The notes beneath the pieces are model-generated. The model saw only the letters and a list, made by a program, of their open reading frames with translations, did no database searches and had not been told where the DNA came from. This document shows, in pieces, positions 1 through 64,000 of a DNA stretch of 64,000 nucleotides. The DNA comes from an uncultured Sulfitobacter sp. Its GTDB lineage: Bacteria; Pseudomonadota; Alphaproteobacteria; Rhodobacterales; Rhodobacteraceae. The stretch lies in NCBI GenBank assembly GCA_963422245.2, contig CAXMWW010000032.1:181500-245499 (forward strand), written 5' to 3'. The first letter of the stretch is position 1. Every line of letters starts with the position of its first letter. The position numbers and the translations under genes are program-made.

Positions 1-159
1 CATGTCCGCGATGGGGGCGATAAACGTGACAAGCACGAAAATCAGCAGGGGGGCGATCAGAATGAGCGCGCGAAACTTGGACAGCCGCAGCGCCCGGTTG
101 AGCGATTTTTTCAGCGGGGTGCCATCGGCGGCAAGGACGGGGCCTGCAGTATCGGTCAC
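1..159 (-). CDS. Polyamine-type ABC transporter permease (PotB-like), N-terminal part, runs off the window
   Basis: GTG at 159 with GGAGG RBS; translation MTDTAGPVLAADGTPLKKSLNRALRLSKFRALILIAPLLIFVLVTFIAPIADM has a hydrophobic first helix; downstream of PotA/PotD-like genes on the same strand. Confidence 0.75.
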   Translation of the reverse strand, partial: MTDTAGPVLAADGTPLKKSLNRALRLSKFRALILIAPLLIFVLVTFIAPIADM

Positions 160-160
160 G

Positions 161-454
161 TCAGCCCTCCCAGCCTTCGACGATGGCCATCTCGGAGGTT
201 GAGGCCCCAAGGCGAATTTTCAGATTTTCCTGATAATCAGGGTCGTTATAGGCATCCAGAGCCGCCTGATAGCTGGGAAACTCCACAACAACCTGACGGG
301 GGTGCGCACAGCCCTCGGGGCGCTCATTCTGGCCACCACGGACCAGAAACCGGCCACCATAGCGGCCGAAAAGTTCATCATTCTTGGCCGCGTAGCCCTT
401 GTAGGCCTCGGGGTCCGACACGGTGCCGAATGCGATCAGATAGCCTTTGGGCAT
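161..454 (-). CDS. DUF1330-domain small protein (97 aa)
   Basis: True start at [10 protein letters not shown] within ORF 161..817; GGRFLVRGG and [11 protein letters not shown] motifs typical of DUF1330. Confidence 0.85.
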
Positions 455-473
455 GGAGGTCTCCTGGGCTTGG

Positions 474-498
474 GTAGGGTGGGCATTGCTGCCCACCC
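474..498 (+). repeat. REP-like palindrome (GTAG family)
   Basis: GTAGGGTGGGCA-TTGC-TGCCCACCC; similar units at 11996-12046 and 27457-27589. Confidence 0.75.
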
Positions 499-515
499 CT
501 ATCTTCAACAGCGGC

Positions 516-1610
516 TTATTGTGCCAGCCACGCCTGGAACTTCGCGTCGATGTCGTCGCGATAGTCAGCCCAGAACTCGTAGTTGTACAGGAACGTACGT
601 TTGGAGTTGTTGGGGTCGGTCGGCATGTGCGGTGCCATGTCGATGCCCAGATCAGCGTGCTTGCCCACCAGCGGTGCGGAGGACTTACGTGCCGGACCGT
701 AGGAGATGTACTTGGCCTGATCGGCCAGACGCTGCGTGTCTGTCGCGAACTTGACATAGTCCAGTGCGCGCGCCTGACGCTCTTCGGAAAGGCCCGTGGG
801 GATGATCCAGCCGTCAAGGTCGAACACCTGCGCGTCCCACAGCATGGCGATGGGCTGGTTCTGCTCTTCGATCAGGCTGAACAGACGACCGTTGTAGGTG
901 GAACCCATCACGACTTCGCCGTCCGCCAGCAGTTGAGGCGTGTCGGCACCGGCAGACCACCAGACAACGTCGTCCTTGATGGTGGCAAGCTTGTCGAGCG
1001 CCTGCTGCTGACCTTCTTCGGTCTCCAGCACGTCATAAACGTCTTCAAACGCCACACCGTCACAGATCAGCGCCCATTCCATGTTGTTGATCGGGCGCTT
1101 CTCCAGCGAACGCTTGCCGGGATAGGCCTCGGTGTCGAACACGGCGCAGACGTCGGTCGGAGGCGTGTCGCCAACCAGGTCGGTGCGATAGCCGAAGGTG
1201 GTGGAATACACGATCTGCGGGATGAAGCAGTCGCCAACCAGCAGGTCGCCGAAGTCTTCGGTTGCGGTGGAGCCATCGTCGCCCGCAGCCAGCATTTCGT
1301 CGGCGTCGATTTCCATCGCCAGACCTTCGTCGCACAGACGCAGGGCGTCAGCCGCAACCACGTCAACCACGTCCCAGGTCACGTTGCCCGCTTCGTTCAT
1401 CGCGCGCAGCTTGGCCACCGCTTCGGCAGAGCTGTCGTCGTTGATGATGTTCACGCCATCATTGGCGGCCATGTAGGGGTCATGATAGGCTAGCTGCTGT
1501 GACTTGGAATAGGCACCGCCCCAGGACACGATGGTCATGTCTTCGGCATGTGCTGCAGCACCGGCAACTGTCAAAGCCGTTGTGGCCAGAAGTGTTTTGG
1601 TGAGTTTCAT
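516..1610 (-). CDS. Polyamine/opine-type ABC transporter periplasmic binding protein (PotD-like)
   Basis: Signal peptide, SWGGAY, WDVVDV, PGKRSL, YNGR motifs. Confidence 0.9.
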
Positions 1611-1719
1611 TTAGGTTCTCCCAGTTTTACCCGTCGTTTAGGTCAAAGGACGTGATGTCGGGTTTGATCGCGTCCCGGTGTTGATCGCGCGAGGGTTCCC
1701 GCGCGATGTATAGCGCGCA

Positions 1720-2817
1720 TCAGGCATCCAACGCGCGGCAATCCTGTGGCAACCAGCCGATGTCGACTGTGGTGCCGGGTTCCAGCCGTTCCTGATCGGC
1801 CCGGTTGCGGGTCTTGACGATGAAGTTGTCATTCCCCGCCACCCGAAGCCGCGTGCGGAACACGTCACCCATGTAGATAAACTCCAGCACCTCGGCCTTG
1901 ATGGTATGGGCATCGGCCCCGAGGTTGGGGTTGATCTCCACCCGTTCAGGGCGGATCGACACGGTTGTGCGCTCGCCTGCCGTGTTGACGTTCACCGGCT
2001 TGGCATCAATCAGGCTGCCATCGTCCAGCTTCACCAGCGCGATGTCGCCCTTGATCTCCTGCACCACACCTTCGAGCGTGTTGTTCTCGCCAATGAACTG
2101 CGCCACGAAGCTGTTGCGCGGCTCTTCATAAAGCACATCTGGCGGATCGAGCTGCTGAATGCGCCCGTCTTCAAAAACGGCGACACGGTCCGACATGGTC
2201 AGCGCTTCGGTCTGGTCGTGGGTCACGTAAACCACTGTGATCCCAAGGTTATCCGCGATGTGCTTGATCTCGAACTGCATGTGCTCGCGCAACTGCTTGT
2301 CCAAAGCCCCCAGCGGTTCGTCCATCAACACCAGATCAGGCTCAAACACCAACGCGCGGGACAGCGCCACGCGCTGCTGCTGACCACCGGACAGCTGAGC
2401 GGGGCGGCGTCCGCCAAACTCACCCATCTGCACCATATCGAGCGCGCGCTTAACCTTCTCTTCACGCTCCGACTTGCCCATTTTGCGGACCTCCAGCGGA
2501 AAGCTGAGGTTCTCGGCAATCGTCATGTGTGGGAAAAGCGCGTAGTTCTGGAACACCATGCCAATGCCGCGCTTGTGGGGGCTGATGTTGTTGATGGGCT
2601 TGCCATCCAGCAGGATGTCGCCGTGGGTCGCGGTCTCAAACCCCGCAAGCATCATCAGACAAGTCGTCTTGCCAGACCCCGATGGCCCCAACATGGTCAG
2701 AAACTCGCCCTTGCCAATCGACAGGTTGAGGTCTTTCACGACCAGTGTTTCACCATCGTAGCTTTTCTGCACACGATCGAAAACGACGAAGCCGTCGTTC
2801 GTTCCACTATCCAGCAA
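1720..2817 (-). CDS. potA: Polyamine-type ABC transporter ATP-binding protein
   Basis: GPSGSGKT Walker A, LSGGQQQR signature, LMDEPLGALD, C-terminal TOBE-like region. Confidence 0.9.
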   Translation of the reverse strand: MLDSGTNDGFVVFDRVQKSYDGETLVVKDLNLSIGKGEFLTMLGPSGSGKTTCLMMLAGFETATHGDILLDGKPINNISPHKRGIGMVFQNYALFPHMTIAENLSFPLEVRKMGKSEREEKVKRALDMVQMGEFGGRRPAQLSGGQQQRVALSRALVFEPDLVLMDEPLGALDKQLREHMQFEIKHIADNLGITVVYVTHDQTEALTMSDRVAVFEDGRIQQLDPPDVLYEEPRNSFVAQFIGENNTLEGVVQEIKGDIALVKLDDGSLIDAKPVNVNTAGERTTVSIRPERVEINPNLGADAHTIKAEVLEFIYMGDVFRTRLRVAGNDNFIVKTRNRADQERLEPGTTVDIGWLPQDCRALDA

Positions 2818-2984
2818 TCCGCACCTCCCCAGGTGTCCGTTTCCGCCCGTTCCGGCAGTTCAATGTCAGACAATACACGCCACTATGTCCTTTGCAACGA
2901 TTCCCGCGCGTGAGGCAGCGGTTTGGGAAAAAGGTGCGGAATGCGCCTTTTGCCTGTGCGATTTGGCTGCGAAATGCCCTGAAT

Positions 2985-4205
2985 TCAGCCAATTACGTTA
3001 TGCTCCGGTCCATAGGGAAAGCCTGTGATATTCTCTGCCCCGTCTTGGCCGACGACCAGAACATCGTGTTCGCGATACCCGCCCGCACCGGGGGTGCCCT
3101 GTGGCACCCACAGCATCGGCTCCATCGACACAACCATGCCGGGCTCCAGCACCGTGTCGATGTCCTCGCGCAGCTCCAGCCCCGCCTCGCGGCCGTAGTA
3201 GTGGCTGAGCACGCCAAACGAATGGCCATAGCCGAAGGACCGATAGTCCAGCAGGCCTTGATCGGCAAAGAAGCGGTTGATCTCGGCACAGATGCCCGCG
3301 CAGGTCGCCCCCGGTTTGATCAGGCGCAGGCCCAACTCATGGGCCGCCACGTTGGCTTGCCACAGCTTCAAGGACGCCGCGTCCACATCGCGCAGAAACA
3401 GGGTCCGCTCCAGCGCGGTATAGTAGCCGCTGATCATCGGGAAAGTATTGAGGCTGAGGATATCGCCTTGCCGCAGCGTCCGCGTGGTCACCGGGTTGTG
3501 GGCCCCATCGGTGTTGAGCCCCGACTGGAACCAGACCCAGGTATCGCGCAGCTCTGAGTCAGGATGGCTGCGGGCAATCTCAAGCTCCATCGCGTCACGG
3601 CCTGCCATGGCCACGTCAATCTCGCGCGCGCCTTCACGGATCGCGTCGCGCACCGCATAGCCGCCCACGTCGGCAATGCGCGCCCCTTCGCGGATCAGTG
3701 CGATTTCCTCGGGCGACTTGATCATCCGCGCGGCCATGGTGTCGGGCGCGATATCCACGATCTCGGGACCGCCCAGCATATCGGCCAGCGTACTCCGGCC
3801 CGCCAGGGGCAGGTGGTCCCCTTCAATCCCGATCCGACCTGCGCCATTGGTCAAGGTTGCAACGGCGCGCCAATAATTGTCCCGCTCCCAATCTGTGTAG
3901 ATCACGTTGTCGCCGAAGCTGCGCCGCCAGGGCTGGCTGCCGTCGATATTAGCGCTGACCGTGGTGCAGGCGTCTTGCGTGACCACGCAGGCATAAGGCC
4001 GCCCGAACGCGCAATAAAGGAACCCTGAGTAGTAGGCGATGTTGTGCATGGATGTGAGCAGAACCGCCGGCACATCGCGAGCGGCCATGATGGCACGCAG
4101 GCGGGTCAGGCGGGTCTCATACTCCGCGGCTGAGAAGGGCAGCACCTTTTCGCCGTCATGGCGCGAAAAGAACTGCGGGCGGGTGTGGGTGGTGGTGTCG
4201 AGCAT
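2985..4205 (-). CDS. Creatinase (creatine amidinohydrolase, M24 fold), 406 aa
   Basis: Start MLDTTTH with GGAGG RBS; creatinase-type motifs HNGEKV-like, TWVWFQSGLNTDGAHNPVT, YYTALERTLF, GHSFGVLSHYYGREAGLELRED, GAGGYREHD. Confidence 0.92.
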   Translation of the reverse strand: MLDTTTHTRPQFFSRHDGEKVLPFSAAEYETRLTRLRAIMAARDVPAVLLTSMHNIAYYSGFLYCAFGRPYACVVTQDACTTVSANIDGSQPWRRSFGDNVIYTDWERDNYWRAVATLTNGAGRIGIEGDHLPLAGRSTLADMLGGPEIVDIAPDTMAARMIKSPEEIALIREGARIADVGGYAVRDAIREGAREIDVAMAGRDAMELEIARSHPDSELRDTWVWFQSGLNTDGAHNPVTTRTLRQGDILSLNTFPMISGYYTALERTLFLRDVDAASLKLWQANVAAHELGLRLIKPGATCAGICAEINRFFADQGLLDYRSFGYGHSFGVLSHYYGREAGLELREDIDTVLEPGMVVSMEPMLWVPQGTPGAGGYREHDVLVVGQDGAENITGFPYGPEHNVIG

Positions 4206-4223
4206 CCAAATGTCCTCCGTCAG

Positions 4224-4307
4224 GTCCGGGAAAGACAAAGCCCGGACATCAAAGAATATCCGGGCGTACAGGATCGCTGTTTTGAACCCCCGCGACGCCA
4301 TCGCGGG
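4224..4307 (-). promoter_or_regulatory. Structured 5' leader of creatinase with a terminator-like hairpin and a competing hairpin
   Basis: Minus strand GCCCGGA-N12-TCCGGGC followed by TTTGTCTTT; alternative GTCCGGG-N10-CCCGGAC; TTGACA on minus strand at 4339-4344. Confidence 0.4.
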
Positions 4308-4409
4308 TGGGGAAGTCGTAGTGCGCCAGAAGCGATTCTGTCAATCACTGGCTTGAGCATCGCAGGGCCTTGCCGCAGTCTGACCTCACCTTTTGGAGTT
4401 CTTACGCCC

Positions 4410-5597
4410 ATGCTGACCACCGCCCAGATGCCCTTTACCGCGCCTGAATATGCCCGCCGCCTGTCGCTGACCCGTACTGCGATGGACAAGGCCGGGATCG
4501 CCGTTCTGGTGGTCACCGACCCCTCCAATCAGAACTGGCTGACAGGCTATGACGGCTGGTCGTTCTATGTGCATCAGGCAGTGATTGTTCCCTTGGAAGG
4601 CAAGCCGTTCTGGTGGGGACGCAGGCAGGATGCCAATGGGGCGGAGCGCACCGTCGATCCGGACGCCACGGACATAGAATTCTACCTCGATCACTTTGTA
4701 CAATCGACCTAGCGGCACCCAATGCAGGATCTGGCAGAGAAGCTGCGCGAACGCGGGTTGGCGGTAGGGCCGGTGGGCGTCGAGATGGACAATTATTATT
4801 TCTCGGCAAAGGCTTATACGTCGCTTGCTGAAGCTCTGCCGAGTGTAGAGATCAAGGACACCACAGCTTTGGTCAACTGGCAACGCGCCATCAAGTCAGA
4901 TGAGGAAATCGCCTTCATGCGCCGGGCGGCATTGATCTCTGATAAGATCACACGCCTCGCCATCGACCGCGCCGCCCCCGGCGTGCGCAAGAACGATCTG
5001 GCGGCTCAGATTATGGCCGAAGGCATCGAAGGTGTGGGGGACAGCTGGGGCGACTATCCAGCCATTGTGCCGCTGATGCCCTCAGGCTCGGACGCCGCCG
5101 CGCCCCACCTGACCTGGAATGGTGAGGAGATGCGCGCGAGCGAAGTGACCTTCTTTGAACTCGCAGGCTGCTACCGCCGATATCACGTGCCTTTGTCGCG
5201 CTCCGTGTTCCTGGGCAAGCCCCCTGCGCATATCCTAAACGGGGAGGCGGCGCTGATCGAAGGGCTGGAGGCGGGGTTGGAGAAAGCCCGGGCAGGCAAT
5301 CGCACACAGGACATCGCCAATGCGCTGGGCGATGTGATGGAACGTGCGGGCATCGACCGCGGCGCGCGGTGTGGCTATGCGATTGGGCTCAGCTACCCAC
5401 CCGATTGGGGCGAGCGCACGATGTCTTTGCGCCCCGAGGACGAGACTGTTCTGCAACCGGGCATGACATTCCACTTCATGCCCGGCCTTTGGATGGACGG
5501 CTGGGGGCTGGAGATTACGGAGAGCATTCTGATCACGGATGATGGCCCGGCGGAGACGTTCTGTAGCATCGATCGTAAGCTCTTTGTGAAGGACTGA
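4410..5597 (+). pseudogene. doeA: Ectoine hydrolase DoeA/EutD-like M24 protein interrupted by in-frame TAG at 4710-4712
   Basis: WLTGYDGWSFYVHQ, DHFVQST*RHPM (family reads QSTERHPM), DAAAPHLTW, GLSYPPDWGERTMSLR, FHFMPGLW; both halves in one frame. Confidence 0.85.
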
Positions 5598-5600
5598 ACG

Positions 5601-6752
5601 ATGAGCAATCTGGAGCGCAGCATCGACATCCTCAGCGATCTGATCGCCTATCCCACCGTGTCCATCGAAAGCAATCTGGCGATGATCCATGATCTGGCCG
5701 GACGGCTGGAAGAAGCGGGCGCGCGGGTTGAGGTCTTTGACGATGAGAGCGGGCAGAAGGCCAATCTTTACGGTGTGTTGGGATCGGATCAGCCGGGCGG
5801 TCTGCTGCTGGCCGGACACACGGATGTGGTGCCGGTGACGGATCAGGACTGGTCCTCGGACCCGTTTGAAATGCGCCGCGACGGTGGGCGGCTTTACGGG
5901 CGCGGGACCTGTGACATGAAGGGGTTTATTGCCGCCTGCGTGGCGCTGGCCCCTGATTTGGCGATGCGCGGCAAGCCGGTGCATTTTGCCTTTACCTATG
6001 ATGAGGAAATCGGATGTTTCGGCGCGCAGGCTTTGGCGGAACAGCTGGCTGGGCGCGACGATACGCCTGCGATGGGCATCATCGGTGAGCCCACTGAGAT
6101 GCGCCTGATTGAGGGCCACAAGGGTTGTTACGAGTATTGCGCGCATTTTAGCGGGCGAGAGGGTCATGGATCGCTGCCCGATCTGGGGGTCAACGCGGTC
6201 GAATATGCGGTACGCTACGTGTCGCGGCTGTTGGAGCTGCGCGAGGCCCTGAAGGCGCGCGCACCCGCAGGCAGCCCTTTTGACCCGCCTTATGCCACAA
6301 TCAACATCGGGTCGTTGAACGGCGGCATCGCGCCCAACGTGATCCCCGGCAAGGCCTCGGTGAATTAGGAGATGCGGCCTGTGGCGCCGGGGGATGCGGA
6401 TTATGTAAAGAACGATCTGGCCTGGCTGATCGAGGATCAGCTTCTGCCAGAGATGCGTCAGATCTGGCCTGATGCCGCGATTGAGACGGAGGTGATTGCG
6501 GAGGTCATGGGCCTGTCGCCCATGCCTGAAAATGCGGCGCGTGATCTGGTGATGGCGCTAACCGGGGCCAACAGTACCGATGTGGTGTCTTTTGGGACCG
6601 AAGCGGGGATTTTCCAGACGCTGGGGATGGATGTACTGGTGTGTGGACCGGGGTCGATTGAACAGGCCCATAAGTCGGATGAGTATCTGGAGGTTTCTCA
6701 GCTGGCGGAATGCATCGCGCTCTTGCAAAGGCTGAGTGAGCGGCAGCCGTGA
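5601..6752 (+). pseudogene. argE: Acetylornithine deacetylase ArgE-like M20A hydrolase interrupted by in-frame TAG at 6366-6368
   Basis: GHTDVVP, GRGTCDMKGF, YDEEIGC, GEPT, SFGTEAG, QAHKSDEY; ASVN*EMRP where family usually has a Trp. Confidence 0.85.
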
Positions 6753-6753
6753 T

Positions 6754-6820
6754 CTGATTGCGCGGCTGCGCCGCAAGACATGTTTTTGGGCAGCGCCTTT
6801 TGCGGCGTGGTTTCCGAGGA
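6754..6820. repeat. ~66 bp dispersed intergenic repeat, copy 1
   Basis: CTGATTGCGCGGCTGCGCCGCAAGACATGTTTTTGGG...TTTCCGAGGA aligns with 32850-32915. Confidence 0.7.
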
Positions 6821-6845
6821 TTGAGTGGGTGCGCTTGTAGCGCGG

Positions 6846-7562
6846 TCAGCGGTTCGGCAGCCCTGCGAGGTCCCTCATATGCCAAATCAGCGCTTGGTTA
6901 GACGAAAAGACCGGCTTGCCGAGGTCTGCTTCGATCCTTGGGATCACGTCTAGTGTCCGCAGGTTCGTGCAGCTGAGAAAGATCGCTTGGGCTTCAGGGG
7001 CCGCGCCGAGGGTCATGGCGGCCTCATAGAGGGAGTCTTTCGAGATTTTGGCGACCTTGGTTTCTTCCGCTTCATTGAAAGAGCCGAATATGGGGGAGGT
7101 CACCCCTTCAGCCGCTAGCGCATCGCGCAGGGTGCGGCTGACGGTTTCGATGTAGGGGGACAGGAAGGCGAGGCGGGTGATGCCTTTGGCTTCGCAAAGC
7201 GCTGACAGGGCTGTCAGCGGATCGGTCACGTGTTTGGTCCGGCACCCGGCGCGCACCTGTTCGGCGATCTTTTCTGCCCCGATTACGGCGGTGCCGGAGG
7301 TGCAGCCATAGCCGACTACATCGTAGCTCAGTTCCGGCGGCAGTAGTTTTGCGGCCACGGGCAGGGCAGCGGACATTTGCGCCAGCGTGTCGGGGGTGAC
7401 ATCAGCGCCCGACGGCACGCGGCTGACGTAGAGGCTGATGTCGGGCGCGGTGAAGCTGCGGCGCAAGTCGTGTTCGAGGGTTTCATCCGTTTGCAGCACG
7501 ATCATGCCAAGGGTGGCTTGGGTGCCGATGGGCCCGTCGAGGGTGTAGTCGAAATGGGTCAT
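6846..7562 (-). CDS. Asp/Glu/hydantoin racemase - maleate isomerase family protein (EutA-like)
   Basis: GMIVLQTDETLE, GYGCTSG, FLSCTNL, SSNQAL. Confidence 0.85.
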   Translation of the reverse strand: MTHFDYTLDGPIGTQATLGMIVLQTDETLEHDLRRSFTAPDISLYVSRVPSGADVTPDTLAQMSAALPVAAKLLPPELSYDVVGYGCTSGTAVIGAEKIAEQVRAGCRTKHVTDPLTALSALCEAKGITRLAFLSPYIETVSRTLRDALAAEGVTSPIFGSFNEAEETKVAKISKDSLYEAAMTLGAAPEAQAIFLSCTNLRTLDVIPRIEADLGKPVFSSNQALIWHMRDLAGLPNR

Positions 7563-8722
7563 AGAACCACCAGTTCTGATCCCGCGCGGGGGGAAATGAA
7601 TTCGGCCCCAGTCTCGGTAATCACGATGTCTTCTTCATGCACCATCAGCCGGCCTTCACGCGTTTGAACGCCGGGTTCGAGCGTCAGCACCATGCCCGGT
7701 TCGACCACGGTAAGATCCTGCGCAATGAAGGACGGCCATTCGGTCAGCTGCATGCCCAAGCCATGGCCCAGCCGCCCTGCGTCAGAACCGCCCGCGCCGC
7801 CGGTGCAGATCTTGTCCATGGCGTGGAAAATGTCTGCCGCCGTGACACCCGGGCGGGCGGCGTCAAGGCCTGCGGCCACGGCTTCCATCAACTGCTCATG
7901 GGCATCGCGGGCGATTGCGGAGGGTGTGCCGACGGCGAAGTTGCGGTCATAGTCGCAGAAATAGCCGTCCCAGACACAGCCTGTGTCGAGCATCAGGATG
8001 TCGCCCTGTTGCAAGGGCACGGGCGCGGCGGGAGAGATCACATCGCCATACCCGTCCGGTCCGGCACCCCCCGCAAGGTAGGGTACCCAGTCGGCTCCTT
8101 CCTCCAGGCAGAGCATCTGGAAGTGGCGGAACACCTGATCCAGCGGCGTGCCGGGCTGTGCGATCTCTGGCACCCGGTCAAAGGCGCGGCCCGCAATGGT
8201 GCAGGCCTGCCTGATCTTGGCGATCTCGGCGGTGGATTTCACCATCCGCAGTCGCCGCAGGATGCCCGCATCATCGACCAGACGGTCGACGCCCAGAACG
8301 CCATCCAGACGGTAGTAGCTTTGCAGCGGCATGCGCAGGTGCGTCTCGTGTCCCGAAGGCAGGCCGATAGAGCCTGTGGGGGCCACTTCGCGCAGGGTGT
8401 CGGCCAGTAAGGTGATCCCGTCGTCATTGAGATCAGGCGACATCCAGGTGCGGATGTCCGTGATCCAGGTCTGCCCCATGAGGGCGGCACCAATGGAAGG
8501 GATCACGGCAATGGGGTCGCCCGCAGATGGGATCACCAGGAACCAGGGGCGCGTGGGGCTTTCCCAGAAACGCGTCAGGAAACCGGTGAAATAGCGGACC
8601 TCCGCTTCGGTTGTGAGCAACAGCGCAGCGAGTCCGTTTTCCGCCATCAGCGTCTGGGCGCGGGTCAGGCGGGCCTGATATTCGACGGGTTCAAAGCCGC
8701 GGGGCAAATCCGGTTCTGTCAT
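7559..8722 (-). CDS. Xaa-Pro peptidase family (M24) protein
   Basis: Start MTEPDLP; LDTGCVWDGYFCDYDR, GHGLGMQLTE, LTLEPG, HEEDIVIT metal-site motifs. Confidence 0.88.
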   Translation of the reverse strand: MTEPDLPRGFEPVEYQARLTRAQTLMAENGLAALLLTTEAEVRYFTGFLTRFWESPTRPWFLVIPSAGDPIAVIPSIGAALMGQTWITDIRTWMSPDLNDDGITLLADTLREVAPTGSIGLPSGHETHLRMPLQSYYRLDGVLGVDRLVDDAGILRRLRMVKSTAEIAKIRQACTIAGRAFDRVPEIAQPGTPLDQVFRHFQMLCLEEGADWVPYLAGGAGPDGYGDVISPAAPVPLQQGDILMLDTGCVWDGYFCDYDRNFAVGTPSAIARDAHEQLMEAVAAGLDAARPGVTAADIFHAMDKICTGGAGGSDAGRLGHGLGMQLTEWPSFIAQDLTVVEPGMVLTLEPGVQTREGRLMVHEEDIVITETGAEFISPRAGSELVVL

Positions 8723-8762
8723 GGGCGCGATTAAGGCTGGAATGACCGAGCGAGGCAAGCGC

Positions 8763-8806
8763 CGGAATTTTTGAAAAATTCCGTTCCGAATTCTCGCAGA
8801 ATTCGG
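8763..8806. repeat. Degenerate two-hairpin copy of the triple-hairpin element
   Basis: CGGAATTTTT-G-AAAAATTCCG then CCGAATTCT-CGC-AGAATTCGG; compare 24247-24314 and 35870-35937. Confidence 0.6.
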
Positions 8807-8815
8807 GCACCCGGA

Positions 8816-9706
8816 TCAGCCCGTGCTCGCAAGCCGCACGACCTCGCCAATCTCGCGCAGCTGCGCCTCCAGGGGAGAGGACTTGCGCCAGACCATCCCG
8901 ATGGTGCGGCTGGGCTGCGGGCCTTCAAAACGCGTGCAATCGACCTCTGCCGACCGTGTTTCCACCTTTTGGGCCATCTGGGGGATCATGGTGACGCCAA
9001 TGCCCGCCCCCACCATCTGGACCAGTGTTGCCAGCGAAGACCCGTCCAGCCCATCCCGCTGCAGATTGGGGCCCGTGCTGCAAAACGCCAGCGCCTGTTC
9101 GCGAAAGCAGTGGCCTTCTTCCAAGAGCAACAGGCGCATGTCTTTCAGGTCCTCCGGGCCGGGTGCGGGGGCGCTGGCATCTTTCGCGGGGCGCACCAGC
9201 AGGAAATCCTCGGCAAAAAGCGGCAGTTCGCTCAGGCCCGGTTCAGACACCGGCAGGGCCACAACCGCGCAATCGATGCGGCCCTTGGTCAGTTCCTGCA
9301 CCAGCCGGGGCGTCAGTGTTTCGCGCACGTGGATATCCAGACCCGGGTGGCTCTGACCCAGGGCCTTCAGCACACGGGGCAAAAGGTAAGGCGCAATGGT
9401 GGGGATCACGCCCAGTCGGAACCGACCTGCCAGCTGATCGCTGGCCGTGCGCGCATAATCCGCCAGCGCGTCCACACGTGACAGGATATCGCGGGCGTGT
9501 TCTGCAAAACCCTCGCCATAGTGCGTCAGCCGCACTTGGCGCGCGCCGCGTTCAAAGAGCGGCTGACCCAGCTCGCTTTCCATCTCCTTGATCTGCACTG
9601 ACAGCGCAGGCTGAGAGATCGCGCAGACCGCGGCGGCATGGCCGAAATGCTGTTTTTCGGCCAAAGCCTCAAAATAGCGCAGCTGTTTCAGGGTGATATT
9701 CGTCAT
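8816..9706 (-). CDS. oxyR: LysR-family H2O2 sensor OxyR
   Basis: LysR HTH; LLLEEGHCFREQALAFC with the two redox cysteines; divergent from katG. Confidence 0.92.
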   Translation of the reverse strand: MTNITLKQLRYFEALAEKQHFGHAAAVCAISQPALSVQIKEMESELGQPLFERGARQVRLTHYGEGFAEHARDILSRVDALADYARTASDQLAGRFRLGVIPTIAPYLLPRVLKALGQSHPGLDIHVRETLTPRLVQELTKGRIDCAVVALPVSEPGLSELPLFAEDFLLVRPAKDASAPAPGPEDLKDMRLLLLEEGHCFREQALAFCSTGPNLQRDGLDGSSLATLVQMVGAGIGVTMIPQMAQKVETRSAEVDCTRFEGPQPSRTIGMVWRKSSPLEAQLREIGEVVRLASTG

Positions 9707-9741
9707 AACTTCTACTTATCGACGTGATCAGTATTTACAAC
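9705..9741. promoter_or_regulatory. OxyR-type operator
   Basis: ATAA-N7-TTAT-N7-ATCA-N7-CAAC, fits the ATAG-N7-CTAT-N7-ATAG-N7-CTAT spacing; overlaps the oxyR start codon. Confidence 0.65.
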
Positions 9742-9767
9742 TTAAACCTCTGAATTGCGGGTGTTAG

Positions 9768-11987
<2,220 letters not shown>

Positions 11988-11995
11988 TCCTGCAG

Positions 11996-12046
11996 GTAGG
12001 GTGGGCGGTGCGCCCACCTTACGTAAGGTGGAGGCCTCCTCCACCC
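11996..12046. repeat. Two REP-like palindromes after katG
   Basis: GTAGGGTGGGCG-GTG-CGCCCACCTTAC and GTAAGGTGGAGG-CCT-CCTCCACCC. Confidence 0.7.
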
Positions 12047-12063
12047 TCTGCTTTGAATAAGGA

Positions 12064-12090
12064 GGGCAGCGCTGCGGTGCTGCCCTTTTT
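12064..12090 (+). terminator. Intrinsic terminator of katG
   Basis: GGGCAGCGC-TGCG-GTGCTGCCC followed by TTTTT. Confidence 0.7.
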
Positions 12091-12236
12091 CTTTGACAGC
12101 CGCGTGGGGTCAGGCGCAGTCTTGGCTCATGGAATCAGCCGTCAAGGATATGGGCCGCAGGGCCACGGGGTGTGATCTGGTCACCTGAAGGGCACGCACG
12201 CCCGATCCTGCCCACCCTGACCGATTGCGAACTTCC

Positions 12237-14318
12237 ATGACCACTTCACCCAAGCTACGGCTTGCCGTCGACATTGGCGGCACCTTCACCGATACCGTGC
12301 TGGCGCGCGGCACTGATCTGTTGACTGCCAAGACGGCGACCACACCCACCAACCCCACCCGGGGTGCGCTGGACGGGGTGCGGGACGTGCTTGGCCAGGC
12401 CGATGCCGCTTGGGCGGATATCGAAGGCTTTATCCACGGCACCACGCTGGCCACCAATGCACTGATTGAGCGGCGCGGCGCACGGGTGGCGACGATCACC
12501 AATGCGGGCTTTCGCGACATTCTGGAAATCGCCTACGAGCGGCGCTACGCCCAGTATGACATCGACCTGGTCAAGCCGGACCTGATCGTGCCTCGCGCCC
12601 GGTCCTTTACCATCGCAGGGCGCATGAACGTGGCGGGGGAGGAACTGGAACCGCTGGATCTGGCCGCCGTGCCTGCGCTGGTTGAGGCCCTGCGTGGATG
12701 CGGGGCAGAGGCGGTGGCAGTTTGCCTGCTGCATGCCTATGCCAACCCGGCCCATGAGTTGGCCTTGAGGGAGGCTCTGGCACAGGCTTTGCCGGGTATT
12801 GCGGTTTCTTTGAGCCATGAGGTCAGCCCTGAGGCCCGGGAATTCGACCGGCTCTGCACCACCATTGCCAACGCATATGTGCAGCCTCTGATGGCCCGCT
12901 ATCTGGCTGATCTGGAGGCGCAATTCCGCCATGAAGGTCTAACCTGCCCAATCCTCATGATGACGGCAGGCGGCGGTATGACCACGCTTGAGACCGCAGC
13001 CCGTCTGCCGATCAGGCTGGTGGAATCCGGCCCCGCAGGTGGAGCCATTCTGGCGGCGCGCATGGCGCGTCAGGCGGGTGAAGACGAAGTGCTGTCCTTC
13101 GATATGGGCGGCACCACGGCAAAGCTGTGCCTTATCGATCAGGGCCGCCCGCAAATGGCGCGACGGTTTGAGATCGCGCGGGCCGAGCGGTTCATCAAAG
13201 GCTCCGGCATGCCGGTGCGCATCCCGGTGCTGGAGATGATCGAGATTGGTGCGGGGGGCGGGTCCATCGCCGCTGTGGACCGGCTGGGTCGTCTGACTGT
13301 GGGGCCACAGAGCGCGGGGGCGGAGCCGGGGCCTGCCGCCTTTGGCAAGGGCGGGGTGGAAGCGACGGTGAGTGATGCGGACATCGTGTTGGGCTACATC
13401 CAGCCAGCCTATTTTGCTGAAGGGCGGTTGCAGATCGATCCCGAAGCCGCCGGGCAGGCGCTGGATCGCTCCGTTGGGCAGGTGCTGCGGATAAAGCCGG
13501 TCGAGGCCGCGCAAGGCATCAGCGCCATCGTTGACGAAAGCATGGCCAGTGCAGCGCGCATGCATGCGGTGGAGTCAGGCAAACAAGCCGAAACGCGGCT
13601 GATGATCGCCTTTGGTGGCAACGGACCATTGCATGCCACGCGGCTGGCGCGGCGGGCTGGGGTGAAGCGCATTTTGATTCCGCGCGATCCGGGCGTGGGC
13701 TCTGCCGTTGGTTTTTTATATGCGCCGGTGTCGTTCGAGATCGTCCGCTCACGCCACACGATGCTGGAAGGGTTGGAGGTTGAGACGGTGAACGGCTTCC
13801 TCAATACCATGGTTGATGAAGCCACCGATGTTGTCAGGGAGGGTGCGCCGGGGGCGCACCTTACGGTCCGGCGGCAGGCCTTCATGCGCTATCACGGGCA
13901 GGGGCATGAGATTGAAGTGAGCCTGCCGGAGGGTGAGCTGGACGCAGGCGCGCTGGCCCGGATGTTGGCGGATTTTGAGGCGGAATACGCCCGCCAGTTC
14001 AGCCGCGCGGTGCCGGGTATGCAGATCGAAATCCTGAACTGGGCGGTTCAGGTATCGTCGCCCGCACCGCCACATGACGATACGCTCAAAGCCGATGAGG
14101 CATCCCACGTGGAAGCACAAGGCACGGCTGAAATGACCTGTGATGTGACGGGGGAAAATGTTGCAGCAGCCATCTACGAGCGAGCGCTTCTTATACCGGG
14201 GGCAAAGATCATAGGGCCTGCGCTGATCGTGGAGCCGCAGACCACCACGCTGGTGAGTGCGGACTTCACCGCCCGACTTGATGGCGCGGGCAACATCATC
14301 ATGGAGCGCATCGCATGA
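12237..14318 (+). CDS. Hydantoinase/oxoprolinase subunit A (N-methylhydantoinase A-like)
   Basis: DIGGTFTD, HGTTLATNA, ESGPAGG, DMGGTT, IEIGAGGGS. Confidence 0.92.
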   Translation: MTTSPKLRLAVDIGGTFTDTVLARGTDLLTAKTATTPTNPTRGALDGVRDVLGQADAAWADIEGFIHGTTLATNALIERRGARVATITNAGFRDILEIAYERRYAQYDIDLVKPDLIVPRARSFTIAGRMNVAGEELEPLDLAAVPALVEALRGCGAEAVAVCLLHAYANPAHELALREALAQALPGIAVSLSHEVSPEAREFDRLCTTIANAYVQPLMARYLADLEAQFRHEGLTCPILMMTAGGGMTTLETAARLPIRLVESGPAGGAILAARMARQAGEDEVLSFDMGGTTAKLCLIDQGRPQMARRFEIARAERFIKGSGMPVRIPVLEMIEIGAGGGSIAAVDRLGRLTVGPQSAGAEPGPAAFGKGGVEATVSDADIVLGYIQPAYFAEGRLQIDPEAAGQALDRSVGQVLRIKPVEAAQGISAIVDESMASAARMHAVESGKQAETRLMIAFGGNGPLHATRLARRAGVKRILIPRDPGVGSAVGFLYAPVSFEIVRSRHTMLEGLEVETVNGFLNTMVDEATDVVREGAPGAHLTVRRQAFMRYHGQGHEIEVSLPEGELDAGALARMLADFEAEYARQFSRAVPGMQIEILNWAVQVSSPAPPHDDTLKADEASHVEAQGTAEMTCDVTGENVAAAIYERALLIPGAKIIGPALIVEPQTTTLVSADFTARLDGAGNIIMERIA

Positions 14319-15958
14319 CCCATTCCCAGACCGACTACCAAGTGATGTGGAACCGTCTTTTGGCGGTGGTGGAAGAGCAGGGACAGGCGCTGATCCGTGC
14401 GGCCTTTTCGCCGATTGTACGGGAGTGTGGCGACATCTCTGCCGGGATTTTTGACCTGCAGGGCCGGATGCTGGCGCAGGCCGTGACAGGCACGCCAGGG
14501 CATATCAACACAATGGCCGAGGCGGTCAAAACCCTGCGCGCGCGGTTTTCGTTGCAAGAGATGAAGCCGGGCGACATCTACATGACCAACGACCCCTGGA
14601 TCGCGTCGGGGCATCTGAACGACTTCCTGCTGATGATGCCTGTGTTTCATGAAGGGGCCGTGGTGGGCTTCACCTCATGCACCTCGCACCTGGTGGACCT
14701 AGGCGGGCTCGGCATGGGGCCCGAAGGATCGGACATCTATGACGAAGGCCTGTTGATCCCGCCTTGCAAGCTGGTGGATGCGGGCGAGGTGAATGCACTG
14801 CTTATGGATATCGTGCGCGCCAACAGCCGGGAACCTGTGGCGAATGAGGGTGACATCTATGCTCTGATCGCCTGCTGCGAGGCGGGTGCGCAGCGATTGT
14901 CTGGAATGATGGCGGAATTCGGTCTGGACGACCTGGGGCCACTGGCGGAGCATATTATTGAGACCTCGCGCAAGGGTACTTTGGCGGAGATCGCGGCCCT
15001 GCCGAAGGGGGTTTACCTCAACACGCTGGTGATCGATGGCGACGATGCGCCGATCACGTTGCGGGCGGCGTTGACGGTGGCCGAAGATCACGTCGAGCTA
15101 GATTTTGACGGCACGGATGGGTTGAGCCCCAAGGGCATCAACGTGCCGCTGAACTATGCCACGGCCTATTCTGTCTTTGCCCTGCGCTGCCTGATTGGCG
15201 CGGATATTCCCAACAATGCCGGGTCCCTGGAACGCTTCCGGGTGGTGGCCCCTGACAATTGTATTCTGAACGCATTGGCCCCCGCGCCGGTGGCCATGCG
15301 CCACACCATTGGGCAGATGACGCCTGATCTGGTTTACGGCTGTCTGGCTCAAGCCCTGCCGGATCGTGTGCCTGCGGAAGGGGCGTCCTGCATGTACGAT
15401 CTGCCCCTGCGTCATACGCCGGAGGCCGTTGCCCGCGGCGATACGGAATTTGCTTTGGAATTGGTGTTTTCTGGTGGCACAGGCGCACGACCGGGGTTGG
15501 ACGGCTTGTCGGCCACGGCGTTCCCCTCTGGCGTTTGGGGCTCGCAAGTGGAGACAACGGAGGCGGCTGCCCCGGTGCTGATCACTCGGCGAGAGCTGCG
15601 CGTGGACAGTGGGGGTGCAGGCCGGATGCGCGGCGGTTTGGGTCAGCGAATCGAGATGGAGAGCGCCAAGGGCGAGGACTTGATGCTGTTCTTGTCGGTT
15701 GAGCGGGTGGATGCGCCCGCTGCGGGGCGTGATGGCGGGGCTGCGGGGGCTGCAGGGCGCATCCGTTTGGGAGAACGGGACCTTCCGGGCAAAGGTGTCG
15801 TGCGCATCCCGGCAGGCGAGCGGCTGATCTTTGAGACCCCGGGCGGCGGGGGCTTTGGCAATCCGGCTGCGCGCGCGCCGGAGGCTTTGGCCACCGATCT
15901 TGAAGACGGGCTTGTGAGCCGCGATGCTGCGCGCGACATCTATGGGGGCAAGCTATGA
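14315..15958 (+). CDS. Hydantoinase/oxoprolinase subunit B
   Basis: AFSPIVRECGD, NDPWIASGHLND, SHLVDLGG, ETPGGGGFG; ATGA overlap with subunit A. Confidence 0.92.
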   Translation: MTHSQTDYQVMWNRLLAVVEEQGQALIRAAFSPIVRECGDISAGIFDLQGRMLAQAVTGTPGHINTMAEAVKTLRARFSLQEMKPGDIYMTNDPWIASGHLNDFLLMMPVFHEGAVVGFTSCTSHLVDLGGLGMGPEGSDIYDEGLLIPPCKLVDAGEVNALLMDIVRANSREPVANEGDIYALIACCEAGAQRLSGMMAEFGLDDLGPLAEHIIETSRKGTLAEIAALPKGVYLNTLVIDGDDAPITLRAALTVAEDHVELDFDGTDGLSPKGINVPLNYATAYSVFALRCLIGADIPNNAGSLERFRVVAPDNCILNALAPAPVAMRHTIGQMTPDLVYGCLAQALPDRVPAEGASCMYDLPLRHTPEAVARGDTEFALELVFSGGTGARPGLDGLSATAFPSGVWGSQVETTEAAAPVLITRRELRVDSGGAGRMRGGLGQRIEMESAKGEDLMLFLSVERVDAPAAGRDGGAAGAAGRIRLGERDLPGKGVVRIPAGERLIFETPGGGGFGNPAARAPEALATDLEDGLVSRDAARDIYGGKL

Positions 15959-16704
15959 GTGACTATCCGTCGCGGGGTCGGGCGCGCTTTGGTGTACTGG
16001 TGCCATTTACAAACTCAAACCTGGAGCAGGATTTCGCCTTGCTGCGGCCCGAAGGCGTTTCGCTGCATTACGCGCGGCTTGGCGGGTATGACCGTGACGA
16101 GATCCCGGACGAGACGCAGATGCAGGGGCTGGGGGCTGCGGATATGGAGGCCGAGTTGGAGATGATCGCAGGCGTGCGTCCGGATGTGGTGTTCTATGGC
16201 TGCACCTCTGCCACGCTGACCCACGGGGTGGCCTTTGACCGCGATCTGGCAGCACGCATCAAGCGGGACACGGGGGCTGCAACGGTGACGGCGGCAGGCG
16301 CTTTGGTGAACGCCTTGCGCGCGGTAGGGGCCACGCGGATCGGCTTCGCCTCGCCTTATGTGCCTGCGATCAATGACATGGCGATTGCGTTCTTGGCCTC
16401 AGAAGGTGTTACGACCGTGACCCGTTCAGAGGTTGAAGAGAGGCTTGATAATGACGGGCAGGGGGCGCTGACACCGGAACGGGTGTTTGAGTTGGGACGT
16501 GCTGCGGATCACGCAGAGGCGGAGGCCGTGGTGCTGTCGTGTACCGACATGCGGTCGGTTGAAACCGTCGCGGCGCTGGAACAGGCGCTGGGCAAGCCGG
16601 TGATCACCTCCAACCAGGCAATGATGCTGCAAGGAATGCAGTTGGCGGGGATTGATGATGCTGTTCCGGGGTATGGCGCGTTGCTGGAAAGGCGGTTTGG
16701 ATGA
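15955..16704 (+). CDS. Asp/Glu racemase - maleate isomerase family protein
   Basis: GVLVPFTNSNLE, YGCTSA, LSCTDM, TSNQA. Confidence 0.87.
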   Translation: MSDYPSRGRARFGVLVPFTNSNLEQDFALLRPEGVSLHYARLGGYDRDEIPDETQMQGLGAADMEAELEMIAGVRPDVVFYGCTSATLTHGVAFDRDLAARIKRDTGAATVTAAGALVNALRAVGATRIGFASPYVPAINDMAIAFLASEGVTTVTRSEVEERLDNDGQGALTPERVFELGRAADHAEAEAVVLSCTDMRSVETVAALEQALGKPVITSNQAMMLQGMQLAGIDDAVPGYGALLERRFG

Positions 16705-17660
16705 CGAAGGTTCTGCTGCACAACGACCGGACGGCGCATTTGCAAGGCTGGTTGGAAGAGGCTGGTTCGGGGGTGGAGGTATCCACGTGTGAGACCCACG
16801 CGGGGATGGCAGCAGCATTGGAGACGTTTAAGCCCGACGTGGTCTTTTCCATTCGTTTTGCGGGGGAGGGGTTCCCGACCGAGGCGCTTTTGGGGCCGCA
16901 CGGGCCACGCTGGCTGGCCAACGGCGGCTCTGGTACAAACCACTTGGGCGTCTGGGATGGCACCCGGGTCACGGTGACCAACACGGCGGGTGTCGCGGCG
17001 GACATGATGGCGGAGTACATCCTGGGCGGCTTTTTGCACTTCACGCTGGATGTGCCGGGGTTGCGGGCGGATCAGGCCGCACGCCGCTGGGACACACGGC
17101 GCATGGTGCGGCCGCTCAGCGGTAAGACGCTGCTGATTGTGGGGCTTGGCCATACGGGGCGGTCGCTGGCCGCGCGGGCGCAGGCCTTTGGCATGAAGGT
17201 GCTGGGCACGCGGGCACGGGTACAGCAAACCGCCCATGTCGACGAAGTCTTTGCTGCAGATGACCTGCTGGAGGCGCTACCGTGCGCGGACTTCGTGGCC
17301 GTGGCGACGCCTTTGCTGCCTTCCACGCGCGGGCTTTTGGGGCAAGCGGCCTTTGCGGCGATGAAACCCGGTGTCGTGATTGCCGATGTGTCGCGCGGTG
17401 GCGTGATTGATCACGCAGCGCTGCTGGGGGCTTTGGCGGAGGGCCGGGTCGCGGGAGCCGCGTTGGATGTGTTTGAGACGGAGCCTCTGCCGGAAAGCAG
17501 TCCGCTTTGGGATCAGCCGAACGTTTTGATCTCGCCCCATTGTTCGTCGGTGCATGCGGATTGGGAGGCGGCCTCCTTCGAGGTGTTTCTGGACAATCTG
17601 CGACGTTGGGAAGCGGGGGAGCCGTTGCAGAACGTGGTGGACCCGGTGCGCGGTTACTGA
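16701..17660 (+). CDS. D-2-hydroxyacid dehydrogenase family protein
   Basis: VGLGHTG Rossmann motif, SRGGVID, LDVFETEPLP, ISPH. Confidence 0.9.
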   Translation: MTKVLLHNDRTAHLQGWLEEAGSGVEVSTCETHAGMAAALETFKPDVVFSIRFAGEGFPTEALLGPHGPRWLANGGSGTNHLGVWDGTRVTVTNTAGVAADMMAEYILGGFLHFTLDVPGLRADQAARRWDTRRMVRPLSGKTLLIVGLGHTGRSLAARAQAFGMKVLGTRARVQQTAHVDEVFAADDLLEALPCADFVAVATPLLPSTRGLLGQAAFAAMKPGVVIADVSRGGVIDHAALLGALAEGRVAGAALDVFETEPLPESSPLWDQPNVLISPHCSSVHADWEAASFEVFLDNLRRWEAGEPLQNVVDPVRGY

Positions 17661-17732
17661 GCGGCGTAGATTGCAATGCTGGACGGGACCCCGCGCGTGA
17701 TCCTGGGATGAGCAAAGGCCAGTATTGCGGGC

Positions 17733-17770
17733 AGACACCGCTATGTGGACGCGTCTACGTGGCGGTGTCT
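17733..17770. repeat. 38 bp palindrome family, copy A (imperfect)
   Basis: AGACACCGC-TATGTGG-ACGCGT-CTACGTG-GCGGTGTCT; mismatches are all G-T pairs. Confidence 0.85.
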
Positions 17771-17851
17771 ATTGGGTAAGGCGCGTTGCGAAATCCCAAA
17801 AATCTCAATTTATCAGATGATTACGGCCATACTTCTGCGGCTAGTCTAAAC

Positions 17852-17891
17852 CATACCCTGCTGTGTAGACGCGTCTACACAGCAGGGTATG
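17852..17891. repeat. 40 bp perfect palindrome, copy B
   Basis: CATACCCTGCTGTGTAGACGCGTCTACACAGCAGGGTATG equals its reverse complement. Confidence 0.9.
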
Positions 17892-18179
17892 TCGGTGTTG
17901 ACACCCAACACCAAAGGCCCCGCCCGGAAGGTCCCGGCAGGGTGGATCGGCTCATCAAGAATGCGGGGAAGCCAAAGCAAAAGAAGCGGCGCCGCTTGTC
18001 GGATATCATCGAGATGGGCCAAGGCCCACCATCCTGAATTCAAGACGGCGCAGTGCTTCGCGCCTCTGATCCTATGGTGCCGGAAAGGTGCTTTATACCG
18101 GCGATGTAGCTACGGTGGCGGGTTCTAACCGTTCGCGGTAAACCACGCGTAGCACCAGCGCGCGCAAGGCACAGGCATC

Positions 18180-19712
18180 ATGCAACAGTTCGACTTCATT
18201 GTGATCGGGGCAGGCTCAGCCGGGTGTGCGGTTGCAGGGCAATTGGCGCGCGCGCACCTCGGCACGGTTGCGGTGTTGGAGGCGGGGCCAAGTGACGCCG
18301 CACCGCAGGTTAAAGTGCCCTTCGGATTGCTGTTCAGCATGGGAAGCGGACGGGATTGGCGGTTCCAGACAGCCCCGCAGTCAGGGGCTGCCGCGCGCGC
18401 GGTCAAAGTGCCGCGCGGGCGCATGATCGGCGGGTCATCGTCGATCAATTCCATGGTCTGGTTTCGCGGGCGGTCAGACGATTTCGATGGCTGGCAAGTG
18501 CCCGGCTGGTCCTGGGATGAGGTTGCGCCTGCCTTTGAGGAAGTCGAGGCCGTGATTACGCCGCAGCGCCTGCCGGATCCGCATCCGCTCTCTGAAAGGT
18601 TTGCGCGTGCTTTGGGCGACAATGGCCAGGCGCCACCCACGCCGGAGCGGGAAAGTGCGGGCGTCTTTGAGGTCAACATGCGGCGCGGGCGGCGCTGGTC
18701 GGCGGCGGATGCCTTTCTGCGCCCTGCGTTGGCGACGGGCCGGGTGGACGTGATCACCGGAGCCGTCGTGGACCGGATCGGGCTGAAGGATGGGGCGGCG
18801 CGCGTGGTCCACCTTGTGGGTGGGCGTACCCTGCAGGCCCGGCGCGGCGTGGTGCTGAGCGCGGGCAGTCTCGCCTCGCCTGCGATCCTGATGCGGTCGG
18901 GGTTGGGGCCTGCTGACCATTTGCAGGACCTTGGCATTGAGGTGCTTCGCAATATGCCAGGCATCGGGGCCAATTTGCATGACCATCCGGCCGTGGGGCT
19001 ACATCATGCGGGTCCACGTTCGGGCTATGGGCTGACGTTGGACCAACTGCCGCGCTGGGCGTGGTCGCCTTTTGACTGGCTCTTGCGCCGCAAAGGGCGG
19101 ATGACGTCGAACTTCGTCGAGGCCAGCGCGTTCTTCCGCGCGGCCCCCGTGGGGGCTGATGGGGATGAACGGCCGGACTGTCAGGTGCATTTCATCCCCT
19201 ACATGATGGGCTATCAGGGGCGGCAGATCGTGCCGGGATCGGGCTACTTCGCGGATGTCTGCGTGTGTCGACCGACGTCGCGTGGGGCGTTGCGGCTGAG
19301 CGCCGCTGATCCCAACGTTGCCCCCGAAATTGACCTTGGGCTGTTCAACGACCCCGCAGACCTGGACATCCTCACCAGCGGGTTTCTGCGCCTGAGACAG
19401 ATCCTCGCCACCGCCCCGTTTGAGAGCCGCGCGGCACCGGAGGCCTATCCCGGCACCGCAGTCACAACCCGGGACGAGGTGGCAGACTACATCCGCACCC
19501 ATTGCGGAACGGCTTATCATCCAGTGGGTACGCTCTCGATGGGGGAGGGTGGTCCGGTTGACGCGGGGCTTGCGCTCAAAGGCATAGAGGGGTTGTGGAT
19601 TGCCGATGCCTCTGTGATGCCTCAGGTCACTTCCGCCAATACCAATGCGCCTTCGATGATGATCGGCTATCGCGCCGGGGGGCTGATTGCTGAGGCTGTG
19701 AAAGCGGGCTGA
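18180..19712 (+). CDS. GMC-family FAD oxidoreductase (choline dehydrogenase-like)
   Basis: GAGSAG, PRGRMIGGSSSIN, GANLHDHP, YHPVGT, DASVMP, NTNAP. Confidence 0.9.
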   Translation: MQQFDFIVIGAGSAGCAVAGQLARAHLGTVAVLEAGPSDAAPQVKVPFGLLFSMGSGRDWRFQTAPQSGAAARAVKVPRGRMIGGSSSINSMVWFRGRSDDFDGWQVPGWSWDEVAPAFEEVEAVITPQRLPDPHPLSERFARALGDNGQAPPTPERESAGVFEVNMRRGRRWSAADAFLRPALATGRVDVITGAVVDRIGLKDGAARVVHLVGGRTLQARRGVVLSAGSLASPAILMRSGLGPADHLQDLGIEVLRNMPGIGANLHDHPAVGLHHAGPRSGYGLTLDQLPRWAWSPFDWLLRRKGRMTSNFVEASAFFRAAPVGADGDERPDCQVHFIPYMMGYQGRQIVPGSGYFADVCVCRPTSRGALRLSAADPNVAPEIDLGLFNDPADLDILTSGFLRLRQILATAPFESRAAPEAYPGTAVTTRDEVADYIRTHCGTAYHPVGTLSMGEGGPVDAGLALKGIEGLWIADASVMPQVTSANTNAPSMMIGYRAGGLIAEAVKAG

Positions 19713-19801
19713 GTTCGCCCGCGCGTGATTGATGTTCGCGAACGGGACGGACGGGTTTGCCCCGGTTGCCAGACTGAGCCTGTCGGCAAAGGAGATATGC
19801 C

Positions 19802-20190
19802 ATGAAGGGAAGTTGTCTGTGTGGGGCGGTGATCTATGAGGTCACTGGCGAGCTGCGGTCCGTTGTCGGGTGCCACTGCGCGCAGTGTCGCAAGACGAGC
19901 GGTCACTTTGTAGCGGCGACGCAGGCAAAGAATGCTGACCTGCTGGTGGCGGGCGGCGATGCGCTAAAGTGGTATCGATCCTCTGAAACGGCCGAGCGCG
20001 GGTTTTGTGTGCTCTGGGGTCTTCGCTGTTCTGGCGAAGGGTCGGGGCGGATGAGACCTCGATTATGGCAGGAACGCTGGATGGGCCGACAGGCTTGCAG
20101 ATGGACCGGCAGCTCTATCCGGAGGACAAGGGCGACTACTACGATCTGCCGAAAGCGGAAGTGGTGCCGCAGTCTTCTCTGACCGAATAG
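19802..20190 (+). pseudogene. GFA (glutathione-dependent formaldehyde-activating) family protein with a 1-bp frameshift near 20015
   Basis: GSCLCG, CHCAQCRK, RGFC in one frame and GSSLFWR...KGDYYDL in the next; one base missing at TGGGG where CxxC needs a Cys. Confidence 0.8.
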
Positions 20191-20312
20191 GCTGCTTTGA
20201 CACCGACTGCCCGCTCTCAAAGCCCATTTGCGCCACGCTAGGTCGCAAACCGTCTTGACCCGCAACTGGACAGAGGTGTCTATTCGCCTCAAAGCATCAG
20301 GGGAATCGGACC

Positions 20313-22718
20313 ATGAAATCGCATTACAGAGTTGTCGTCATCGGGGGCGGTGTTGTCGGGGCGTCCGTTCTTTACCACCTGGCCAAGATGGGCTGGTCGG
20401 ACGTGGCATTGGTGGAGCGCTCGGTTCTGACGGCCGGGTCCAGTTGGCATGCAGCGGGCGGCATTCATGCGCTGAACGCGGATCCGAACATCGCGGCCTT
20501 GCAGGCCTATACCATTGATTTGTTGAGTGAAATCGAAAAGGAAAGCGGCCAGAACATCGGTCTGCACATGACCGGTGGTTTGACCATGGCCGGCACGCCT
20601 GACCGTTGGGAATGGCTGCAATCGGCCTATCGCACGTTCCAATCCATCGGCATCGAAGACTGCCGGTTGGTGAGCGTTGAAGAGGCGGTGGAGCTGAACC
20701 CGATCATGTCGGGCGACGGCCTCTTGGGCGGTATGTGGGCCGACCGTGAGGGATATATCGACACCACGGGCACAGTGCATGCCTATGCGGGCGCGGCCAA
20801 GAAACACGGGGCGGAGGTGATCGAACACAACCGCGTGCTGGAGCTGAACCAGACGCTGGAAGGCTGGGAAGTGGTGACTGAGAAGGGCACCATCACCTGC
20901 GAGCATGTGGTTAACGCCGCAGGCCTTTGGGCCAAGCAGGTAGGGCGCATGGCAGGGATTGAACTGCCCGTGAGCCCGCTCAACCACCACTATCTGGTGT
21001 CCGACAGCATCCCCGCGTTGGAAGAGATCGACTTTGAGGTTCCAATGACCGTCGATCTGGAAGGCTTCACCTATCTTCGACAGGACCAGAAGGGCGTCCT
21101 GCTGGGCATCTACGAGATCGACCACCAGCACTGGAACATGGATGGCGCGCCTTGGGATTACGGGTTTGAGCTGCAGCAAGAAGACACCGACCGGATCGAG
21201 AAAGAGCTTATCCTCGGGTTTGAGCGCTATCCCTGCCTGCAGGAGGTTGGCGTCAAGACCTGGGTGAACGGGGCCTTTACTTTCTCGCCGGACGGCAACC
21301 CGTTGGTCGGCCCGGTGCCGGGCAAGCGTGGCTATTGGTCCGCCTGTGCGGTGATGGCGGGCTTCCTACAGGGTGGCGGCGTGGGCAAATCTCTGGCTGA
21401 GTGGATGATCCATGGCGAGCCGGAGGCGGATGTCTATGGCATGGATGTCGCGCGCTACGGCATCTGGGCCGAGAACAAGCAGTACATCAAGGAAACCACA
21501 GGGCAGTTCTATTCCCGGCGCTTTGTGATGACCTATCCGAATGAGCAGTTGCCTGCGGGGCGTCCGTTGAAGATGACGGGTATTTATGCCGATCAGTCCG
21601 AGGCAGGGGCCGTTTGGGGACAAAGCTGGGATCTGGAAGTGCCTTTGTATTTCGCGCCGAAGGGTTTTGAGGAAACGCCGTCGCTGAAGCGCTCCGACGC
21701 TCATGACATCGTTGGGGCGGAGTGCCGGGCGGTGCGCGAAAATGTTGGCTTGCTGGACATCACGGCGTTCTCCCGGTTTGAGGTCACGGGGCCGAATGCG
21801 GAGGCATGGCTGGACAAGATGATGGCGTCGAAACTGCCAGCCGCCGGACGGGTGAAGCTGGCCCCGATGCTGGGCCATGACGGGCGAATGAAAGGCGACT
21901 TGACCATCTTCAACTGGGGCGATGGGCGCTACTGGATCACTGGGTCTTATTATCTGCGCACTTGGCATATGCGCTGGTTCAACGACCACATGGAGGATGG
22001 TGTCAGCGTCCGCGACCTGGGGGACGAAATGGCAGGTATGTCGCTTTCCGGACCCAAGGCGCGGGCTGTGATGCAGGATGTGGTCACCGATGGCGATGTG
22101 GATGCGCTCAAGTTCATGGGGTGTGCGCCGATGGATGTGGGCTTGGTCCGGTGTTCGGTTGGGCGGCTCTCGGTTGCGGGCGAGTTGGGGTATGAACTCC
22201 ACTGCCGTGCGGGTGATCTGAAGGCTTTGCGTGACACGCTGCTGGCGGCCGGAGCCGATCACGGGATGATCGAATACGGCTTCAACGCGCTGCTGTCGCT
22301 GCGGTTGGAAAAGTCCTTTGGCATCTGGTCGGCGGAATTCACACAAGGCTACACGCCGGGTGAAACCGGCATGGACCGCTGGATCGACTGGTCGAAGGAC
22401 TTTGTCGGCAAGGAAGCGGCTGTCAAAGAGCGCGACGCGAACGCGCCGGGCAAGGTGCTGGTGACGCTGGAGGTCGAAGCGGATGGCGCGGATGCGGCAG
22501 GCTATGAGCCCGTATGGGCGGGCGAGGCCAAGATCGGCTTTGTCACCTCGGGCGGCTATGGCCACACCACGGGTAAGTCGCTGGCGATGGCCTTGATCGA
22601 CAAGGAGCATGCGGGCGAGGGGACCGATCTGTCCGTGCATGTCGTTGGCGTGGAGCGGAAGGCTAAGGTCATCCCCGCCTCGCCTTACGATCCCGACGGC
22701 AAAGCGATGCGGGCATGA
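20313..22718 (+). CDS. GcvT-family FAD/THF-dependent oxidoreductase (dimethylglycine/sarcosine dehydrogenase-like), 801 aa
   Basis: GGGVVG, GSSWHAAG, FSPDGNP, GELGYELH, LRLEKS, SGGYGH. Confidence 0.9.
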   Translation: MKSHYRVVVIGGGVVGASVLYHLAKMGWSDVALVERSVLTAGSSWHAAGGIHALNADPNIAALQAYTIDLLSEIEKESGQNIGLHMTGGLTMAGTPDRWEWLQSAYRTFQSIGIEDCRLVSVEEAVELNPIMSGDGLLGGMWADREGYIDTTGTVHAYAGAAKKHGAEVIEHNRVLELNQTLEGWEVVTEKGTITCEHVVNAAGLWAKQVGRMAGIELPVSPLNHHYLVSDSIPALEEIDFEVPMTVDLEGFTYLRQDQKGVLLGIYEIDHQHWNMDGAPWDYGFELQQEDTDRIEKELILGFERYPCLQEVGVKTWVNGAFTFSPDGNPLVGPVPGKRGYWSACAVMAGFLQGGGVGKSLAEWMIHGEPEADVYGMDVARYGIWAENKQYIKETTGQFYSRRFVMTYPNEQLPAGRPLKMTGIYADQSEAGAVWGQSWDLEVPLYFAPKGFEETPSLKRSDAHDIVGAECRAVRENVGLLDITAFSRFEVTGPNAEAWLDKMMASKLPAAGRVKLAPMLGHDGRMKGDLTIFNWGDGRYWITGSYYLRTWHMRWFNDHMEDGVSVRDLGDEMAGMSLSGPKARAVMQDVVTDGDVDALKFMGCAPMDVGLVRCSVGRLSVAGELGYELHCRAGDLKALRDTLLAAGADHGMIEYGFNALLSLRLEKSFGIWSAEFTQGYTPGETGMDRWIDWSKDFVGKEAAVKERDANAPGKVLVTLEVEADGADAAGYEPVWAGEAKIGFVTSGGYGHTTGKSLAMALIDKEHAGEGTDLSVHVVGVERKAKVIPASPYDPDGKAMRA

Positions 22719-24241
22719 GCAGGCGCGGCGGCAGGCGCGGGGCTGCGGCTGCTGCCGACACCCCCAGGCGCAAGGTGGACTACCACAACCTGCGCAACCC
22801 GTTCCCTATGATGACGGTCTTTTCCGAGGATGAGATTGCCAACATGCACGACGCGGCTTTGCGCACGTTGGAGGAGCTGGGCCTGAAGGTCCTGCTGCCC
22901 GAAGCGGTGCAGCTGTTCAAAGCAGCGGGTGCGCGGATCGAGGGGGAGATGGTCTATCTGGGTCGCGAGATCGTGGAGGCGGCGATTGCCTCTGCGCCTC
23001 GGTCGATTTTGGGGCGCGCGGGCAGCCGGGCGCGGGATGTGACGCTGGAGCTGGGCTCGTTGGTCTTTCAGCCGGGTGCTGGTGCGCCGCATGCCACCGA
23101 TCTGGTGCGGGGGCGTCGGCCCGGTTCCGCGCAGGACTTTCGCGAATACACCCAGATCGCGCATCACTTTGATGTCTTTCAGATGATGTCGCCTTCGGTG
23201 GAGCCGCAGGACGTGCCCACCCATCTGCGCCATTACTTTACGACCGAAGTGCAGATGACGTTGACGGATAAGTTTCCCTTCGTCTTTTCGCGCGGCACAC
23301 CGCAGGTGCGCGAAACCTTTGATATGTTGCAGATTTTCCGGGGGCTGGATGATGAATCTTTTGCGGCGGCACCCCATTGCTACACGATCATCAATACCAA
23401 TTCCCCGCGCACGCTGGATATCCCCATGGCGCAAGGGCTCATCGATTTTGCGCGCGCTGGGCAGTTGTCGATTGTGACGCCCTTTACGCTGATGGGGGCC
23501 ATGGCACCGATCACGGTGGCAGGGGCGATCACGCTGTCCCATGCCGAAGCGCTGGCTGGGATCACGCTGACGCAGTTGGCCAAACCGGGCGCGCCGGTGT
23601 GCTATGGCACGTTCACTTCAAACGTGGACATGAAGTCAGGCGCACCGGCCTTTGGTACGCCGGGACATTTCCATGCCTCGATCGCCGCCGGGCAATTGGC
23701 GCGGCAGGTGGGGCTGCCCTGGCGGTCGGCGGCAGGGTCGGCGGCGAACCTCAATGACGTGCAGGCCGCCAATGAGAACCAGATGGGGCTTTGGGGCTGC
23801 CTGATGGCCGGGGCGACGGTGGTCATTCATTCGGCAGGCTGGCTGGAGGGCGGTTTGAGCGTGTCCTATGAAAAGCTGGTCACGGATGCCGAAGTGCTGA
23901 ACATGGTGGCCGAGCTTTGTGCAGGGGCGCAGGCGGGGGAGGATGAGATCGGGTTTGACAACGCCTTGTCTCATGTCGACCCGTCGGGGCATTTCTTTGC
24001 CGCCCCTCAGACCATGGCACGGTACAACACGGAGTTCTATGAGCCCATTGTGCACGACTACGCCAACTTTGGCACCTGGACAGAGCGGGGGGCGGAGGAC
24101 ATCAACGCGCGCGCCACGCGGTACTGGCAGGGGATCCTGGAGAAGGATGCGCGGCCGGACGTGGATGGTGACAGGTTGGAAGCCTTGCAGGCCTATATCG
24201 CGAAAGGGACAAAAGCCGGGGGCGCGCCGCCTGAGAGTTGA
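22715..24241 (+). CDS. mttB: Trimethylamine methyltransferase (MttB) family protein, non-pyrrolysine, copy 1
   Basis: INTNSPRTLD, TPFTLMGAMAP, FTSNVDMKSGAP, HSAGWLEGGL; no in-frame TAG. Confidence 0.9.
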   Translation: MSRRGGRRGAAAAADTPRRKVDYHNLRNPFPMMTVFSEDEIANMHDAALRTLEELGLKVLLPEAVQLFKAAGARIEGEMVYLGREIVEAAIASAPRSILGRAGSRARDVTLELGSLVFQPGAGAPHATDLVRGRRPGSAQDFREYTQIAHHFDVFQMMSPSVEPQDVPTHLRHYFTTEVQMTLTDKFPFVFSRGTPQVRETFDMLQIFRGLDDESFAAAPHCYTIINTNSPRTLDIPMAQGLIDFARAGQLSIVTPFTLMGAMAPITVAGAITLSHAEALAGITLTQLAKPGAPVCYGTFTSNVDMKSGAPAFGTPGHFHASIAAGQLARQVGLPWRSAAGSAANLNDVQAANENQMGLWGCLMAGATVVIHSAGWLEGGLSVSYEKLVTDAEVLNMVAELCAGAQAGEDEIGFDNALSHVDPSGHFFAAPQTMARYNTEFYEPIVHDYANFGTWTERGAEDINARATRYWQGILEKDARPDVDGDRLEALQAYIAKGTKAGGAPPES

Positions 24242-24246
24242 CGGGG

Positions 24247-24314
24247 CGTTTTCCTGCGAGGAAAACGGAAGGGAAAAGTCGACTTTTCCGGATCGAAATT
24301 CTCGCAGAATTTCG
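24247..24314. repeat. Triple-hairpin intergenic element, full copy 1
   Basis: CGTTTTCCT-GCG-AGGAAAACG / GGAAAAGTCGACTTTTCC / CGAAATTCT-CGC-AGAATTTCG. Confidence 0.85.
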
Positions 24315-24338
24315 GGGCCCGCAGGGAAGGACAGTAAG

Positions 24339-24974
24339 ATGACAGACCCCACACCGCTTTACGGCAACACCAAGGTCACCCGAGCCGATTGGCTGACGGT
24401 GGCCATGGACCTGCTGGTCAGTGAAGGCGTGGGCCAGGTCAAGGTCTTGTCCATCTCGGAGCGGCTGGGCGTTTCGCGGTCGTCGTTCTATTGGTACTTC
24501 AAGAGCCGTCAGGACCTGCTGAGCGCCTTGCTGGAGCAGTGGGAACAGACGAACACGGCATTGTTGATCCGTCATGCCGAGATGCCTGCCGCGACGATCA
24601 CCGAAGGGGTCTGCAACATCTCGCGCTGCTGGGTGGACCCGGCCCTTTTCAACCACAAGCTGGACTTTGCGATCCGCGAGTGGGCGCGCCGTGATGGGGC
24701 GGTCCGGCGCGTGATTGACCAGACTGATGCGGCGCGGGTCGCCGCTTTTGCCGCCCTTTTTGAGCGCTTTGACTATGACCCGGATGAGGCTGAAGTGCGG
24801 GCGCGGGTGATGTACTACATGCAGGTGGGCTATTACGCGCTGGAGCTTTCCGAGCCTATCGAAGAGCGCATGAAACGCGTGTGGAACTATGTGCTGAGCT
24901 TCACGGGGCGCACGCCGCAACAGGCGGAGATTGACGCGCTTTTGGACTATACCGAAAAGGCGCATGGACGGTGA
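24339..24974 (+). CDS. TetR/AcrR family regulator
   Basis: Start MTDPTPLYG; VKVLSISERLGVSRSSFYWYFKSR HTH. Confidence 0.88.
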   Translation: MTDPTPLYGNTKVTRADWLTVAMDLLVSEGVGQVKVLSISERLGVSRSSFYWYFKSRQDLLSALLEQWEQTNTALLIRHAEMPAATITEGVCNISRCWVDPALFNHKLDFAIREWARRDGAVRRVIDQTDAARVAAFAALFERFDYDPDEAEVRARVMYYMQVGYYALELSEPIEERMKRVWNYVLSFTGRTPQQAEIDALLDYTEKAHGR

Positions 24975-25027
24975 TGGTTTGCCTTGGCGCATCCTAGGAG
25001 TAAGCTGACGGCGGAGAGGGCACCGCC

Positions 25028-25921
25028 ATGTTGACCGCAGACCAGATCGAGACCTATCGCCGTGATGGCTTTTTGCGGGTGGAAGGGGCGTTGAACGCAG
25101 AGGAGCTGGCGCGCCTTCAACGCATCACGGACCGCTTGATCGACGCCTCTCGCTCTGTCACGCAGAGCAACGACATTTATGATCTGGATGAAGGTCACAG
25201 TGCGAATGCCCCTCGCCTTACGCGGATCAAACTGCCGCATTTACAGGACCCGGCATTTTGGGAGATCGCGGTGAACTCGCGCCTGACGGATATCCTCAGG
25301 CAGCTTCTGGGTGAAAATGTCTTGCTGCAAACCTCCAAGCTCAACACCAAGGCACCGGGCGGCGGGGCAGCAGTGGAATGGCATCAGGACTGGGCGTTCT
25401 ACCCACACACCAATGATGATCTGCTGGCCTTTGGCGTGATGCTGGAAGACGTGGACGAAAAAAATGGTCCCCTGCAGGTGATCCCGGGCAGTCATCGTGG
25501 CCCGGTATTGAGCCATCAGAACGGCGAAGGTGTTTTCTGTGGCGCGGTAGATCCCGATGACCCGGCGTTTGAGGGCGAAAAGGCGGTGACGCTCACGGGC
25601 AAGGCGGGGGACATGACAATCCACCACGTGCGTGCGTTACATGGCTCTGCCCCCAACACCAGCGATCGGGCCCGAAAGATCCTGTTTTACGAATGCGCCG
25701 CAGCCGATGCCTGGCCGCTGATGGGCGGGTCTGCCTACATCCAGCGGCTGGAGCAGGGCGCGCAGTGGCAGGATGTGCAGGACCGCATGATATGCGGCAC
25801 CCCGGTGCTTGAGCCACGGTTGGAACAGGTGCCCGTCCGGCTGCCATACCCGCCGCCTGCGGATAATTCTTCGATTTTCAAGTTGCAGCAGTCTGGCGGG
25901 GCGAAATCGGCCTTTGGCTAA
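25028..25921 (+). CDS. PhyH-family Fe(II)/2-oxoglutarate dioxygenase
   Basis: WHQDW (HxD), ENG-like EKNGPLQVIPGSH, LHGSAPNTSDRAR. Confidence 0.88.
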   Translation: MLTADQIETYRRDGFLRVEGALNAEELARLQRITDRLIDASRSVTQSNDIYDLDEGHSANAPRLTRIKLPHLQDPAFWEIAVNSRLTDILRQLLGENVLLQTSKLNTKAPGGGAAVEWHQDWAFYPHTNDDLLAFGVMLEDVDEKNGPLQVIPGSHRGPVLSHQNGEGVFCGAVDPDDPAFEGEKAVTLTGKAGDMTIHHVRALHGSAPNTSDRARKILFYECAAADAWPLMGGSAYIQRLEQGAQWQDVQDRMICGTPVLEPRLEQVPVRLPYPPPADNSSIFKLQQSGGAKSAFG

Positions 25922-25932
25922 TGGTTTCCCGC

Positions 25933-26133
25933 TTATCCGCGGCCCCATGAGATTTTCGCCCATACCCGTTCATGGCAGATGTAAGTGACTGTCCCTACGG
26001 CAAAAGTAGCCAAGGCCAATCCGCTTGCGGCGCTGATTGAGCCGGTGGTGAGGTAGCCCAGAAAGATCATCACAACAAAACCCATGAGCTGCCAGGTGAT
26101 CGCCTTAACAACGGTGCGTTTTCTTTGATCCAT
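25933..26133 (-). CDS. DUF2061-like small membrane protein (66 aa)
   Basis: RTVVKAITWQ...YICHERVWAKISWG. Confidence 0.8.
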   Translation of the reverse strand: MDQRKRTVVKAITWQLMGFVVMIFLGYLTTGSISAASGLALATFAVGTVTYICHERVWAKISWGRG

Positions 26134-26337
26134 CGGATTTCCTTTCGAGGCTGCCTGCCTTCGCCTATCAAAGGAAAGCAAGGGTCGGCAATTCTGAGAA
26201 TTGTCTACTTTTCACACCTAGCGGGACTATTGTCAGCGGCTGTGCTTTTTATCACAAACCTCTTAACCGGCGATGTTTCTTGACAAAAGCCCGTCTGGTG
26301 AGGCCTTCTGCCTCAAATATTCTAAGGAGGATCCCCC

Positions 26338-27453
26338 ATGATGAAAACACGCGCCGCCGTCGCCCTTGAGGCTGGCAAACCCTTGGAGATCATGGAGGTG
26401 AACCTCGAAGGCCCCAAGGCCGGTGAGGTTCTGGTTGAGATCAAGGCCACGGGTCTGTGCCATACGGATGAGTTCACCCGTTCGGGTGACGACCCCGAAG
26501 GTATCTTCCCGGCCATTCTGGGCCATGAAGGGGCGGGCGTGGTATTGGAAGTGGGTGAAGGTGTGACGACCGTGGAGCCGGGCGATCATGTGATCCCGCT
26601 TTACACGCCGGAGTGCCGGAACTGCGAATACTGCACCTCTGGCAAAACAAACCTGTGCCAGGCCATTCGCGTGACGCAAGGCCAGGGCCTGCTGCCCGAT
26701 GGTACAACGCGGTTCTCCATGGAGGATGGCACGCCCATTCACCACTACATGGGCTGTTCGACCTTCGCCAATCACACCGTCATTCCGGAGATCGCGCTGG
26801 CGAAGGTTCGCAAGGACGCGCCTTTTGACAAGATCTGCTACATCGGCTGCGGTGTGACGACCGGTATTGGTGCGGTGATCAACACTGCCAAAGTCGAGAT
26901 TGGCGCACGCTGCGTTGTCTTTGGTCTGGGCGGCATTGGTCTGAATGTGATTCAGGGTCTGCGGATGGCCGGGGCCGATCAAATTGTGGGCGTTGACCTC
27001 AACGACGACAAGGAAGAGATGAGCCGTTACTTCGGCATGACGGACTTTGTGAACCCCACCAAGGTCGATGGTGATCTGGTGGCGCATCTGGTGGAGCTGA
27101 CGGGGGGCGGCGCGGATTATTCCTTTGACGCCACGGGCAACACCAAGGTGATGCGCGATGCACTGGAATGCGCGCATAAGGGCTGGGGGGAATCGATCAT
27201 TATCGGCGTGGCCCCGGCGGGTGCGGAGATTTCAACGCGGCCGTTCCAGCTGGTCACGGGCCGGGTTTGGCGCGGTACTGCGTTTGGCGGGGCGAAGGGG
27301 CGCACGGATGTGCCAAAGATCGTGGACTGGTACATGAACGGTAAGATCGAGATCGACCCGATGATCACGCACAAGCTGAAGCTGGACGAGATCAACCATG
27401 GCTTCCACCTGATGCATGAGGGTGAATCGATCCGAGCTGTTGTCGAGTTCTAA
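26338..27453 (+). CDS. frmA: S-(hydroxymethyl)glutathione dehydrogenase / class III alcohol dehydrogenase
   Basis: GLCHTD, GHEGAG, CRNCEYC..C, GCGVTTG, GTAFGG; AAGGAGG RBS. Confidence 0.96.
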
Positions 27454-27456
27454 AGT

Positions 27457-27589
27457 GTAAGGCGGGCGTATCGTCCGCCCAGCTGGTCGGGCCGATAGGC
27501 CCGACTTACAAGGTCTCACCTTCGTAAGGGGGGCGTGTCGCCCACCTTTGTTCACCACGACGGCGGGGTGGGCAAGATGCCCACCTTAC
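27457..27589. repeat. Cluster of four REP-like units as two convergent pairs (BIME/REPIN-like)
   Basis: Plus units 27457-27479 and 27524-27547 start GTAAGG; minus units 27485-27509 and 27566-27589 end CTTAC. Confidence 0.78.
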
Positions 27590-27616
27590 GCTGCTTTGTC
27601 CATCATCCGAAAGCCA

Positions 27617-28774
27617 ATGCTCATGCCGCCAGTACAGACCATCGCCACGGGCATTGTGGTCGCGGTCGTGGGTTTTTTCAGCTCTTTCCCGATCGTGCTG
27701 CAGGGGCTTTATGGCATGGGGGCGACGGATGCCCAGGCGGCATCCGGCCTGATGGCCGCTGCTGTGGCCATGGGGTTGACTGGCGTTGTACTGGCTTTGC
27801 GGTTCCGCCAGCCCATATCTGTGGCCTGGTCCACACCGGGGGCTGCGCTGTTGGCGGTTCTTGCAGTGCCCGGGGGCGGATTTGCCGAGGCGATCGGGGC
27901 ATTCATCGTCGCGGGCGTTCTGGTGCTGATCAGCGGGCTTTGGCGGCCCATCGGGCGGATGGTGGCGGCGATCCCCACATCCCTTGCGCAGGCTATGCTG
28001 GCAGGGGTGCTTTTGCCCATTTGTCTGGCCCCGGCACGGGCCTTGCCGGAGATCCCGCAGTTCGTGATCCCCATTTTCGCAGCTTGGCTGATCGGCGGCC
28101 TGATCAACCGGCTCGCCGCCGTGCCCTGCGCCGTGCTGGCCACAGCTGTCCTGATCGGATGGCAGAGCGGTCTGCCGGATGTGGCACAGACCGGGTGGAT
28201 CACAGCCCCTGTGTTCACTGGCCCGGCGTTCTCACTCGCCACGGCGATCAGCATCGGGGTACCGCTTTATATCGTCAGCATGGCCACGCAGAACATCCCG
28301 GGCATCGCGATCCTGCGGGCCAATGGCTACACGCCGCAGACAGCGCCCCTGCTATCGACGGTCGGGATTGCCTCGATCCTGTCCGCCCCTTTCGGGGCCT
28401 ATAACACCTGCCTTGCCGCCATTACCTCGGCCATGTGCGCAGGCGAGGACGCGCATCCTGACCCGGCCAAACGCTATCTGGCAGCCGTTGTGGCGGGGCT
28501 AGGATATGCGCTTTTTGGTCTTTTCGCAGGGCTGGTCACGGCATTTGCCGCTTCAGCCCCGCCTATGGTCATCGCCTCCCTTGCAGGGCTCGCGTTGATG
28601 GGCGTGCTTGCGGGATCGGCGCAGGCTGCCTTTTCGGATCCAAAGGAACGGGATGCAGCGGTGGTCACCCTGCTGGTGACAGCATCCGGCATCACGATTT
28701 ATGATCTGAGCGCGCCTGTACGGGGCTTGCTTGCAGGGGGCCTGGTCTATGCGGCGAAAAGGCTGCGGGGCTAA
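27617..28774 (+). CDS. benE: Benzoate/H+ symporter BenE family transporter
   Basis: PISVAWSTPGAALL, LAQAMLAGVL, MATQNIPGIAIL, LAAITSAMC. Confidence 0.9.
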   Translation: MLMPPVQTIATGIVVAVVGFFSSFPIVLQGLYGMGATDAQAASGLMAAAVAMGLTGVVLALRFRQPISVAWSTPGAALLAVLAVPGGGFAEAIGAFIVAGVLVLISGLWRPIGRMVAAIPTSLAQAMLAGVLLPICLAPARALPEIPQFVIPIFAAWLIGGLINRLAAVPCAVLATAVLIGWQSGLPDVAQTGWITAPVFTGPAFSLATAISIGVPLYIVSMATQNIPGIAILRANGYTPQTAPLLSTVGIASILSAPFGAYNTCLAAITSAMCAGEDAHPDPAKRYLAAVVAGLGYALFGLFAGLVTAFAASAPPMVIASLAGLALMGVLAGSAQAAFSDPKERDAAVVTLLVTASGITIYDLSAPVRGLLAGGLVYAAKRLRG

Positions 28775-29313
28775 CTGCTAAAGTCCAAAGCGGCCTGCAA
28801 CATGTGGCGCACTTGTGCTTCATAGGTCGGGGTGCCTACAGGTGCTATGCCGCTGAGATGCATGGACTTTTCCGCGACACTGAGGCCAAGGGCGGCAGCC
28901 ATGAATAGCGCGGCCTTCTCCGCACTCCCCAGCATTGCGGCCAGCGGTTCCTGAAATTGTTCTGCCTGTGCAGCACGCACAAGTTCGCCCACGTCTTCGT
29001 CATGGGCGTTCATCACAATGAGCCGCATCACGTGCGGGTCGTCGGTGTTTCGGGGGGCCGTGGCAAAGAGGGTCACGACGGCTTCGACAATCGTATCAGG
29101 TGTCAGCTCATTCAGCGCTTCCTGGGCAAAGGCCCCTTCGAGCGTCGCCTCAAAGAGCCCGCGTTTGCCGCCAAAATAACGCGAGACAAGGGCCACATCC
29201 ACGCCTGCCGCCGTGGCGATTTCGCGCAAGGAAACGGCCCCGTAGCCGCGCATCCACATCAGTTTGCGGCCTTCGGTCAGCAGTCTTTCACGTGTGGCGT
29301 CGGCCTTTCTCAT
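28771..29313 (-). CDS. TetR/AcrR family regulator
   Basis: SLREIATAAGVDVALVSRYFGGK HTH; divergent from iorA-like gene. Confidence 0.88.
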   Translation of the reverse strand: MRKADATRERLLTEGRKLMWMRGYGAVSLREIATAAGVDVALVSRYFGGKRGLFEATLEGAFAQEALNELTPDTIVEAVVTLFATAPRNTDDPHVMRLIVMNAHDEDVGELVRAAQAEQFQEPLAAMLGSAEKAALFMAAALGLSVAEKSMHLSGIAPVGTPTYEAQVRHMLQAALDFSS

Positions 29314-29341
29314 CCCTTTCTTTTAAGGGGTTGCGGGATTT

Positions 29342-29414
29342 TGTCAACGCGCGTTGTCAATGCCTGTTGACAAGCGCTCAGAATCGCGTTTGATTGGGTC
29401 AACGATTGTTGAAT
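29342..29414. promoter_or_regulatory. Three candidate TetR operators TGTCAAC-N4-GTTGACA
   Basis: TGTCAAC-GCGC-GTTGTCA (29342), TGTCAAT-GCCT-GTTGACA (29355), GGTCAAC-GATT-GTTGAAT (29397) in the divergent promoter. Confidence 0.6.
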
Positions 29415-29448
29415 TCCTTGATAGCCCGAGACCGCCACGGAGGAACGC

Positions 29449-29907
29449 ATGAAACTTACCGTCAATGGAACTGAGCACGAGGTGGATGTCGAAGACGACA
29501 TGCCGCTGTTGTGGGTGCTACGCGATGAGCTGGGCATTGCTGGCCCGAAGTATGGCTGCGGGATTGCCCAATGCGGGGCCTGCACGGTTCATATGGATGG
29601 GGTCGCGGTGCGGTCCTGCCAGCTGGCTGCCGCAGATGTGGATGGCGACATCACCACCATCGAGGGTTTGGGCACGCCCGACAGTTTGCATGCCGTTCAA
29701 AAGGCCTGGGTAGAACATCAGGTGGCGCAATGTGGCTACTGCCAGGCCGGGCAGATCATGCAGGCCGCGTCCTTTCTGGACCTGAACCCGGAGCCGACAG
29801 ACGATCAGATTGATGCGGCGATGAGCGGCAACTTGTGCCGCTGTGGCACCTACGTGCGCATCCGGGCCGCGGTGAAGACGGCAGCAGCAAACCTAGCGGA
29901 GGGCTAA
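29449..29907 (+). CDS. [2Fe-2S] subunit of xanthine oxidase family (IorA-like)
   Basis: [11 protein letters not shown] and QCGYCQ..CRC. Confidence 0.93.
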
Positions 29908-29910
29908 GAC

Positions 29911-32146
29911 ATGGGACGTATGAGAACCATTGCACGGCGGACCTTTCTTGTGGGCGCAGTTGCTATCGCAGGCGGCGTGGCCTTTGGCACCTACATGGTG
30001 CGCAAACCCCATGACAACCCGTTGGCTGAAGGGCTGGATGCAGGCGAGGCGACGTTCAACCCCTGGGTCAAGATCGACAGTGACAAGATCACGCTGATCA
30101 CGCCCCATGTGGATATTGGGCAGGGTTCTGCCCACATGCAGGCGCTGCTGATTGCTGAAGAAATGGACCTCGACGTCGGCCAGTATGAGACCGATTTCGG
30201 CCCGCCAGCGGCGGCGTATTACAATACGGTCCTGGGCAGTGAGACGGCGCCTTTTTGCAGTGACGGACGACAGCTTTGGCGCTCGTTCGGCGCGCTCCAT
30301 GATGGGGGCCTTGGGCAAGGTGATGGGCTTGCAAGGGACGGGGGGATCGACCTCTGTTCCCGACAGCTTTGACAAGCTGCGCGCTGCGGGTGCGACAGCG
30401 CGGGAGACGTTGAAAGCAGCCGCCGCACAGGTGCATGGCGTTGCGGTTGCGGACCTGAAAACCGAGAGCGGTGCGGTGATCCTGCCTGATGGTACGGCGG
30501 TGCCCTACGTCGAATTGGCAGGCGCTGCGGCGGGTATTGAACCGGTCACGGATGTGCCGCTGCGCGATGCATCCCAATGGCGTCTGATTGGCAAGGAAAC
30601 CATCCGTCAGGATATTCTGGCCAAGTCCACCGGCACGCTGGACTACGGGATCGACCTGAAAGTCGACGAGATGGTCCATGCCTCTGTCCGACTGAGCCCG
30701 CGTCGCAGTGCGGTGAAATCCTACAACGCGGATTCGGCGCGCCAGATGCGTGGTGTGTCAGCGGTGCTGGAAGTGCCTTTTGGTCTGGCAGTGGTGGCTG
30801 ACAACACCTGGCGGGCGTTTCAGGCGGCGGAAGCCATTGAGATTGAATGGGAAGCCGCGCCCTATCCAGCGGAACAAGCCGGGCATTGGGCAGCTTTGGA
30901 GGCGTCGTTTACCGAGGAGGCTCTGGATGCCGAGTGGCGTGCCGACGGTGACGTCGGGGCCGCGGTTGGCGAGGGCGCTGTAGAGGCCGAATACCGCGCG
31001 CCTTATGTGGCGCACCAGCCGTTGGAGCCTTTGGGAGCCATCATCCGGGTGGAGGATGACAAGGTGGAGGTCTGGACGTCTCACCAGGTGCCGCGCTTCC
31101 TGCAGCAGAAAGTGGCAGGCGTGACGGGACATGAGCCGGAGCAGGTGATCCTGCACAACCAATATGCGGGCGGCAGTTTTGGTCACCGGCTGGAGTTTGA
31201 GAACGTGACTGTCTGTGCCGAAGTGGCCAACCAGATGCGTGGCGTGCCGGTGAAGCTGACCTTCAGCCGGGAAGAGGACTTTGCCTGCGATTTCCCGCGC
31301 CACATCGGGATGGCACGTGCCCAAGGGGCTGTTGCGGGTGGCAAGGTGACAGCTGTCGCGATGGATATCGCGTCGCCATCACCCATCCGGTCGCAAATGG
31401 GCCGCCTTGGAGTGCCTGCCATGGGGCCGGACACGCAGATCCCTGCAGGGGCGTGGAATGCGCCTTACGGGATCGAGAATTTCCGGTTGCGTGCCTATGC
31501 CGCGCCTGAGCTTGCGCCAGTCTCCAGTTGGCGCTCGGTAGGCGCGTCCTCTGCCGGGTTCTTCATCGAAGGGTTCCTGGATGAGGTGATCCATGCCGCC
31601 GGGGCCGACCCGATGGAGGAGCGCTTGCGCCTGTGCAATTGGGATGTGGCACGCGGTGTGCTGGAGGCGGCCGCCGAGATGTCTGACTGGGGTGCGGATC
31701 TGCCTGCCGGCAGCGGCCGGGGCGTCGCTTTGGTGGAGAGTTTTGGTGTGCCCGTGGCCGAAGTGGTTGAGGTGAGCACCGTGGATGGCGCGATCAAGAT
31801 CGACAAGGTCTGGGTGGCTGCTGACGTGGGTCAGATCGTCGATCCGGTGAACTTTGAAAACCACGTGCAGGGGGCCGTGGTCTGGGGTCTGGGCCATGCG
31901 ATGAACTCCGAAATTACCTATTCGGACGGTATGGCGGAGCAGAGCAATTATCACGCGGCGGAGGGCATGCGCCTCTATCAGACGCCCGAGATTGAGGTGC
32001 GCGGATTGTCGAACAACTTCACCATCCGAGGCATTGGCGAGCCGCCCGTGCCGCCTGCTGCTCCGGCGCTGGCCAATGCGATCTTTGCGGCCACCGGCAC
32101 GCGGCTACGAGAGATGCCGTTCAACAAGTTTGTGGAGTTTGTGTGA
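29911..32146 (+). pseudogene. Molybdopterin-binding subunit (IorB/aldehyde oxidoreductase-like) with +1 frameshift in T-run 30252-30256
   Basis: RRTFL Tat-like N-terminus, DIGQG, TGGSTS, GGSFG, WRSVG, GIGEPPVPP; removing one T gives a continuous 744-aa frame. Confidence 0.85.
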
Positions 32147-32757
32147 TGCGTATTGGATTTGTCTTTGCAGCAGTTTTGGCCGCTGGGCCATTGATGGCGG
32201 CAGGGGACGAGATCACGATTGATCCCCCTGCGGAGGGCTCTGTGAGTGTAGAGGAAGGCTTGGCGGCCTGGGAGCGGATTTATCAGGTGGCCTCTCATCC
32301 CCGTTGTGCGAATTGCCATGTGGGGGCAAGTGATCAGCCGATGTGGTCGGGGCCAAGCTATGGCCGCACCCGTGCGCACGGTATGGGCATTCGCGCAGGC
32401 GACAGTCGGATCGGGGCGGAGACCATTCCCTGCCGGACCTGTCATGTCACGAATGACGTTGGCGGCAATGATACGCCCCACGCGGCCCCGCAGGTGGCGG
32501 CGGCTTGGCAGTTGGCCCCGGTGGAGGCGGATTGGTTTGGCAAATCCAGCGAGGAGATCTGTGCGCAGCTGCGTGACCCGGAGCTAAATGGCGACAGGAC
32601 GTTTCTGGAGCTTGCCGGCCATCTGGGTCACGACGTGATCCTGCATTGGGCCTGGTCGCCCGGAGGCGGGCGAGAGGCGGCCCCGTATTCGCTGCAGGAA
32701 CATGCGGATGACGTGTTGGCCTGGGGTGTGGCGGGGCAGCCTTGTCCGCAGGATTAG
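32146..32757 (+). CDS. Exported dihaem cytochrome c associated with IorAB-like enzyme
   Basis: Signal peptide, CANCH and CRTCH haem motifs; ATG overlaps upstream TGA. Confidence 0.82.
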   Translation: MRIGFVFAAVLAAGPLMAAGDEITIDPPAEGSVSVEEGLAAWERIYQVASHPRCANCHVGASDQPMWSGPSYGRTRAHGMGIRAGDSRIGAETIPCRTCHVTNDVGGNDTPHAAPQVAAAWQLAPVEADWFGKSSEEICAQLRDPELNGDRTFLELAGHLGHDVILHWAWSPGGGREAAPYSLQEHADDVLAWGVAGQPCPQD

Positions 32758-32766
32758 GACAAACGC

Positions 32767-32849
32767 GTCAGCGTTCTGTCCATCGGGACGAGAGTCTTTG
32801 CGGAGCAAAGGCGCGGTCCCAACGCTCCGTTGCTATTCCGAGCGCTGAC
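32767..32849. repeat. 83 bp branched inverted-repeat element
   Basis: GTCAGCGTTC/GAGCGCTGAC outer stem, GGGAC/GTCCC, CTTTGC-GGA-GCAAAG. Confidence 0.5.
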
Positions 32850-32915
32850 CTGATTGAGCGGCTGCGCCGCAAGATATGTTTTGGGTTGCGTGTTGGGCGA
32901 TGTGTTTTCCGAGGA
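32850..32915. repeat. ~66 bp dispersed intergenic repeat, copy 2
   Basis: CTGATTGAGCGGCTGCGCCGCAAGATATGTTTTGGG...TTTCCGAGGA aligns with 6754-6820. Confidence 0.7.
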
Positions 32916-32973
32916 GTATGAGACTGTGGATGTTGCAGCCTTGGAAAGCGCTTCAGGCTCACCATCCCGGAAA

Positions 32974-33130
32974 TCTGGAGCCGCCCTTGATTGATCTCTG
33001 GCCTCGCACTCGGCTGCCGGAGGGGCAAGCACAATGGCCGTATCCCCACCTTCGGGGGGCCCCTCGGCAATTCTGCTTGCCCCTCCGCCCTCCGCGCGCG
33101 CGCCCGTTCTCAAGCAAGGGCGGCTCCAGA
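32974..33130. repeat. 157 bp rod-like element with 21 bp terminal inverted repeats (MITE-like or structured RNA)
   Basis: TCTGGAGCCGCCCTTGATTGA / TCAAGCAAGGGCGGCTCCAGA (1 mismatch); inner 22 bp stem 33019-33040/33065-33086; central cTTCGg loop. Confidence 0.75.
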
Positions 33131-33137
33131 CCGGAGG

Positions 33138-34691
33138 TCAGTGGCTTTGGTTCAGCTCGTCGCTGGCGGGGATTTCAGCTTCTCGGCGCGCGATATAGGC
33201 GAGGAGCTCTTCGTCCTTGGCAATGTCGAGCGAGGGTTTCTGGTATTCGCTGAGCAGCTTTTTGGCATGATTAAGCGCGCGTTCGGTGATCTCCACGCCG
33301 CCTTCGGCCTGCCACTGTTCGATGGAGTTGTTGTCGAAAAGCTCCGGCATGAAGAAGGCGGTCTGGAAGTTTTCCTGCGTATGTGGATGGCCCAGATAGT
33401 GCCCGCCGGGGCCCACATCCGGCACGGCGGCCAGGGCATCATCGAAGTCGTCAAAGTTCACTCCCTGCGCCAAGCGGTGCGCCATGGCGCATTGTTCTGC
33501 GTCCACAATGAATTTGGCGACAGAGCAGTGCATCCCGGCCTCGTTCCAGCCCGCCGAGTGCCAGATGTAGTTGGCACCGGCATGCATGACGGCCTGCAGT
33601 GTTGTGGCGCTTTCGTAGCCTGCTTGCGCGTCAAAGGTTTTGGCCCCGCCGAGTGTGTTCGAGGTGCGCCAGGGGACGTCGTAGAACCGCGCCATCTGGC
33701 CGATCATGAAGTTCATCAGGCTGATTTCCGGGGTGCCCGCCATAGGCGCGCCGGACTTCATGGAGACGGTGGAGAGGTAGTGGCCGTAGATCGCGGGTGC
33801 GCCGCGGCGGATGACTTGGGTGTAGGCCAGGGCGGAGAGCGCTTCAGCGTTGAGCTGGGCGACAGAGGCTGCAACAGAGGCGGGCGTGTTGGCCCCACCC
33901 AGCACGAAGGGCGAGCAGAGCACCGGTTGATTGGCGCGGGAAAACGCGCGCATCGCCCCCAGCATGGTTTCGTCCCACACGAGAGGGGAGTTGCCGTTGC
34001 AATTGCCGGTCACCACCGGGTGCGTGTCGATGAAATCCGACCCAAAGAGGATGCGGCACATGTCGATGACGTCCTCAGCGTTTTTGGGGCTGGTGGTCAT
34101 GCCCATGAAGGTCTTGTCAGAATGCTTCATCGAGGAATAGGTGATCCGCAGATGGCGCTGGCTGATCGGGTGGTCGTAGGGTTCCACGATATGATGGGCC
34201 GAGGAATGCAGGCTGGGCAGCATGTGGCTGAGTTTGTGGAACATCGCCAGATCGTCGAGCGTCGGGTTGCGGCGCACATCCTCGAGGTCCCGCAGGTAGG
34301 GGGCACCGGTCATGGGGACGAAGATCGATTTGGTGCCGCCGAGTGCCACGTTCTTTTGCGGGTCGCGCGCGTGGTAGGTGAAAGAGCTGGGGATGGTGGC
34401 AATGAGATCGCGCACGAGGCCGCGGTCGAGGTAGACACGTTCGCCTTCGACCTTGGCTCCGGCCTGTTCCCAGTCGGCCAGGGCAATGTCATCGCGGAAG
34501 ATCACCCCAACGTTTTCGAGGATGTCCATGGAGGCGGCGTCGATCTTCTCCACCTGTGATCCTGTGAGGATTTCGCACGTGGGGATCTTGTTGTTGATGC
34601 CCGGCAGCATTGTGAAATCCACAGCCGTGCGCATCGCTCGGCGGGCCGCACGGCCACCGGCGCGGGAACGGGGTAAAGCTTCAGTGGTCAT
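33138..34691 (-). CDS. mttB: Trimethylamine methyltransferase (MttB) family protein, non-pyrrolysine, copy 2
   Basis: NCNGNSPLVWD, SPFVLGGANTP, STVSMKSGAP, WHSAGWNEAG; no in-frame TAG. Confidence 0.9.
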   Translation of the reverse strand: MTTEALPRSRAGGRAARRAMRTAVDFTMLPGINNKIPTCEILTGSQVEKIDAASMDILENVGVIFRDDIALADWEQAGAKVEGERVYLDRGLVRDLIATIPSSFTYHARDPQKNVALGGTKSIFVPMTGAPYLRDLEDVRRNPTLDDLAMFHKLSHMLPSLHSSAHHIVEPYDHPISQRHLRITYSSMKHSDKTFMGMTTSPKNAEDVIDMCRILFGSDFIDTHPVVTGNCNGNSPLVWDETMLGAMRAFSRANQPVLCSPFVLGGANTPASVAASVAQLNAEALSALAYTQVIRRGAPAIYGHYLSTVSMKSGAPMAGTPEISLMNFMIGQMARFYDVPWRTSNTLGGAKTFDAQAGYESATTLQAVMHAGANYIWHSAGWNEAGMHCSVAKFIVDAEQCAMAHRLAQGVNFDDFDDALAAVPDVGPGGHYLGHPHTQENFQTAFFMPELFDNNSIEQWQAEGGVEITERALNHAKKLLSEYQKPSLDIAKDEELLAYIARREAEIPASDELNQSH

Positions 34692-34823
34692 GGGCCGCAT
34701 CCTTGTTCTATTCCGACAGAATTGCATTTGAGCGACCGATTTGCTTGTCCGGGGGCGAACATCGCGGGTGGAGAAGTGGCGGGAAAGGCTTGACCTTGCC
34801 CGGTTGGCGCGTTCCGGTGCGGC

Positions 34824-35864
34824 ATGGACCTTTTGTGTGTAACCCGCCCCGCGCCGATGGCTGAGCTCGATGGTTTTCCCGTACCGTCCGTGGATGCCGA
34901 TAAGCCCACCGAAATGTTGACCCGGTGTCCGGCGGCAGGGGAGACGCCTTTGGTGTCCTCAGAGGCGATTGCCAATGAGGCCGCTGTTGCTGAGGTCTGG
35001 ATCAAGGATGAACGTGGACGCATGGGGCTGGGCAGCTTCAAGGCGTTGGGTGCAGCCTATGTGGTGGCTTGCGATGCGGCAGAGGGTAAGATCGCCGGCC
35101 GGACCTATGTCACGGCGAGTGCGGGGAACCATGGGATGTCGGTGGCCGCGGGCGCGCATGCTTTTGGCGCGCGGTCGGTTGTCTATATTGCCGAGACAGT
35201 GCCCGAGGCCTTTGCCGCGCGGTTGGCAGAGCAGGGGGCCGAGGTGGTGCGTGAAGGGGCGATGTATGAAGCCTCGATGGCCGCGGCGGAGGCCGCAGCG
35301 GAGGCCAATGGCTGGGCGCTGTTGTCGGATTCGTCCTGGGAGGGTTATGTGGCGCGGCCCCATCGATTGATGGAGGGCTATCTTGTGATGGCGGCCGAGG
35401 CGATCGCCCAATTTGAAGGCGTGCCAAGCCATGTGTTCCTGCAGGCTGGTGTGGGCGGTTTGGCGGCGGCTGTGGCTGCTTTGGTGCGCGACCGGTGGGG
35501 GGATGCGCCCAAGATTGTGGTGGTGGAGCCTGCCTTTGCGCCTGCAATCCATGCGTCTGTTCAAGCTGGGCGGCCCGTTGAGACGTCCGGCCCAGTGAGC
35601 GAGATGGGGCGGCTGGATTGCAAGATGGCGTCATTGATTGCCCTGAAGGGGCTGGCGCGGGACGCGGATGCCTATGCGTTGATCACGGAAGAAGAGGCGC
35701 AAGTGGGTGCAGGCACCGCGAAGGTGGCCGGGTTGGCTTCGACCCCGTCAGGGGCTGCGGGCGTTGCCGGGCTGTTGGCCCTGTCGGAGGCACAGCGGGC
35801 AGAGCTGGAGATGAACGCGCAATCACGGGTTTTGTGCATTTTGAGCGAAGGGCCCGAAGCATAG
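34824..35864 (+). CDS. PLP-dependent fold-II lyase, diaminopropionate ammonia-lyase-like
   Basis: KDERGRMGLGSFKALG, ASAGNHG, QAGVGG, TPSGAAG. Confidence 0.82.
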   Translation: MDLLCVTRPAPMAELDGFPVPSVDADKPTEMLTRCPAAGETPLVSSEAIANEAAVAEVWIKDERGRMGLGSFKALGAAYVVACDAAEGKIAGRTYVTASAGNHGMSVAAGAHAFGARSVVYIAETVPEAFAARLAEQGAEVVREGAMYEASMAAAEAAAEANGWALLSDSSWEGYVARPHRLMEGYLVMAAEAIAQFEGVPSHVFLQAGVGGLAAAVAALVRDRWGDAPKIVVVEPAFAPAIHASVQAGRPVETSGPVSEMGRLDCKMASLIALKGLARDADAYALITEEEAQVGAGTAKVAGLASTPSGAAGVAGLLALSEAQRAELEMNAQSRVLCILSEGPEA

Positions 35865-35869
35865 CACGC

Positions 35870-35937
35870 CTGAAATCCTGCGAGGATTTCAGAACGGAAA
35901 AGTCGACTTTTCCGGGTGTTTTCCTCGCAGGAAAACA
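35870..35937. repeat. Triple-hairpin intergenic element, full copy 2 (opposite orientation)
   Basis: CTGAAATCCT-GCG-AGGATTTCAG / CGGAAAAGTCGACTTTTCCG / TGTTTTCCT-CGC-AGGAAAACA. Confidence 0.85.
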
Positions 35938-35945
35938 GGGCCATG

Positions 35946-37115
35946 TCAGGCTGTCAGTGGCAGACGTTTTTCGAGGATACGGGCCAGGATGGAGGCTCCG
36001 ACGGGTAGGATGCCTGGATCAATCTCGAACTTCGGGTGATGCACCGACACCTTCCCTCCATGACCCAGTGTGCAATAGGCCCCGGGGATCTCGCGCAGCA
36101 TATCGGCGAAGTCTTCGGACCCGGTGACCGGTTCATCCCGTTCAGCGACCTTGTTTGCGCCTACAACGTCGGCGGCGGCGTCCATATAGGCGTCGGACAG
36201 GGCTGCGTCGTTCTGCAACACGTTAAAGACGTTGCGTAATTCAACTTCGATTTCGACGTTGTAGGCTTGTGCAAAGCCTGCGCAAAGCGTTTGCAGGCGT
36301 TCTTCGGCTAAAGCGCAGACTTCGTCTTTGAAATACCGGATGGTGCCTGCGAGCGTGGCGGTGTCGGGCACCACATTGTAGGCCGCACCAGCGTGGATTT
36401 GGGTTACGGAAACCACGCAGGCGTCCAGCGCGCGCACGTTGCGGGATACGATGGTCTGGATGTCTCCGACCAGCGAAGACGCCACGATCAGCGGGTCGCG
36501 CGCGTCGTGGGGCATGGCCCCGTGGCTGCCTTTGCCCTTGATCCTGATATCGAAAAAGCTGGAGCCCGCCATCGCGCGCCCCTTTACGATGCCGAACTGG
36601 TTGGCCTCTCCGTTTGGCCAGTTGTGCATGCCGTAAAGCTCATCACAGGGGAAGCGCTGGAAAAGGCCATCGGCGATCATGCCGCGTGCACCGCCCAAGC
36701 CCTCTTCGGCGGGTTGGAAAATCAGCACGGCGGTCCCGTCGAAATCTCGCGTCTCGGCCAGGTGTTTGGCGGCTCCCAGCAGCATGGTGGTATGGCTGTC
36801 ATGGCCACAGGCGTGCATCACGCCATCGTTCTTCGAGGCATAGGGCAGGCCGGTTTCTTCGTGGATGGGCAGCGCGTCCATGTCTGCGCGCAATCCGATC
36901 CGGCGGTTGCCGCCGCCTTTGCCTTTGATCAGGCCCACAACGCCGGTTTTGCCGATGCCTTCATGCACTTCGTCCACGCCGTAGGCGCGGAGTTTTTCGG
37001 CGACGACGCCCGCCGTGCGTACCTCGGTAAAGCCGATCTCGGGGTGCGCGTGCAGGTCTTTGAAGATCGCCTCAAGTTCGTCCGTAGCGTCAGCGATGAT
37101 CGGCAGAATTCCCAT
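35946..37115 (-). CDS. M20 amidohydrolase (hippurate hydrolase-like)
   Basis: HAHPEIGF, LRADMDALP, MHACGHD, QPAEEG, GSEDF, HHPKF. Confidence 0.92.
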   Translation of the reverse strand: MGILPIIADATDELEAIFKDLHAHPEIGFTEVRTAGVVAEKLRAYGVDEVHEGIGKTGVVGLIKGKGGGNRRIGLRADMDALPIHEETGLPYASKNDGVMHACGHDSHTTMLLGAAKHLAETRDFDGTAVLIFQPAEEGLGGARGMIADGLFQRFPCDELYGMHNWPNGEANQFGIVKGRAMAGSSFFDIRIKGKGSHGAMPHDARDPLIVASSLVGDIQTIVSRNVRALDACVVSVTQIHAGAAYNVVPDTATLAGTIRYFKDEVCALAEERLQTLCAGFAQAYNVEIEVELRNVFNVLQNDAALSDAYMDAAADVVGANKVAERDEPVTGSEDFADMLREIPGAYCTLGHGGKVSVHHPKFEIDPGILPVGASILARILEKRLPLTA

Positions 37116-37128
37116 TTTGCGTCCTTCC

Positions 37129-38754
37129 TTAGGCAGTGGCACCCTCGTACCCAAAGGTCACATCAGCCCCGGGGGCAGCATCCAGCAGCAGGCGGGTGTA
37201 GGGGTCCTTGGGGTTCATATAGACGTCCCGCGTCGGCCCTTGTTCGACCACCACACCTTTCTTCATCACGATCAGCCGGTCGCAGATTTGTGCGGCTACG
37301 CGCAGGTCGTGGGTGATGAAGAGCATGGCGAGGTTGTATTTCTCGCGGATGTCGTCGAGCAGTTCGAGCACCTGCGCCTGGACGGAGACATCGAGGGCGG
37401 AGACGGCCTCATCCGCGATGAGCACTTCTGGCTCCACCGCCAGCGCACGGGCGATGCAGATTCGCTGCCGTTGCCCGCCGGAGAATTGGTGGGGGTAGCG
37501 TTCCAGCGCGTCGCCCGACAGGCCCACTAGCTCCATCAAGTCGCGGGCGGTTTGGATCGCATCTTCTTTGGAGGCTCCGAAGTTCATGGGGGCTTCGATC
37601 AGGGATAGGCCGATTGTGCGGCGGGGGTTCAGGGAACGGTAGGGGTCCTGAAAAACGATCTGGACCTTGCGCCGGTGCGGGCGCAGTTGCGATTCCGGGA
37701 TGGTCGCGATTTCGGTGCCGTGCAGGCTGATGGAGCCCGACGTGGGATCAATGAGCCGCGCAATGCAGCGGGCCACGGTGGATTTGCCAGAGCCGCTTTC
37801 GCCGACGATGCCGAGCGTTTCGCCGTTGCGCACGTGCAGGTTCACGTCTTGGGCTGCATGCACGATACGGTCGCGGCTGAGCCAGCCTGTGCGGCCGTAG
37901 ACCTTGTTCAGACCCGCGACATCAATTGCCATCTCACCGCCGCGTTCTTCGCGTTCGGGCGGCGTCATCGAAGGTACGGAAGCCATCAGCATCTTGGTGT
38001 AGGGTTCTTGCGGGCGCTGCAGCACGTCGTCGCGGTCGCCGTATTCGACGACGCGGCCGTTTTGCATGACGACGATGCGGTCGGCGATTTCGGCCACGAC
38101 GCCGAAGTCGTGCGTGATGAAGAGCACGCCCGTGCCGCGCCGTTCCTGCATTTCCTTGATCAGCTTAAGGATCTGAGCTTGCGTGGTCACGTCCAAGGCG
38201 GTCGTGGGCTCGTCCGCGATCAGCAAGGCCGGGTCCAGCACCAGCGCCATGGCGATCATGATGCGCTGGCGTTGCCCGCCCGACAGCTGGTGCGGGAAGC
38301 TGTCGACCATCTTTTCGGGGTCGGGGAGTTGCACGGCCTCCATGATCTCGATGGCGCGCGTGCGGCGTTCAGCGGCCGACATCGACGTGTGGATCTCCAG
38401 CATCTCGCCAATCTGCTCGCCCACCCGCGTGACCGGGTTCAGCGCCGTCATGGGCTCCTGAAAGATCATCGCCATGCTGGTACCACGCAGGTTGCGCAGG
38501 CGGGTTTTACCCGCTTGCAGCGTGTCTTCGCCCTGCAACAGGGTTTCGCCCTTCGTGGGTTTCAGCACATTCGGCAGCAGGCCCATGACGGCAGAAGCGG
38601 TGACGGATTTACCCGACCCGCTTTCGCCCACGACACAGACAATCTCGCCCGGTGCAACGGTAAAGCTGATGTCCTCAATGGCGTTTTCGCGGTCGCCGTC
38701 TTTGGGCAGTTGAACCGTGAGGTTCTTGACGTCTAGCACGTTGTCCATCGTCAC
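37129..38754 (-). CDS. Dipeptide/oligopeptide-type ABC transporter fused double ATP-binding protein
   Basis: Two GESGSGKS Walker A, LSGGQRQR/FSGGQRQR, ADEPTTALD/ADEAVSALD. Confidence 0.93.
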   Translation of the reverse strand: MTMDNVLDVKNLTVQLPKDGDRENAIEDISFTVAPGEIVCVVGESGSGKSVTASAVMGLLPNVLKPTKGETLLQGEDTLQAGKTRLRNLRGTSMAMIFQEPMTALNPVTRVGEQIGEMLEIHTSMSAAERRTRAIEIMEAVQLPDPEKMVDSFPHQLSGGQRQRIMIAMALVLDPALLIADEPTTALDVTTQAQILKLIKEMQERRGTGVLFITHDFGVVAEIADRIVVMQNGRVVEYGDRDDVLQRPQEPYTKMLMASVPSMTPPEREERGGEMAIDVAGLNKVYGRTGWLSRDRIVHAAQDVNLHVRNGETLGIVGESGSGKSTVARCIARLIDPTSGSISLHGTEIATIPESQLRPHRRKVQIVFQDPYRSLNPRRTIGLSLIEAPMNFGASKEDAIQTARDLMELVGLSGDALERYPHQFSGGQRQRICIARALAVEPEVLIADEAVSALDVSVQAQVLELLDDIREKYNLAMLFITHDLRVAAQICDRLIVMKKGVVVEQGPTRDVYMNPKDPYTRLLLDAAPGADVTFGYEGATA

Positions 38755-39695
38755 ACCCGCTTTGCAAAGCGCGGGTCAAGCGTGTCGCGCAGACCGTCGC
38801 CGAGCATGTTCACGGCCAGCACCGTCACAGCGAGGATCACGCCGGGATAGAGGATCTGGTGCGGGTGTAGTTGGAAGTTTTCGCGCGCGACGCCCATGAT
38901 GTTGCCCCAAGTGGGGATTTCATCCGCCGGGATGCCGAGGCCGAGGAAGCTGAGGATCGCTTCGACGATGATGGCAGAGGCGACGATGAAGGTACCCTGC
39001 ACGATCAGGGGCGCGACCGTGTTGGGCAGCACGTGGCGCGAAAGCAGCAGGTGCGTGGGGGTACCAGCGCAGATGGCGGCCTCCACATAGGGTTCTTCGC
39101 GGATGGATAGAACGATGGAGCGGACGAGCCTGACCACGCGTGGCACCTCTGGCACCACGATGGCGATAATGACTGATCCGAGGCCTGCGTTGAAGACCGA
39201 GACCACCGCAATGGCCAAGAGGATCGCGGGGATGGCCATGAGGCCATCCATGATCCGCATGATGATCCCGTCGAGCGCGCGGAAGTAGCCCGCGATCAGG
39301 CCTAGAATCATGCCGATGGCAATAGCAATAGAAGCCACAGCTGCGCCAACGATCAGCGAGACACGCGCTCCATAGATTACGCGGGAATAGATGTCGCGGC
39401 CCAAAGAGTCCGTGCCGAGGTGGTAGGTGACTGGGATCTTCACGCGCCCTTCGTCGGTGTAGATGCGGGTTTCACCCTCAAACCCCGGTGCGGCAAGGCG
39501 GTTGGCCGGAGAGATTGCATTGGGGTCCTGCGTGCCCAGGAAGGGGGCCATGATCGCCATCGCGCAGACGATGATCACCAGCGCGCCGCCGATCATCACG
39601 GAGGGGTGGCTGAGCATCCGGTTGAGGGTCTGCCGGAGTGGAGAGGCCCCTTTGGCTTCAGGTACTTCGGGTGCAGAGGTGGTGACAACCGACAT
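38751..39695 (-). CDS. Peptide-type ABC transporter permease (DppC-like)
   Basis: LGTDSLGRD, YVEAA EAA loop, WGNI. Confidence 0.92.
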   Translation of the reverse strand: MSVVTTSAPEVPEAKGASPLRQTLNRMLSHPSVMIGGALVIIVCAMAIMAPFLGTQDPNAISPANRLAAPGFEGETRIYTDEGRVKIPVTYHLGTDSLGRDIYSRVIYGARVSLIVGAAVASIAIAIGMILGLIAGYFRALDGIIMRIMDGLMAIPAILLAIAVVSVFNAGLGSVIIAIVVPEVPRVVRLVRSIVLSIREEPYVEAAICAGTPTHLLLSRHVLPNTVAPLIVQGTFIVASAIIVEAILSFLGLGIPADEIPTWGNIMGVARENFQLHPHQILYPGVILAVTVLAVNMLGDGLRDTLDPRFAKRV

Positions 39696-40636
39696 CAGTA
39701 GCGGATCCTTGGGTCGAGCACGGTGTAGCTGAGGTCAATCACCAGATTGATCAGCACGTAGATGAAGGAAAAGAGCAGCACGACTGCCTGAATGGCCGGG
39801 AAGTCGCGGTTGAGCACGGCCTCAACTGTCAGCAGGCCAAGGCCGGGGATGTTGAAAACGCTTTCGGTCACCACGACGCCGCCGATGAGGATGGCAAAGG
39901 CAAAGCCGATCACCGTCACGATGGGTACGGCCGCATTGCGCAGGGCGTGGCGGATCAGAACCTTGTTTTCGGTCTGGCCCTTGGCGCGGGCCGTGCGGAT
40001 GTAGTCCTCGCCCAGCACCTCCAAAACCGAGGTGCGGGTCATCCGGGCGATGAAGGCGACAAAGATGATCGACAGCGCGATGGCGGGCAGGATCAGGTGT
40101 TGGATCCACGGGCCCAGGCCGTCTGCCATGCGCTTGTAGCCCTGCACCGGGAACCAGTCGAGCTTGATGGAGAAGAGGTAGACCAGACCAAAGCCGATCA
40201 CGAAGACGGGGATCGAAAAGCCCAGCACGGAAAAGCCCATGACCACGCGGTCCATCCAGCTGCCTTGCTTGTAGGCGGCGATCACACCCATCGGTACAGC
40301 GATGGCAACGGTCATGATGATGGTGACAAGCGACAGCGACAGTGTGGGTTCAATGCGCGCAGCGATCAGCTCGCTCACTTGTTTCTTGAAGAAAAAGCTT
40401 TCGCCCAGATCGCCCTGCAACAGGTTGCCTGCCCAGGTAAAGAATTGCTGGATCAGCGGCTGGGTGAGGCCCAGCTTGTCGCGGATTTCGGCGATCTGCG
40501 CCTCAGACGCAAAGTCGCCTGCGATCATCGCGGCGGGGTCGCCCGGTGTGAGGCGCAACAGCAGGAAAATGAAGATCGCGACAAACAGCATGACGGGGAT
40601 CGTCGCAAGCAGTCGCTTGATCAAGTAGAATGCCAT
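39695..40636 (-). CDS. Peptide-type ABC transporter permease (DppB-like)
   Basis: LQGDLGES, DYIRTARAKG, RHALRNA, VTESVF. Confidence 0.92.
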   Translation of the reverse strand: MAFYLIKRLLATIPVMLFVAIFIFLLLRLTPGDPAAMIAGDFASEAQIAEIRDKLGLTQPLIQQFFTWAGNLLQGDLGESFFFKKQVSELIAARIEPTLSLSLVTIIMTVAIAVPMGVIAAYKQGSWMDRVVMGFSVLGFSIPVFVIGFGLVYLFSIKLDWFPVQGYKRMADGLGPWIQHLILPAIALSIIFVAFIARMTRTSVLEVLGEDYIRTARAKGQTENKVLIRHALRNAAVPIVTVIGFAFAILIGGVVVTESVFNIPGLGLLTVEAVLNRDFPAIQAVVLLFSFIYVLINLVIDLSYTVLDPRIRY

Positions 40637-40707
40637 GGGGGCCCCGGGGGTTCAGCAGAAGGGGACGCGCCGCCACCATGGGGGCGGCGGCGCGAAGTGA
40701 AGCGAGA

Positions 40708-42303
40708 TTACTTCTTTTCGATGTTCCAGAAGACCGGCACGCCAGCCTGCAGGTAGCCATCGATGTTGTTGCGCAGACCAGAGGCAGTGTTCCACTGACC
40801 CAGGTGGATGTGGGTCGGATACTCAACCCAGGCCGCCTGGATTTCGTCGATCAGACGCTTTTGATCCTCGACTGAGGTGGCCTTGGCGAACTGGTCACGC
40901 AGGTCCTCGATCTTTTCGCTGCAGGGCCAGCCGAACAGCGCCTGGTCACAGGATGAATTTAGGAAGGCCATGGCCAGCGGGTTGATCAGGTCACCCATGG
41001 TCCAGGCTGTGATGAACATGTTCCAGCCGCCGTCAGCGGGTGTTTCCTGCTTGGAGCGACGCGCCACAAGGGTGGACCAGTCCATCGATTCCATCTGCAC
41101 GTTCATTCCGATGGCTTCCATCAACTCCTTGGCCACAGGGGCAAGGTTGGTCAGCGACGGCACGTTGGTGGAGTGCATCAGCAGCACAGGCTCACCATTG
41201 TACCCGCCTTCTGCCAGCAGCTCCTTTGCCTTGGCAAAGTTCGATTGCAGCAGCCCATCCATATGGGCGGTGGATTCAAACGGCATGCCGCAACCAAAGA
41301 GCGCCATGCAGGTCCGGTAGAAGTCCGGGTTACCCACGGTCGCGTCCAGGAAGTCCTCCTGGTTGAACGCATAGAGCAGCGCCTGACGGACCTTGGGGTT
41401 GTCAAACGGTGGGTGCAACACGTTGAAGCGCGCGGTGTACTGGAAGCCTGGTGGGTTGGCGTCTTTCATGTAGGCCTCACCGCCGCCTTCGACCAAGGGC
41501 ACAAGGTCTGCGGGCACGGATTCGATGATATCGACCTCACCGGCGTTCAGCGCGTTGATTGCCTGCTGAATGTCGCGGTTGGGGGTCCATGTCACGCGGT
41601 CCACCTTGGCCAGCTTGCCGCCTGCGAAACCGGAGGCAGGCTCGGAGCGGGGCACGTATTCGTCGAACTTTTCGTAGACGACCTTAACGCCCGGTTCCCA
41701 TTCATCCAGGTTCATCTTGTAGGGGCCGGACCCGATGTATTCCTCAATCTGTTCGCTTCCCGGCGTGGCCGCGATGCGCGCAGGCATCATGAAGGGCACG
41801 TTGGACGAAGGCTTGGACAGGGCGAGTTCCACCAGACCGGTGGGCACGCTCAGCTTGAACACCACGTTCTTGTCGCCGTCAGCTGTCAGGCTTTCGGTGA
41901 AGCTCATCAGCTTCTGGCCCATGGCGTCCTTGGAGCCCCAGCGCTCAATGGAGGCCACGATGTCTGTCGCTGTCACTGGCTGCAGGTCATGCCACATCAG
42001 CCCGTCGCGCAGAGTGATCGTAACCGTCAGCCCGTCATCGGAGCGCGAGACGGTATCGACCATCTGAGGCTGGATATTGCCGTCCGCGTCCAGCGCAAAG
42101 AGCGTGTCATAGATCATGTAGCCGTGGTTGCGGCTGATGTAGGCGGTGGTCCAGATCGGGTCGAGGATCTTCAGACCCGAATGCGGCACCACCCGCAGTT
42201 CTGTTTCGGCCAGCGTCGGCGTCGCGGCGACACTCAGACCGAGGCTCAGGACGGCGGCCGCAGCGGCCCCCTTCACCAAACCGCGTGTTGCGATTCCAAA
42301 CAT
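40708..42303 (-). CDS. Family 5 ABC transporter substrate-binding protein
   Basis: Signal peptide, LDPIWTTAY, IYDTLF, IGSGPY, FDNPKVRQA. Confidence 0.92.
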   Translation of the reverse strand: MFGIATRGLVKGAAAAAVLSLGLSVAATPTLAETELRVVPHSGLKILDPIWTTAYISRNHGYMIYDTLFALDADGNIQPQMVDTVSRSDDGLTVTITLRDGLMWHDLQPVTATDIVASIERWGSKDAMGQKLMSFTESLTADGDKNVVFKLSVPTGLVELALSKPSSNVPFMMPARIAATPGSEQIEEYIGSGPYKMNLDEWEPGVKVVYEKFDEYVPRSEPASGFAGGKLAKVDRVTWTPNRDIQQAINALNAGEVDIIESVPADLVPLVEGGGEAYMKDANPPGFQYTARFNVLHPPFDNPKVRQALLYAFNQEDFLDATVGNPDFYRTCMALFGCGMPFESTAHMDGLLQSNFAKAKELLAEGGYNGEPVLLMHSTNVPSLTNLAPVAKELMEAIGMNVQMESMDWSTLVARRSKQETPADGGWNMFITAWTMGDLINPLAMAFLNSSCDQALFGWPCSEKIEDLRDQFAKATSVEDQKRLIDEIQAAWVEYPTHIHLGQWNTASGLRNNIDGYLQAGVPVFWNIEKK

Positions 42304-42400
42304 TAGAGTTCTCCCTGTTTTTGTAACGCTTCTTCGAACGTCCTCTAAAGGTTGCGATGAACACCCTAACGAGTCAATTTTTTGTTTGCATTTTTATGCA

Positions 42401-43849
42401 TCAATCAAAGGGATTTTCGACCTTTGGCCAATAATTTCCGCTTCGTTTGGTGTAGGGGATGTTCGCGTAGTCTGGCGTGATCGCCCCGGGGCCGGAGATA
42501 TAGATGACTTCCGCCGCGATGGGGCCAAAGCCCGCATGGAAGTGTTGCGAGGATTTGACCACGATGATCTTCATCTGACCCAGATCGAGGCCCAGATCGG
42601 TGAAGGCCTTGGGGTGGAAGGCCTGCGTGCGCTTGTCCGACAGGATGAGGTGCACGCCTTGCGTTTCCAGCCAGACGCCGGTGCCCATGGGCATTTGCGT
42701 CTCGCCCATCAGTTGGTGCATGTCCTCGCGGATGCCACGCACGGTGACCGTCAGGTCGATGGGGTCGCCTGACATCTCACCCACCTTGCCGCCAAGCCTG
42801 ATGGGCATTTCGGCGCCGATGCCGGCATCCTGACACATGTGCACGACAATTGGGTCCCAGAAGATGCCGAGGGCGACGTCGGTTAACCCCTTGTCCAGAA
42901 TGTCGCGCAAGACGAACGTGGAATCTGCGGGCGCACCACCGCCCGCGTTGTCGGCAAAGTCTGCCAGTACGATGGGGGTTTTGTTGGCTGCCGCCGCCTG
43001 GTTCACGGCCTCGTCGATGGAGGGCCAATCGGGGCGGAGCTGCTCGCGCAAGCTCCAGAGCCTTTCGCCGAATTCCTGGGCGGTAGCGGCGGCTTTGTTG
43101 GCGTCCCCATCCGAGATCGCCAGCATGCGCGTCCCCACACGAGGTGTGTCGCCCCAGGGAAACCCGTGGCTGAGGGAGAGCGACAGGATGCCATCCTTGC
43201 CTTCGCGCGCCTGCATGTCGTCCACGAAGGCGCGCATTGGCGCGCGGGTCGTGTGGTACATGGTGATCATCCGGCAGTCGTAGTCGCGCATGACGGGCGT
43301 GATCTTGCCCTCCGCCGTGTCAGCGGCCAGCGTGAACAGTTCGCGCGCGCGGTCGGGGCTGTCGGTGTGGGGGTATTCCTTGTAGGAAATGATCAGGTCG
43401 GCAGCTTTCAACATCTCGTCGGTGAGGTGATTGTGGGGGTCAATTTCCAGCCCGATCACAACGTCCGGCCCGGTTATAGCGCGGGCGCGGGTCAGCAGGT
43501 CGCCTTCGCAGTCGTCGTAGCCTTCAGCAATCATCGCGCCATGCATGGAGATCAGGAAGATGTCGGGTTTGGTGGCTGTCAAATCCTCAAGGATTTCATC
43601 GCGGTACCCCTCATAGGTGCTGCGGATCGTGGTACCTGCGGGCTGGGCGAAAGCGGCGAGGCTTTCGGTGACCTCCCAACTGCGCGCCGCTGCCATGCGC
43701 CGCCATTCGTGCATCGGGGCGGAAAAGAGGTTGGGCGTCTCGGAGGTGGCGTTGCGGCTGACGTAAGAACTTTCAAAGGCCAGCCGGCCCGTGGGGATCG
43801 GCGAGAAAGAGTTCGTTTCAGTGGCCAGACCGGCGATCAGGATTTTCAT
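42401..43849 (-). CDS. M81 family metallopeptidase (MlrC-like)
   Basis: ATETNSFS, HGAM, DCEGD, DPHNH, YKEYPHTD, DNAGGG, VKSSQHF. Confidence 0.9.
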   Translation of the reverse strand: MKILIAGLATETNSFSPIPTGRLAFESSYVSRNATSETPNLFSAPMHEWRRMAAARSWEVTESLAAFAQPAGTTIRSTYEGYRDEILEDLTATKPDIFLISMHGAMIAEGYDDCEGDLLTRARAITGPDVVIGLEIDPHNHLTDEMLKAADLIISYKEYPHTDSPDRARELFTLAADTAEGKITPVMRDYDCRMITMYHTTRAPMRAFVDDMQAREGKDGILSLSLSHGFPWGDTPRVGTRMLAISDGDANKAAATAQEFGERLWSLREQLRPDWPSIDEAVNQAAAANKTPIVLADFADNAGGGAPADSTFVLRDILDKGLTDVALGIFWDPIVVHMCQDAGIGAEMPIRLGGKVGEMSGDPIDLTVTVRGIREDMHQLMGETQMPMGTGVWLETQGVHLILSDKRTQAFHPKAFTDLGLDLGQMKIIVVKSSQHFHAGFGPIAAEVIYISGPGAITPDYANIPYTKRSGNYWPKVENPFD

Positions 43850-43965
43850 GGCGGGCTCTCCTTTGGGGGCGGGTGGCAGCAGGCGGATTGCAGCAGCGTT
43901 TGGCCGGCGGTTCAAGTCCTTGCCGCTGGGCACCGAGGACTCCCCGGGTAAAAGCCCAACAAACA

Positions 43966-44005
43966 CTTAACGCAGACGTGTCGAAATCGACGCGTCTGCG
44001 TTAAG
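43966..44005. repeat. 19 bp-arm hairpin sharing AGACGCGTC core with the palindrome family
   Basis: CTTAACGCAGACGTGTCGA-AA-TCGACGCGTCTGCGTTAAG, single T-G mismatch. Confidence 0.7.
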
Positions 44006-44052
44006 GAACTGGTCATCCTTTCAAAGAGGTATCTGGGTGATTGAAGGGGGCT

Positions 44053-44820
44053 TCAGCTCAATCCCAGCCCGTCAGACTGCGCCAGTGCGGCCATGCCCCC
44101 GTCCACAACCACGTCGGTGCCCTTGATCCAATGGCTCTGTGGGCTGGCAAGAAAGACAATCACATCCGCCACTTCCTCCGGCAGTCCGGCGCGGCCTACC
44201 TTTGCGATGTTCCTCGCCACCCGGTCCCCGAAGGCCGCAACAAAGTCGTCCAGTATCCCGGTGCTGACGGCAGCGGGGCTGACCGCGTTCATCCGAAGTT
44301 CGCGGGCGATCATCTCTTGTGTCCGGGCCATCGTCAGGACGATTACAGCTTCCTTGGACAGGTTGTACGCACGGGTGGCGTCGATGCCTTGGTCCGCGAT
44401 GAAGGCGGGCAAATCGGCGGGCTCCAGCGCCATCAGCGCCTTCACCTGATCGATGTTATCCCGCCACATGGCCCCGGCGCGCGAAGCGGTGTTCACGATT
44501 GAGGCCCCGGGCGTCAGTTTGTCGAGCATGGCGTCGGTGAAAGCCTTGAGCCCGAAGTAGTTCACCCGCAACACAAGTTCCGCCATCCCGTCGCGCGGGG
44601 GCAGGCCTGCGTTGTTGATGAGCGCGTCAAAAGGGCCATCGGCTGTCGCAGCGGCTTCCTTAATGGAGGGCGGATCGCCCAGGTCGGTTTTGATCCAGCG
44701 GTCCACACCGGCACCGGGGTCCGTGATGTCAAAGGCAGTGACCGTATGGCCTGCGGCTTTGAGCTTGAGGGCGGTTTGCGCGCCAATGCCGGTGGCCGCG
44801 CCTGTCAGGGCTACGTGCAT
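44053..44820 (-). CDS. SDR oxidoreductase (coniferyl-alcohol/3-alpha-HSD-like)
   Basis: TGAATGIG, NNAG, VNYFG, YNLSK, NAVSP, VDGG. Confidence 0.88.
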   Translation of the reverse strand: MHVALTGAATGIGAQTALKLKAAGHTVTAFDITDPGAGVDRWIKTDLGDPPSIKEAAATADGPFDALINNAGLPPRDGMAELVLRVNYFGLKAFTDAMLDKLTPGASIVNTASRAGAMWRDNIDQVKALMALEPADLPAFIADQGIDATRAYNLSKEAVIVLTMARTQEMIARELRMNAVSPAAVSTGILDDFVAAFGDRVARNIAKVGRAGLPEEVADVIVFLASPQSHWIKGTDVVVDGGMAALAQSDGLGLS

Positions 44821-44838
44821 CTTGGGGTCTCCTGCATC

Positions 44839-46104
44839 TTATGTGTCCGCCGCTGCGTCTCGCAAAGACTTGGCCGCCGCGAAATAGCTGTTGCGGGCGG
44901 TTGTGTTGATCTGGGTCTCCGCCAGGGCCTCCATCGTTTCGGCTTTGAGCAAGTGAACAGGGATGCCCAAGGCCAGCAGGTGATCGCAAAGCTCCAACCG
45001 CCATTGTAGGTCGTCGGTGGCCTTTGCTGCTGCCAACATCGTATCCGTGCCACCCGCGAGGTCGGCCATATGTTGCGCGCGGGCACGGCTGGACAGCGTC
45101 CCGAGGTTGGTTGGGTTGCCATCGTACCAGCCCAACGTCCCGGTTGCGAAGGCGCGGGCGGACCAGTCGAGCCTGCCGTAGAACTCCTTGAGCCAGGGCC
45201 TGTCCGCGATGTCATCCGGCAGGGCAATCGTGGCGGCGATGTCGTCCATGCTGAGGCCTGCGTCCATGCCATCTGCCGTATGACGCATCACATGCAGGAT
45301 CGCGGCGCGGGTGGTGCTGAGCACCTCTGCGATTGCCACGCGTCCCACCACCGGGCGCGTGTGGCCGGGGGCGAGGATCTCCGCTTTCATGCTTTCCATC
45401 AGCGCGAGACTATCCGCCCAGGCCTGAAAGTCGCGGTAGGGCGTGCCGCGGATGGCATAGAGGTTGGGGAAGGTGTGATACCAGTTGTCACCCGAAAAAA
45501 GGACGCGCTGTTCGGGCAGCCAGACCATCAGGTGATCTGCGGTCTCTCCGGGGGCGTGGATCAGGCGCGCGGGGATGCCGCCCAGATCGATGTCACAATC
45601 CTCGGTTATGAACTGATTGGGCGGGATAAAGCCTGCGCCCATTCCCTCCATCGGGCGGTCGCCGGGGCCGAGGCCGAGGCTGATGCGCTGGTCCGGTGAA
45701 AGCCCGATGCCGAATTGCATCACGGTGCGTCGCATCAGGGCTTTGGCGGGGGTGATCGCATCGGGATCGACGCCCACCAGATCGGACTTGAAGAGGTGCG
45801 AGGCGATCACCGGCACGTCGTGCCCTTCGGCAAAAACGCTTGCGCCAGAAATGTGATCGCGGTGGCTGTGGGTCAGGATGATCCGGCCTACGGGTTTATC
45901 GGTACGTTCGCGAAATGCGGCGAGGATGTTTTCGGCCGCCTTTGTTGTCTCCGTAGTGTCGATGATCGTGAGGCTGTCCGCCCCTTCGATCATATGCACG
46001 TTAGAGGCCGCAAAGCCTACGGCGGTCCAGATGCCGGGGGCCAGTTCGATGACATCGCGGCGCAACTGTGCGTTATGTGCGACAAGATCCGGGTGGGCTT
46101 TCAT
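44839..46104 (-). CDS. Alkyl/aryl sulfatase of metallo-beta-lactamase fold (SdsA1-like, short form)
   Basis: THSHRDH, PGETADH, SGDNWY..FPNLYAIRG, PGH, GWYDGNP. Confidence 0.87.
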   Translation of the reverse strand: MKAHPDLVAHNAQLRRDVIELAPGIWTAVGFAASNVHMIEGADSLTIIDTTETTKAAENILAAFRERTDKPVGRIILTHSHRDHISGASVFAEGHDVPVIASHLFKSDLVGVDPDAITPAKALMRRTVMQFGIGLSPDQRISLGLGPGDRPMEGMGAGFIPPNQFITEDCDIDLGGIPARLIHAPGETADHLMVWLPEQRVLFSGDNWYHTFPNLYAIRGTPYRDFQAWADSLALMESMKAEILAPGHTRPVVGRVAIAEVLSTTRAAILHVMRHTADGMDAGLSMDDIAATIALPDDIADRPWLKEFYGRLDWSARAFATGTLGWYDGNPTNLGTLSSRARAQHMADLAGGTDTMLAAAKATDDLQWRLELCDHLLALGIPVHLLKAETMEALAETQINTTARNSYFAAAKSLRDAAADT

Positions 46105-47744
46105 TGGTCCGTGAACTTTTGATCGACTGTGCCGCGATAGGCGACCAGCAGTTCCTCGTCCACTTCCGTGCCGTCCGCCAGGAACGGCAGAATGCCCCGC
46201 CGCAGGGAGCGCCCGCGCATCGCTTTGAGGTCATCTTCGGATTTGGTGACGCGCTGAGCCAGCCGCCGCCCCCACTGCGCGAGGTGCCCATAGTGACGGT
46301 CGATGACCTCCGCGTGGGCATTGCCTTTGCCGAGGTCGTGGAACTCCTGCGGGTCCTCTTGCAGGTCAAACAGCATGGGGCGAAAGCCGCCTTCGGCGTG
46401 CATCATCTTGTAGCGCCCATCAAAGACCATGAAGAGCCGCGCGTCGCGGGGCTCCACCCCCAGTTTTGCGGCCTGAGGTGTGACGGAGTAGTCGTATTCG
46501 CTGATCACATAGTTTCGCCAATCATCAGGGCTTTCACCACGCAGCCACGGCATCAGGGACCGCCCCTCCACGATGTGATCGGGCACCGTGCCGCCGCTGG
46601 CGTCGATGAAAGTAGCGGTCAGGTCGATGGATTCGACAAGCGCGTCACAGGTAGTGCCGCGTGTTGCGTCAGCCTGCGCCCGGGGACAATAGATGATCAT
46701 CGGGATTTTGACGCTGGGTTCGTGGAAAAGGTCCTTTTCCCCCATCCAGTGATCGCCCAGATAGTCGCCGTGGTCAGAGGTCAGCACGATCATGGTGTCC
46801 TCCATGCGGCGTGTGTCCTCCAGATGATCCAGCAGGCGACCCAGCTGGTCGTCGCATTGCTTGATCAGGCCCATGTAGGCGGGGATCACCTTGTCGCGGA
46901 CCTCATCGCGATGAAAGGCCTGCGCGATCTTGTTGCTTTGGTAGGCCCCATAGACGGGATGCGGGTCTTCACGTTCGACATCGTGGCGCACCGGCGCGGG
47001 CACGTGGTTGGGGCCGTACATGTCGTGGTAGGGCGCGGGCACGATGTAGGGCCAGTGGGGCTTGATGTAGCTGACGTGGGCGAGCCACGGGCCTTGCTGT
47101 TCTTCGATGAATTCGATGGTCCTGGTGGTCAGCCAGGGGGTCTCGGAATCTTCTTCGCGGATGTTGGCGGGCTTGTCGGCGTTGCCCATGATCCAGCCTG
47201 TTGCGATTTGATCGCCCTCGACACCGGCATTGGCAAAGTTGGCCCAGGGGTTTTCGGCCTCGTAGCCTTTGGACTTTAGGTATTCGTTGTAAGGCGAGCG
47301 TTTTTCGTCATAGAACCCGTCGGGGCCCTGACCCCAAAGGCCATCATCCCTGATCCAGGTGTCAAAGCCGCACTCGGCCTGCCGCGCGCCGATCACGCTG
47401 TCGGCACTCAGACCCAGTCGCGCCATGCCTTCGGCGTCCGCTTTCATGTGGGTCTTGCCGATCAGCCAACAGTCGACACCGATCTTGCGCAGATGATCCC
47501 CCAGCGTCTGTTCGCCCACACGCAGCGGAAAGCCGTTCCAATGCGCCCCGTGGGAGGACGCATAGCGCCCGGTATAGGTGCACATCCGTGACCCGCCACA
47601 AACCGGGGATTGCACATACGCATTCGTGAACCGCACACCTTTCGCTGCCACGCGGTCAAAGTTTGGCGTGTGCAGGCTGGGGTGCCCCGCGCAGCTGAGG
47701 TAATCGAACCTGAGCTGGTCGTACATGATAAAGAGGATATTCAA
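46101..47744 (-). CDS. Formylglycine-type sulfatase / phosphonate monoester hydrolase family
   Basis: TTG start; DQLR, SPVCGGSRMCTYTGRY (Cys-type FGly motif), GKTH, KPHWP, TSDHG. Confidence 0.9.
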   Translation of the reverse strand: MNILFIMYDQLRFDYLSCAGHPSLHTPNFDRVAAKGVRFTNAYVQSPVCGGSRMCTYTGRYASSHGAHWNGFPLRVGEQTLGDHLRKIGVDCWLIGKTHMKADAEGMARLGLSADSVIGARQAECGFDTWIRDDGLWGQGPDGFYDEKRSPYNEYLKSKGYEAENPWANFANAGVEGDQIATGWIMGNADKPANIREEDSETPWLTTRTIEFIEEQQGPWLAHVSYIKPHWPYIVPAPYHDMYGPNHVPAPVRHDVEREDPHPVYGAYQSNKIAQAFHRDEVRDKVIPAYMGLIKQCDDQLGRLLDHLEDTRRMEDTMIVLTSDHGDYLGDHWMGEKDLFHEPSVKIPMIIYCPRAQADATRGTTCDALVESIDLTATFIDASGGTVPDHIVEGRSLMPWLRGESPDDWRNYVISEYDYSVTPQAAKLGVEPRDARLFMVFDGRYKMMHAEGGFRPMLFDLQEDPQEFHDLGKGNAHAEVIDRHYGHLAQWGRRLAQRVTKSEDDLKAMRGRSLRRGILPFLADGTEVDEELLVAYRGTVDQKFTDQ

Positions 47745-47827
47745 AGGGTTAGGCTCCTCTAGCGCGGCGGGGCGGTGTCTCGATTCGACGGGGATTGTGA
47801 CAAGTTGGTGAGCCTGGCACCAGCTTC

Positions 47828-47840
47828 CTTGTTTAACAAG
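47828..47840. promoter_or_regulatory. Candidate operator between divergent sulfatase and dehalogenase genes
   Basis: AT-rich palindrome CTTGTT-T-AACAAG. Confidence 0.35.
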
Positions 47841-47939
47841 TGAACTGTTGGGATTGATCCCCCGTTCTGGCGACCTTACCCTTGACCATACGCAGAGTGC
47901 TTCATCCAGCAGCTGCGCCAGCCAGACAGGGACACAGAC

Positions 47940-50900
47940 GTGGGAACACGGTTTTTCTCAACCAAAGATCGCCCGTTTCACTTGGGCCCCTATCCGTTGG
48001 AGCGCTTGCCGCGTGTGGCAGAGGCCGATCTGAGCGCCGTGCCTGCATTCCGGCCCTTGGATTTTCGCAGGCTTGAGACGCCCCATTCGCTGGTCAATGC
48101 GATGGGCGAATATCAGGCGATGATGGATGTGCTGCGCGACGGTGTGGTGAACCCGACGTTGGCTGATGCGCCCGAAGACCCGGATGCGCGCGCCCAGCAC
48201 ATGAAGGCTTTTGGATATTTTCAGGATGCCTCCATGATGGGTGTATGCCGGCTGCCGGACGGGGCGCGTTTGGCTGAGCCCACGCGGAACCCCGACATCA
48301 ACCGGCTGGTGGATGATATCCGCACCAAGCAGACCAAAACGCTGGCCACCGGCATTGATGTGATCATGGCCGAGCTGAAGGAAAGCACGGCCCGTCCGCC
48401 CAGCCCCATTGCGGGCCACACCCATTGCCTTGTGATCCTGTTTGAAAATTCCCGTCCGCCCCGCGAAGGGGAGCCGGGGTATGAGTGGATTGCCGGGGCC
48501 GATGGTCACCGGTCTGCCTTGCGGGCGACGGAAACAGCGGTGATCCTGTCGAACTATCTGCATCTGTTGGGGTTCGAGGCCAAGGCGCATACGGCGACGT
48601 CCTCGGATGTTGACCTCAACCAGCTTGCTGTGGCGTCCGGGTTGGCGACGCCGGAGCTCGGCCGCTTATTTGCGCCATATGTGGGCGAGGGTTTTGGGCT
48701 GGCGGCCGTGACCACGAATATGGAGATCAGCCTGGACCAGCCACTGGCTCCCTGGTCCGAGCAGAGCTATGGCCCTGCTTGGTGGGTCGGCAAAGGCACG
48801 GTGAAGAGTGCGTTCAACCGCGATGCTTACCGCAAGCGGCGCTATGTGGATGGCGCGCACCCTTTCGAGACGCTCAAGCGGGTGGAGGAGCCCACGACTT
48901 TCATTGATGAAGCCCGCGTGGCCCGGGTACCGAAACGGGCGGATATGTTTGCACGCTCCCAATTCGGGGAGTTGGGCAAGAAGACGCAGGAGGGCACGCG
49001 CGGCGGCTGGTATGCGCGCAAGAGCGCCCATGCCTTTGCGCAGCGGCGTATTCTGGGGGCCTTTGTCCTGCTGCAGGGCGGGGAAGGGGAGCCGGAAGCG
49101 CCGAAACCCACCGAGGCCGAACGCAATGCGCAAAACGTCAAGGCGGCGAGCTATTTTCTGGGCGTCGATGCAGTTGGCATTTCGCGCTGTCCGGACTGGA
49201 CGTGGTATAGTCATGATGCCACGGGGGCTGAACTGATCCCGCCCCATGACAACGCGGTCTCCATGATCATTGATCAGGGGTATGAGACGATGGAGGGGGC
49301 CTCTGGCGATGACTGGATCGCCGTGGCGCAATCCATGCGGGCCTATCTGCGGTTCTCATTGCTCGGCGGTGTAATTGCGCGCCAAATCCGCAATATGGGC
49401 TATGCCGCCAAGGCTCATACGGTGATGGATGGCGAGGTGCTGCAACCACCCTTGTTGCTGCTGAGCGGGCTGGGCGAGGTCAGCCGCATTGGCGAGGTCA
49501 TTTTGAACCCGCTTCTGGGGCCGCGGCTGAAATCGGGTGTGGTGACCACGGATATGCCGTTGGCCCACGACAAACCTATCGACTTTGGCCTGCAGAATTT
49601 CTGCGAAAGCTGCAAGAAGTGCGCGCGGGAGTGTCCTTCGGGTGCGATCACGGCTGGGCCGAAGTTGATGTTCAACGGCTATGAGATCTGGAAGTCTGAC
49701 AGCCAGAAATGCACTACCTACCGGATCACCACCGAAGGTGGGGCGATGTGTGGCCGCTGCATGAAGACCTGCCCGTGGAACCTGGAAGGGATTTTCGCAG
49801 AGAAGCCTTTTCGCTGGCTGGCGATGAACCTGCCTTCTGCTGCTCCTGCGCTGGCGCGGCTGGATGACAAGGTTGGCAACGGCGGGCTGAACGATGCCAA
49901 GAAGTGGTGGTGGGATTTGGAGCTGAAGCAGGATGGCGGCTACAAGGCTCCGGCTGCCCCGGTGAACCGCCGCGACCTCGATGTGGGGCTGGAGGTCAAG
50001 TACGAAGACCAGACGCTGGCCGTTTACCCCGCGCACCTGACCCCCTGGCCCTGGCCGTACCCCTTTGCGATGGACCGCGAGGCGGGGATCAAGGCCTATG
50101 AGGAGCTGATCACACCCGTCGAGTACAAGGCGCGGCTTGCACGGGGTGAAACCGAAGGGTTGGCGCATGAAAGGCGCAGCTTTGACGATGCGCCGGTGGT
50201 TATGGCCCGCGTGTCGAAGGTGGAGGCGATGACAGCGGATGTCACCAAGTTTGAGTTCACCGCATGGGACGGCGCGCCTTTGCCGGCCTGGACGGCGGGT
50301 GGGCATCTGGATGTGGTCGTCACGCCTGATTTTTTGCGCCAGTACTCGATGTCTGGGGACCCGGCAGATACGTCCAAATATCAGATCGGCGTGCTGCGCG
50401 AGGATGAAGGACGCGGCGGCTCCAAGATGCTGCACCGTATTTTTAACGAAGGGCGGCGTGTGTTCCTTTCCAAACCGATAAACCATTTCGAGCTGGTGGA
50501 GGATGCGACAAAGACCTTTCTGATGGGCGGTGGCATCGGGATCACGCCAATGATCGCATTCGCCCACCGTCTGCACGCACTGGGCGCGGATTTTGCGCTG
50601 CACTATTCGGTCAGTTGTCGGGAGGATGCCGGATTTCTGGAGGATCTGGCGGCGATGCCCTGGGCGGACAGGGTGCACTACCACGTCTCGGACGAAGGGA
50701 CGCGGGCGGATTTGGATGCGGTGTTGAGGGGGTATGCCGACGGCTGGCACGTCTACACCTGCGGGCCGGACCGTTACATGACGGGCGTGATGGATGCGGC
50801 GGAGCGGCAGGGTTTTCCCGAAGAGGCGCGACATCTGGAGTATTTCTCTGTCCCTGAGCAGCCGGAGTATGTGAACCACATATTCCGGGTGAAGCTGGCG

Positions 50901-51140
50901 CGGGACGGTCGGGTGTTTGAGGTGCCCGAAGATCAGTCGATATCGGATGTGCTGCTGGCGCATGGTGTCCCGGTGGATGTGAAGTGCGCGGACGGCATTT
51001 GTGGGGTTTGCAAATGCGGCTATCAGGGTGAGGTGGAGCACCGCGATTTTGTGCTCTCCAAGGCGCAGCGCGAAGGCGAGATCATCACTTGTCAGTCCCG
51101 CGCGGCGGCTGGGGTCGAGGAGATTACACTCGATATTTGA
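47940..51140 (+). CDS. rdhA: Self-sufficient catabolic (BhbA-type) cobalamin reductive dehalogenase: RdhA core + FAD/NAD(P)H reductase + [2Fe-2S], 1066 aa
   Basis: RPFHLGPYPLERL N-terminus, GLGEVSRIG, CESCKKCARECP and CGRCMKTCP 4Fe-4S motifs, RQYSM, GRGGS, GGIGITP, YTCGP, CADGICGVC..C; no Tat signal. Confidence 0.9.
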   Translation: MGTRFFSTKDRPFHLGPYPLERLPRVAEADLSAVPAFRPLDFRRLETPHSLVNAMGEYQAMMDVLRDGVVNPTLADAPEDPDARAQHMKAFGYFQDASMMGVCRLPDGARLAEPTRNPDINRLVDDIRTKQTKTLATGIDVIMAELKESTARPPSPIAGHTHCLVILFENSRPPREGEPGYEWIAGADGHRSALRATETAVILSNYLHLLGFEAKAHTATSSDVDLNQLAVASGLATPELGRLFAPYVGEGFGLAAVTTNMEISLDQPLAPWSEQSYGPAWWVGKGTVKSAFNRDAYRKRRYVDGAHPFETLKRVEEPTTFIDEARVARVPKRADMFARSQFGELGKKTQEGTRGGWYARKSAHAFAQRRILGAFVLLQGGEGEPEAPKPTEAERNAQNVKAASYFLGVDAVGISRCPDWTWYSHDATGAELIPPHDNAVSMIIDQGYETMEGASGDDWIAVAQSMRAYLRFSLLGGVIARQIRNMGYAAKAHTVMDGEVLQPPLLLLSGLGEVSRIGEVILNPLLGPRLKSGVVTTDMPLAHDKPIDFGLQNFCESCKKCARECPSGAITAGPKLMFNGYEIWKSDSQKCTTYRITTEGGAMCGRCMKTCPWNLEGIFAEKPFRWLAMNLPSAAPALARLDDKVGNGGLNDAKKWWWDLELKQDGGYKAPAAPVNRRDLDVGLEVKYEDQTLAVYPAHLTPWPWPYPFAMDREAGIKAYEELITPVEYKARLARGETEGLAHERRSFDDAPVVMARVSKVEAMTADVTKFEFTAWDGAPLPAWTAGGHLDVVVTPDFLRQYSMSGDPADTSKYQIGVLREDEGRGGSKMLHRIFNEGRRVFLSKPINHFELVEDATKTFLMGGGIGITPMIAFAHRLHALGADFALHYSVSCREDAGFLEDLAAMPWADRVHYHVSDEGTRADLDAVLRGYADGWHVYTCGPDRYMTGVMDAAERQGFPEEARHLEYFSVPEQPEYVNHIFRVKLARDGRVFEVPEDQSISDVLLAHGVPVDVKCADGICGVCKCGYQGEVEHRDFVLSKAQREGEIITCQSRAAAGVEEITLDI

Positions 51141-51202
51141 ACATTTTACGGGAGCGGGCTTTGGCGCTTTTTCCGCGCTGAAATTGTGTGCCTATGCGAT
51201 TT

Positions 51203-51240
51203 AGACACCGCTGTGTAGACGCGTCTACAGAGCGGTGTCT
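51203..51240. repeat. 38 bp perfect palindrome, copy C
   Basis: AGACACCGCTGTGTAGACGCGTCTACACAGCGGTGTCT equals its reverse complement. Confidence 0.9.
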
Positions 51241-51435
51241 GTAATTTTGAGGGGCGTAAAATTCTGTTATTTATGACATTTTCAGCGATTTGCGTTCATG
51301 CAATGGCTCACATGAAGTCCGAATCGAGTGTTTTCCGTCTTAGTGGTGCTAAGTGCTCCGATTGAACACCGGATCGTCTGAGAGACGGAAACCATCGTCA
51401 GGATCACGCATCAAATCGGCAAGCTGCGACGCTTC

Positions 51436-51852
51436 TCAATCCGGTCTACCGGGTTCATCCGGATTGCTGGAGAAAATTGCAATCTTGTTGCCCTGCGGAT
51501 CCCGCAGGTAGCTCACAAAAAACGTCGGGCCATAATCCGCACGGAACCCGGGCTGGCCTTCATCCGACCCGCCCGCTGCAAGGGCTGCTGCATGCAGGTC
51601 ACGCACCTGCTGCTGGGAACGCGCCTCAAAAGCCACCATGTTGCCATTCCCGGCTGAAGCCGCTGCGCCATTAAACGGTCTTTTCACATAGAAATCCGGG
51701 CCCGCAGGCCGACCATCGGGACCCACCGGCAATACATAGCTCAGGTCACCGTGGTAGTGCTCCAGTTCATATCCAAGCGCGGGCAGGAAGGCGGAATAGA
51801 ACCGTTCTGCCGCGGCCATATCGTCAACACCGATGGTGATATAGGCGATCAT
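51436..51852 (-). CDS. VOC (glyoxalase/bleomycin resistance) family protein
   Basis: YITIGVDD, AGNGNMVAF, GGSDEGQPG, YLRDPQGNK. Confidence 0.9.
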   Translation of the reverse strand: MIAYITIGVDDMAAAERFYSAFLPALGYELEHYHGDLSYVLPVGPDGRPAGPDFYVKRPFNGAAASAGNGNMVAFEARSQQQVRDLHAAALAAGGSDEGQPGFRADYGPTFFVSYLRDPQGNKIAIFSSNPDEPGRPD

Positions 51853-51863
51853 CTCATCGTCCT

Positions 51864-53033
51864 TCAGTAAGGCAGGCCGACGTAGTTTTGCGCGAGCACG
51901 GATTGCGCCTCATCGTTGGATCTCAAGAACGCCACCTCAGCCATCTGCATCTTGTGGTCAAACTCCGACTGATGCGGAAAATGGTGAAGCAGGGACGTCA
52001 TCCACCAACTGAACCGTTCCGCCTTCCAGACCCGCGCCAGCGCGCGTTCGGAGTAACGCGCCACACCTTGATCGTCACCCTCAAGGTACTGCTGCTTCAA
52101 GGCCTCTGCCAGATAATAGACATCGCTGGCAGCTGTATTGAGCCCCTTGGCCCCGGTCGGCGGCACGATATGCGCGGCATCGCCGCACAGGAACAATCGG
52201 CCCCATTGCATTGGCTCGCACACGAACGACCGCAAAGGGGCAATGGATTTCTCGATGGAGGGGCCGGTTTCAAGCGTATCAGCAAATTCATCGGGGATCC
52301 GGCGGCGCAACTCGTCCCAGAACGCCTGATCGGACCAGTTGGCTGGATCATCGCCCGCCTCGCACTGCACGTAGTATCGGCTGAGGTTCGCATTGCGCAT
52401 GGAGCACAGGGCAAAGCCCGCGTCTGAGTTGGCGTAGATCAGCTCTTCATGCACGGGGGGCGTTTCCGACAGGATGCCGAGCCAACCGAAAGGGTAGACC
52501 TTCTCAAACTCGCGCCGCGCCTCTGCCGGGATGGTCTGGCGGCTGACGCCGTGAAAGCCGTCGCAGCCTGCGACATAGTCACAATCGATGCGGTGGTTTT
52601 GCCCGCCTTGGGTGAAGGTTACATAAGGCGCGTCGGTTTTGGGGTCGTCGATCACCACGTCTTCGACCTCGTAGATCACCTGCGCCCCATCTGCCTCGCG
52701 CCCGGCGTAGAGGTCGGCGGTCACCTCTGTCTGGCCATACACCATGACGGTCGTGTTGGTGTGGTGCGCCAGATCGATGCGGATGCGGTCGTCGTTGTAG
52801 GCAATGACCGTGCCGTCATGCACAAAGCCTTCGTGGTCCATGCGGTCCCCCAGCCCCAAGTCGCGCAGTTGGTTGACTGTACCAACCTCCAGCACACCCG
52901 CGCGGATGCGGCCCAGCACGTAGTCCTTGGTCTTGCGCTCTAGCACCACGTTGTCGATCCCGGCCCGCGTGAGATGCTGACCCAGCAAGAGCCCCGACGG
53001 CCCTCCGCCAATGATGACAACCTGTGTGCGCAT
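51864..53033 (-). CDS. pobA: 4-hydroxybenzoate 3-monooxygenase
   Basis: GGGPSG, RIRAGVLE, GCDGFHG, YPFGWLG, GDAAHIVPPTGAKGLN, NYVGLPY. Confidence 0.96.
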   Translation of the reverse strand: MRTQVVIIGGGPSGLLLGQHLTRAGIDNVVLERKTKDYVLGRIRAGVLEVGTVNQLRDLGLGDRMDHEGFVHDGTVIAYNDDRIRIDLAHHTNTTVMVYGQTEVTADLYAGREADGAQVIYEVEDVVIDDPKTDAPYVTFTQGGQNHRIDCDYVAGCDGFHGVSRQTIPAEARREFEKVYPFGWLGILSETPPVHEELIYANSDAGFALCSMRNANLSRYYVQCEAGDDPANWSDQAFWDELRRRIPDEFADTLETGPSIEKSIAPLRSFVCEPMQWGRLFLCGDAAHIVPPTGAKGLNTAASDVYYLAEALKQQYLEGDDQGVARYSERALARVWKAERFSWWMTSLLHHFPHQSEFDHKMQMAEVAFLRSNDEAQSVLAQNYVGLPY

Positions 53034-53208
53034 GTCTGATCCTTCCCAAGTGGAAGTTCTGCACCAAGACAAAGACATATGCCAGTCATCCGTTAAAGGT
53101 TTCCAACCACACATAAGGGTCGACTGACCTCAGTGCTTTTCAACCGGGGCCATTCCATGGATGATGCGGCCAAGGGTTGCCTTAAGGCGCGGCAGCGGAG
53201 GGATTTGC

Positions 53209-53910
53209 ATGAAACAGGCAGTCATCACCGGAGGCACGCGGGGCATCGGCGCGGGGGTCGCGCGGGTGCTGGCCACCTCGGGTTGGTCCGTGGTGGCGGC
53301 GTCCGTCTCCCAGGCGGAGATTGACGCATTTGAGCCGCAAGATGGGATCAGCACCGCGCTTCTTGATGTGACCGATCAGGCCTCAGTGGATGCGCTTTTT
53401 GGCGCGCAAACCCGGCTCGATGCGCTGGTGAATTGCGCCGGTATTCTTGTGCGGGGTGAAGAGTACGATATCGACATCTTTGCAAAGGTGCTGGACGTCA
53501 ACCTGACCGGCACCATGCGCTGCTGTCTGGCGGCACGCTCTTTGCTGTCTGAAAGCAAAGGGGCGATTGTGAACACCGCGTCCATGCTCAGCACCTTTGG
53601 CGGGCCGCTTGTGCCTGCCTATTCGGCCTCAAAGGGCGGCGTGGCGCAGCTGACCAAGGCGCTGGCGGGCAAATGGGCGGAGGACGGCATCCGCGTCAAC
53701 GCCATCGCGCCCGGTTGGATTGAGACGGAAATGACCCAAGGCTTGCGTGACAGCCCCGAGCGTACCGCAGGCATCATGGCCCGTACCCCCATGAACCGTT
53801 GGGGGCGGCCAGAGGAAGTGGGCGCGCTGGTTGCGTGGCTCTTGAGTGAAAACGCCAGCTTTGTCACCGGGTCGGTCTACCCGGTTGATGGTGGCTATCT
53901 GGCGATGTGA
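53209..53910 (+). CDS. SDR oxidoreductase
   Basis: [27 protein letters not shown]. Confidence 0.9.
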
Positions 53911-53920
53911 GGAGAGAAAG

Positions 53921-54439
53921 ATGAAAGACGAAGATACATCACGCATGCCCTACCAACTGCCGTTCCCCAAGGACGCGCAGGAGGAGATCGTGATCCCCAA
54001 TGCCGCAAGCGAAGATGAACGGCTGTGGGTGAAGCAGGCGGAGAACGTCTGGTTCCGCCCGCTCTGTCTGAACCGGTCGCAGGGGTATTGGATGAACCTG
54101 CTGAAGGTGAAGAAGGCGGGCGTACTGTCGCGCCACCGTCACCCGCAGCCGGTGCATGGTTTCGTGCTGAAAGGGCGCTGGCACTATCTGGAACACGACT
54201 GGACCGCAGAGGAGGGCGGCTATGTTTATGAGCCCCCGGGAGAGACCCACACGCTGGTTGTGCCGGATGATGTGGAGGAAATGATCACTTATTTTCAGGT
54301 CAATGGCGTGATGTGCTATGTCGATCCTTGGGGAGAAGTCACCGGATACGAGGACGTGTTCAGCAAGATCGACCTGTGCCGCAAGCACTTTGCAGAAGTG
54401 GGACTGGGCGAAGACTACGTGGATCAGTTTATTCGGTAG
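53921..54439 (+). CDS. 2,4'-dihydroxyacetophenone dioxygenase-family cupin
   Basis: RHRHPQPVHG, GRWHYLEHDW, EPPGETHTL cupin motifs as in DAD; GGAG RBS. Confidence 0.83.
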   Translation: MKDEDTSRMPYQLPFPKDAQEEIVIPNAASEDERLWVKQAENVWFRPLCLNRSQGYWMNLLKVKKAGVLSRHRHPQPVHGFVLKGRWHYLEHDWTAEEGGYVYEPPGETHTLVVPDDVEEMITYFQVNGVMCYVDPWGEVTGYEDVFSKIDLCRKHFAEVGLGEDYVDQFIR

Positions 54440-55151
54440 TCTTCTCAGCCGGGAGTGTTGGAAGCGCGCGCGGGTGAGGGGGGGTGGCCAAGGCCTTTGC
54501 CATCCGGGTCACGCCGACCTGGGCCAGGCCTTTCAGGTTGTCCACGAACCAAGGCTCATAGAGCCAATCAGGTTCGTTCTTCACGGCAAATGAAAGCGCG
54601 CCTTCGATTGCCGCGACGATTGCAAGTGCCTCTTTTTGGGCGGCCAAGGTGGGTTCAGCGCTTCCTGCAACAATTGGGACCAGAACGGACGCGAAATGGC
54701 GGACGACGTCGGCTGAGAAATCACTGCCATTTTCATCCGTCGGGACCTTGGCTAGCGCAAGGCTCAGCGCAGAGTGTTTTCTTTTAACCTCAAGAATGGC
54801 CTCCAATGCCGCACCCAAGCGGTCGACCGGGTCAGACGTTTCGGGTGTGGCCAGGTTTGACGTGACCGCTTCGGACATCACGCGGAAGTACTCTGTGCGC
54901 ACGGCCTCCGTCAACGCGGCCTTGTTCGGGTAGTATTGGTAAAGCGTTCCAACAGACACACCGGCGCGTTCTGCCACGCGGGTTGTCGTGAGGCGCTCAA
55001 TCCCCTGTTGCACCAAAACCTGAATGGTTGCTTCCAGTATCGCCGCGCAAGTCGCTTGGGACCGAGACTGAACCGGTTGTTTTCTATTGGCTTTTGCCGT
55101 GCTGACGGGGGCTTCGCCAAATGCGAATGTCAAACCTGAAGGATTATTCAT
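54429..55151 (-). CDS. TetR/AcrR family regulator (start uncertain)
   Basis: RKQPVQSRS, TTTRVAERAGVSVGTLYQYYPNK. Confidence 0.88.
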   Translation of the reverse strand: MNNPSGLTFAFGEAPVSTAKANRKQPVQSRSQATCAAILEATIQVLVQQGIERLTTTRVAERAGVSVGTLYQYYPNKAALTEAVRTEYFRVMSEAVTSNLATPETSDPVDRLGAALEAILEVKRKHSALSLALAKVPTDENGSDFSADVVRHFASVLVPIVAGSAEPTLAAQKEALAIVAAIEGALSFAVKNEPDWLYEPWFVDNLKGLAQVGVTRMAKALATPPHPRALPTLPAEKTTE

Positions 55152-55198
55152 ATATTCCTTGTGACACGAAGCGCAGCTTTCTTCAACGGAGAACGATC

Positions 55199-56101
55199 AT
55201 GAAAACGATACTGATTACAGGGGCGACACGGGGCTTGGGCCTCGCCTTTGCCGAACGCCACGTAGAGGTTGGCGACGTCCGTCTCGTTCTGGCTGTTCGT
55301 GATCTTGATGCGGGCCAAGAGTTGGCAAAGCGTCTGGGCAAGAATGTCGAAGCGGTTCATCTGGATATGGCTTCCAGCCGGTCTATCGGGGCCTTTCTGG
55401 AGGCATGGACCGCGCCTGTTGACGCATTGATCAATAATGCCGGGTTGCAGGTGCACGGGCCAGTTGCGTATTCCGAGGACGGTGTTGAGCTATCGCTCGC
55501 GGTAAACCACCTTGGGGTTCTTCAACTGACAATGGGCCTGCTGCGCTTGCTGGGCGGCGGGACGGTGATGACCATCGGCAGTGGGACGCATAACCCAAAT
55601 GACAAGCTCGCGGGGGTGTTTGGCTTCCGTGGTGGTCGGTTTAGTTCCATCGAGGCGCTGGCAAAAGGCGTGACGGATGCGACAAGCGAGCGCCAGGCGG
55701 GGATGGACCGCTACGCGACCAGCAAGCTGGCTGCGATGGCCACAACTGCTGAGCTAGCGCGGCGGCATCCTGACACGCGGTTCATGACACTTAATCCGGG
55801 TCTGATGCCCGGAACGGGGCTGGTTCGGACGGCCCCCAGGATCATTCAGGCCGCGTGGAAGTTCATTCTGCCGCTCGCTATTCCTTTGATGCCCGGTGCA
55901 AGCACGCCAGCGGCGTCGGCCAAAGCTGGGTGTCTGGTCTTGATGGACCCTCAAAGCATCTCCGGCGCGACTTACGACCACCACGCAAAGGTGTCGACGG
56001 ATGTCTGGGGCAAAGTTGAGGACCCGGCATTTGGGCGGTTGGTCGTGGACCAGTCGCTGGCGTTTCTGCGCCGGGATACTGCGGAAAGCGCAGCCGCGTA
56101 G
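55199..56101 (+). CDS. SDR oxidoreductase (protochlorophyllide/retinol reductase-like)
   Basis: TGATRGLG, NNAG, AVNHLG, YATSK, NPGLMPGTGL. Confidence 0.88.
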   Translation: MKTILITGATRGLGLAFAERHVEVGDVRLVLAVRDLDAGQELAKRLGKNVEAVHLDMASSRSIGAFLEAWTAPVDALINNAGLQVHGPVAYSEDGVELSLAVNHLGVLQLTMGLLRLLGGGTVMTIGSGTHNPNDKLAGVFGFRGGRFSSIEALAKGVTDATSERQAGMDRYATSKLAAMATTAELARRHPDTRFMTLNPGLMPGTGLVRTAPRIIQAAWKFILPLAIPLMPGASTPAASAKAGCLVLMDPQSISGATYDHHAKVSTDVWGKVEDPAFGRLVVDQSLAFLRRDTAESAAA

Positions 56102-56166
56102 CCTTCGCAACTTAGAGCGACGTTTCCCTCCTGCCTGCCAATTTCTGAACAACCCAAGAGCTCCTG

Positions 56167-57288
56167 ATGAAACGCATACTCATCCGACTTTTTGCCGCTC
56201 TCGGCATTCTTCTTGTTGCCGCTCTGGTGGCTGTGAAACTGATCTACGGCGGCGGCATGCTGTATCCCAGCGTTGCAACACCGCCGATGGTGGCGGGGGA
56301 TGAGCGTGCGATTGAATTGCCCTATCCGCCCGGAATGGTCGCGGTCGGGGCAGAGGGGCGGGTGTTTTATACCTATCATCCCTTTCACCGGCCGCAGGAT
56401 CATACCGATCATCTGGTGTTTGAATGGCGGGACGGGGCGGGAGTTCCGGTTGCGCCTGACCTCGCAGGGCGGTTGCAGGGTGTCTTTGGCATCACTGTGG
56501 ATGCGCGAGGATGGCTGTGGCTTGTGCGTCCAGGTGCCATGGAAGGGCGACCGACCGAGGTGCTTGCGCTAGACCCTGACACCGGTACGCTCCTTTTCGA
56601 ATTCGAGTTTCCCAAGGGCAGTGCAGGGTTCGCGCAGGACTTGCGGGTGACCTCAGACGGGCGCCACGTTGTTCTGGCCGATACCGGTCTGTTGCGGTTT
56701 ACCCCTGCCGCCCTGATCGTACTCGACACGGAAAACCAGACCTTCCGGACGGTGTTGGAAGACCACGACACAACCGCGCCTCAGGACTGGGTTATGCGCC
56801 GCACGGACGGGAGGCCATATCGTCTAGGCTTCGGGCTTGTGACATTTCAGGTGGGCGTTGATGGGATCGAGATCAGCGCAGATGGCGATTGGCTGGTCTA
56901 TGCGACGATGACGCATGACAGTGTTTACCGTGTTCCGATGAACGTGCTGCTTGATCCGGAGACTTCAGATCAGCAGGTGAGCGCCGCAATCCAGCGATTG
57001 GGGCCTGCGCCGATGAGCGACGGGATCGCGCTGGACGCAGCCGGGGGTGTTGTGATCACGGACGTGGAAAACGGCGGCCTTGCTGTGCTGCGGGACGGAT
57101 CATTGCGGACCCTTGTCGAGATAGAAGGCGTCGATTGGGCAGACAGCGTCGCCGTCGCGCCAAATGGCGACATCTGGTTCACAGACAGCCGCTTGACCGA
57201 CCTTTTGGGGCCCTTCGGTGAGCCGTCTGACGCCGCCACAATGGCGGGCTCAGCACCCTTCGCGATTTATCGTGTTGCAGCTGAGTGA
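56167..57288 (+). CDS. Yellow/major royal jelly protein-like beta-propeller with N-terminal membrane anchor
   Basis: Hydrophobic N-terminus; AQDLRV, GVDGIEIS, MSDGIALD, WADS repeats. Confidence 0.75.
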   Translation: MKRILIRLFAALGILLVAALVAVKLIYGGGMLYPSVATPPMVAGDERAIELPYPPGMVAVGAEGRVFYTYHPFHRPQDHTDHLVFEWRDGAGVPVAPDLAGRLQGVFGITVDARGWLWLVRPGAMEGRPTEVLALDPDTGTLLFEFEFPKGSAGFAQDLRVTSDGRHVVLADTGLLRFTPAALIVLDTENQTFRTVLEDHDTTAPQDWVMRRTDGRPYRLGFGLVTFQVGVDGIEISADGDWLVYATMTHDSVYRVPMNVLLDPETSDQQVSAAIQRLGPAPMSDGIALDAAGGVVITDVENGGLAVLRDGSLRTLVEIEGVDWADSVAVAPNGDIWFTDSRLTDLLGPFGEPSDAATMAGSAPFAIYRVAAE

Positions 57289-57644
57289 GACCAATATGCA
57301 CGGCGGATTAGCGGATTGAACCGCGTGAGGCAACTTCTGTTCACACTCTGATTTAACGTGAATCCCGAGGCAGCGATTGCATACTGCTACCAGAGGCTGT
57401 CGGACGCTTCATCCCTGCTAGAAAGGGGATGCGCGGGTCGCCTCATGGCCCGTCCAGTTTATGCGTACCCAATCAGACAGAGACCTTGTTAATGCCTGGC
57501 TGGGCCATCAGCTGGTTGACCGGGGAATTTCCCCAATGACAATCCTCCCCCGGTTGGAGGAGCGGCGAAGGTTAGTTGGGTATGCTGTCTTTGACGCATC
57601 AGCGACTTTAGAGACCCGTTTGGCACGTGCCCAATGCGCGACTA

Positions 57645-58313
57645 TCAAAGAAAGTGCAGCCGGTTCTTCTTGATCAGGTCCACGAGCACGTCTTTTGCAT
57701 GCTGGCGGTGCGCTCTGTGAGACTGGCGCGCGGTTTCGGCGTCGCCCTTGCGGATCGCCTGATAGACCTGGCGGTGGTCCTTGTTCGATTTGACGGGCAG
57801 GGGGCGGATGAACAGCGTCATCGTGCGCGCGCGGCGCACCTGATCGTTCATCATGGTAACGATGGCCTCAATCCGGCTGTTGCCGCCCAACCTTACAAGT
57901 TCGCGGTGAAAGCGGTCGTCTGCTTCTGCCCAGGCATCAAGGTCCGATGTCTCGATGGCCGCGTCCATGTCGTCAATTGCCCGGGCGAGAATTGACAGCG
58001 CCTCGACATCATATCCTGCGGACGCCGCCTGTTCTGCGGCGTGGCTCTCTAACTCCGTCAACACATCGTAAATCTCTGCCATATCCTCCGGAGAGACCGG
58101 CAATATCCGCACGCCTTTGCGGGGGCGCATTTCCAGCAGGCCTTGCCCTTCGAGGGTCAGCACCGCCTCACGGACAGGGGTGCGGGACATCGACAGCAGG
58201 TCCGCCAGTTCTGACTCAAGATGGTCAGACCCCGCAGCAAGTTCGCCTGAGAATATGCGGTCGCGCAATTCGTGGATGGCACGCTGGGAGCTTGAAAGGG
58301 CTTTGTCGGACAT
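57645..58313 (-). CDS. GntR (FadR subfamily) regulator
   Basis: Start MSDKAL; LSMSRTPVREA HTH, DDRFHREL, H residues of FCD domain. Confidence 0.88.
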   Translation of the reverse strand: MSDKALSSSQRAIHELRDRIFSGELAAGSDHLESELADLLSMSRTPVREAVLTLEGQGLLEMRPRKGVRILPVSPEDMAEIYDVLTELESHAAEQAASAGYDVEALSILARAIDDMDAAIETSDLDAWAEADDRFHRELVRLGGNSRIEAIVTMMNDQVRRARTMTLFIRPLPVKSNKDHRQVYQAIRKGDAETARQSHRAHRQHAKDVLVDLIKKNRLHFL

Positions 58314-58317
58314 ACCG

Positions 58318-59346
58318 TCAATGATCCTGAAGGCTTTGCTTTCTTCCGGTCTTGTCTGACAAGTAAATGGCGGCTTCGATACGTTCAACTGTAAGATAGT
58401 CTTTCGCCAGGTTTTCAAGCGGCGTGCCGTCAAGGATGCCCGCAACCACATGCGCTTGCAGCGCGTGAACACAATCGCCCCCAAAGCCTGCCCAGGTGTC
58501 TGGTGGCAGCAGCGTTTGCTCTTTGGTTTGTCCAAATTTGCGCAGGCGCACGGCCCCGTCACCGCTCAAATTCAAAGTGCCTTCGGTTCCTTCAAAATGC
58601 GCTTCGCCCATGGTGCGGCGCAGGTTGTCTGCGGCGTGGTCAAGATGCCGGTTGCCGTCAAAGAGGGCGCGCGCACCGTTGGGGTGTTCAAACAGGATGT
58701 AGCCAGCATCCTCGCCCGCGATCACCGGGTTGATCTGGCGCAAATCGGCATAGACCGACAGCGGATCGCCCAGCAGATAGCGGAATGTGTCGACCCAGTG
58801 CACCGCCGTTTCATGTACCAGAAAACGCTTCAATTTCTGAAAGTAAGGCTGACGGGTCAAGTAAGCCTCCGGCCCCTGGCCATCGCCGGGGCGCATCCGG
58901 AAGGTGGCCTGATGGAGCGTTCCGATGTCCCCTCGCGCAAGCGCCTTTTTGATGGCGCGATACCAGGGTTGGAAGCGGAAGTTTTCGTGCACGATGATGG
59001 ACGTGCCAGCGGCTTCAGCTTCCCTTACGATGGCCTGGGCTTCAAGCAGATCCTGACAAAACGGCTTTTGGCAGATGATCCATTTCACACCTTGCGAAAG
59101 GGCGGTGCGAATGGCCTTTGCATGGGCGACGGGCGGCAGGATGATGTCGAGCACATCAGGCGCCTGTTCCGTCAGCATCTGCGTCAGATCAGCATAGGGC
59201 GCCAGCCCCTTGGCGCTCGCTTTGGCGATTTCACTGTCGCAAGACCCCACCAGCTGAACACGGGGCAAGCGGGCCCAGCTGCCGTAGTGGAACCGGCTGA
59301 AGTATCCCGCGCCAACGCAGGCCACTCTGAGGCAAGCGTTCGTCAT
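58318..59346 (-). CDS. Gfo/Idh/MocA family oxidoreductase
   Basis: GAGYFS, ICQKP, HENFRFQPW, HETAVH. Confidence 0.88.
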   Translation of the reverse strand: MTNACLRVACVGAGYFSRFHYGSWARLPRVQLVGSCDSEIAKASAKGLAPYADLTQMLTEQAPDVLDIILPPVAHAKAIRTALSQGVKWIICQKPFCQDLLEAQAIVREAEAAGTSIIVHENFRFQPWYRAIKKALARGDIGTLHQATFRMRPGDGQGPEAYLTRQPYFQKLKRFLVHETAVHWVDTFRYLLGDPLSVYADLRQINPVIAGEDAGYILFEHPNGARALFDGNRHLDHAADNLRRTMGEAHFEGTEGTLNLSGDGAVRLRKFGQTKEQTLLPPDTWAGFGGDCVHALQAHVVAGILDGTPLENLAKDYLTVERIEAAIYLSDKTGRKQSLQDH

Positions 59347-60434
59347 GCGACGGGCAAGGCTTCCAGCACGGCTTGGGCTGCTTGCGCTGTGCTTGCGGTT
59401 CCACCGATGTCGCGGGTCAGCACGTCTCCGCTTGCCAGAACCGCTTCGACCGCTTCGCGCAGCCGGGTGCCGTCCTGGATCATGGCCTGATTGCCGTGCT
59501 TGAGGCCGAGCCAGTCCAACATCATGGCAGCCGACAGGATCATGGCCATTGGGTTGGCCAACCCTTTGCCCGCAATGTCGGGTGCGGACCCATGGCAGGG
59601 CTGAAAGACCGCATGCTCAAGGCCAATGTCCGCAGAGGGGGCGAGGCCCAGCCCGCCCATCAGACCTGCACCGAGATCAGACAGAATGTCGCCGAACATG
59701 TTTTCCGTCACCAGCACATCGAAGTCCCATGGCTTTTGGACCATCCAGAGCGCGGTGGCATCGACGTAGGCATGATCAGCCCTCAGATCCGCGTGTTTTG
59801 CGGCCTCCGCATCAAAGAGGTCGCGGAAGAACGCAAAGGCGCGGAACACATTGGCCTTGTCGACGCATGTCACCCGGCCGGGCCCGCGCCCTGCGGTTTT
59901 GCGTGTCCGCGCCAGCTCAAACGCAAAGCGAAACAGCTTTTCTGAGATGTCGCGGGTGATCAACAGCGTCTCGCGCGCTTCATTTTCGGTAACCTCGCCG
60001 CAGCCTTGCGTGTGAAAAAGGCCCTCTGTGCTTTCGCGGATCAGGACAAAGTCGATCGCCCGCCCCGCGCGCAGGCGCAGCGGTGTCTGCTGGCCGGGCC
60101 GCACCGTGACAGGCCGCACGCCCGCAAAGAGGGTCAAGGCCTTGCGCAGGTCGATTTGTGGCGAGATTTCAGTGCCATCCGCATAGCGCACATTCGGAAG
60201 ACCCATGGCCGAAAGCAGGATCGCATCCGCATCGCGCGCCGTTTGCATGGATGTTTCAGGCAGCGATTCTCCGGTGACGGCATAGTATTCGGCACCCGCG
60301 GGGGCCTCGTGAAATTCAAGATCATAGGCGTCTGACCTCTCTGCCATTTGAGCAAGGATATCGACGGTGGGGGCCATGATTTCGGGACCAATCCCGTCAC
60401 CGTTGAACACTGCAATGTTAAAGGTCTTGGTCAT
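59343..60434 (-). CDS. Isocitrate/isopropylmalate/tartrate dehydrogenase family protein
   Basis: GDGIGPE, DKANV, ENMFGDILSD, HGSAPDIAGKGLANP. Confidence 0.9.
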   Translation of the reverse strand: MTKTFNIAVFNGDGIGPEIMAPTVDILAQMAERSDAYDLEFHEAPAGAEYYAVTGESLPETSMQTARDADAILLSAMGLPNVRYADGTEISPQIDLRKALTLFAGVRPVTVRPGQQTPLRLRAGRAIDFVLIRESTEGLFHTQGCGEVTENEARETLLITRDISEKLFRFAFELARTRKTAGRGPGRVTCVDKANVFRAFAFFRDLFDAEAAKHADLRADHAYVDATALWMVQKPWDFDVLVTENMFGDILSDLGAGLMGGLGLAPSADIGLEHAVFQPCHGSAPDIAGKGLANPMAMILSAAMMLDWLGLKHGNQAMIQDGTRLREAVEAVLASGDVLTRDIGGTASTAQAAQAVLEALPVA

Positions 60435-60561
60435 TCATTGGCCTCTTTTTGCGACAGAACGTCAGTCTTTCGGGGAACTTCATCGAACGAAGAAGTTGAC
60501 AGCGGATTTATTAATGCATACTCAAAAAAATGCAATAAAGAATCCATTGGGAGGACATCAA

Positions 60562-61569
60562 ATGGAATTTGGACTTGGAAAACTGGCCGCCACGGTCGCG
60601 CTTTCGGTAGGGATCGGGGGTGCGGCGATGGCGCAGGACTACCCGTTCCGTGACATCACAACAGCGGTGGTCTGGGGCGCGGGTGGCGGCACGGACAGCA
60701 TCAACCGGATGATCATGGCGGAAATGGAAAAGCACCTGCCGGTGTCCATCAACGTGATCAACCAGACCGGCGGCGTCGCAGGCTCCAACGGCATGGTTTA
60801 CGTTATGAACCAGCCGGACGATGGCTACACTCTGGTTGGCTTGTCCGAATCCAACGTGACCGCAGCGGTGCAGGGCGGCTGGGACAAGAAGTTCGACTAT
60901 TGGTATCCCTTCATCGTCGGCGGCTCGCCTGATCTTATTTCAGTGCCCGCAGACAGCCCCTACAACACCATTCAAGAGCTGGTCGATGCGGCCAAGGCAG
61001 CCCCCGGGACCATCCCCGCTGCGGCCTCCGGTGCCGGGTCGATCCACCACCTGAACCTGCTGGCCATTGAGAATGGCACGGGCGCGACCTTTAACTTCAT
61101 CCCCTACAAGGGCTCGGCCCCCGGTCAGGAAGCGGCCCTTGCGGGCGAGGTTGCTTTGGTTGTGACGTCACTTGCTGAACAGGCGGCGTTGATTGAGGGC
61201 GGTAAGCTCAAGCCGCTGGCGATGTTGACCCCGGAAACGGCGGAGATTGCGGGCATGACCGTGCCCTCGGCCTTCGACATCTATGACGGGCTCGACAAAT
61301 ATCTGCCGCTGAAACAGGCCATTGGCTTTGCCGTGCACAACAGCGCATCCGACGATGTGAAGGCCAAGCTGGGTACAGCTTTTGAGGCCGCAATTGCGTC
61401 TGATGTGGTGGCTGAGTGGGCTGCGGCGAACAACTATGACGTGGGCGGTCAATACGGTGCCGAGGCGCAGGCCATCTTCACCACGCTTGAAGCGAACTTT
61501 GCCTATACGCTCAAGGAACTTGGGGCGACCACCGTCGATCCCATGAGCCTGGGCATCGAAAAGCCCTGA
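60562..61569 (+). CDS. tctC: Tripartite tricarboxylate transporter substrate-binding protein
   Basis: Signal peptide, GAGGGTD, PDDGYTL, FIPYKG; GGAGG RBS. Confidence 0.88.
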   Translation: MEFGLGKLAATVALSVGIGGAAMAQDYPFRDITTAVVWGAGGGTDSINRMIMAEMEKHLPVSINVINQTGGVAGSNGMVYVMNQPDDGYTLVGLSESNVTAAVQGGWDKKFDYWYPFIVGGSPDLISVPADSPYNTIQELVDAAKAAPGTIPAAASGAGSIHHLNLLAIENGTGATFNFIPYKGSAPGQEAALAGEVALVVTSLAEQAALIEGGKLKPLAMLTPETAEIAGMTVPSAFDIYDGLDKYLPLKQAIGFAVHNSASDDVKAKLGTAFEAAIASDVVAEWAAANNYDVGGQYGAEAQAIFTTLEANFAYTLKELGATTVDPMSLGIEKP

Positions 61570-61583
61570 TCAAATTCAGGCCG

Positions 61584-61616
61584 CGTTCAGGTGCGCGAGA
61601 GTCGTGCGCCTGAACG
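61584..61616 (+). other. Intercistronic stem-loop after tctC
   Basis: CGTTCAGGTGCGCGA-GAG-TCGTGCGCCTGAACG, 15 bp stem with two G-T pairs. Confidence 0.55.
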
Positions 61617-61642
61617 ACATTCTTTTCAGCAGGTAAAGACCA

Positions 61643-62386
61643 ATGGACGCAGAAACCAAGACCCTGCGCGCCCGCGACTTCTGGGGCGCACTTGTGCTGA
61701 TGGGGCTGTCGCTGTTCTTTTTGTGGCGCACGTTCGACATCCCGCTCTGGGGCGGTAACCGCGCGGGCGTGAGCACGGCGGCGTGGTACAACTCCGCCGC
61801 CGTGGTACCGTTGGGCATCTTCTCTGCACTGTTCATTCTGTCGGTTGTCCTGCTGGTGATTGCCATCCGGGCAGGGGGCGGGCGGCAGGCACTGTCCGCC
61901 GCAGGCTTGGGCTGGAACGCGGAGGAGGCGCTGCGCTTTGCCACGCTGGGGGCGATCCTTTTCTTCTACATCGCGGGGCTGGTGCCACGGGTCGATTTTG
62001 TGATTGCGAGCGGTCTGTTGATCACGGCGCTGACGTTCGGGTTCTGCAAAGGGCAGCGGCAGCGCATGGTTCTTGCGGCAGCTTTTGTTGTGGTGCCGGG
62101 GGCCTATGCGTTGATGGCACACCTGCCGCAGTCAGAGTGGAACCTGCATGGTGATGACTGGCTGACGCTGGGCTTTTGGGCTGTGCTGACGCTGATCGTT
62201 CTGTTCAGGGCCAAAGGGGATCGGGTGCTGAGGGCCGTGCCCGTGGTCGCGGTCCTGGCCCCGGTGGTGCTGGTCTGTGCTATTGCCTTCGGGTTTCGCC
62301 AGAATGTGCCAAACCGGGGTGGGCTGATCTTCAAGCAGATCGAATACCACTACTTCGTCACGCTCCGCCCGCTTTGGAGGTCCTGA
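61643..62386 (+). CDS. TctB-like small membrane subunit (unusually long, 247 aa)
   Basis: Multi-TM protein between tctC and tctA. Confidence 0.7.
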   Translation: MDAETKTLRARDFWGALVLMGLSLFFLWRTFDIPLWGGNRAGVSTAAWYNSAAVVPLGIFSALFILSVVLLVIAIRAGGGRQALSAAGLGWNAEEALRFATLGAILFFYIAGLVPRVDFVIASGLLITALTFGFCKGQRQRMVLAAAFVVVPGAYALMAHLPQSEWNLHGDDWLTLGFWAVLTLIVLFRAKGDRVLRAVPVVAVLAPVVLVCAIAFGFRQNVPNRGGLIFKQIEYHYFVTLRPLWRS

Positions 62387-62387
62387 G

Positions 62388-63899
62388 GTGGAGTTCCTGC
62401 TGACCCAATTGGCTGGCTTTGGCGGCGCCTTCACGGCCCTTGTGATAGACCCGCTGACCTATGCCTATCTGATCGTCTCAGTCTTCCTTGGCATCACCTT
62501 TGGGGCCTTGCCGGGGCTTACGGCAACGCTGGCGGTCACGATCCTGACCGGTTTTTTTGGCAACAAGATACCGCTTGATTATTCACTCATTGCTTTACTG
62601 GGGGCTTACGTCGGTGCGATCTACGGGGGATCTTACCCGTCGATCTTGCTCAATATCCCTGGCACGGCGGCTAGTGCTGCCACCGCCATGGACGGCCATC
62701 CGCTGGCCAAGGCGGGCCGCGGGGGTGAGGCGCTGGGCCTGACCACGGCGGCCAGCTTCATCGGCACGCTGATTGGCACCATCGCCTTGTTGGTGTTTGT
62801 CTGGCTGCTGCTGCTTTTGTCCCAGAACATCGCCAGCCCGGAAAAGGCGCTGCTGGCGCTTTTCGGGATCCTCTTGTCGGGGACGCTGATGTCCGAAGAC
62901 TTGGTGGTCAAAGGCTGGATTGCGGGGCTCATTGGGCTGGCGATGGCCATGGTGGGGCTGGACCCCCTACTGAGCGAGCCGCGCTATACCTTTGGCTGGT
63001 CCTACATGTTGAGCGGTTTTCAGGTGGTGCCGGTGCTGATGGGGGCCTTTGCCGTGCCACAAATCATCGAAGGCATGCGGCACATGGAGTTGGGGCAGGT
63101 CGTAGCCATGAAGGGTCGCATCACGCCAAAACTTGCTGCGATACGGCGGTACTTGCCGACAATCTCCCGCTCTGGCGTGATCGGCACTGGCGTGGGGGCG
63201 CTGCCCGGCGTGGGCGAGGATGTGGCCGGCTGGGTGAGCTATGGCGTTGGCAAGACGGTCAGCAAGGAAGGGCATAAATTCGGCAAAGGCTCGCTTGAAG
63301 GGCTGCTTTCGTCCGAGACTGCCAACAACGCCTGCATTGGCGGCGCGCTGATCCCGCTGCTGGTGCTGGGCATTCCCGGCTCTCCCCCCGCCGCAGCTCT
63401 CATGGGGGCGTTCAAGCTCAACAACGTCATTCCCGGCCCTACCATCGATCCGGAGATCATCTTGCGGGTGGTCGCGATCATGGTGCTGGCTTCCTTCACG
63501 ATGCTGATCATGGGGCTTTTCACCGCGCGTATCTTCATCAAGATCCTGCGCATCCCGCAGGTTGTTTTCCTGCCTATCGTCATGGTTCTGACCACCATCG
63601 GGTCCTTCAGCGTGGGCGGGGGTATCAACGATCTTTATCTGATGCTGGGCGTGGGCTTTGCCGCCTATTTTATGAAGCTGATGAAATACCCGATTGCGCC
63701 CCTTGTGATTGGCGTGATCCTGGGCAGCCTTTTTGACGAAACCTTCCGGCGGTCGCTGCTGATTTCAGGCGGAGACCTTAGCGCATTTGTCTCACGACCC
63801 GTTGCCGCGATCCTGCTTGGGTTGAACATCGCGCTGGTTCTGAGCCAAATTCCAGTCATCAAACAGGTTTTTGCCAAGCTGCGCAGAAAGGGGGCCTGA
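62388..63899 (+). CDS. tctA: Tripartite tricarboxylate transporter large permease
   Basis: GALPGL, IYGGS..ILLNIPG, DGHPL, ETANNA, LVLGIPG. Confidence 0.92.
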   Translation: MEFLLTQLAGFGGAFTALVIDPLTYAYLIVSVFLGITFGALPGLTATLAVTILTGFFGNKIPLDYSLIALLGAYVGAIYGGSYPSILLNIPGTAASAATAMDGHPLAKAGRGGEALGLTTAASFIGTLIGTIALLVFVWLLLLLSQNIASPEKALLALFGILLSGTLMSEDLVVKGWIAGLIGLAMAMVGLDPLLSEPRYTFGWSYMLSGFQVVPVLMGAFAVPQIIEGMRHMELGQVVAMKGRITPKLAAIRRYLPTISRSGVIGTGVGALPGVGEDVAGWVSYGVGKTVSKEGHKFGKGSLEGLLSSETANNACIGGALIPLLVLGIPGSPPAAALMGAFKLNNVIPGPTIDPEIILRVVAIMVLASFTMLIMGLFTARIFIKILRIPQVVFLPIVMVLTTIGSFSVGGGINDLYLMLGVGFAAYFMKLMKYPIAPLVIGVILGSLFDETFRRSLLISGGDLSAFVSRPVAAILLGLNIALVLSQIPVIKQVFAKLRRKGA

Positions 63900-64000
63900 T
63901 GTTTGCGGTTGTTGTGACATTCCAGATAAAGTCCGGCGGGATGGAGGTGTTCTTTCCCTTGATGACAGAAAATGCGCGGGCCTCTTTGCGGGAAGAGCCG
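63899..64000 (+). CDS. Putative quinol monooxygenase (ABM domain), N-terminal part, runs off the window
   Basis: MFAVVVTFQIKSGGMEVFFPLMTENARASLREEP; ATG overlaps tctA stop. Confidence 0.75.
   Translation, partial: MFAVVVTFQIKSGGMEVFFPLMTENARASLREEP

Follow-up and report, generated by a model that had tools for sequence, protein, structure and literature searches.

The bhb cluster of Comamonas sp. 7D-2 combines an RdhA (BhbA) with subsequent PobA and protocatechuate cleavage steps (accessible text of PMC10463259, summarising Chen et al. 2013). Characterised substrates of NpRdhA, of JtRdhA from Jhaorihella thermophila and of the Roseobacter sp. RdhA A3X954 are ortho-bromophenols and 3,5-dibromo-4-hydroxybenzoate (PMC10463259 and PMC13101508, as far as accessible), and a roseobacter RdhA debrominates 2,6-dibromophenol (PMC13101508). 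Residues F291, S422, M423, Y426, K488 and R552 are named as key residues of NpRdhA (PMC10463259). A term search of the accessible text of these two articles returned no mention of a sulfatase; genomic context is given in PMC10463259 for NpRdhA only, and neither gene neighbourhood nor cluster occurs as a term in PMC13101508.

The arylsulfatases SpAS1 and SpAS2 of Silicibacter (Ruegeria) pomeroyi are presented in the accessible text of PMC5488252 and PMC12917725 as examples of catalytic promiscuity, with model substrates only. SpAS2 hydrolyses 4-nitrophenyl sulfate with a kcat/Km of 2e5 (PMC12917725), and conversion of the SpAS C-G-x-S-R motif to formylglycine is reported (PMC5488252, PMC12917725). 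The same portions of both articles state neither the context of the SpAS genes nor their physiological role. In the literature searched we found no description of a sulfatase-RdhA pairing. Here we describe a recurrent linkage of the two genes, which suggests that roseobacters remove sulfate from brominated algal phenols ahead of debromination.

Layout of the region and the sulfatase operon

The window is the whole 64,000-nucleotide stretch of DNA analysed, and the genes considered here occupy 44053-54439. They fall into module A (44053-47744, minus strand), module B (47940-53036) and module C (53209-54439). All genes named by the first-pass annotation are present, intact and located where it had placed them. 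The unit of an SDR, an MBL-fold sulfatase and an S1 sulfatase is indeed divergent from a 1066-aa RdhA, with 195 bp between sulfatase and rdhA, and the SDR2 plus DAD-like cupin pair is divergent from pobA across ~170 bp, as proposed. pobA does lie downstream of rdhA, but a VOC gene stands between them and pobA is convergent with rdhA. We compared the region with 100 RdhA, 80 sulfatase and 20 DAD neighbourhoods and with 401 genus representatives of the family. In the neighbourhood comparison the complete 10-kb arrangement was found in this genome alone, which argues for a mosaic rather than a single conserved system. Beyond the sulfatase operon, on the same strand and after an 86-bp gap, follows an unrelated run of MlrC, peptide-ABC transporter and M20 peptidase genes.

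The first operon gene encodes an SpAS-type S1 (formylglycine) arylsulfatase (46101..47744, minus strand, 547 aa; Pfam Sulfatase), which matches SpAS2 (PDB 4UPL) with E 4e-228 and 60% identity and SpAS1 (PDB 4UPI) with E 4e-182. Its nucleophile motif reads SPVCGGSRM, and the Lys/His pair in GKTHM places it with the arylsulfatases rather than with the phosphonate monoester hydrolases (PMHs). No signal peptide is visible in the sequence and the enzyme is predicted to be cytoplasmic; the genome holds two FGE genes. The sulfatase gene overlaps by 4 nt the start of a gene for a short MBL-fold type-III (alkyl)sulfatase-like protein (44839..46104, minus strand, 421 aa; Pfam Lactamase_B and Alkyl_sulf_dimr). 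This protein matches SdsA1, Pisa1 and YjcS with E values of 1e-35 to 1e-41, and its motif HSHRDH aligns with HSHVDH. An ortholog stands immediately 3' of the sulfatase in 18 of the 80 sulfatase loci, and orthologs have a similar length (420-423 aa). The last gene encodes the oxidoreductase SDR1 (44053..44820, minus strand, 255 aa; Pfam adh_short_C2), which reaches 239 bits with NF009092 'coniferyl-alcohol dehydrogenase', just under the cut-off of 242, and has the 3alpha-HSD/carbonyl reductase 1FJH as its closest solved structure (E 1e-26). By family match, SDR1 is probably an alcohol or hydroxysteroid-type dehydrogenase. Its orthologs lie beside the sulfatase in 15 of the 80 loci and directly 5' of rdhA in L156 and L162.

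In relatives the conserved operon also has a TAXI-TRAP transporter and often a divergent IclR regulator. Module A, whose three enzymes are predicted to be cytoplasmic, is a cut-down copy of this sulfatase-MBL-SDR plus TAXI-TRAP operon. The window holds neither a TRAP importer nor an adjacent regulator, so that uptake and co-regulation lack an explanation here. Metatranscriptome reads cover the HIMB11-type operon evenly and say nothing either way. Direct reading of the 195-bp divergent intergenic region between sulfatase and rdhA (47745..47939) revealed an inverted repeat CTTGTT-T-AACAAG at 47828-47840 and a hairpin with a 9-bp stem at 47802-47826. No sigma-70 consensus was found in 47745-47939, and comparison with the equivalent region of L036 yielded no conserved operator.

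The dehalogenase and its linkage to the sulfatase

RdhA (47940..51140, plus strand, 1066 aa) reaches 197 bits with TIGR02486 (cut-off 160). Its residues 159-735 align with NpRdhA (4RAS/6ZXU; E 1e-166) and its residues 756-1065 with phthalate dioxygenase reductase (PDR 2PIA; E 1e-48), consistent with a self-sufficient catabolic dehalogenase that carries a fused PDR-type FMN/NAD(P)H/2Fe-2S reductase. All six key NpRdhA residues are kept in the alignment. At least 147 of the 401 genus representatives encode full-length homologs (52-81% identity), in a highly variable context where no neighbour family reaches more than 11 of the 100 loci. A 38-bp palindrome with an ACGCGT core (51203..51240, by direct reading), which belongs to a family of repeats in this genome, starts 62 bp 3' of the rdhA stop. 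Between rdhA and pobA, on the 3' side of pobA, lies a glyoxalase/VOC-superfamily gene (51436..51852, minus strand, 138 aa; Pfam Glyoxalase E 1.5e-5). Its product found no match in the NCBIfam search, and just 1 of the 100 RdhA loci holds a homolog.

The adjacent PobA, 4-hydroxybenzoate 3-monooxygenase (51864..53036, minus strand), reaches 668 bits with TIGR02360 (cut-off 539), the alignment beginning at residue 28. Its ORF runs to 53114, the real start probably being Met27 at 53036, and the N-terminus reads MRTQVVIIGGGPSG. pobA is single-copy in the genome and adjoins rdhA in 5 of 102 loci, among them L032, L036, L045 and L046; the bhb cluster of Comamonas already offers a precedent for the RdhA-PobA link. 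Counting against the pathway proposed below, a canonical pcaH was not found in the genome, and the ring-cleavage candidates, one LigB-type dioxygenase and two intradiol-dioxygenase-like genes, all lie elsewhere in it.

The sulfatase ortholog lies within 5.2 kb of rdhA in 9 of the 74 genera holding both genes (~1 in 8), while 0.37 linked genera are expected by chance (Poisson P 3e-10). It is on the 5' side of rdhA in every linked case. The linked genes are mostly in tandem with junctions of ~0 to 400 nt, and several junctions are operon-like, i.e. sulfatase/RdhA with ~0-10 nt in L098 and 51 nt in L232, and SDR1/RdhA with ~5 nt in both L156 and L162. We distinguish three architectures: the divergent one of the window and L036, the direct tandem, and rdhA as last gene after sulfatase-MBL-TRAP-SDR1; in two further lineages sulfatase-MBL-(TRAP)-SDR-RdhA lie on a single strand. 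L036 holds the same trio as the window, its sulfatase standing beside an RdhA-PobA pair. In both gene trees the linked loci lie dispersed, 9 loci requiring 8 changes on the RdhA tree and 11 loci requiring 7 changes on the sulfatase tree, and the tandem pairs are flanked by unrelated housekeeping genes. Among the 401 genomes, sulfatase and RdhA co-occur with an odds ratio of 6.1. Distant S1 sulfatase paralogs are found near RdhA in 3 of 100 loci, which is the chance level.

Neither enzyme generally depends on the other, since a sulfatase ortholog is missing from about 91-92% of the 100 RdhA loci sampled and the two genes lie apart in ~88% of the genera that hold both. The 50 of 80 closest sulfatase orthologs that stand alone also count against a coupling. 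Nor was a sulfatase seen near RdhA in 26 loci from outside the family, most of which have an unfused RdhA.

Proposed pathway and alternative readings

We hold with moderate confidence that three modules make up a mosaic in this region and that two of them, the sulfatase operon and RdhA with PobA, probably cooperate. The analysis shows what the genes are, which catalytic residues they encode and that sulfatase and rdhA are recurrently linked; substrate, step order and co-regulation are inferred. The canonical operon would import a small organosulfate, hydrolyse its sulfate ester(s) and then oxidise the alcohol so released. In the window the arylsulfatase may desulfate the phenol while the MBL enzyme takes a second, benzylic or alkyl, sulfate, after which SDR1 would oxidise the alcohol. 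RdhA could then remove bromine ortho to the free phenolic OH in a cobalamin-dependent reaction, with NAD(P)H as donor via the fused reductase. PobA would hydroxylate the ring, giving protocatechuate where the product is 4-hydroxybenzoate, and ring cleavage would be left to genes elsewhere in the genome. This order is suggested by the binding of the free phenol or phenolate via K488 and R552 in NpRdhA-type enzymes, so that an aryl-sulfated bromophenol would be no substrate until the arylsulfatase unmasks its OH. Sulfated red-algal bromophenols may fit the enzyme set, e.g. lanosol-4,7-disulfate, a documented algal metabolite with an aryl and a benzylic sulfate (PMC9322897). It counts against this example that only one of the two bromines of lanosol is ortho to an OH.

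Two other accounts of modules A and B appear unlikely, to a similar degree. The modules may be functionally unconnected, i.e. independent catabolic genes gathered in a variable chromosomal region, their adjacency elsewhere reflecting flexible regions or leftover ancestral synteny. The variable RdhA context, the 91% of RdhA loci without a nearby sulfatase ortholog, the unique arrangement in the window and the failure to find a common regulator or operator would all fit, but the excess of linked genera, the invariable 5' position of the sulfatase with mostly co-directional genes and short gaps, the three architectures with unrelated flanks, the scatter on both trees and the chance-level frequency of distant paralogs argue for a coupling. 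This coupling might, in turn, serve other chemistry, such as sulfated iodinated or chlorinated tyrosine-derived metabolites. Or the main targets of the operon could be alkyl, steroid or benzyl sulfates that carry no halogen, with RdhA added occasionally to detoxify halogenated congeners rather than to gain carbon. The accessible parts of PMC12917725 and PMC5488252 state no physiological SpAS substrates, the best solved relative of SDR1 is a 3alpha-hydroxysteroid dehydrogenase, the MBL partner belongs to an alkylsulfatase family, and most canonical operons are without RdhA, one having a fatty-acid-hydroxylase-family gene. Against this stand the activity of characterised RdhA relatives on ortho-brominated phenols and hydroxybenzoates together with the conserved pocket residues, and the adjacency of PobA in the window and L036, which points to a 4-hydroxybenzoate product. 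Lipid-like sulfates are further disfavoured by the lack of an SCP2-like C-terminal domain in the MBL protein; in SdsA1 this domain accommodates long alkyl chains.

The first-pass annotation had proposed one combined funnel of seven enzymes, in which SDR2 and the cupin supply RdhA and PobA with (halo)4-hydroxybenzoate by cleavage of a side chain of the 2,4'-dihydroxyacetophenone type. SDR2 (53209..53910, plus strand; Pfam adh_short_C2 E 2e-58) has an ORF from 53161 with Met17 as likely start, and its KduD- and BudC-like scores are under the cut-offs. The DAD-like cupin (53921..54439, plus strand; ORF from 53846, likely start Met26) matches PDB 4P9G with E 3e-43 and is 45% identical to this authentic DAD over 160 residues, with the metal-binding HxH...H motif kept. 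DAD yields 4-hydroxybenzoate, the substrate of PobA, and the divergent position of the pair beside pobA would likewise suit such a funnel. Synteny weakens it, however, and we regard it as very improbable. Cupin orthologs (74-94% identity) occur in 28 of the 401 genera including this genome. Of the 20 DAD loci, 15 have a co-directional SDR2 ortholog (at least 65% identity) immediately 5' of the cupin gene, at -0.6/-0.7 kb, and three more have homologs at lower identity or other positions, but neither RdhA nor PobA occurs in any of the 20. Conversely, DAD is in 0 of the 100 RdhA and 0 of the 80 sulfatase loci. RdhA and DAD are both present in 13 genomes and adjacent only in this one, the other 12 having them on separate contigs or at least 260 kb apart. 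The recurrent neighbours are sugar-acid genes, i.e. DGOK (2-keto-3-deoxygalactonokinase), KDPG aldolase and 2-hydroxyacid dehydrogenase, in 5-7 of the 20 DAD loci, which also have TRAP or sugar ABC transporters. SDR2 and the cupin are thus an independent conserved pair that merely abuts pobA, outside the dehalogenase system. The co-conservation check therefore retains the sulfatase-RdhA and PobA-RdhA links of the funnel and separates the DAD-like cupin, with SDR2, from the dehalogenation pathway.

Comparison with known systems

The cupin shares the fold signature and the H-x-H ... H motifs of DAD from Alcaligenes sp. 4HAP (4P9G, 5BPX), but unlike it has a conserved SDR partner, a sugar-acid rather than aromatic context and no conserved pobA link. 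The MBL protein resembles SdsA1 (2CFU), Pisa1 (2YHE) and YjcS (4PDX) in its binuclear-metal MBL domain, HxHxDH motif and family-specific dimerisation domain. Its sequence similarity to them is low (E 1e-40 for SdsA1 and Pisa1). It has only ~420 aa, since the N-terminal extension of ~90 residues and the entire SCP2-like C-terminal domain are missing. The S1 sulfatase has the C-G-x-S-R nucleophile motif of SpAS1 and SpAS2 and the Lys/His pair by which arylsulfatases differ from phosphonate monoester hydrolases, and belongs to a sister ortholog group with members 68-88% identical to the window protein.

RdhA is predicted to share its fold and active-site residues with NpRdhA, JtRdhA and A3X954, as well as the duplicated cobalamin-binding domain and two 4Fe-4S clusters. 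The C-terminal PDR-like reductase is present in JtRdhA and the window RdhA, but not in NpRdhA. Like BhbA, the window RdhA appears to be of the oxygen-tolerant type fused to an NAD(P)H reductase, catabolic rather than respiratory. In bhb the dehalogenated 4-hydroxybenzoate proceeds to protocatechuate, and the adjacent PobA suggests the same here. The present locus differs from bhb in lacking a nitrilase and ring-cleavage genes and in its chromosomal location in a marine roseobacter. In place of the nitrile-hydrolysing front end of bhb, where no sulfatase is reported, it carries the sulfatase operon.

Gene content and predicted enzymes

ORF listing and profile searches confirmed every gene that the first-pass annotation had named in this part of the window, and place the sulfatase, MBL and SDR1 genes in a tight three-gene unit on the minus strand. 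The stop of the S1 sulfatase gene (547 aa, 46101-47744) overlaps by 4 nt the start of the gene for a 421-aa MBL-fold protein with Lactamase_B and alkylsulfatase dimerisation domains (44839-46104), and SDR1 (44053-44820) starts 18 nt past the end of the latter. Across 195 bp the sulfatase gene is divergent from rdhA, which encodes the 1066-aa reductive dehalogenase RdhA (47940-51140, plus strand). Downstream of rdhA and convergent with it lie a small VOC-family gene (51436-51852, minus strand) and pobA (ORF 51864-53114, minus strand, probable start Met27 at 53036). Divergent from pobA is a plus-strand pair comprising SDR2 (53209-53910, start corrected to Met17) and a cupin resembling 2,4'-dihydroxyacetophenone dioxygenase (DAD; 53921-54439, start corrected to Met26). 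Past the sulfatase operon, after a gap of 86 bp, follows a minus-strand run encoding an MlrC/M81 peptidase, a Dpp-type binding protein, two permeases, a fused double ATPase and an M20 peptidase (35946-43966). These MlrC, peptide-ABC and M20 genes were considered as operon members and rejected, as they show no conservation alongside the sulfatase or RdhA at other loci (MlrC at 1 of 80 loci, 28% identity); the run looks like a separate peptide-uptake module.

RdhA scores 197.4 bits against the reductive dehalogenase model TIGR02486 (cut-off 160.35), and the characterised relative NpRdhA (4RAS) matches its residues 159-735 with an E value of 9e-167. In the HMMER alignment to 4RAS all six of the NpRdhA residues F291, S422, M423, Y426, K488 and R552 are identical in RdhA; these are listed as key for NpRdhA and JtRdhA in the available text of PMC10463259. 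The architecture comprises two 4Fe-4S clusters (Pfam Fer4_16/Fer4_7, residues 555-614) and a fused reductase, with phthalate dioxygenase reductase 2PIA matching the C-terminal residues 756 to about 1065 (E 1e-48) and Fer2 at 986-1055. There is no twin-arginine motif in the N-terminus MGTRFFSTKDRPFHLG, and the window's ORF listing contains no rdhB-like small membrane ORF adjoining rdhA. The score above threshold, the NpRdhA and reductase matches, the six retained residues and the lack of a Tat signal together mark RdhA as a predicted self-sufficient catabolic dehalogenase of the BhbA/JtRdhA type. For its relatives, the dehalogenation of ortho-halophenols has been shown to depend on cobalamin and to be driven by NAD(P)H (PMC10463259, PMC13101508), and a roseobacter RdhA debrominates 2,6-dibromophenol (PMC13101508).

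The sulfatase matches Pfam Sulfatase with an E value of 5e-43 and shares 60% identity with SpAS2, a crystallised arylsulfatase from Silicibacter pomeroyi that PMC12917725 describes as an efficient hydrolase of a model aryl sulfate. Its nucleophile motif C-G-G-S-R deviates from the canonical C-x-P/A-x-R and shares the form C-G-x-S-R, including the cysteine, with the C-G-S-S-R of SpAS2; in the set of arylsulfatases and phosphonate monoester hydrolases that includes SpAS1 and SpAS2, the fGly nucleophile derives from the motif cysteine (PMC5488252, available part). The GKTHM segments of the two proteins are aligned, so that the Lys/His pair (K101/H103 in SpAS1), which according to the same portion of PMC5488252 separates arylsulfatases from phosphonate monoester hydrolases, is retained. 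Scores remain far below the cut-offs of the PehA (NF045661, 301 bits against 900) and choline-sulfatase (TIGR03417, 195 against 433) families, and the protein has no signal peptide. The genome (contigs C34, C27, C18 and C37) carries two FGE genes and about 12 S1 sulfatase genes, two of the latter being paralogs approximately 53% identical to the sulfatase of the window.

The MBL protein contains PF00753 (E 3e-22) and the dimerisation domain PF14863 (Alkyl_sulf_dimr, E 2e-29) and aligns with SdsA1, Pisa1 and YjcS, its HSHRDH standing against HSHVDH of PSdsA in the HxHxDH motif. Whereas enzymes of the SdsA1/Pisa1 type extend over about 630-670 aa, the MBL protein lacks their N-terminal extension and ends at residue 421, directly after the dimerisation domain, without the SCP2-like C-terminal substrate-recruitment domain. 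Its orthologs (420-423 aa) likewise lack both parts. Because the SCP2-like domain is absent we call it alkylsulfatase-like rather than a full member of the type III MBL-fold alkylsulfatase family, and by inference a small polar sulfate ester is a more likely substrate than a detergent-like ester. SDR1 is closest to 3alpha-hydroxysteroid dehydrogenase/carbonyl reductase and falls 3 bits under the cut-off of the NCBIfam 'coniferyl-alcohol dehydrogenase' subfamily. PobA scores 668.3 bits against TIGR02360 (cut-off 538.7) over model positions 1-390 of 390, which predicts an unambiguous 4-hydroxybenzoate 3-monooxygenase equivalog.

Comparison of the divergent intergenic region with its counterpart at L036, a related locus of the same arrangement, and with the rdhA upstream regions of other linked loci revealed no conserved operator. 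At 47802-47840 the window carries a hairpin with a 9-bp stem and an inverted repeat, CTTGTT-T-AACAAG, which could be an operator; neither is conserved at L036. A promoter scan returned a single promoter-like site, which lies away from the genes considered here, and terminator-like sites were no more numerous than in shuffled controls. A 38-bp near-perfect palindrome with an ACGCGT core, AGACACCGCTGTGTAGACGCGTCTACAGAGCGGTGTCT, is located at 51203-51240, 62 bp past the rdhA stop.

Linkage of sulfatase and RdhA genes in related genomes

At least 147 of the family's 401 genus representatives carry a full-length RdhA homolog, at 52-81% identity. To characterize the context of these homologs, about 20 kb around 100 of them, one per genus, was searched with every protein of the window. 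The context is extremely variable, since clustering of all neighbours gave no family present at more than 11 of the 100 loci; TRAP DctM, a MarR regulator and MTTB paralogs recur most often. The window itself has an MTTB-family (trimethylamine methyltransferase-like) gene at 33138-34727, 13 kb upstream of rdhA, and 8 of 100 genera have such a gene no more than 8 kb from rdhA, probably because this paralog family is abundant in roseobacters. Orthologs of the sulfatase (68-78% identity) are found at six RdhA loci, with two further linked loci recovered from contig coordinates, and PobA at four (5 of 102 loci overall). The MBL protein and SDR1 are each found at one, and neither the cupin nor a TetR homolog at any of the 100. 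Distant S1 sulfatase paralogs appear near RdhA at chance level only (3 of 100 loci), and at 26 RdhA loci of other alphaproteobacterial families (24 unfused NpRdhA-type, 2 fused) no sulfatase, PobA or DAD lies within about 8 kb. Thus, the association is specific to the fused RdhA of roseobacters and the sulfatase ortholog group of the window.

A family-wide sulfatase search combined with RdhA coordinates across the 401 representatives identified 74 genera with both genes. In nine of these the two are at most 5.2 kb apart, with the sulfatase 5' of rdhA in every case, while random placement would give about 0.37 linked genera (Poisson P ~3e-10). The presence of the two genes is also correlated across the 401 genomes, with an odds ratio of 6.1 when phylogeny is ignored. 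Three architectures occur. The window and L036 share the divergent arrangement with gaps of about 200 bp, and L036 has the same trio as the window, the sulfatase facing RdhA-PobA. Direct tandems on one strand occur at five loci (L098, L232, L068, L231 and L194; junctions of about 0 to 410 nt). At two others RdhA is the terminal gene, in sulfatase-MBL-SDR1-RdhA (L156) and in sulfatase-MBL-TRAP-TRAP-SDR1-RdhA of strain HIMB11 (L052/L162), and at both the SDR1/RdhA junction is about 5 nt.

On the RdhA tree nine linked loci need eight state changes, and on the sulfatase tree eleven need seven. The flanks of the tandem pairs are unrelated housekeeping genes, e.g. OmpA-family, UbiA and RNA methyltransferase genes, and L194 looks like the HIMB11 arrangement from which MBL, TRAP and SDR1 are missing while sulfatase and RdhA are retained. 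Together with the arrangement at L036 this demonstrates that the linkage is not a single inherited block. A specialised RdhA-associated sulfatase subclade is likewise ruled out, the linked sulfatases being scattered across the sulfatase tree. The coupling is optional and no general rule, since the majority of RdhA genes, like the majority of sulfatase orthologs, lie apart from the partner gene.

Viewed from the sulfatase, the best 80 orthologs across GTDB (75-88% identity) belong mostly to roseobacters, with others in Roseibium, Hoeflea, Granulosicoccus and Geminicoccaceae. Fifty stand alone; the MBL gene is directly downstream in 18, and SDR1 is found near 15, RdhA near five, PobA near two and DAD near none. 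The fullest operon, from Shimia (L133:9033-18041), comprises a divergent IclR gene followed by genes for the sulfatase, MBL protein, a fused TAXI-TRAP permease of about 700 aa, a TAXI binding protein, SDR1 and a fatty-acid-hydroxylase-family protein; the operon of the window is a reduced version without transporter and regulator. The IclR, sulfatase-MBL-TAXI-TRAP-SDR1 arrangement is conserved at 16 of the 80 sulfatase loci (L131-L210), with the fatty-acid-hydroxylase-family gene optional, and extends outside roseobacters to Hoeflea, Rhizobiaceae and Geminicoccaceae. We found no published description of this operon.

Only two sequencing runs of the same organism contain the region, both of them DNA and none RNA. 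For the HIMB11-type operon (L162:8500-21500), 52-60% of sampled words were present at 95% identity or more in four seawater metatranscriptomes, which indicates that the carrier population is abundant in situ. Cover in the metatranscriptomes is even over operon and flanks in short unitigs, one of which spans the SDR1/RdhA junction, a signal too weak to demonstrate co-transcription.

The SDR2-cupin pair as a separate module

It had been proposed that all these enzymes could form one funnel of desulfation, side-chain oxidation or cleavage, debromination and ring hydroxylation. The full set of sulfatases, rdhA, pobA and DAD recurs at no other locus among the 100 RdhA, 80 sulfatase and 20 DAD neighbourhoods, so that their expected co-conservation fails. 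What the synteny comparison does recover are sub-links, namely sulfatase-RdhA (9 of 74 genera), sulfatase-MBL-SDR1 and RdhA-PobA (5 of 102 loci); of the funnel, the sulfatase-RdhA and RdhA-PobA links hold, while the DAD/SDR2 branch is not supported.

The cupin is homologous to authentic DAD, with 45% identity to 4P9G (E 3e-43). Its HRHP and GETHT align with HYHP and GEGHT of 4P9G, positions which we take to be the metal-binding His ligands of DAD. The cupin has orthologs with 74-94% identity in 28 genus representatives out of 401, the genome studied here among them, and SDR2 is encoded directly upstream in 15 of 20 fetched DAD loci (L211-L230). RdhA and the cupin co-occur in thirteen genomes and are adjacent in this one alone, and PobA and RdhA are each absent from all 20 DAD loci. 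At 5-7 of these loci the pair instead follows 2-keto-3-deoxygalactonokinase (DGOK), in the company of KDPG aldolase, D-2-hydroxyacid dehydrogenase, FMN-dependent dehydrogenase and sugar ABC or TRAP transporters. From the missing PobA and RdhA and the sugar-acid neighbours we conclude that the pair is an independent module, probably one of sugar-acid metabolism. The suggested supply of 4-hydroxybenzoate by DAD is made unlikely by these neighbours and by the absence of the cupin from all 100 RdhA and all 80 sulfatase loci, and its position beside pobA lends no support to such a role. The substrate of the homolog may be an alpha-hydroxyketone derived from a sugar and not an aromatic ketone, which cautions against naming a DAD-like cupin an aromatic-pathway enzyme from homology alone.

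A possible route for sulfate-masked bromophenols

Enzymes of the NpRdhA type require a free hydroxyl group ortho to the halogen, bound via K488 and R552 (PMC10463259). With an aryl-sulfated bromophenol, desulfation would have to precede the action of the dehalogenase because it would expose the phenolic hydroxyl group that this enzyme needs, and such an order would explain why selection retains the sulfatase directly 5' of rdhA. The same need for a free ortho hydroxyl group and its binding by K488 and R552 were reportedly described by Payne et al. in 2015. Any second sulfate, be it benzylic or alkyl, and the alcohol freed from it could be handled by the MBL enzyme and SDR1. Lanosol-4,7-disulfate of red algae, which carries two bromines, a benzyl alcohol carbon and two sulfates, one aryl and one benzylic (PMC9322897), serves here as an example of the substrate class and not as a claimed substrate; it fits imperfectly, as just one of the two bromines stands ortho to a hydroxyl group. 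Its full processing would lead to protocatechuate-type products. The window has no ring-cleavage genes, and genome-wide there is no canonical pcaH, a protocatechuate 3,4-dioxygenase beta subunit scoring under the curated cut-off; a LigB-type extradiol dioxygenase is encoded on another contig (C34:81799-82596).

Tentatively, and with rather less than even confidence, we propose that marine roseobacters have a recurrent unit of two genes, one for a SpAS-type cytoplasmic arylsulfatase and one for a self-sufficient RdhA, in some cases with added genes for an MBL sulfatase, a TAXI-TRAP importer and an SDR. The unit would catabolise sulfate-masked bromophenols released by red algae and invertebrates, with desulfation as the obligatory first step. 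Self-sufficient RdhAs occur in more than one third of the roseobacter genera sampled, debromination of model bromophenols is established for such enzymes, and the literature searched, as far as its text was available, names no natural substrate or pathway for them. The linkage to an arylsulfatase, statistically strong and independent of architecture, provides a concrete, testable hypothesis, namely that bacteria encounter many natural bromophenols in the form of sulfate esters, which need to be unmasked first. If correct, the proposal would assign these widespread aerobic enzymes their first natural substrate class and pathway, tie marine organobromine turnover to that of organosulfates, and give a physiological role to SpAS arylsulfatases, which in the accessible literature have so far served only as models of catalytic promiscuity.

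No paper linking a reductive dehalogenase with an arylsulfatase was found in the searchable literature, and a term search of the available text of PMC10463259 and PMC13101508, on self-sufficient and roseobacter RdhAs, did not return the word 'sulfatase'. In the bhb pathway 4-hydroxybenzoate, the product of BhbA, is hydroxylated by PobA (PMC10463259, available text), and pobA lies near rdhA in the window as well. The catabolic RdhA pathway itself is known; what is new at this locus is its proposed desulfation front end.
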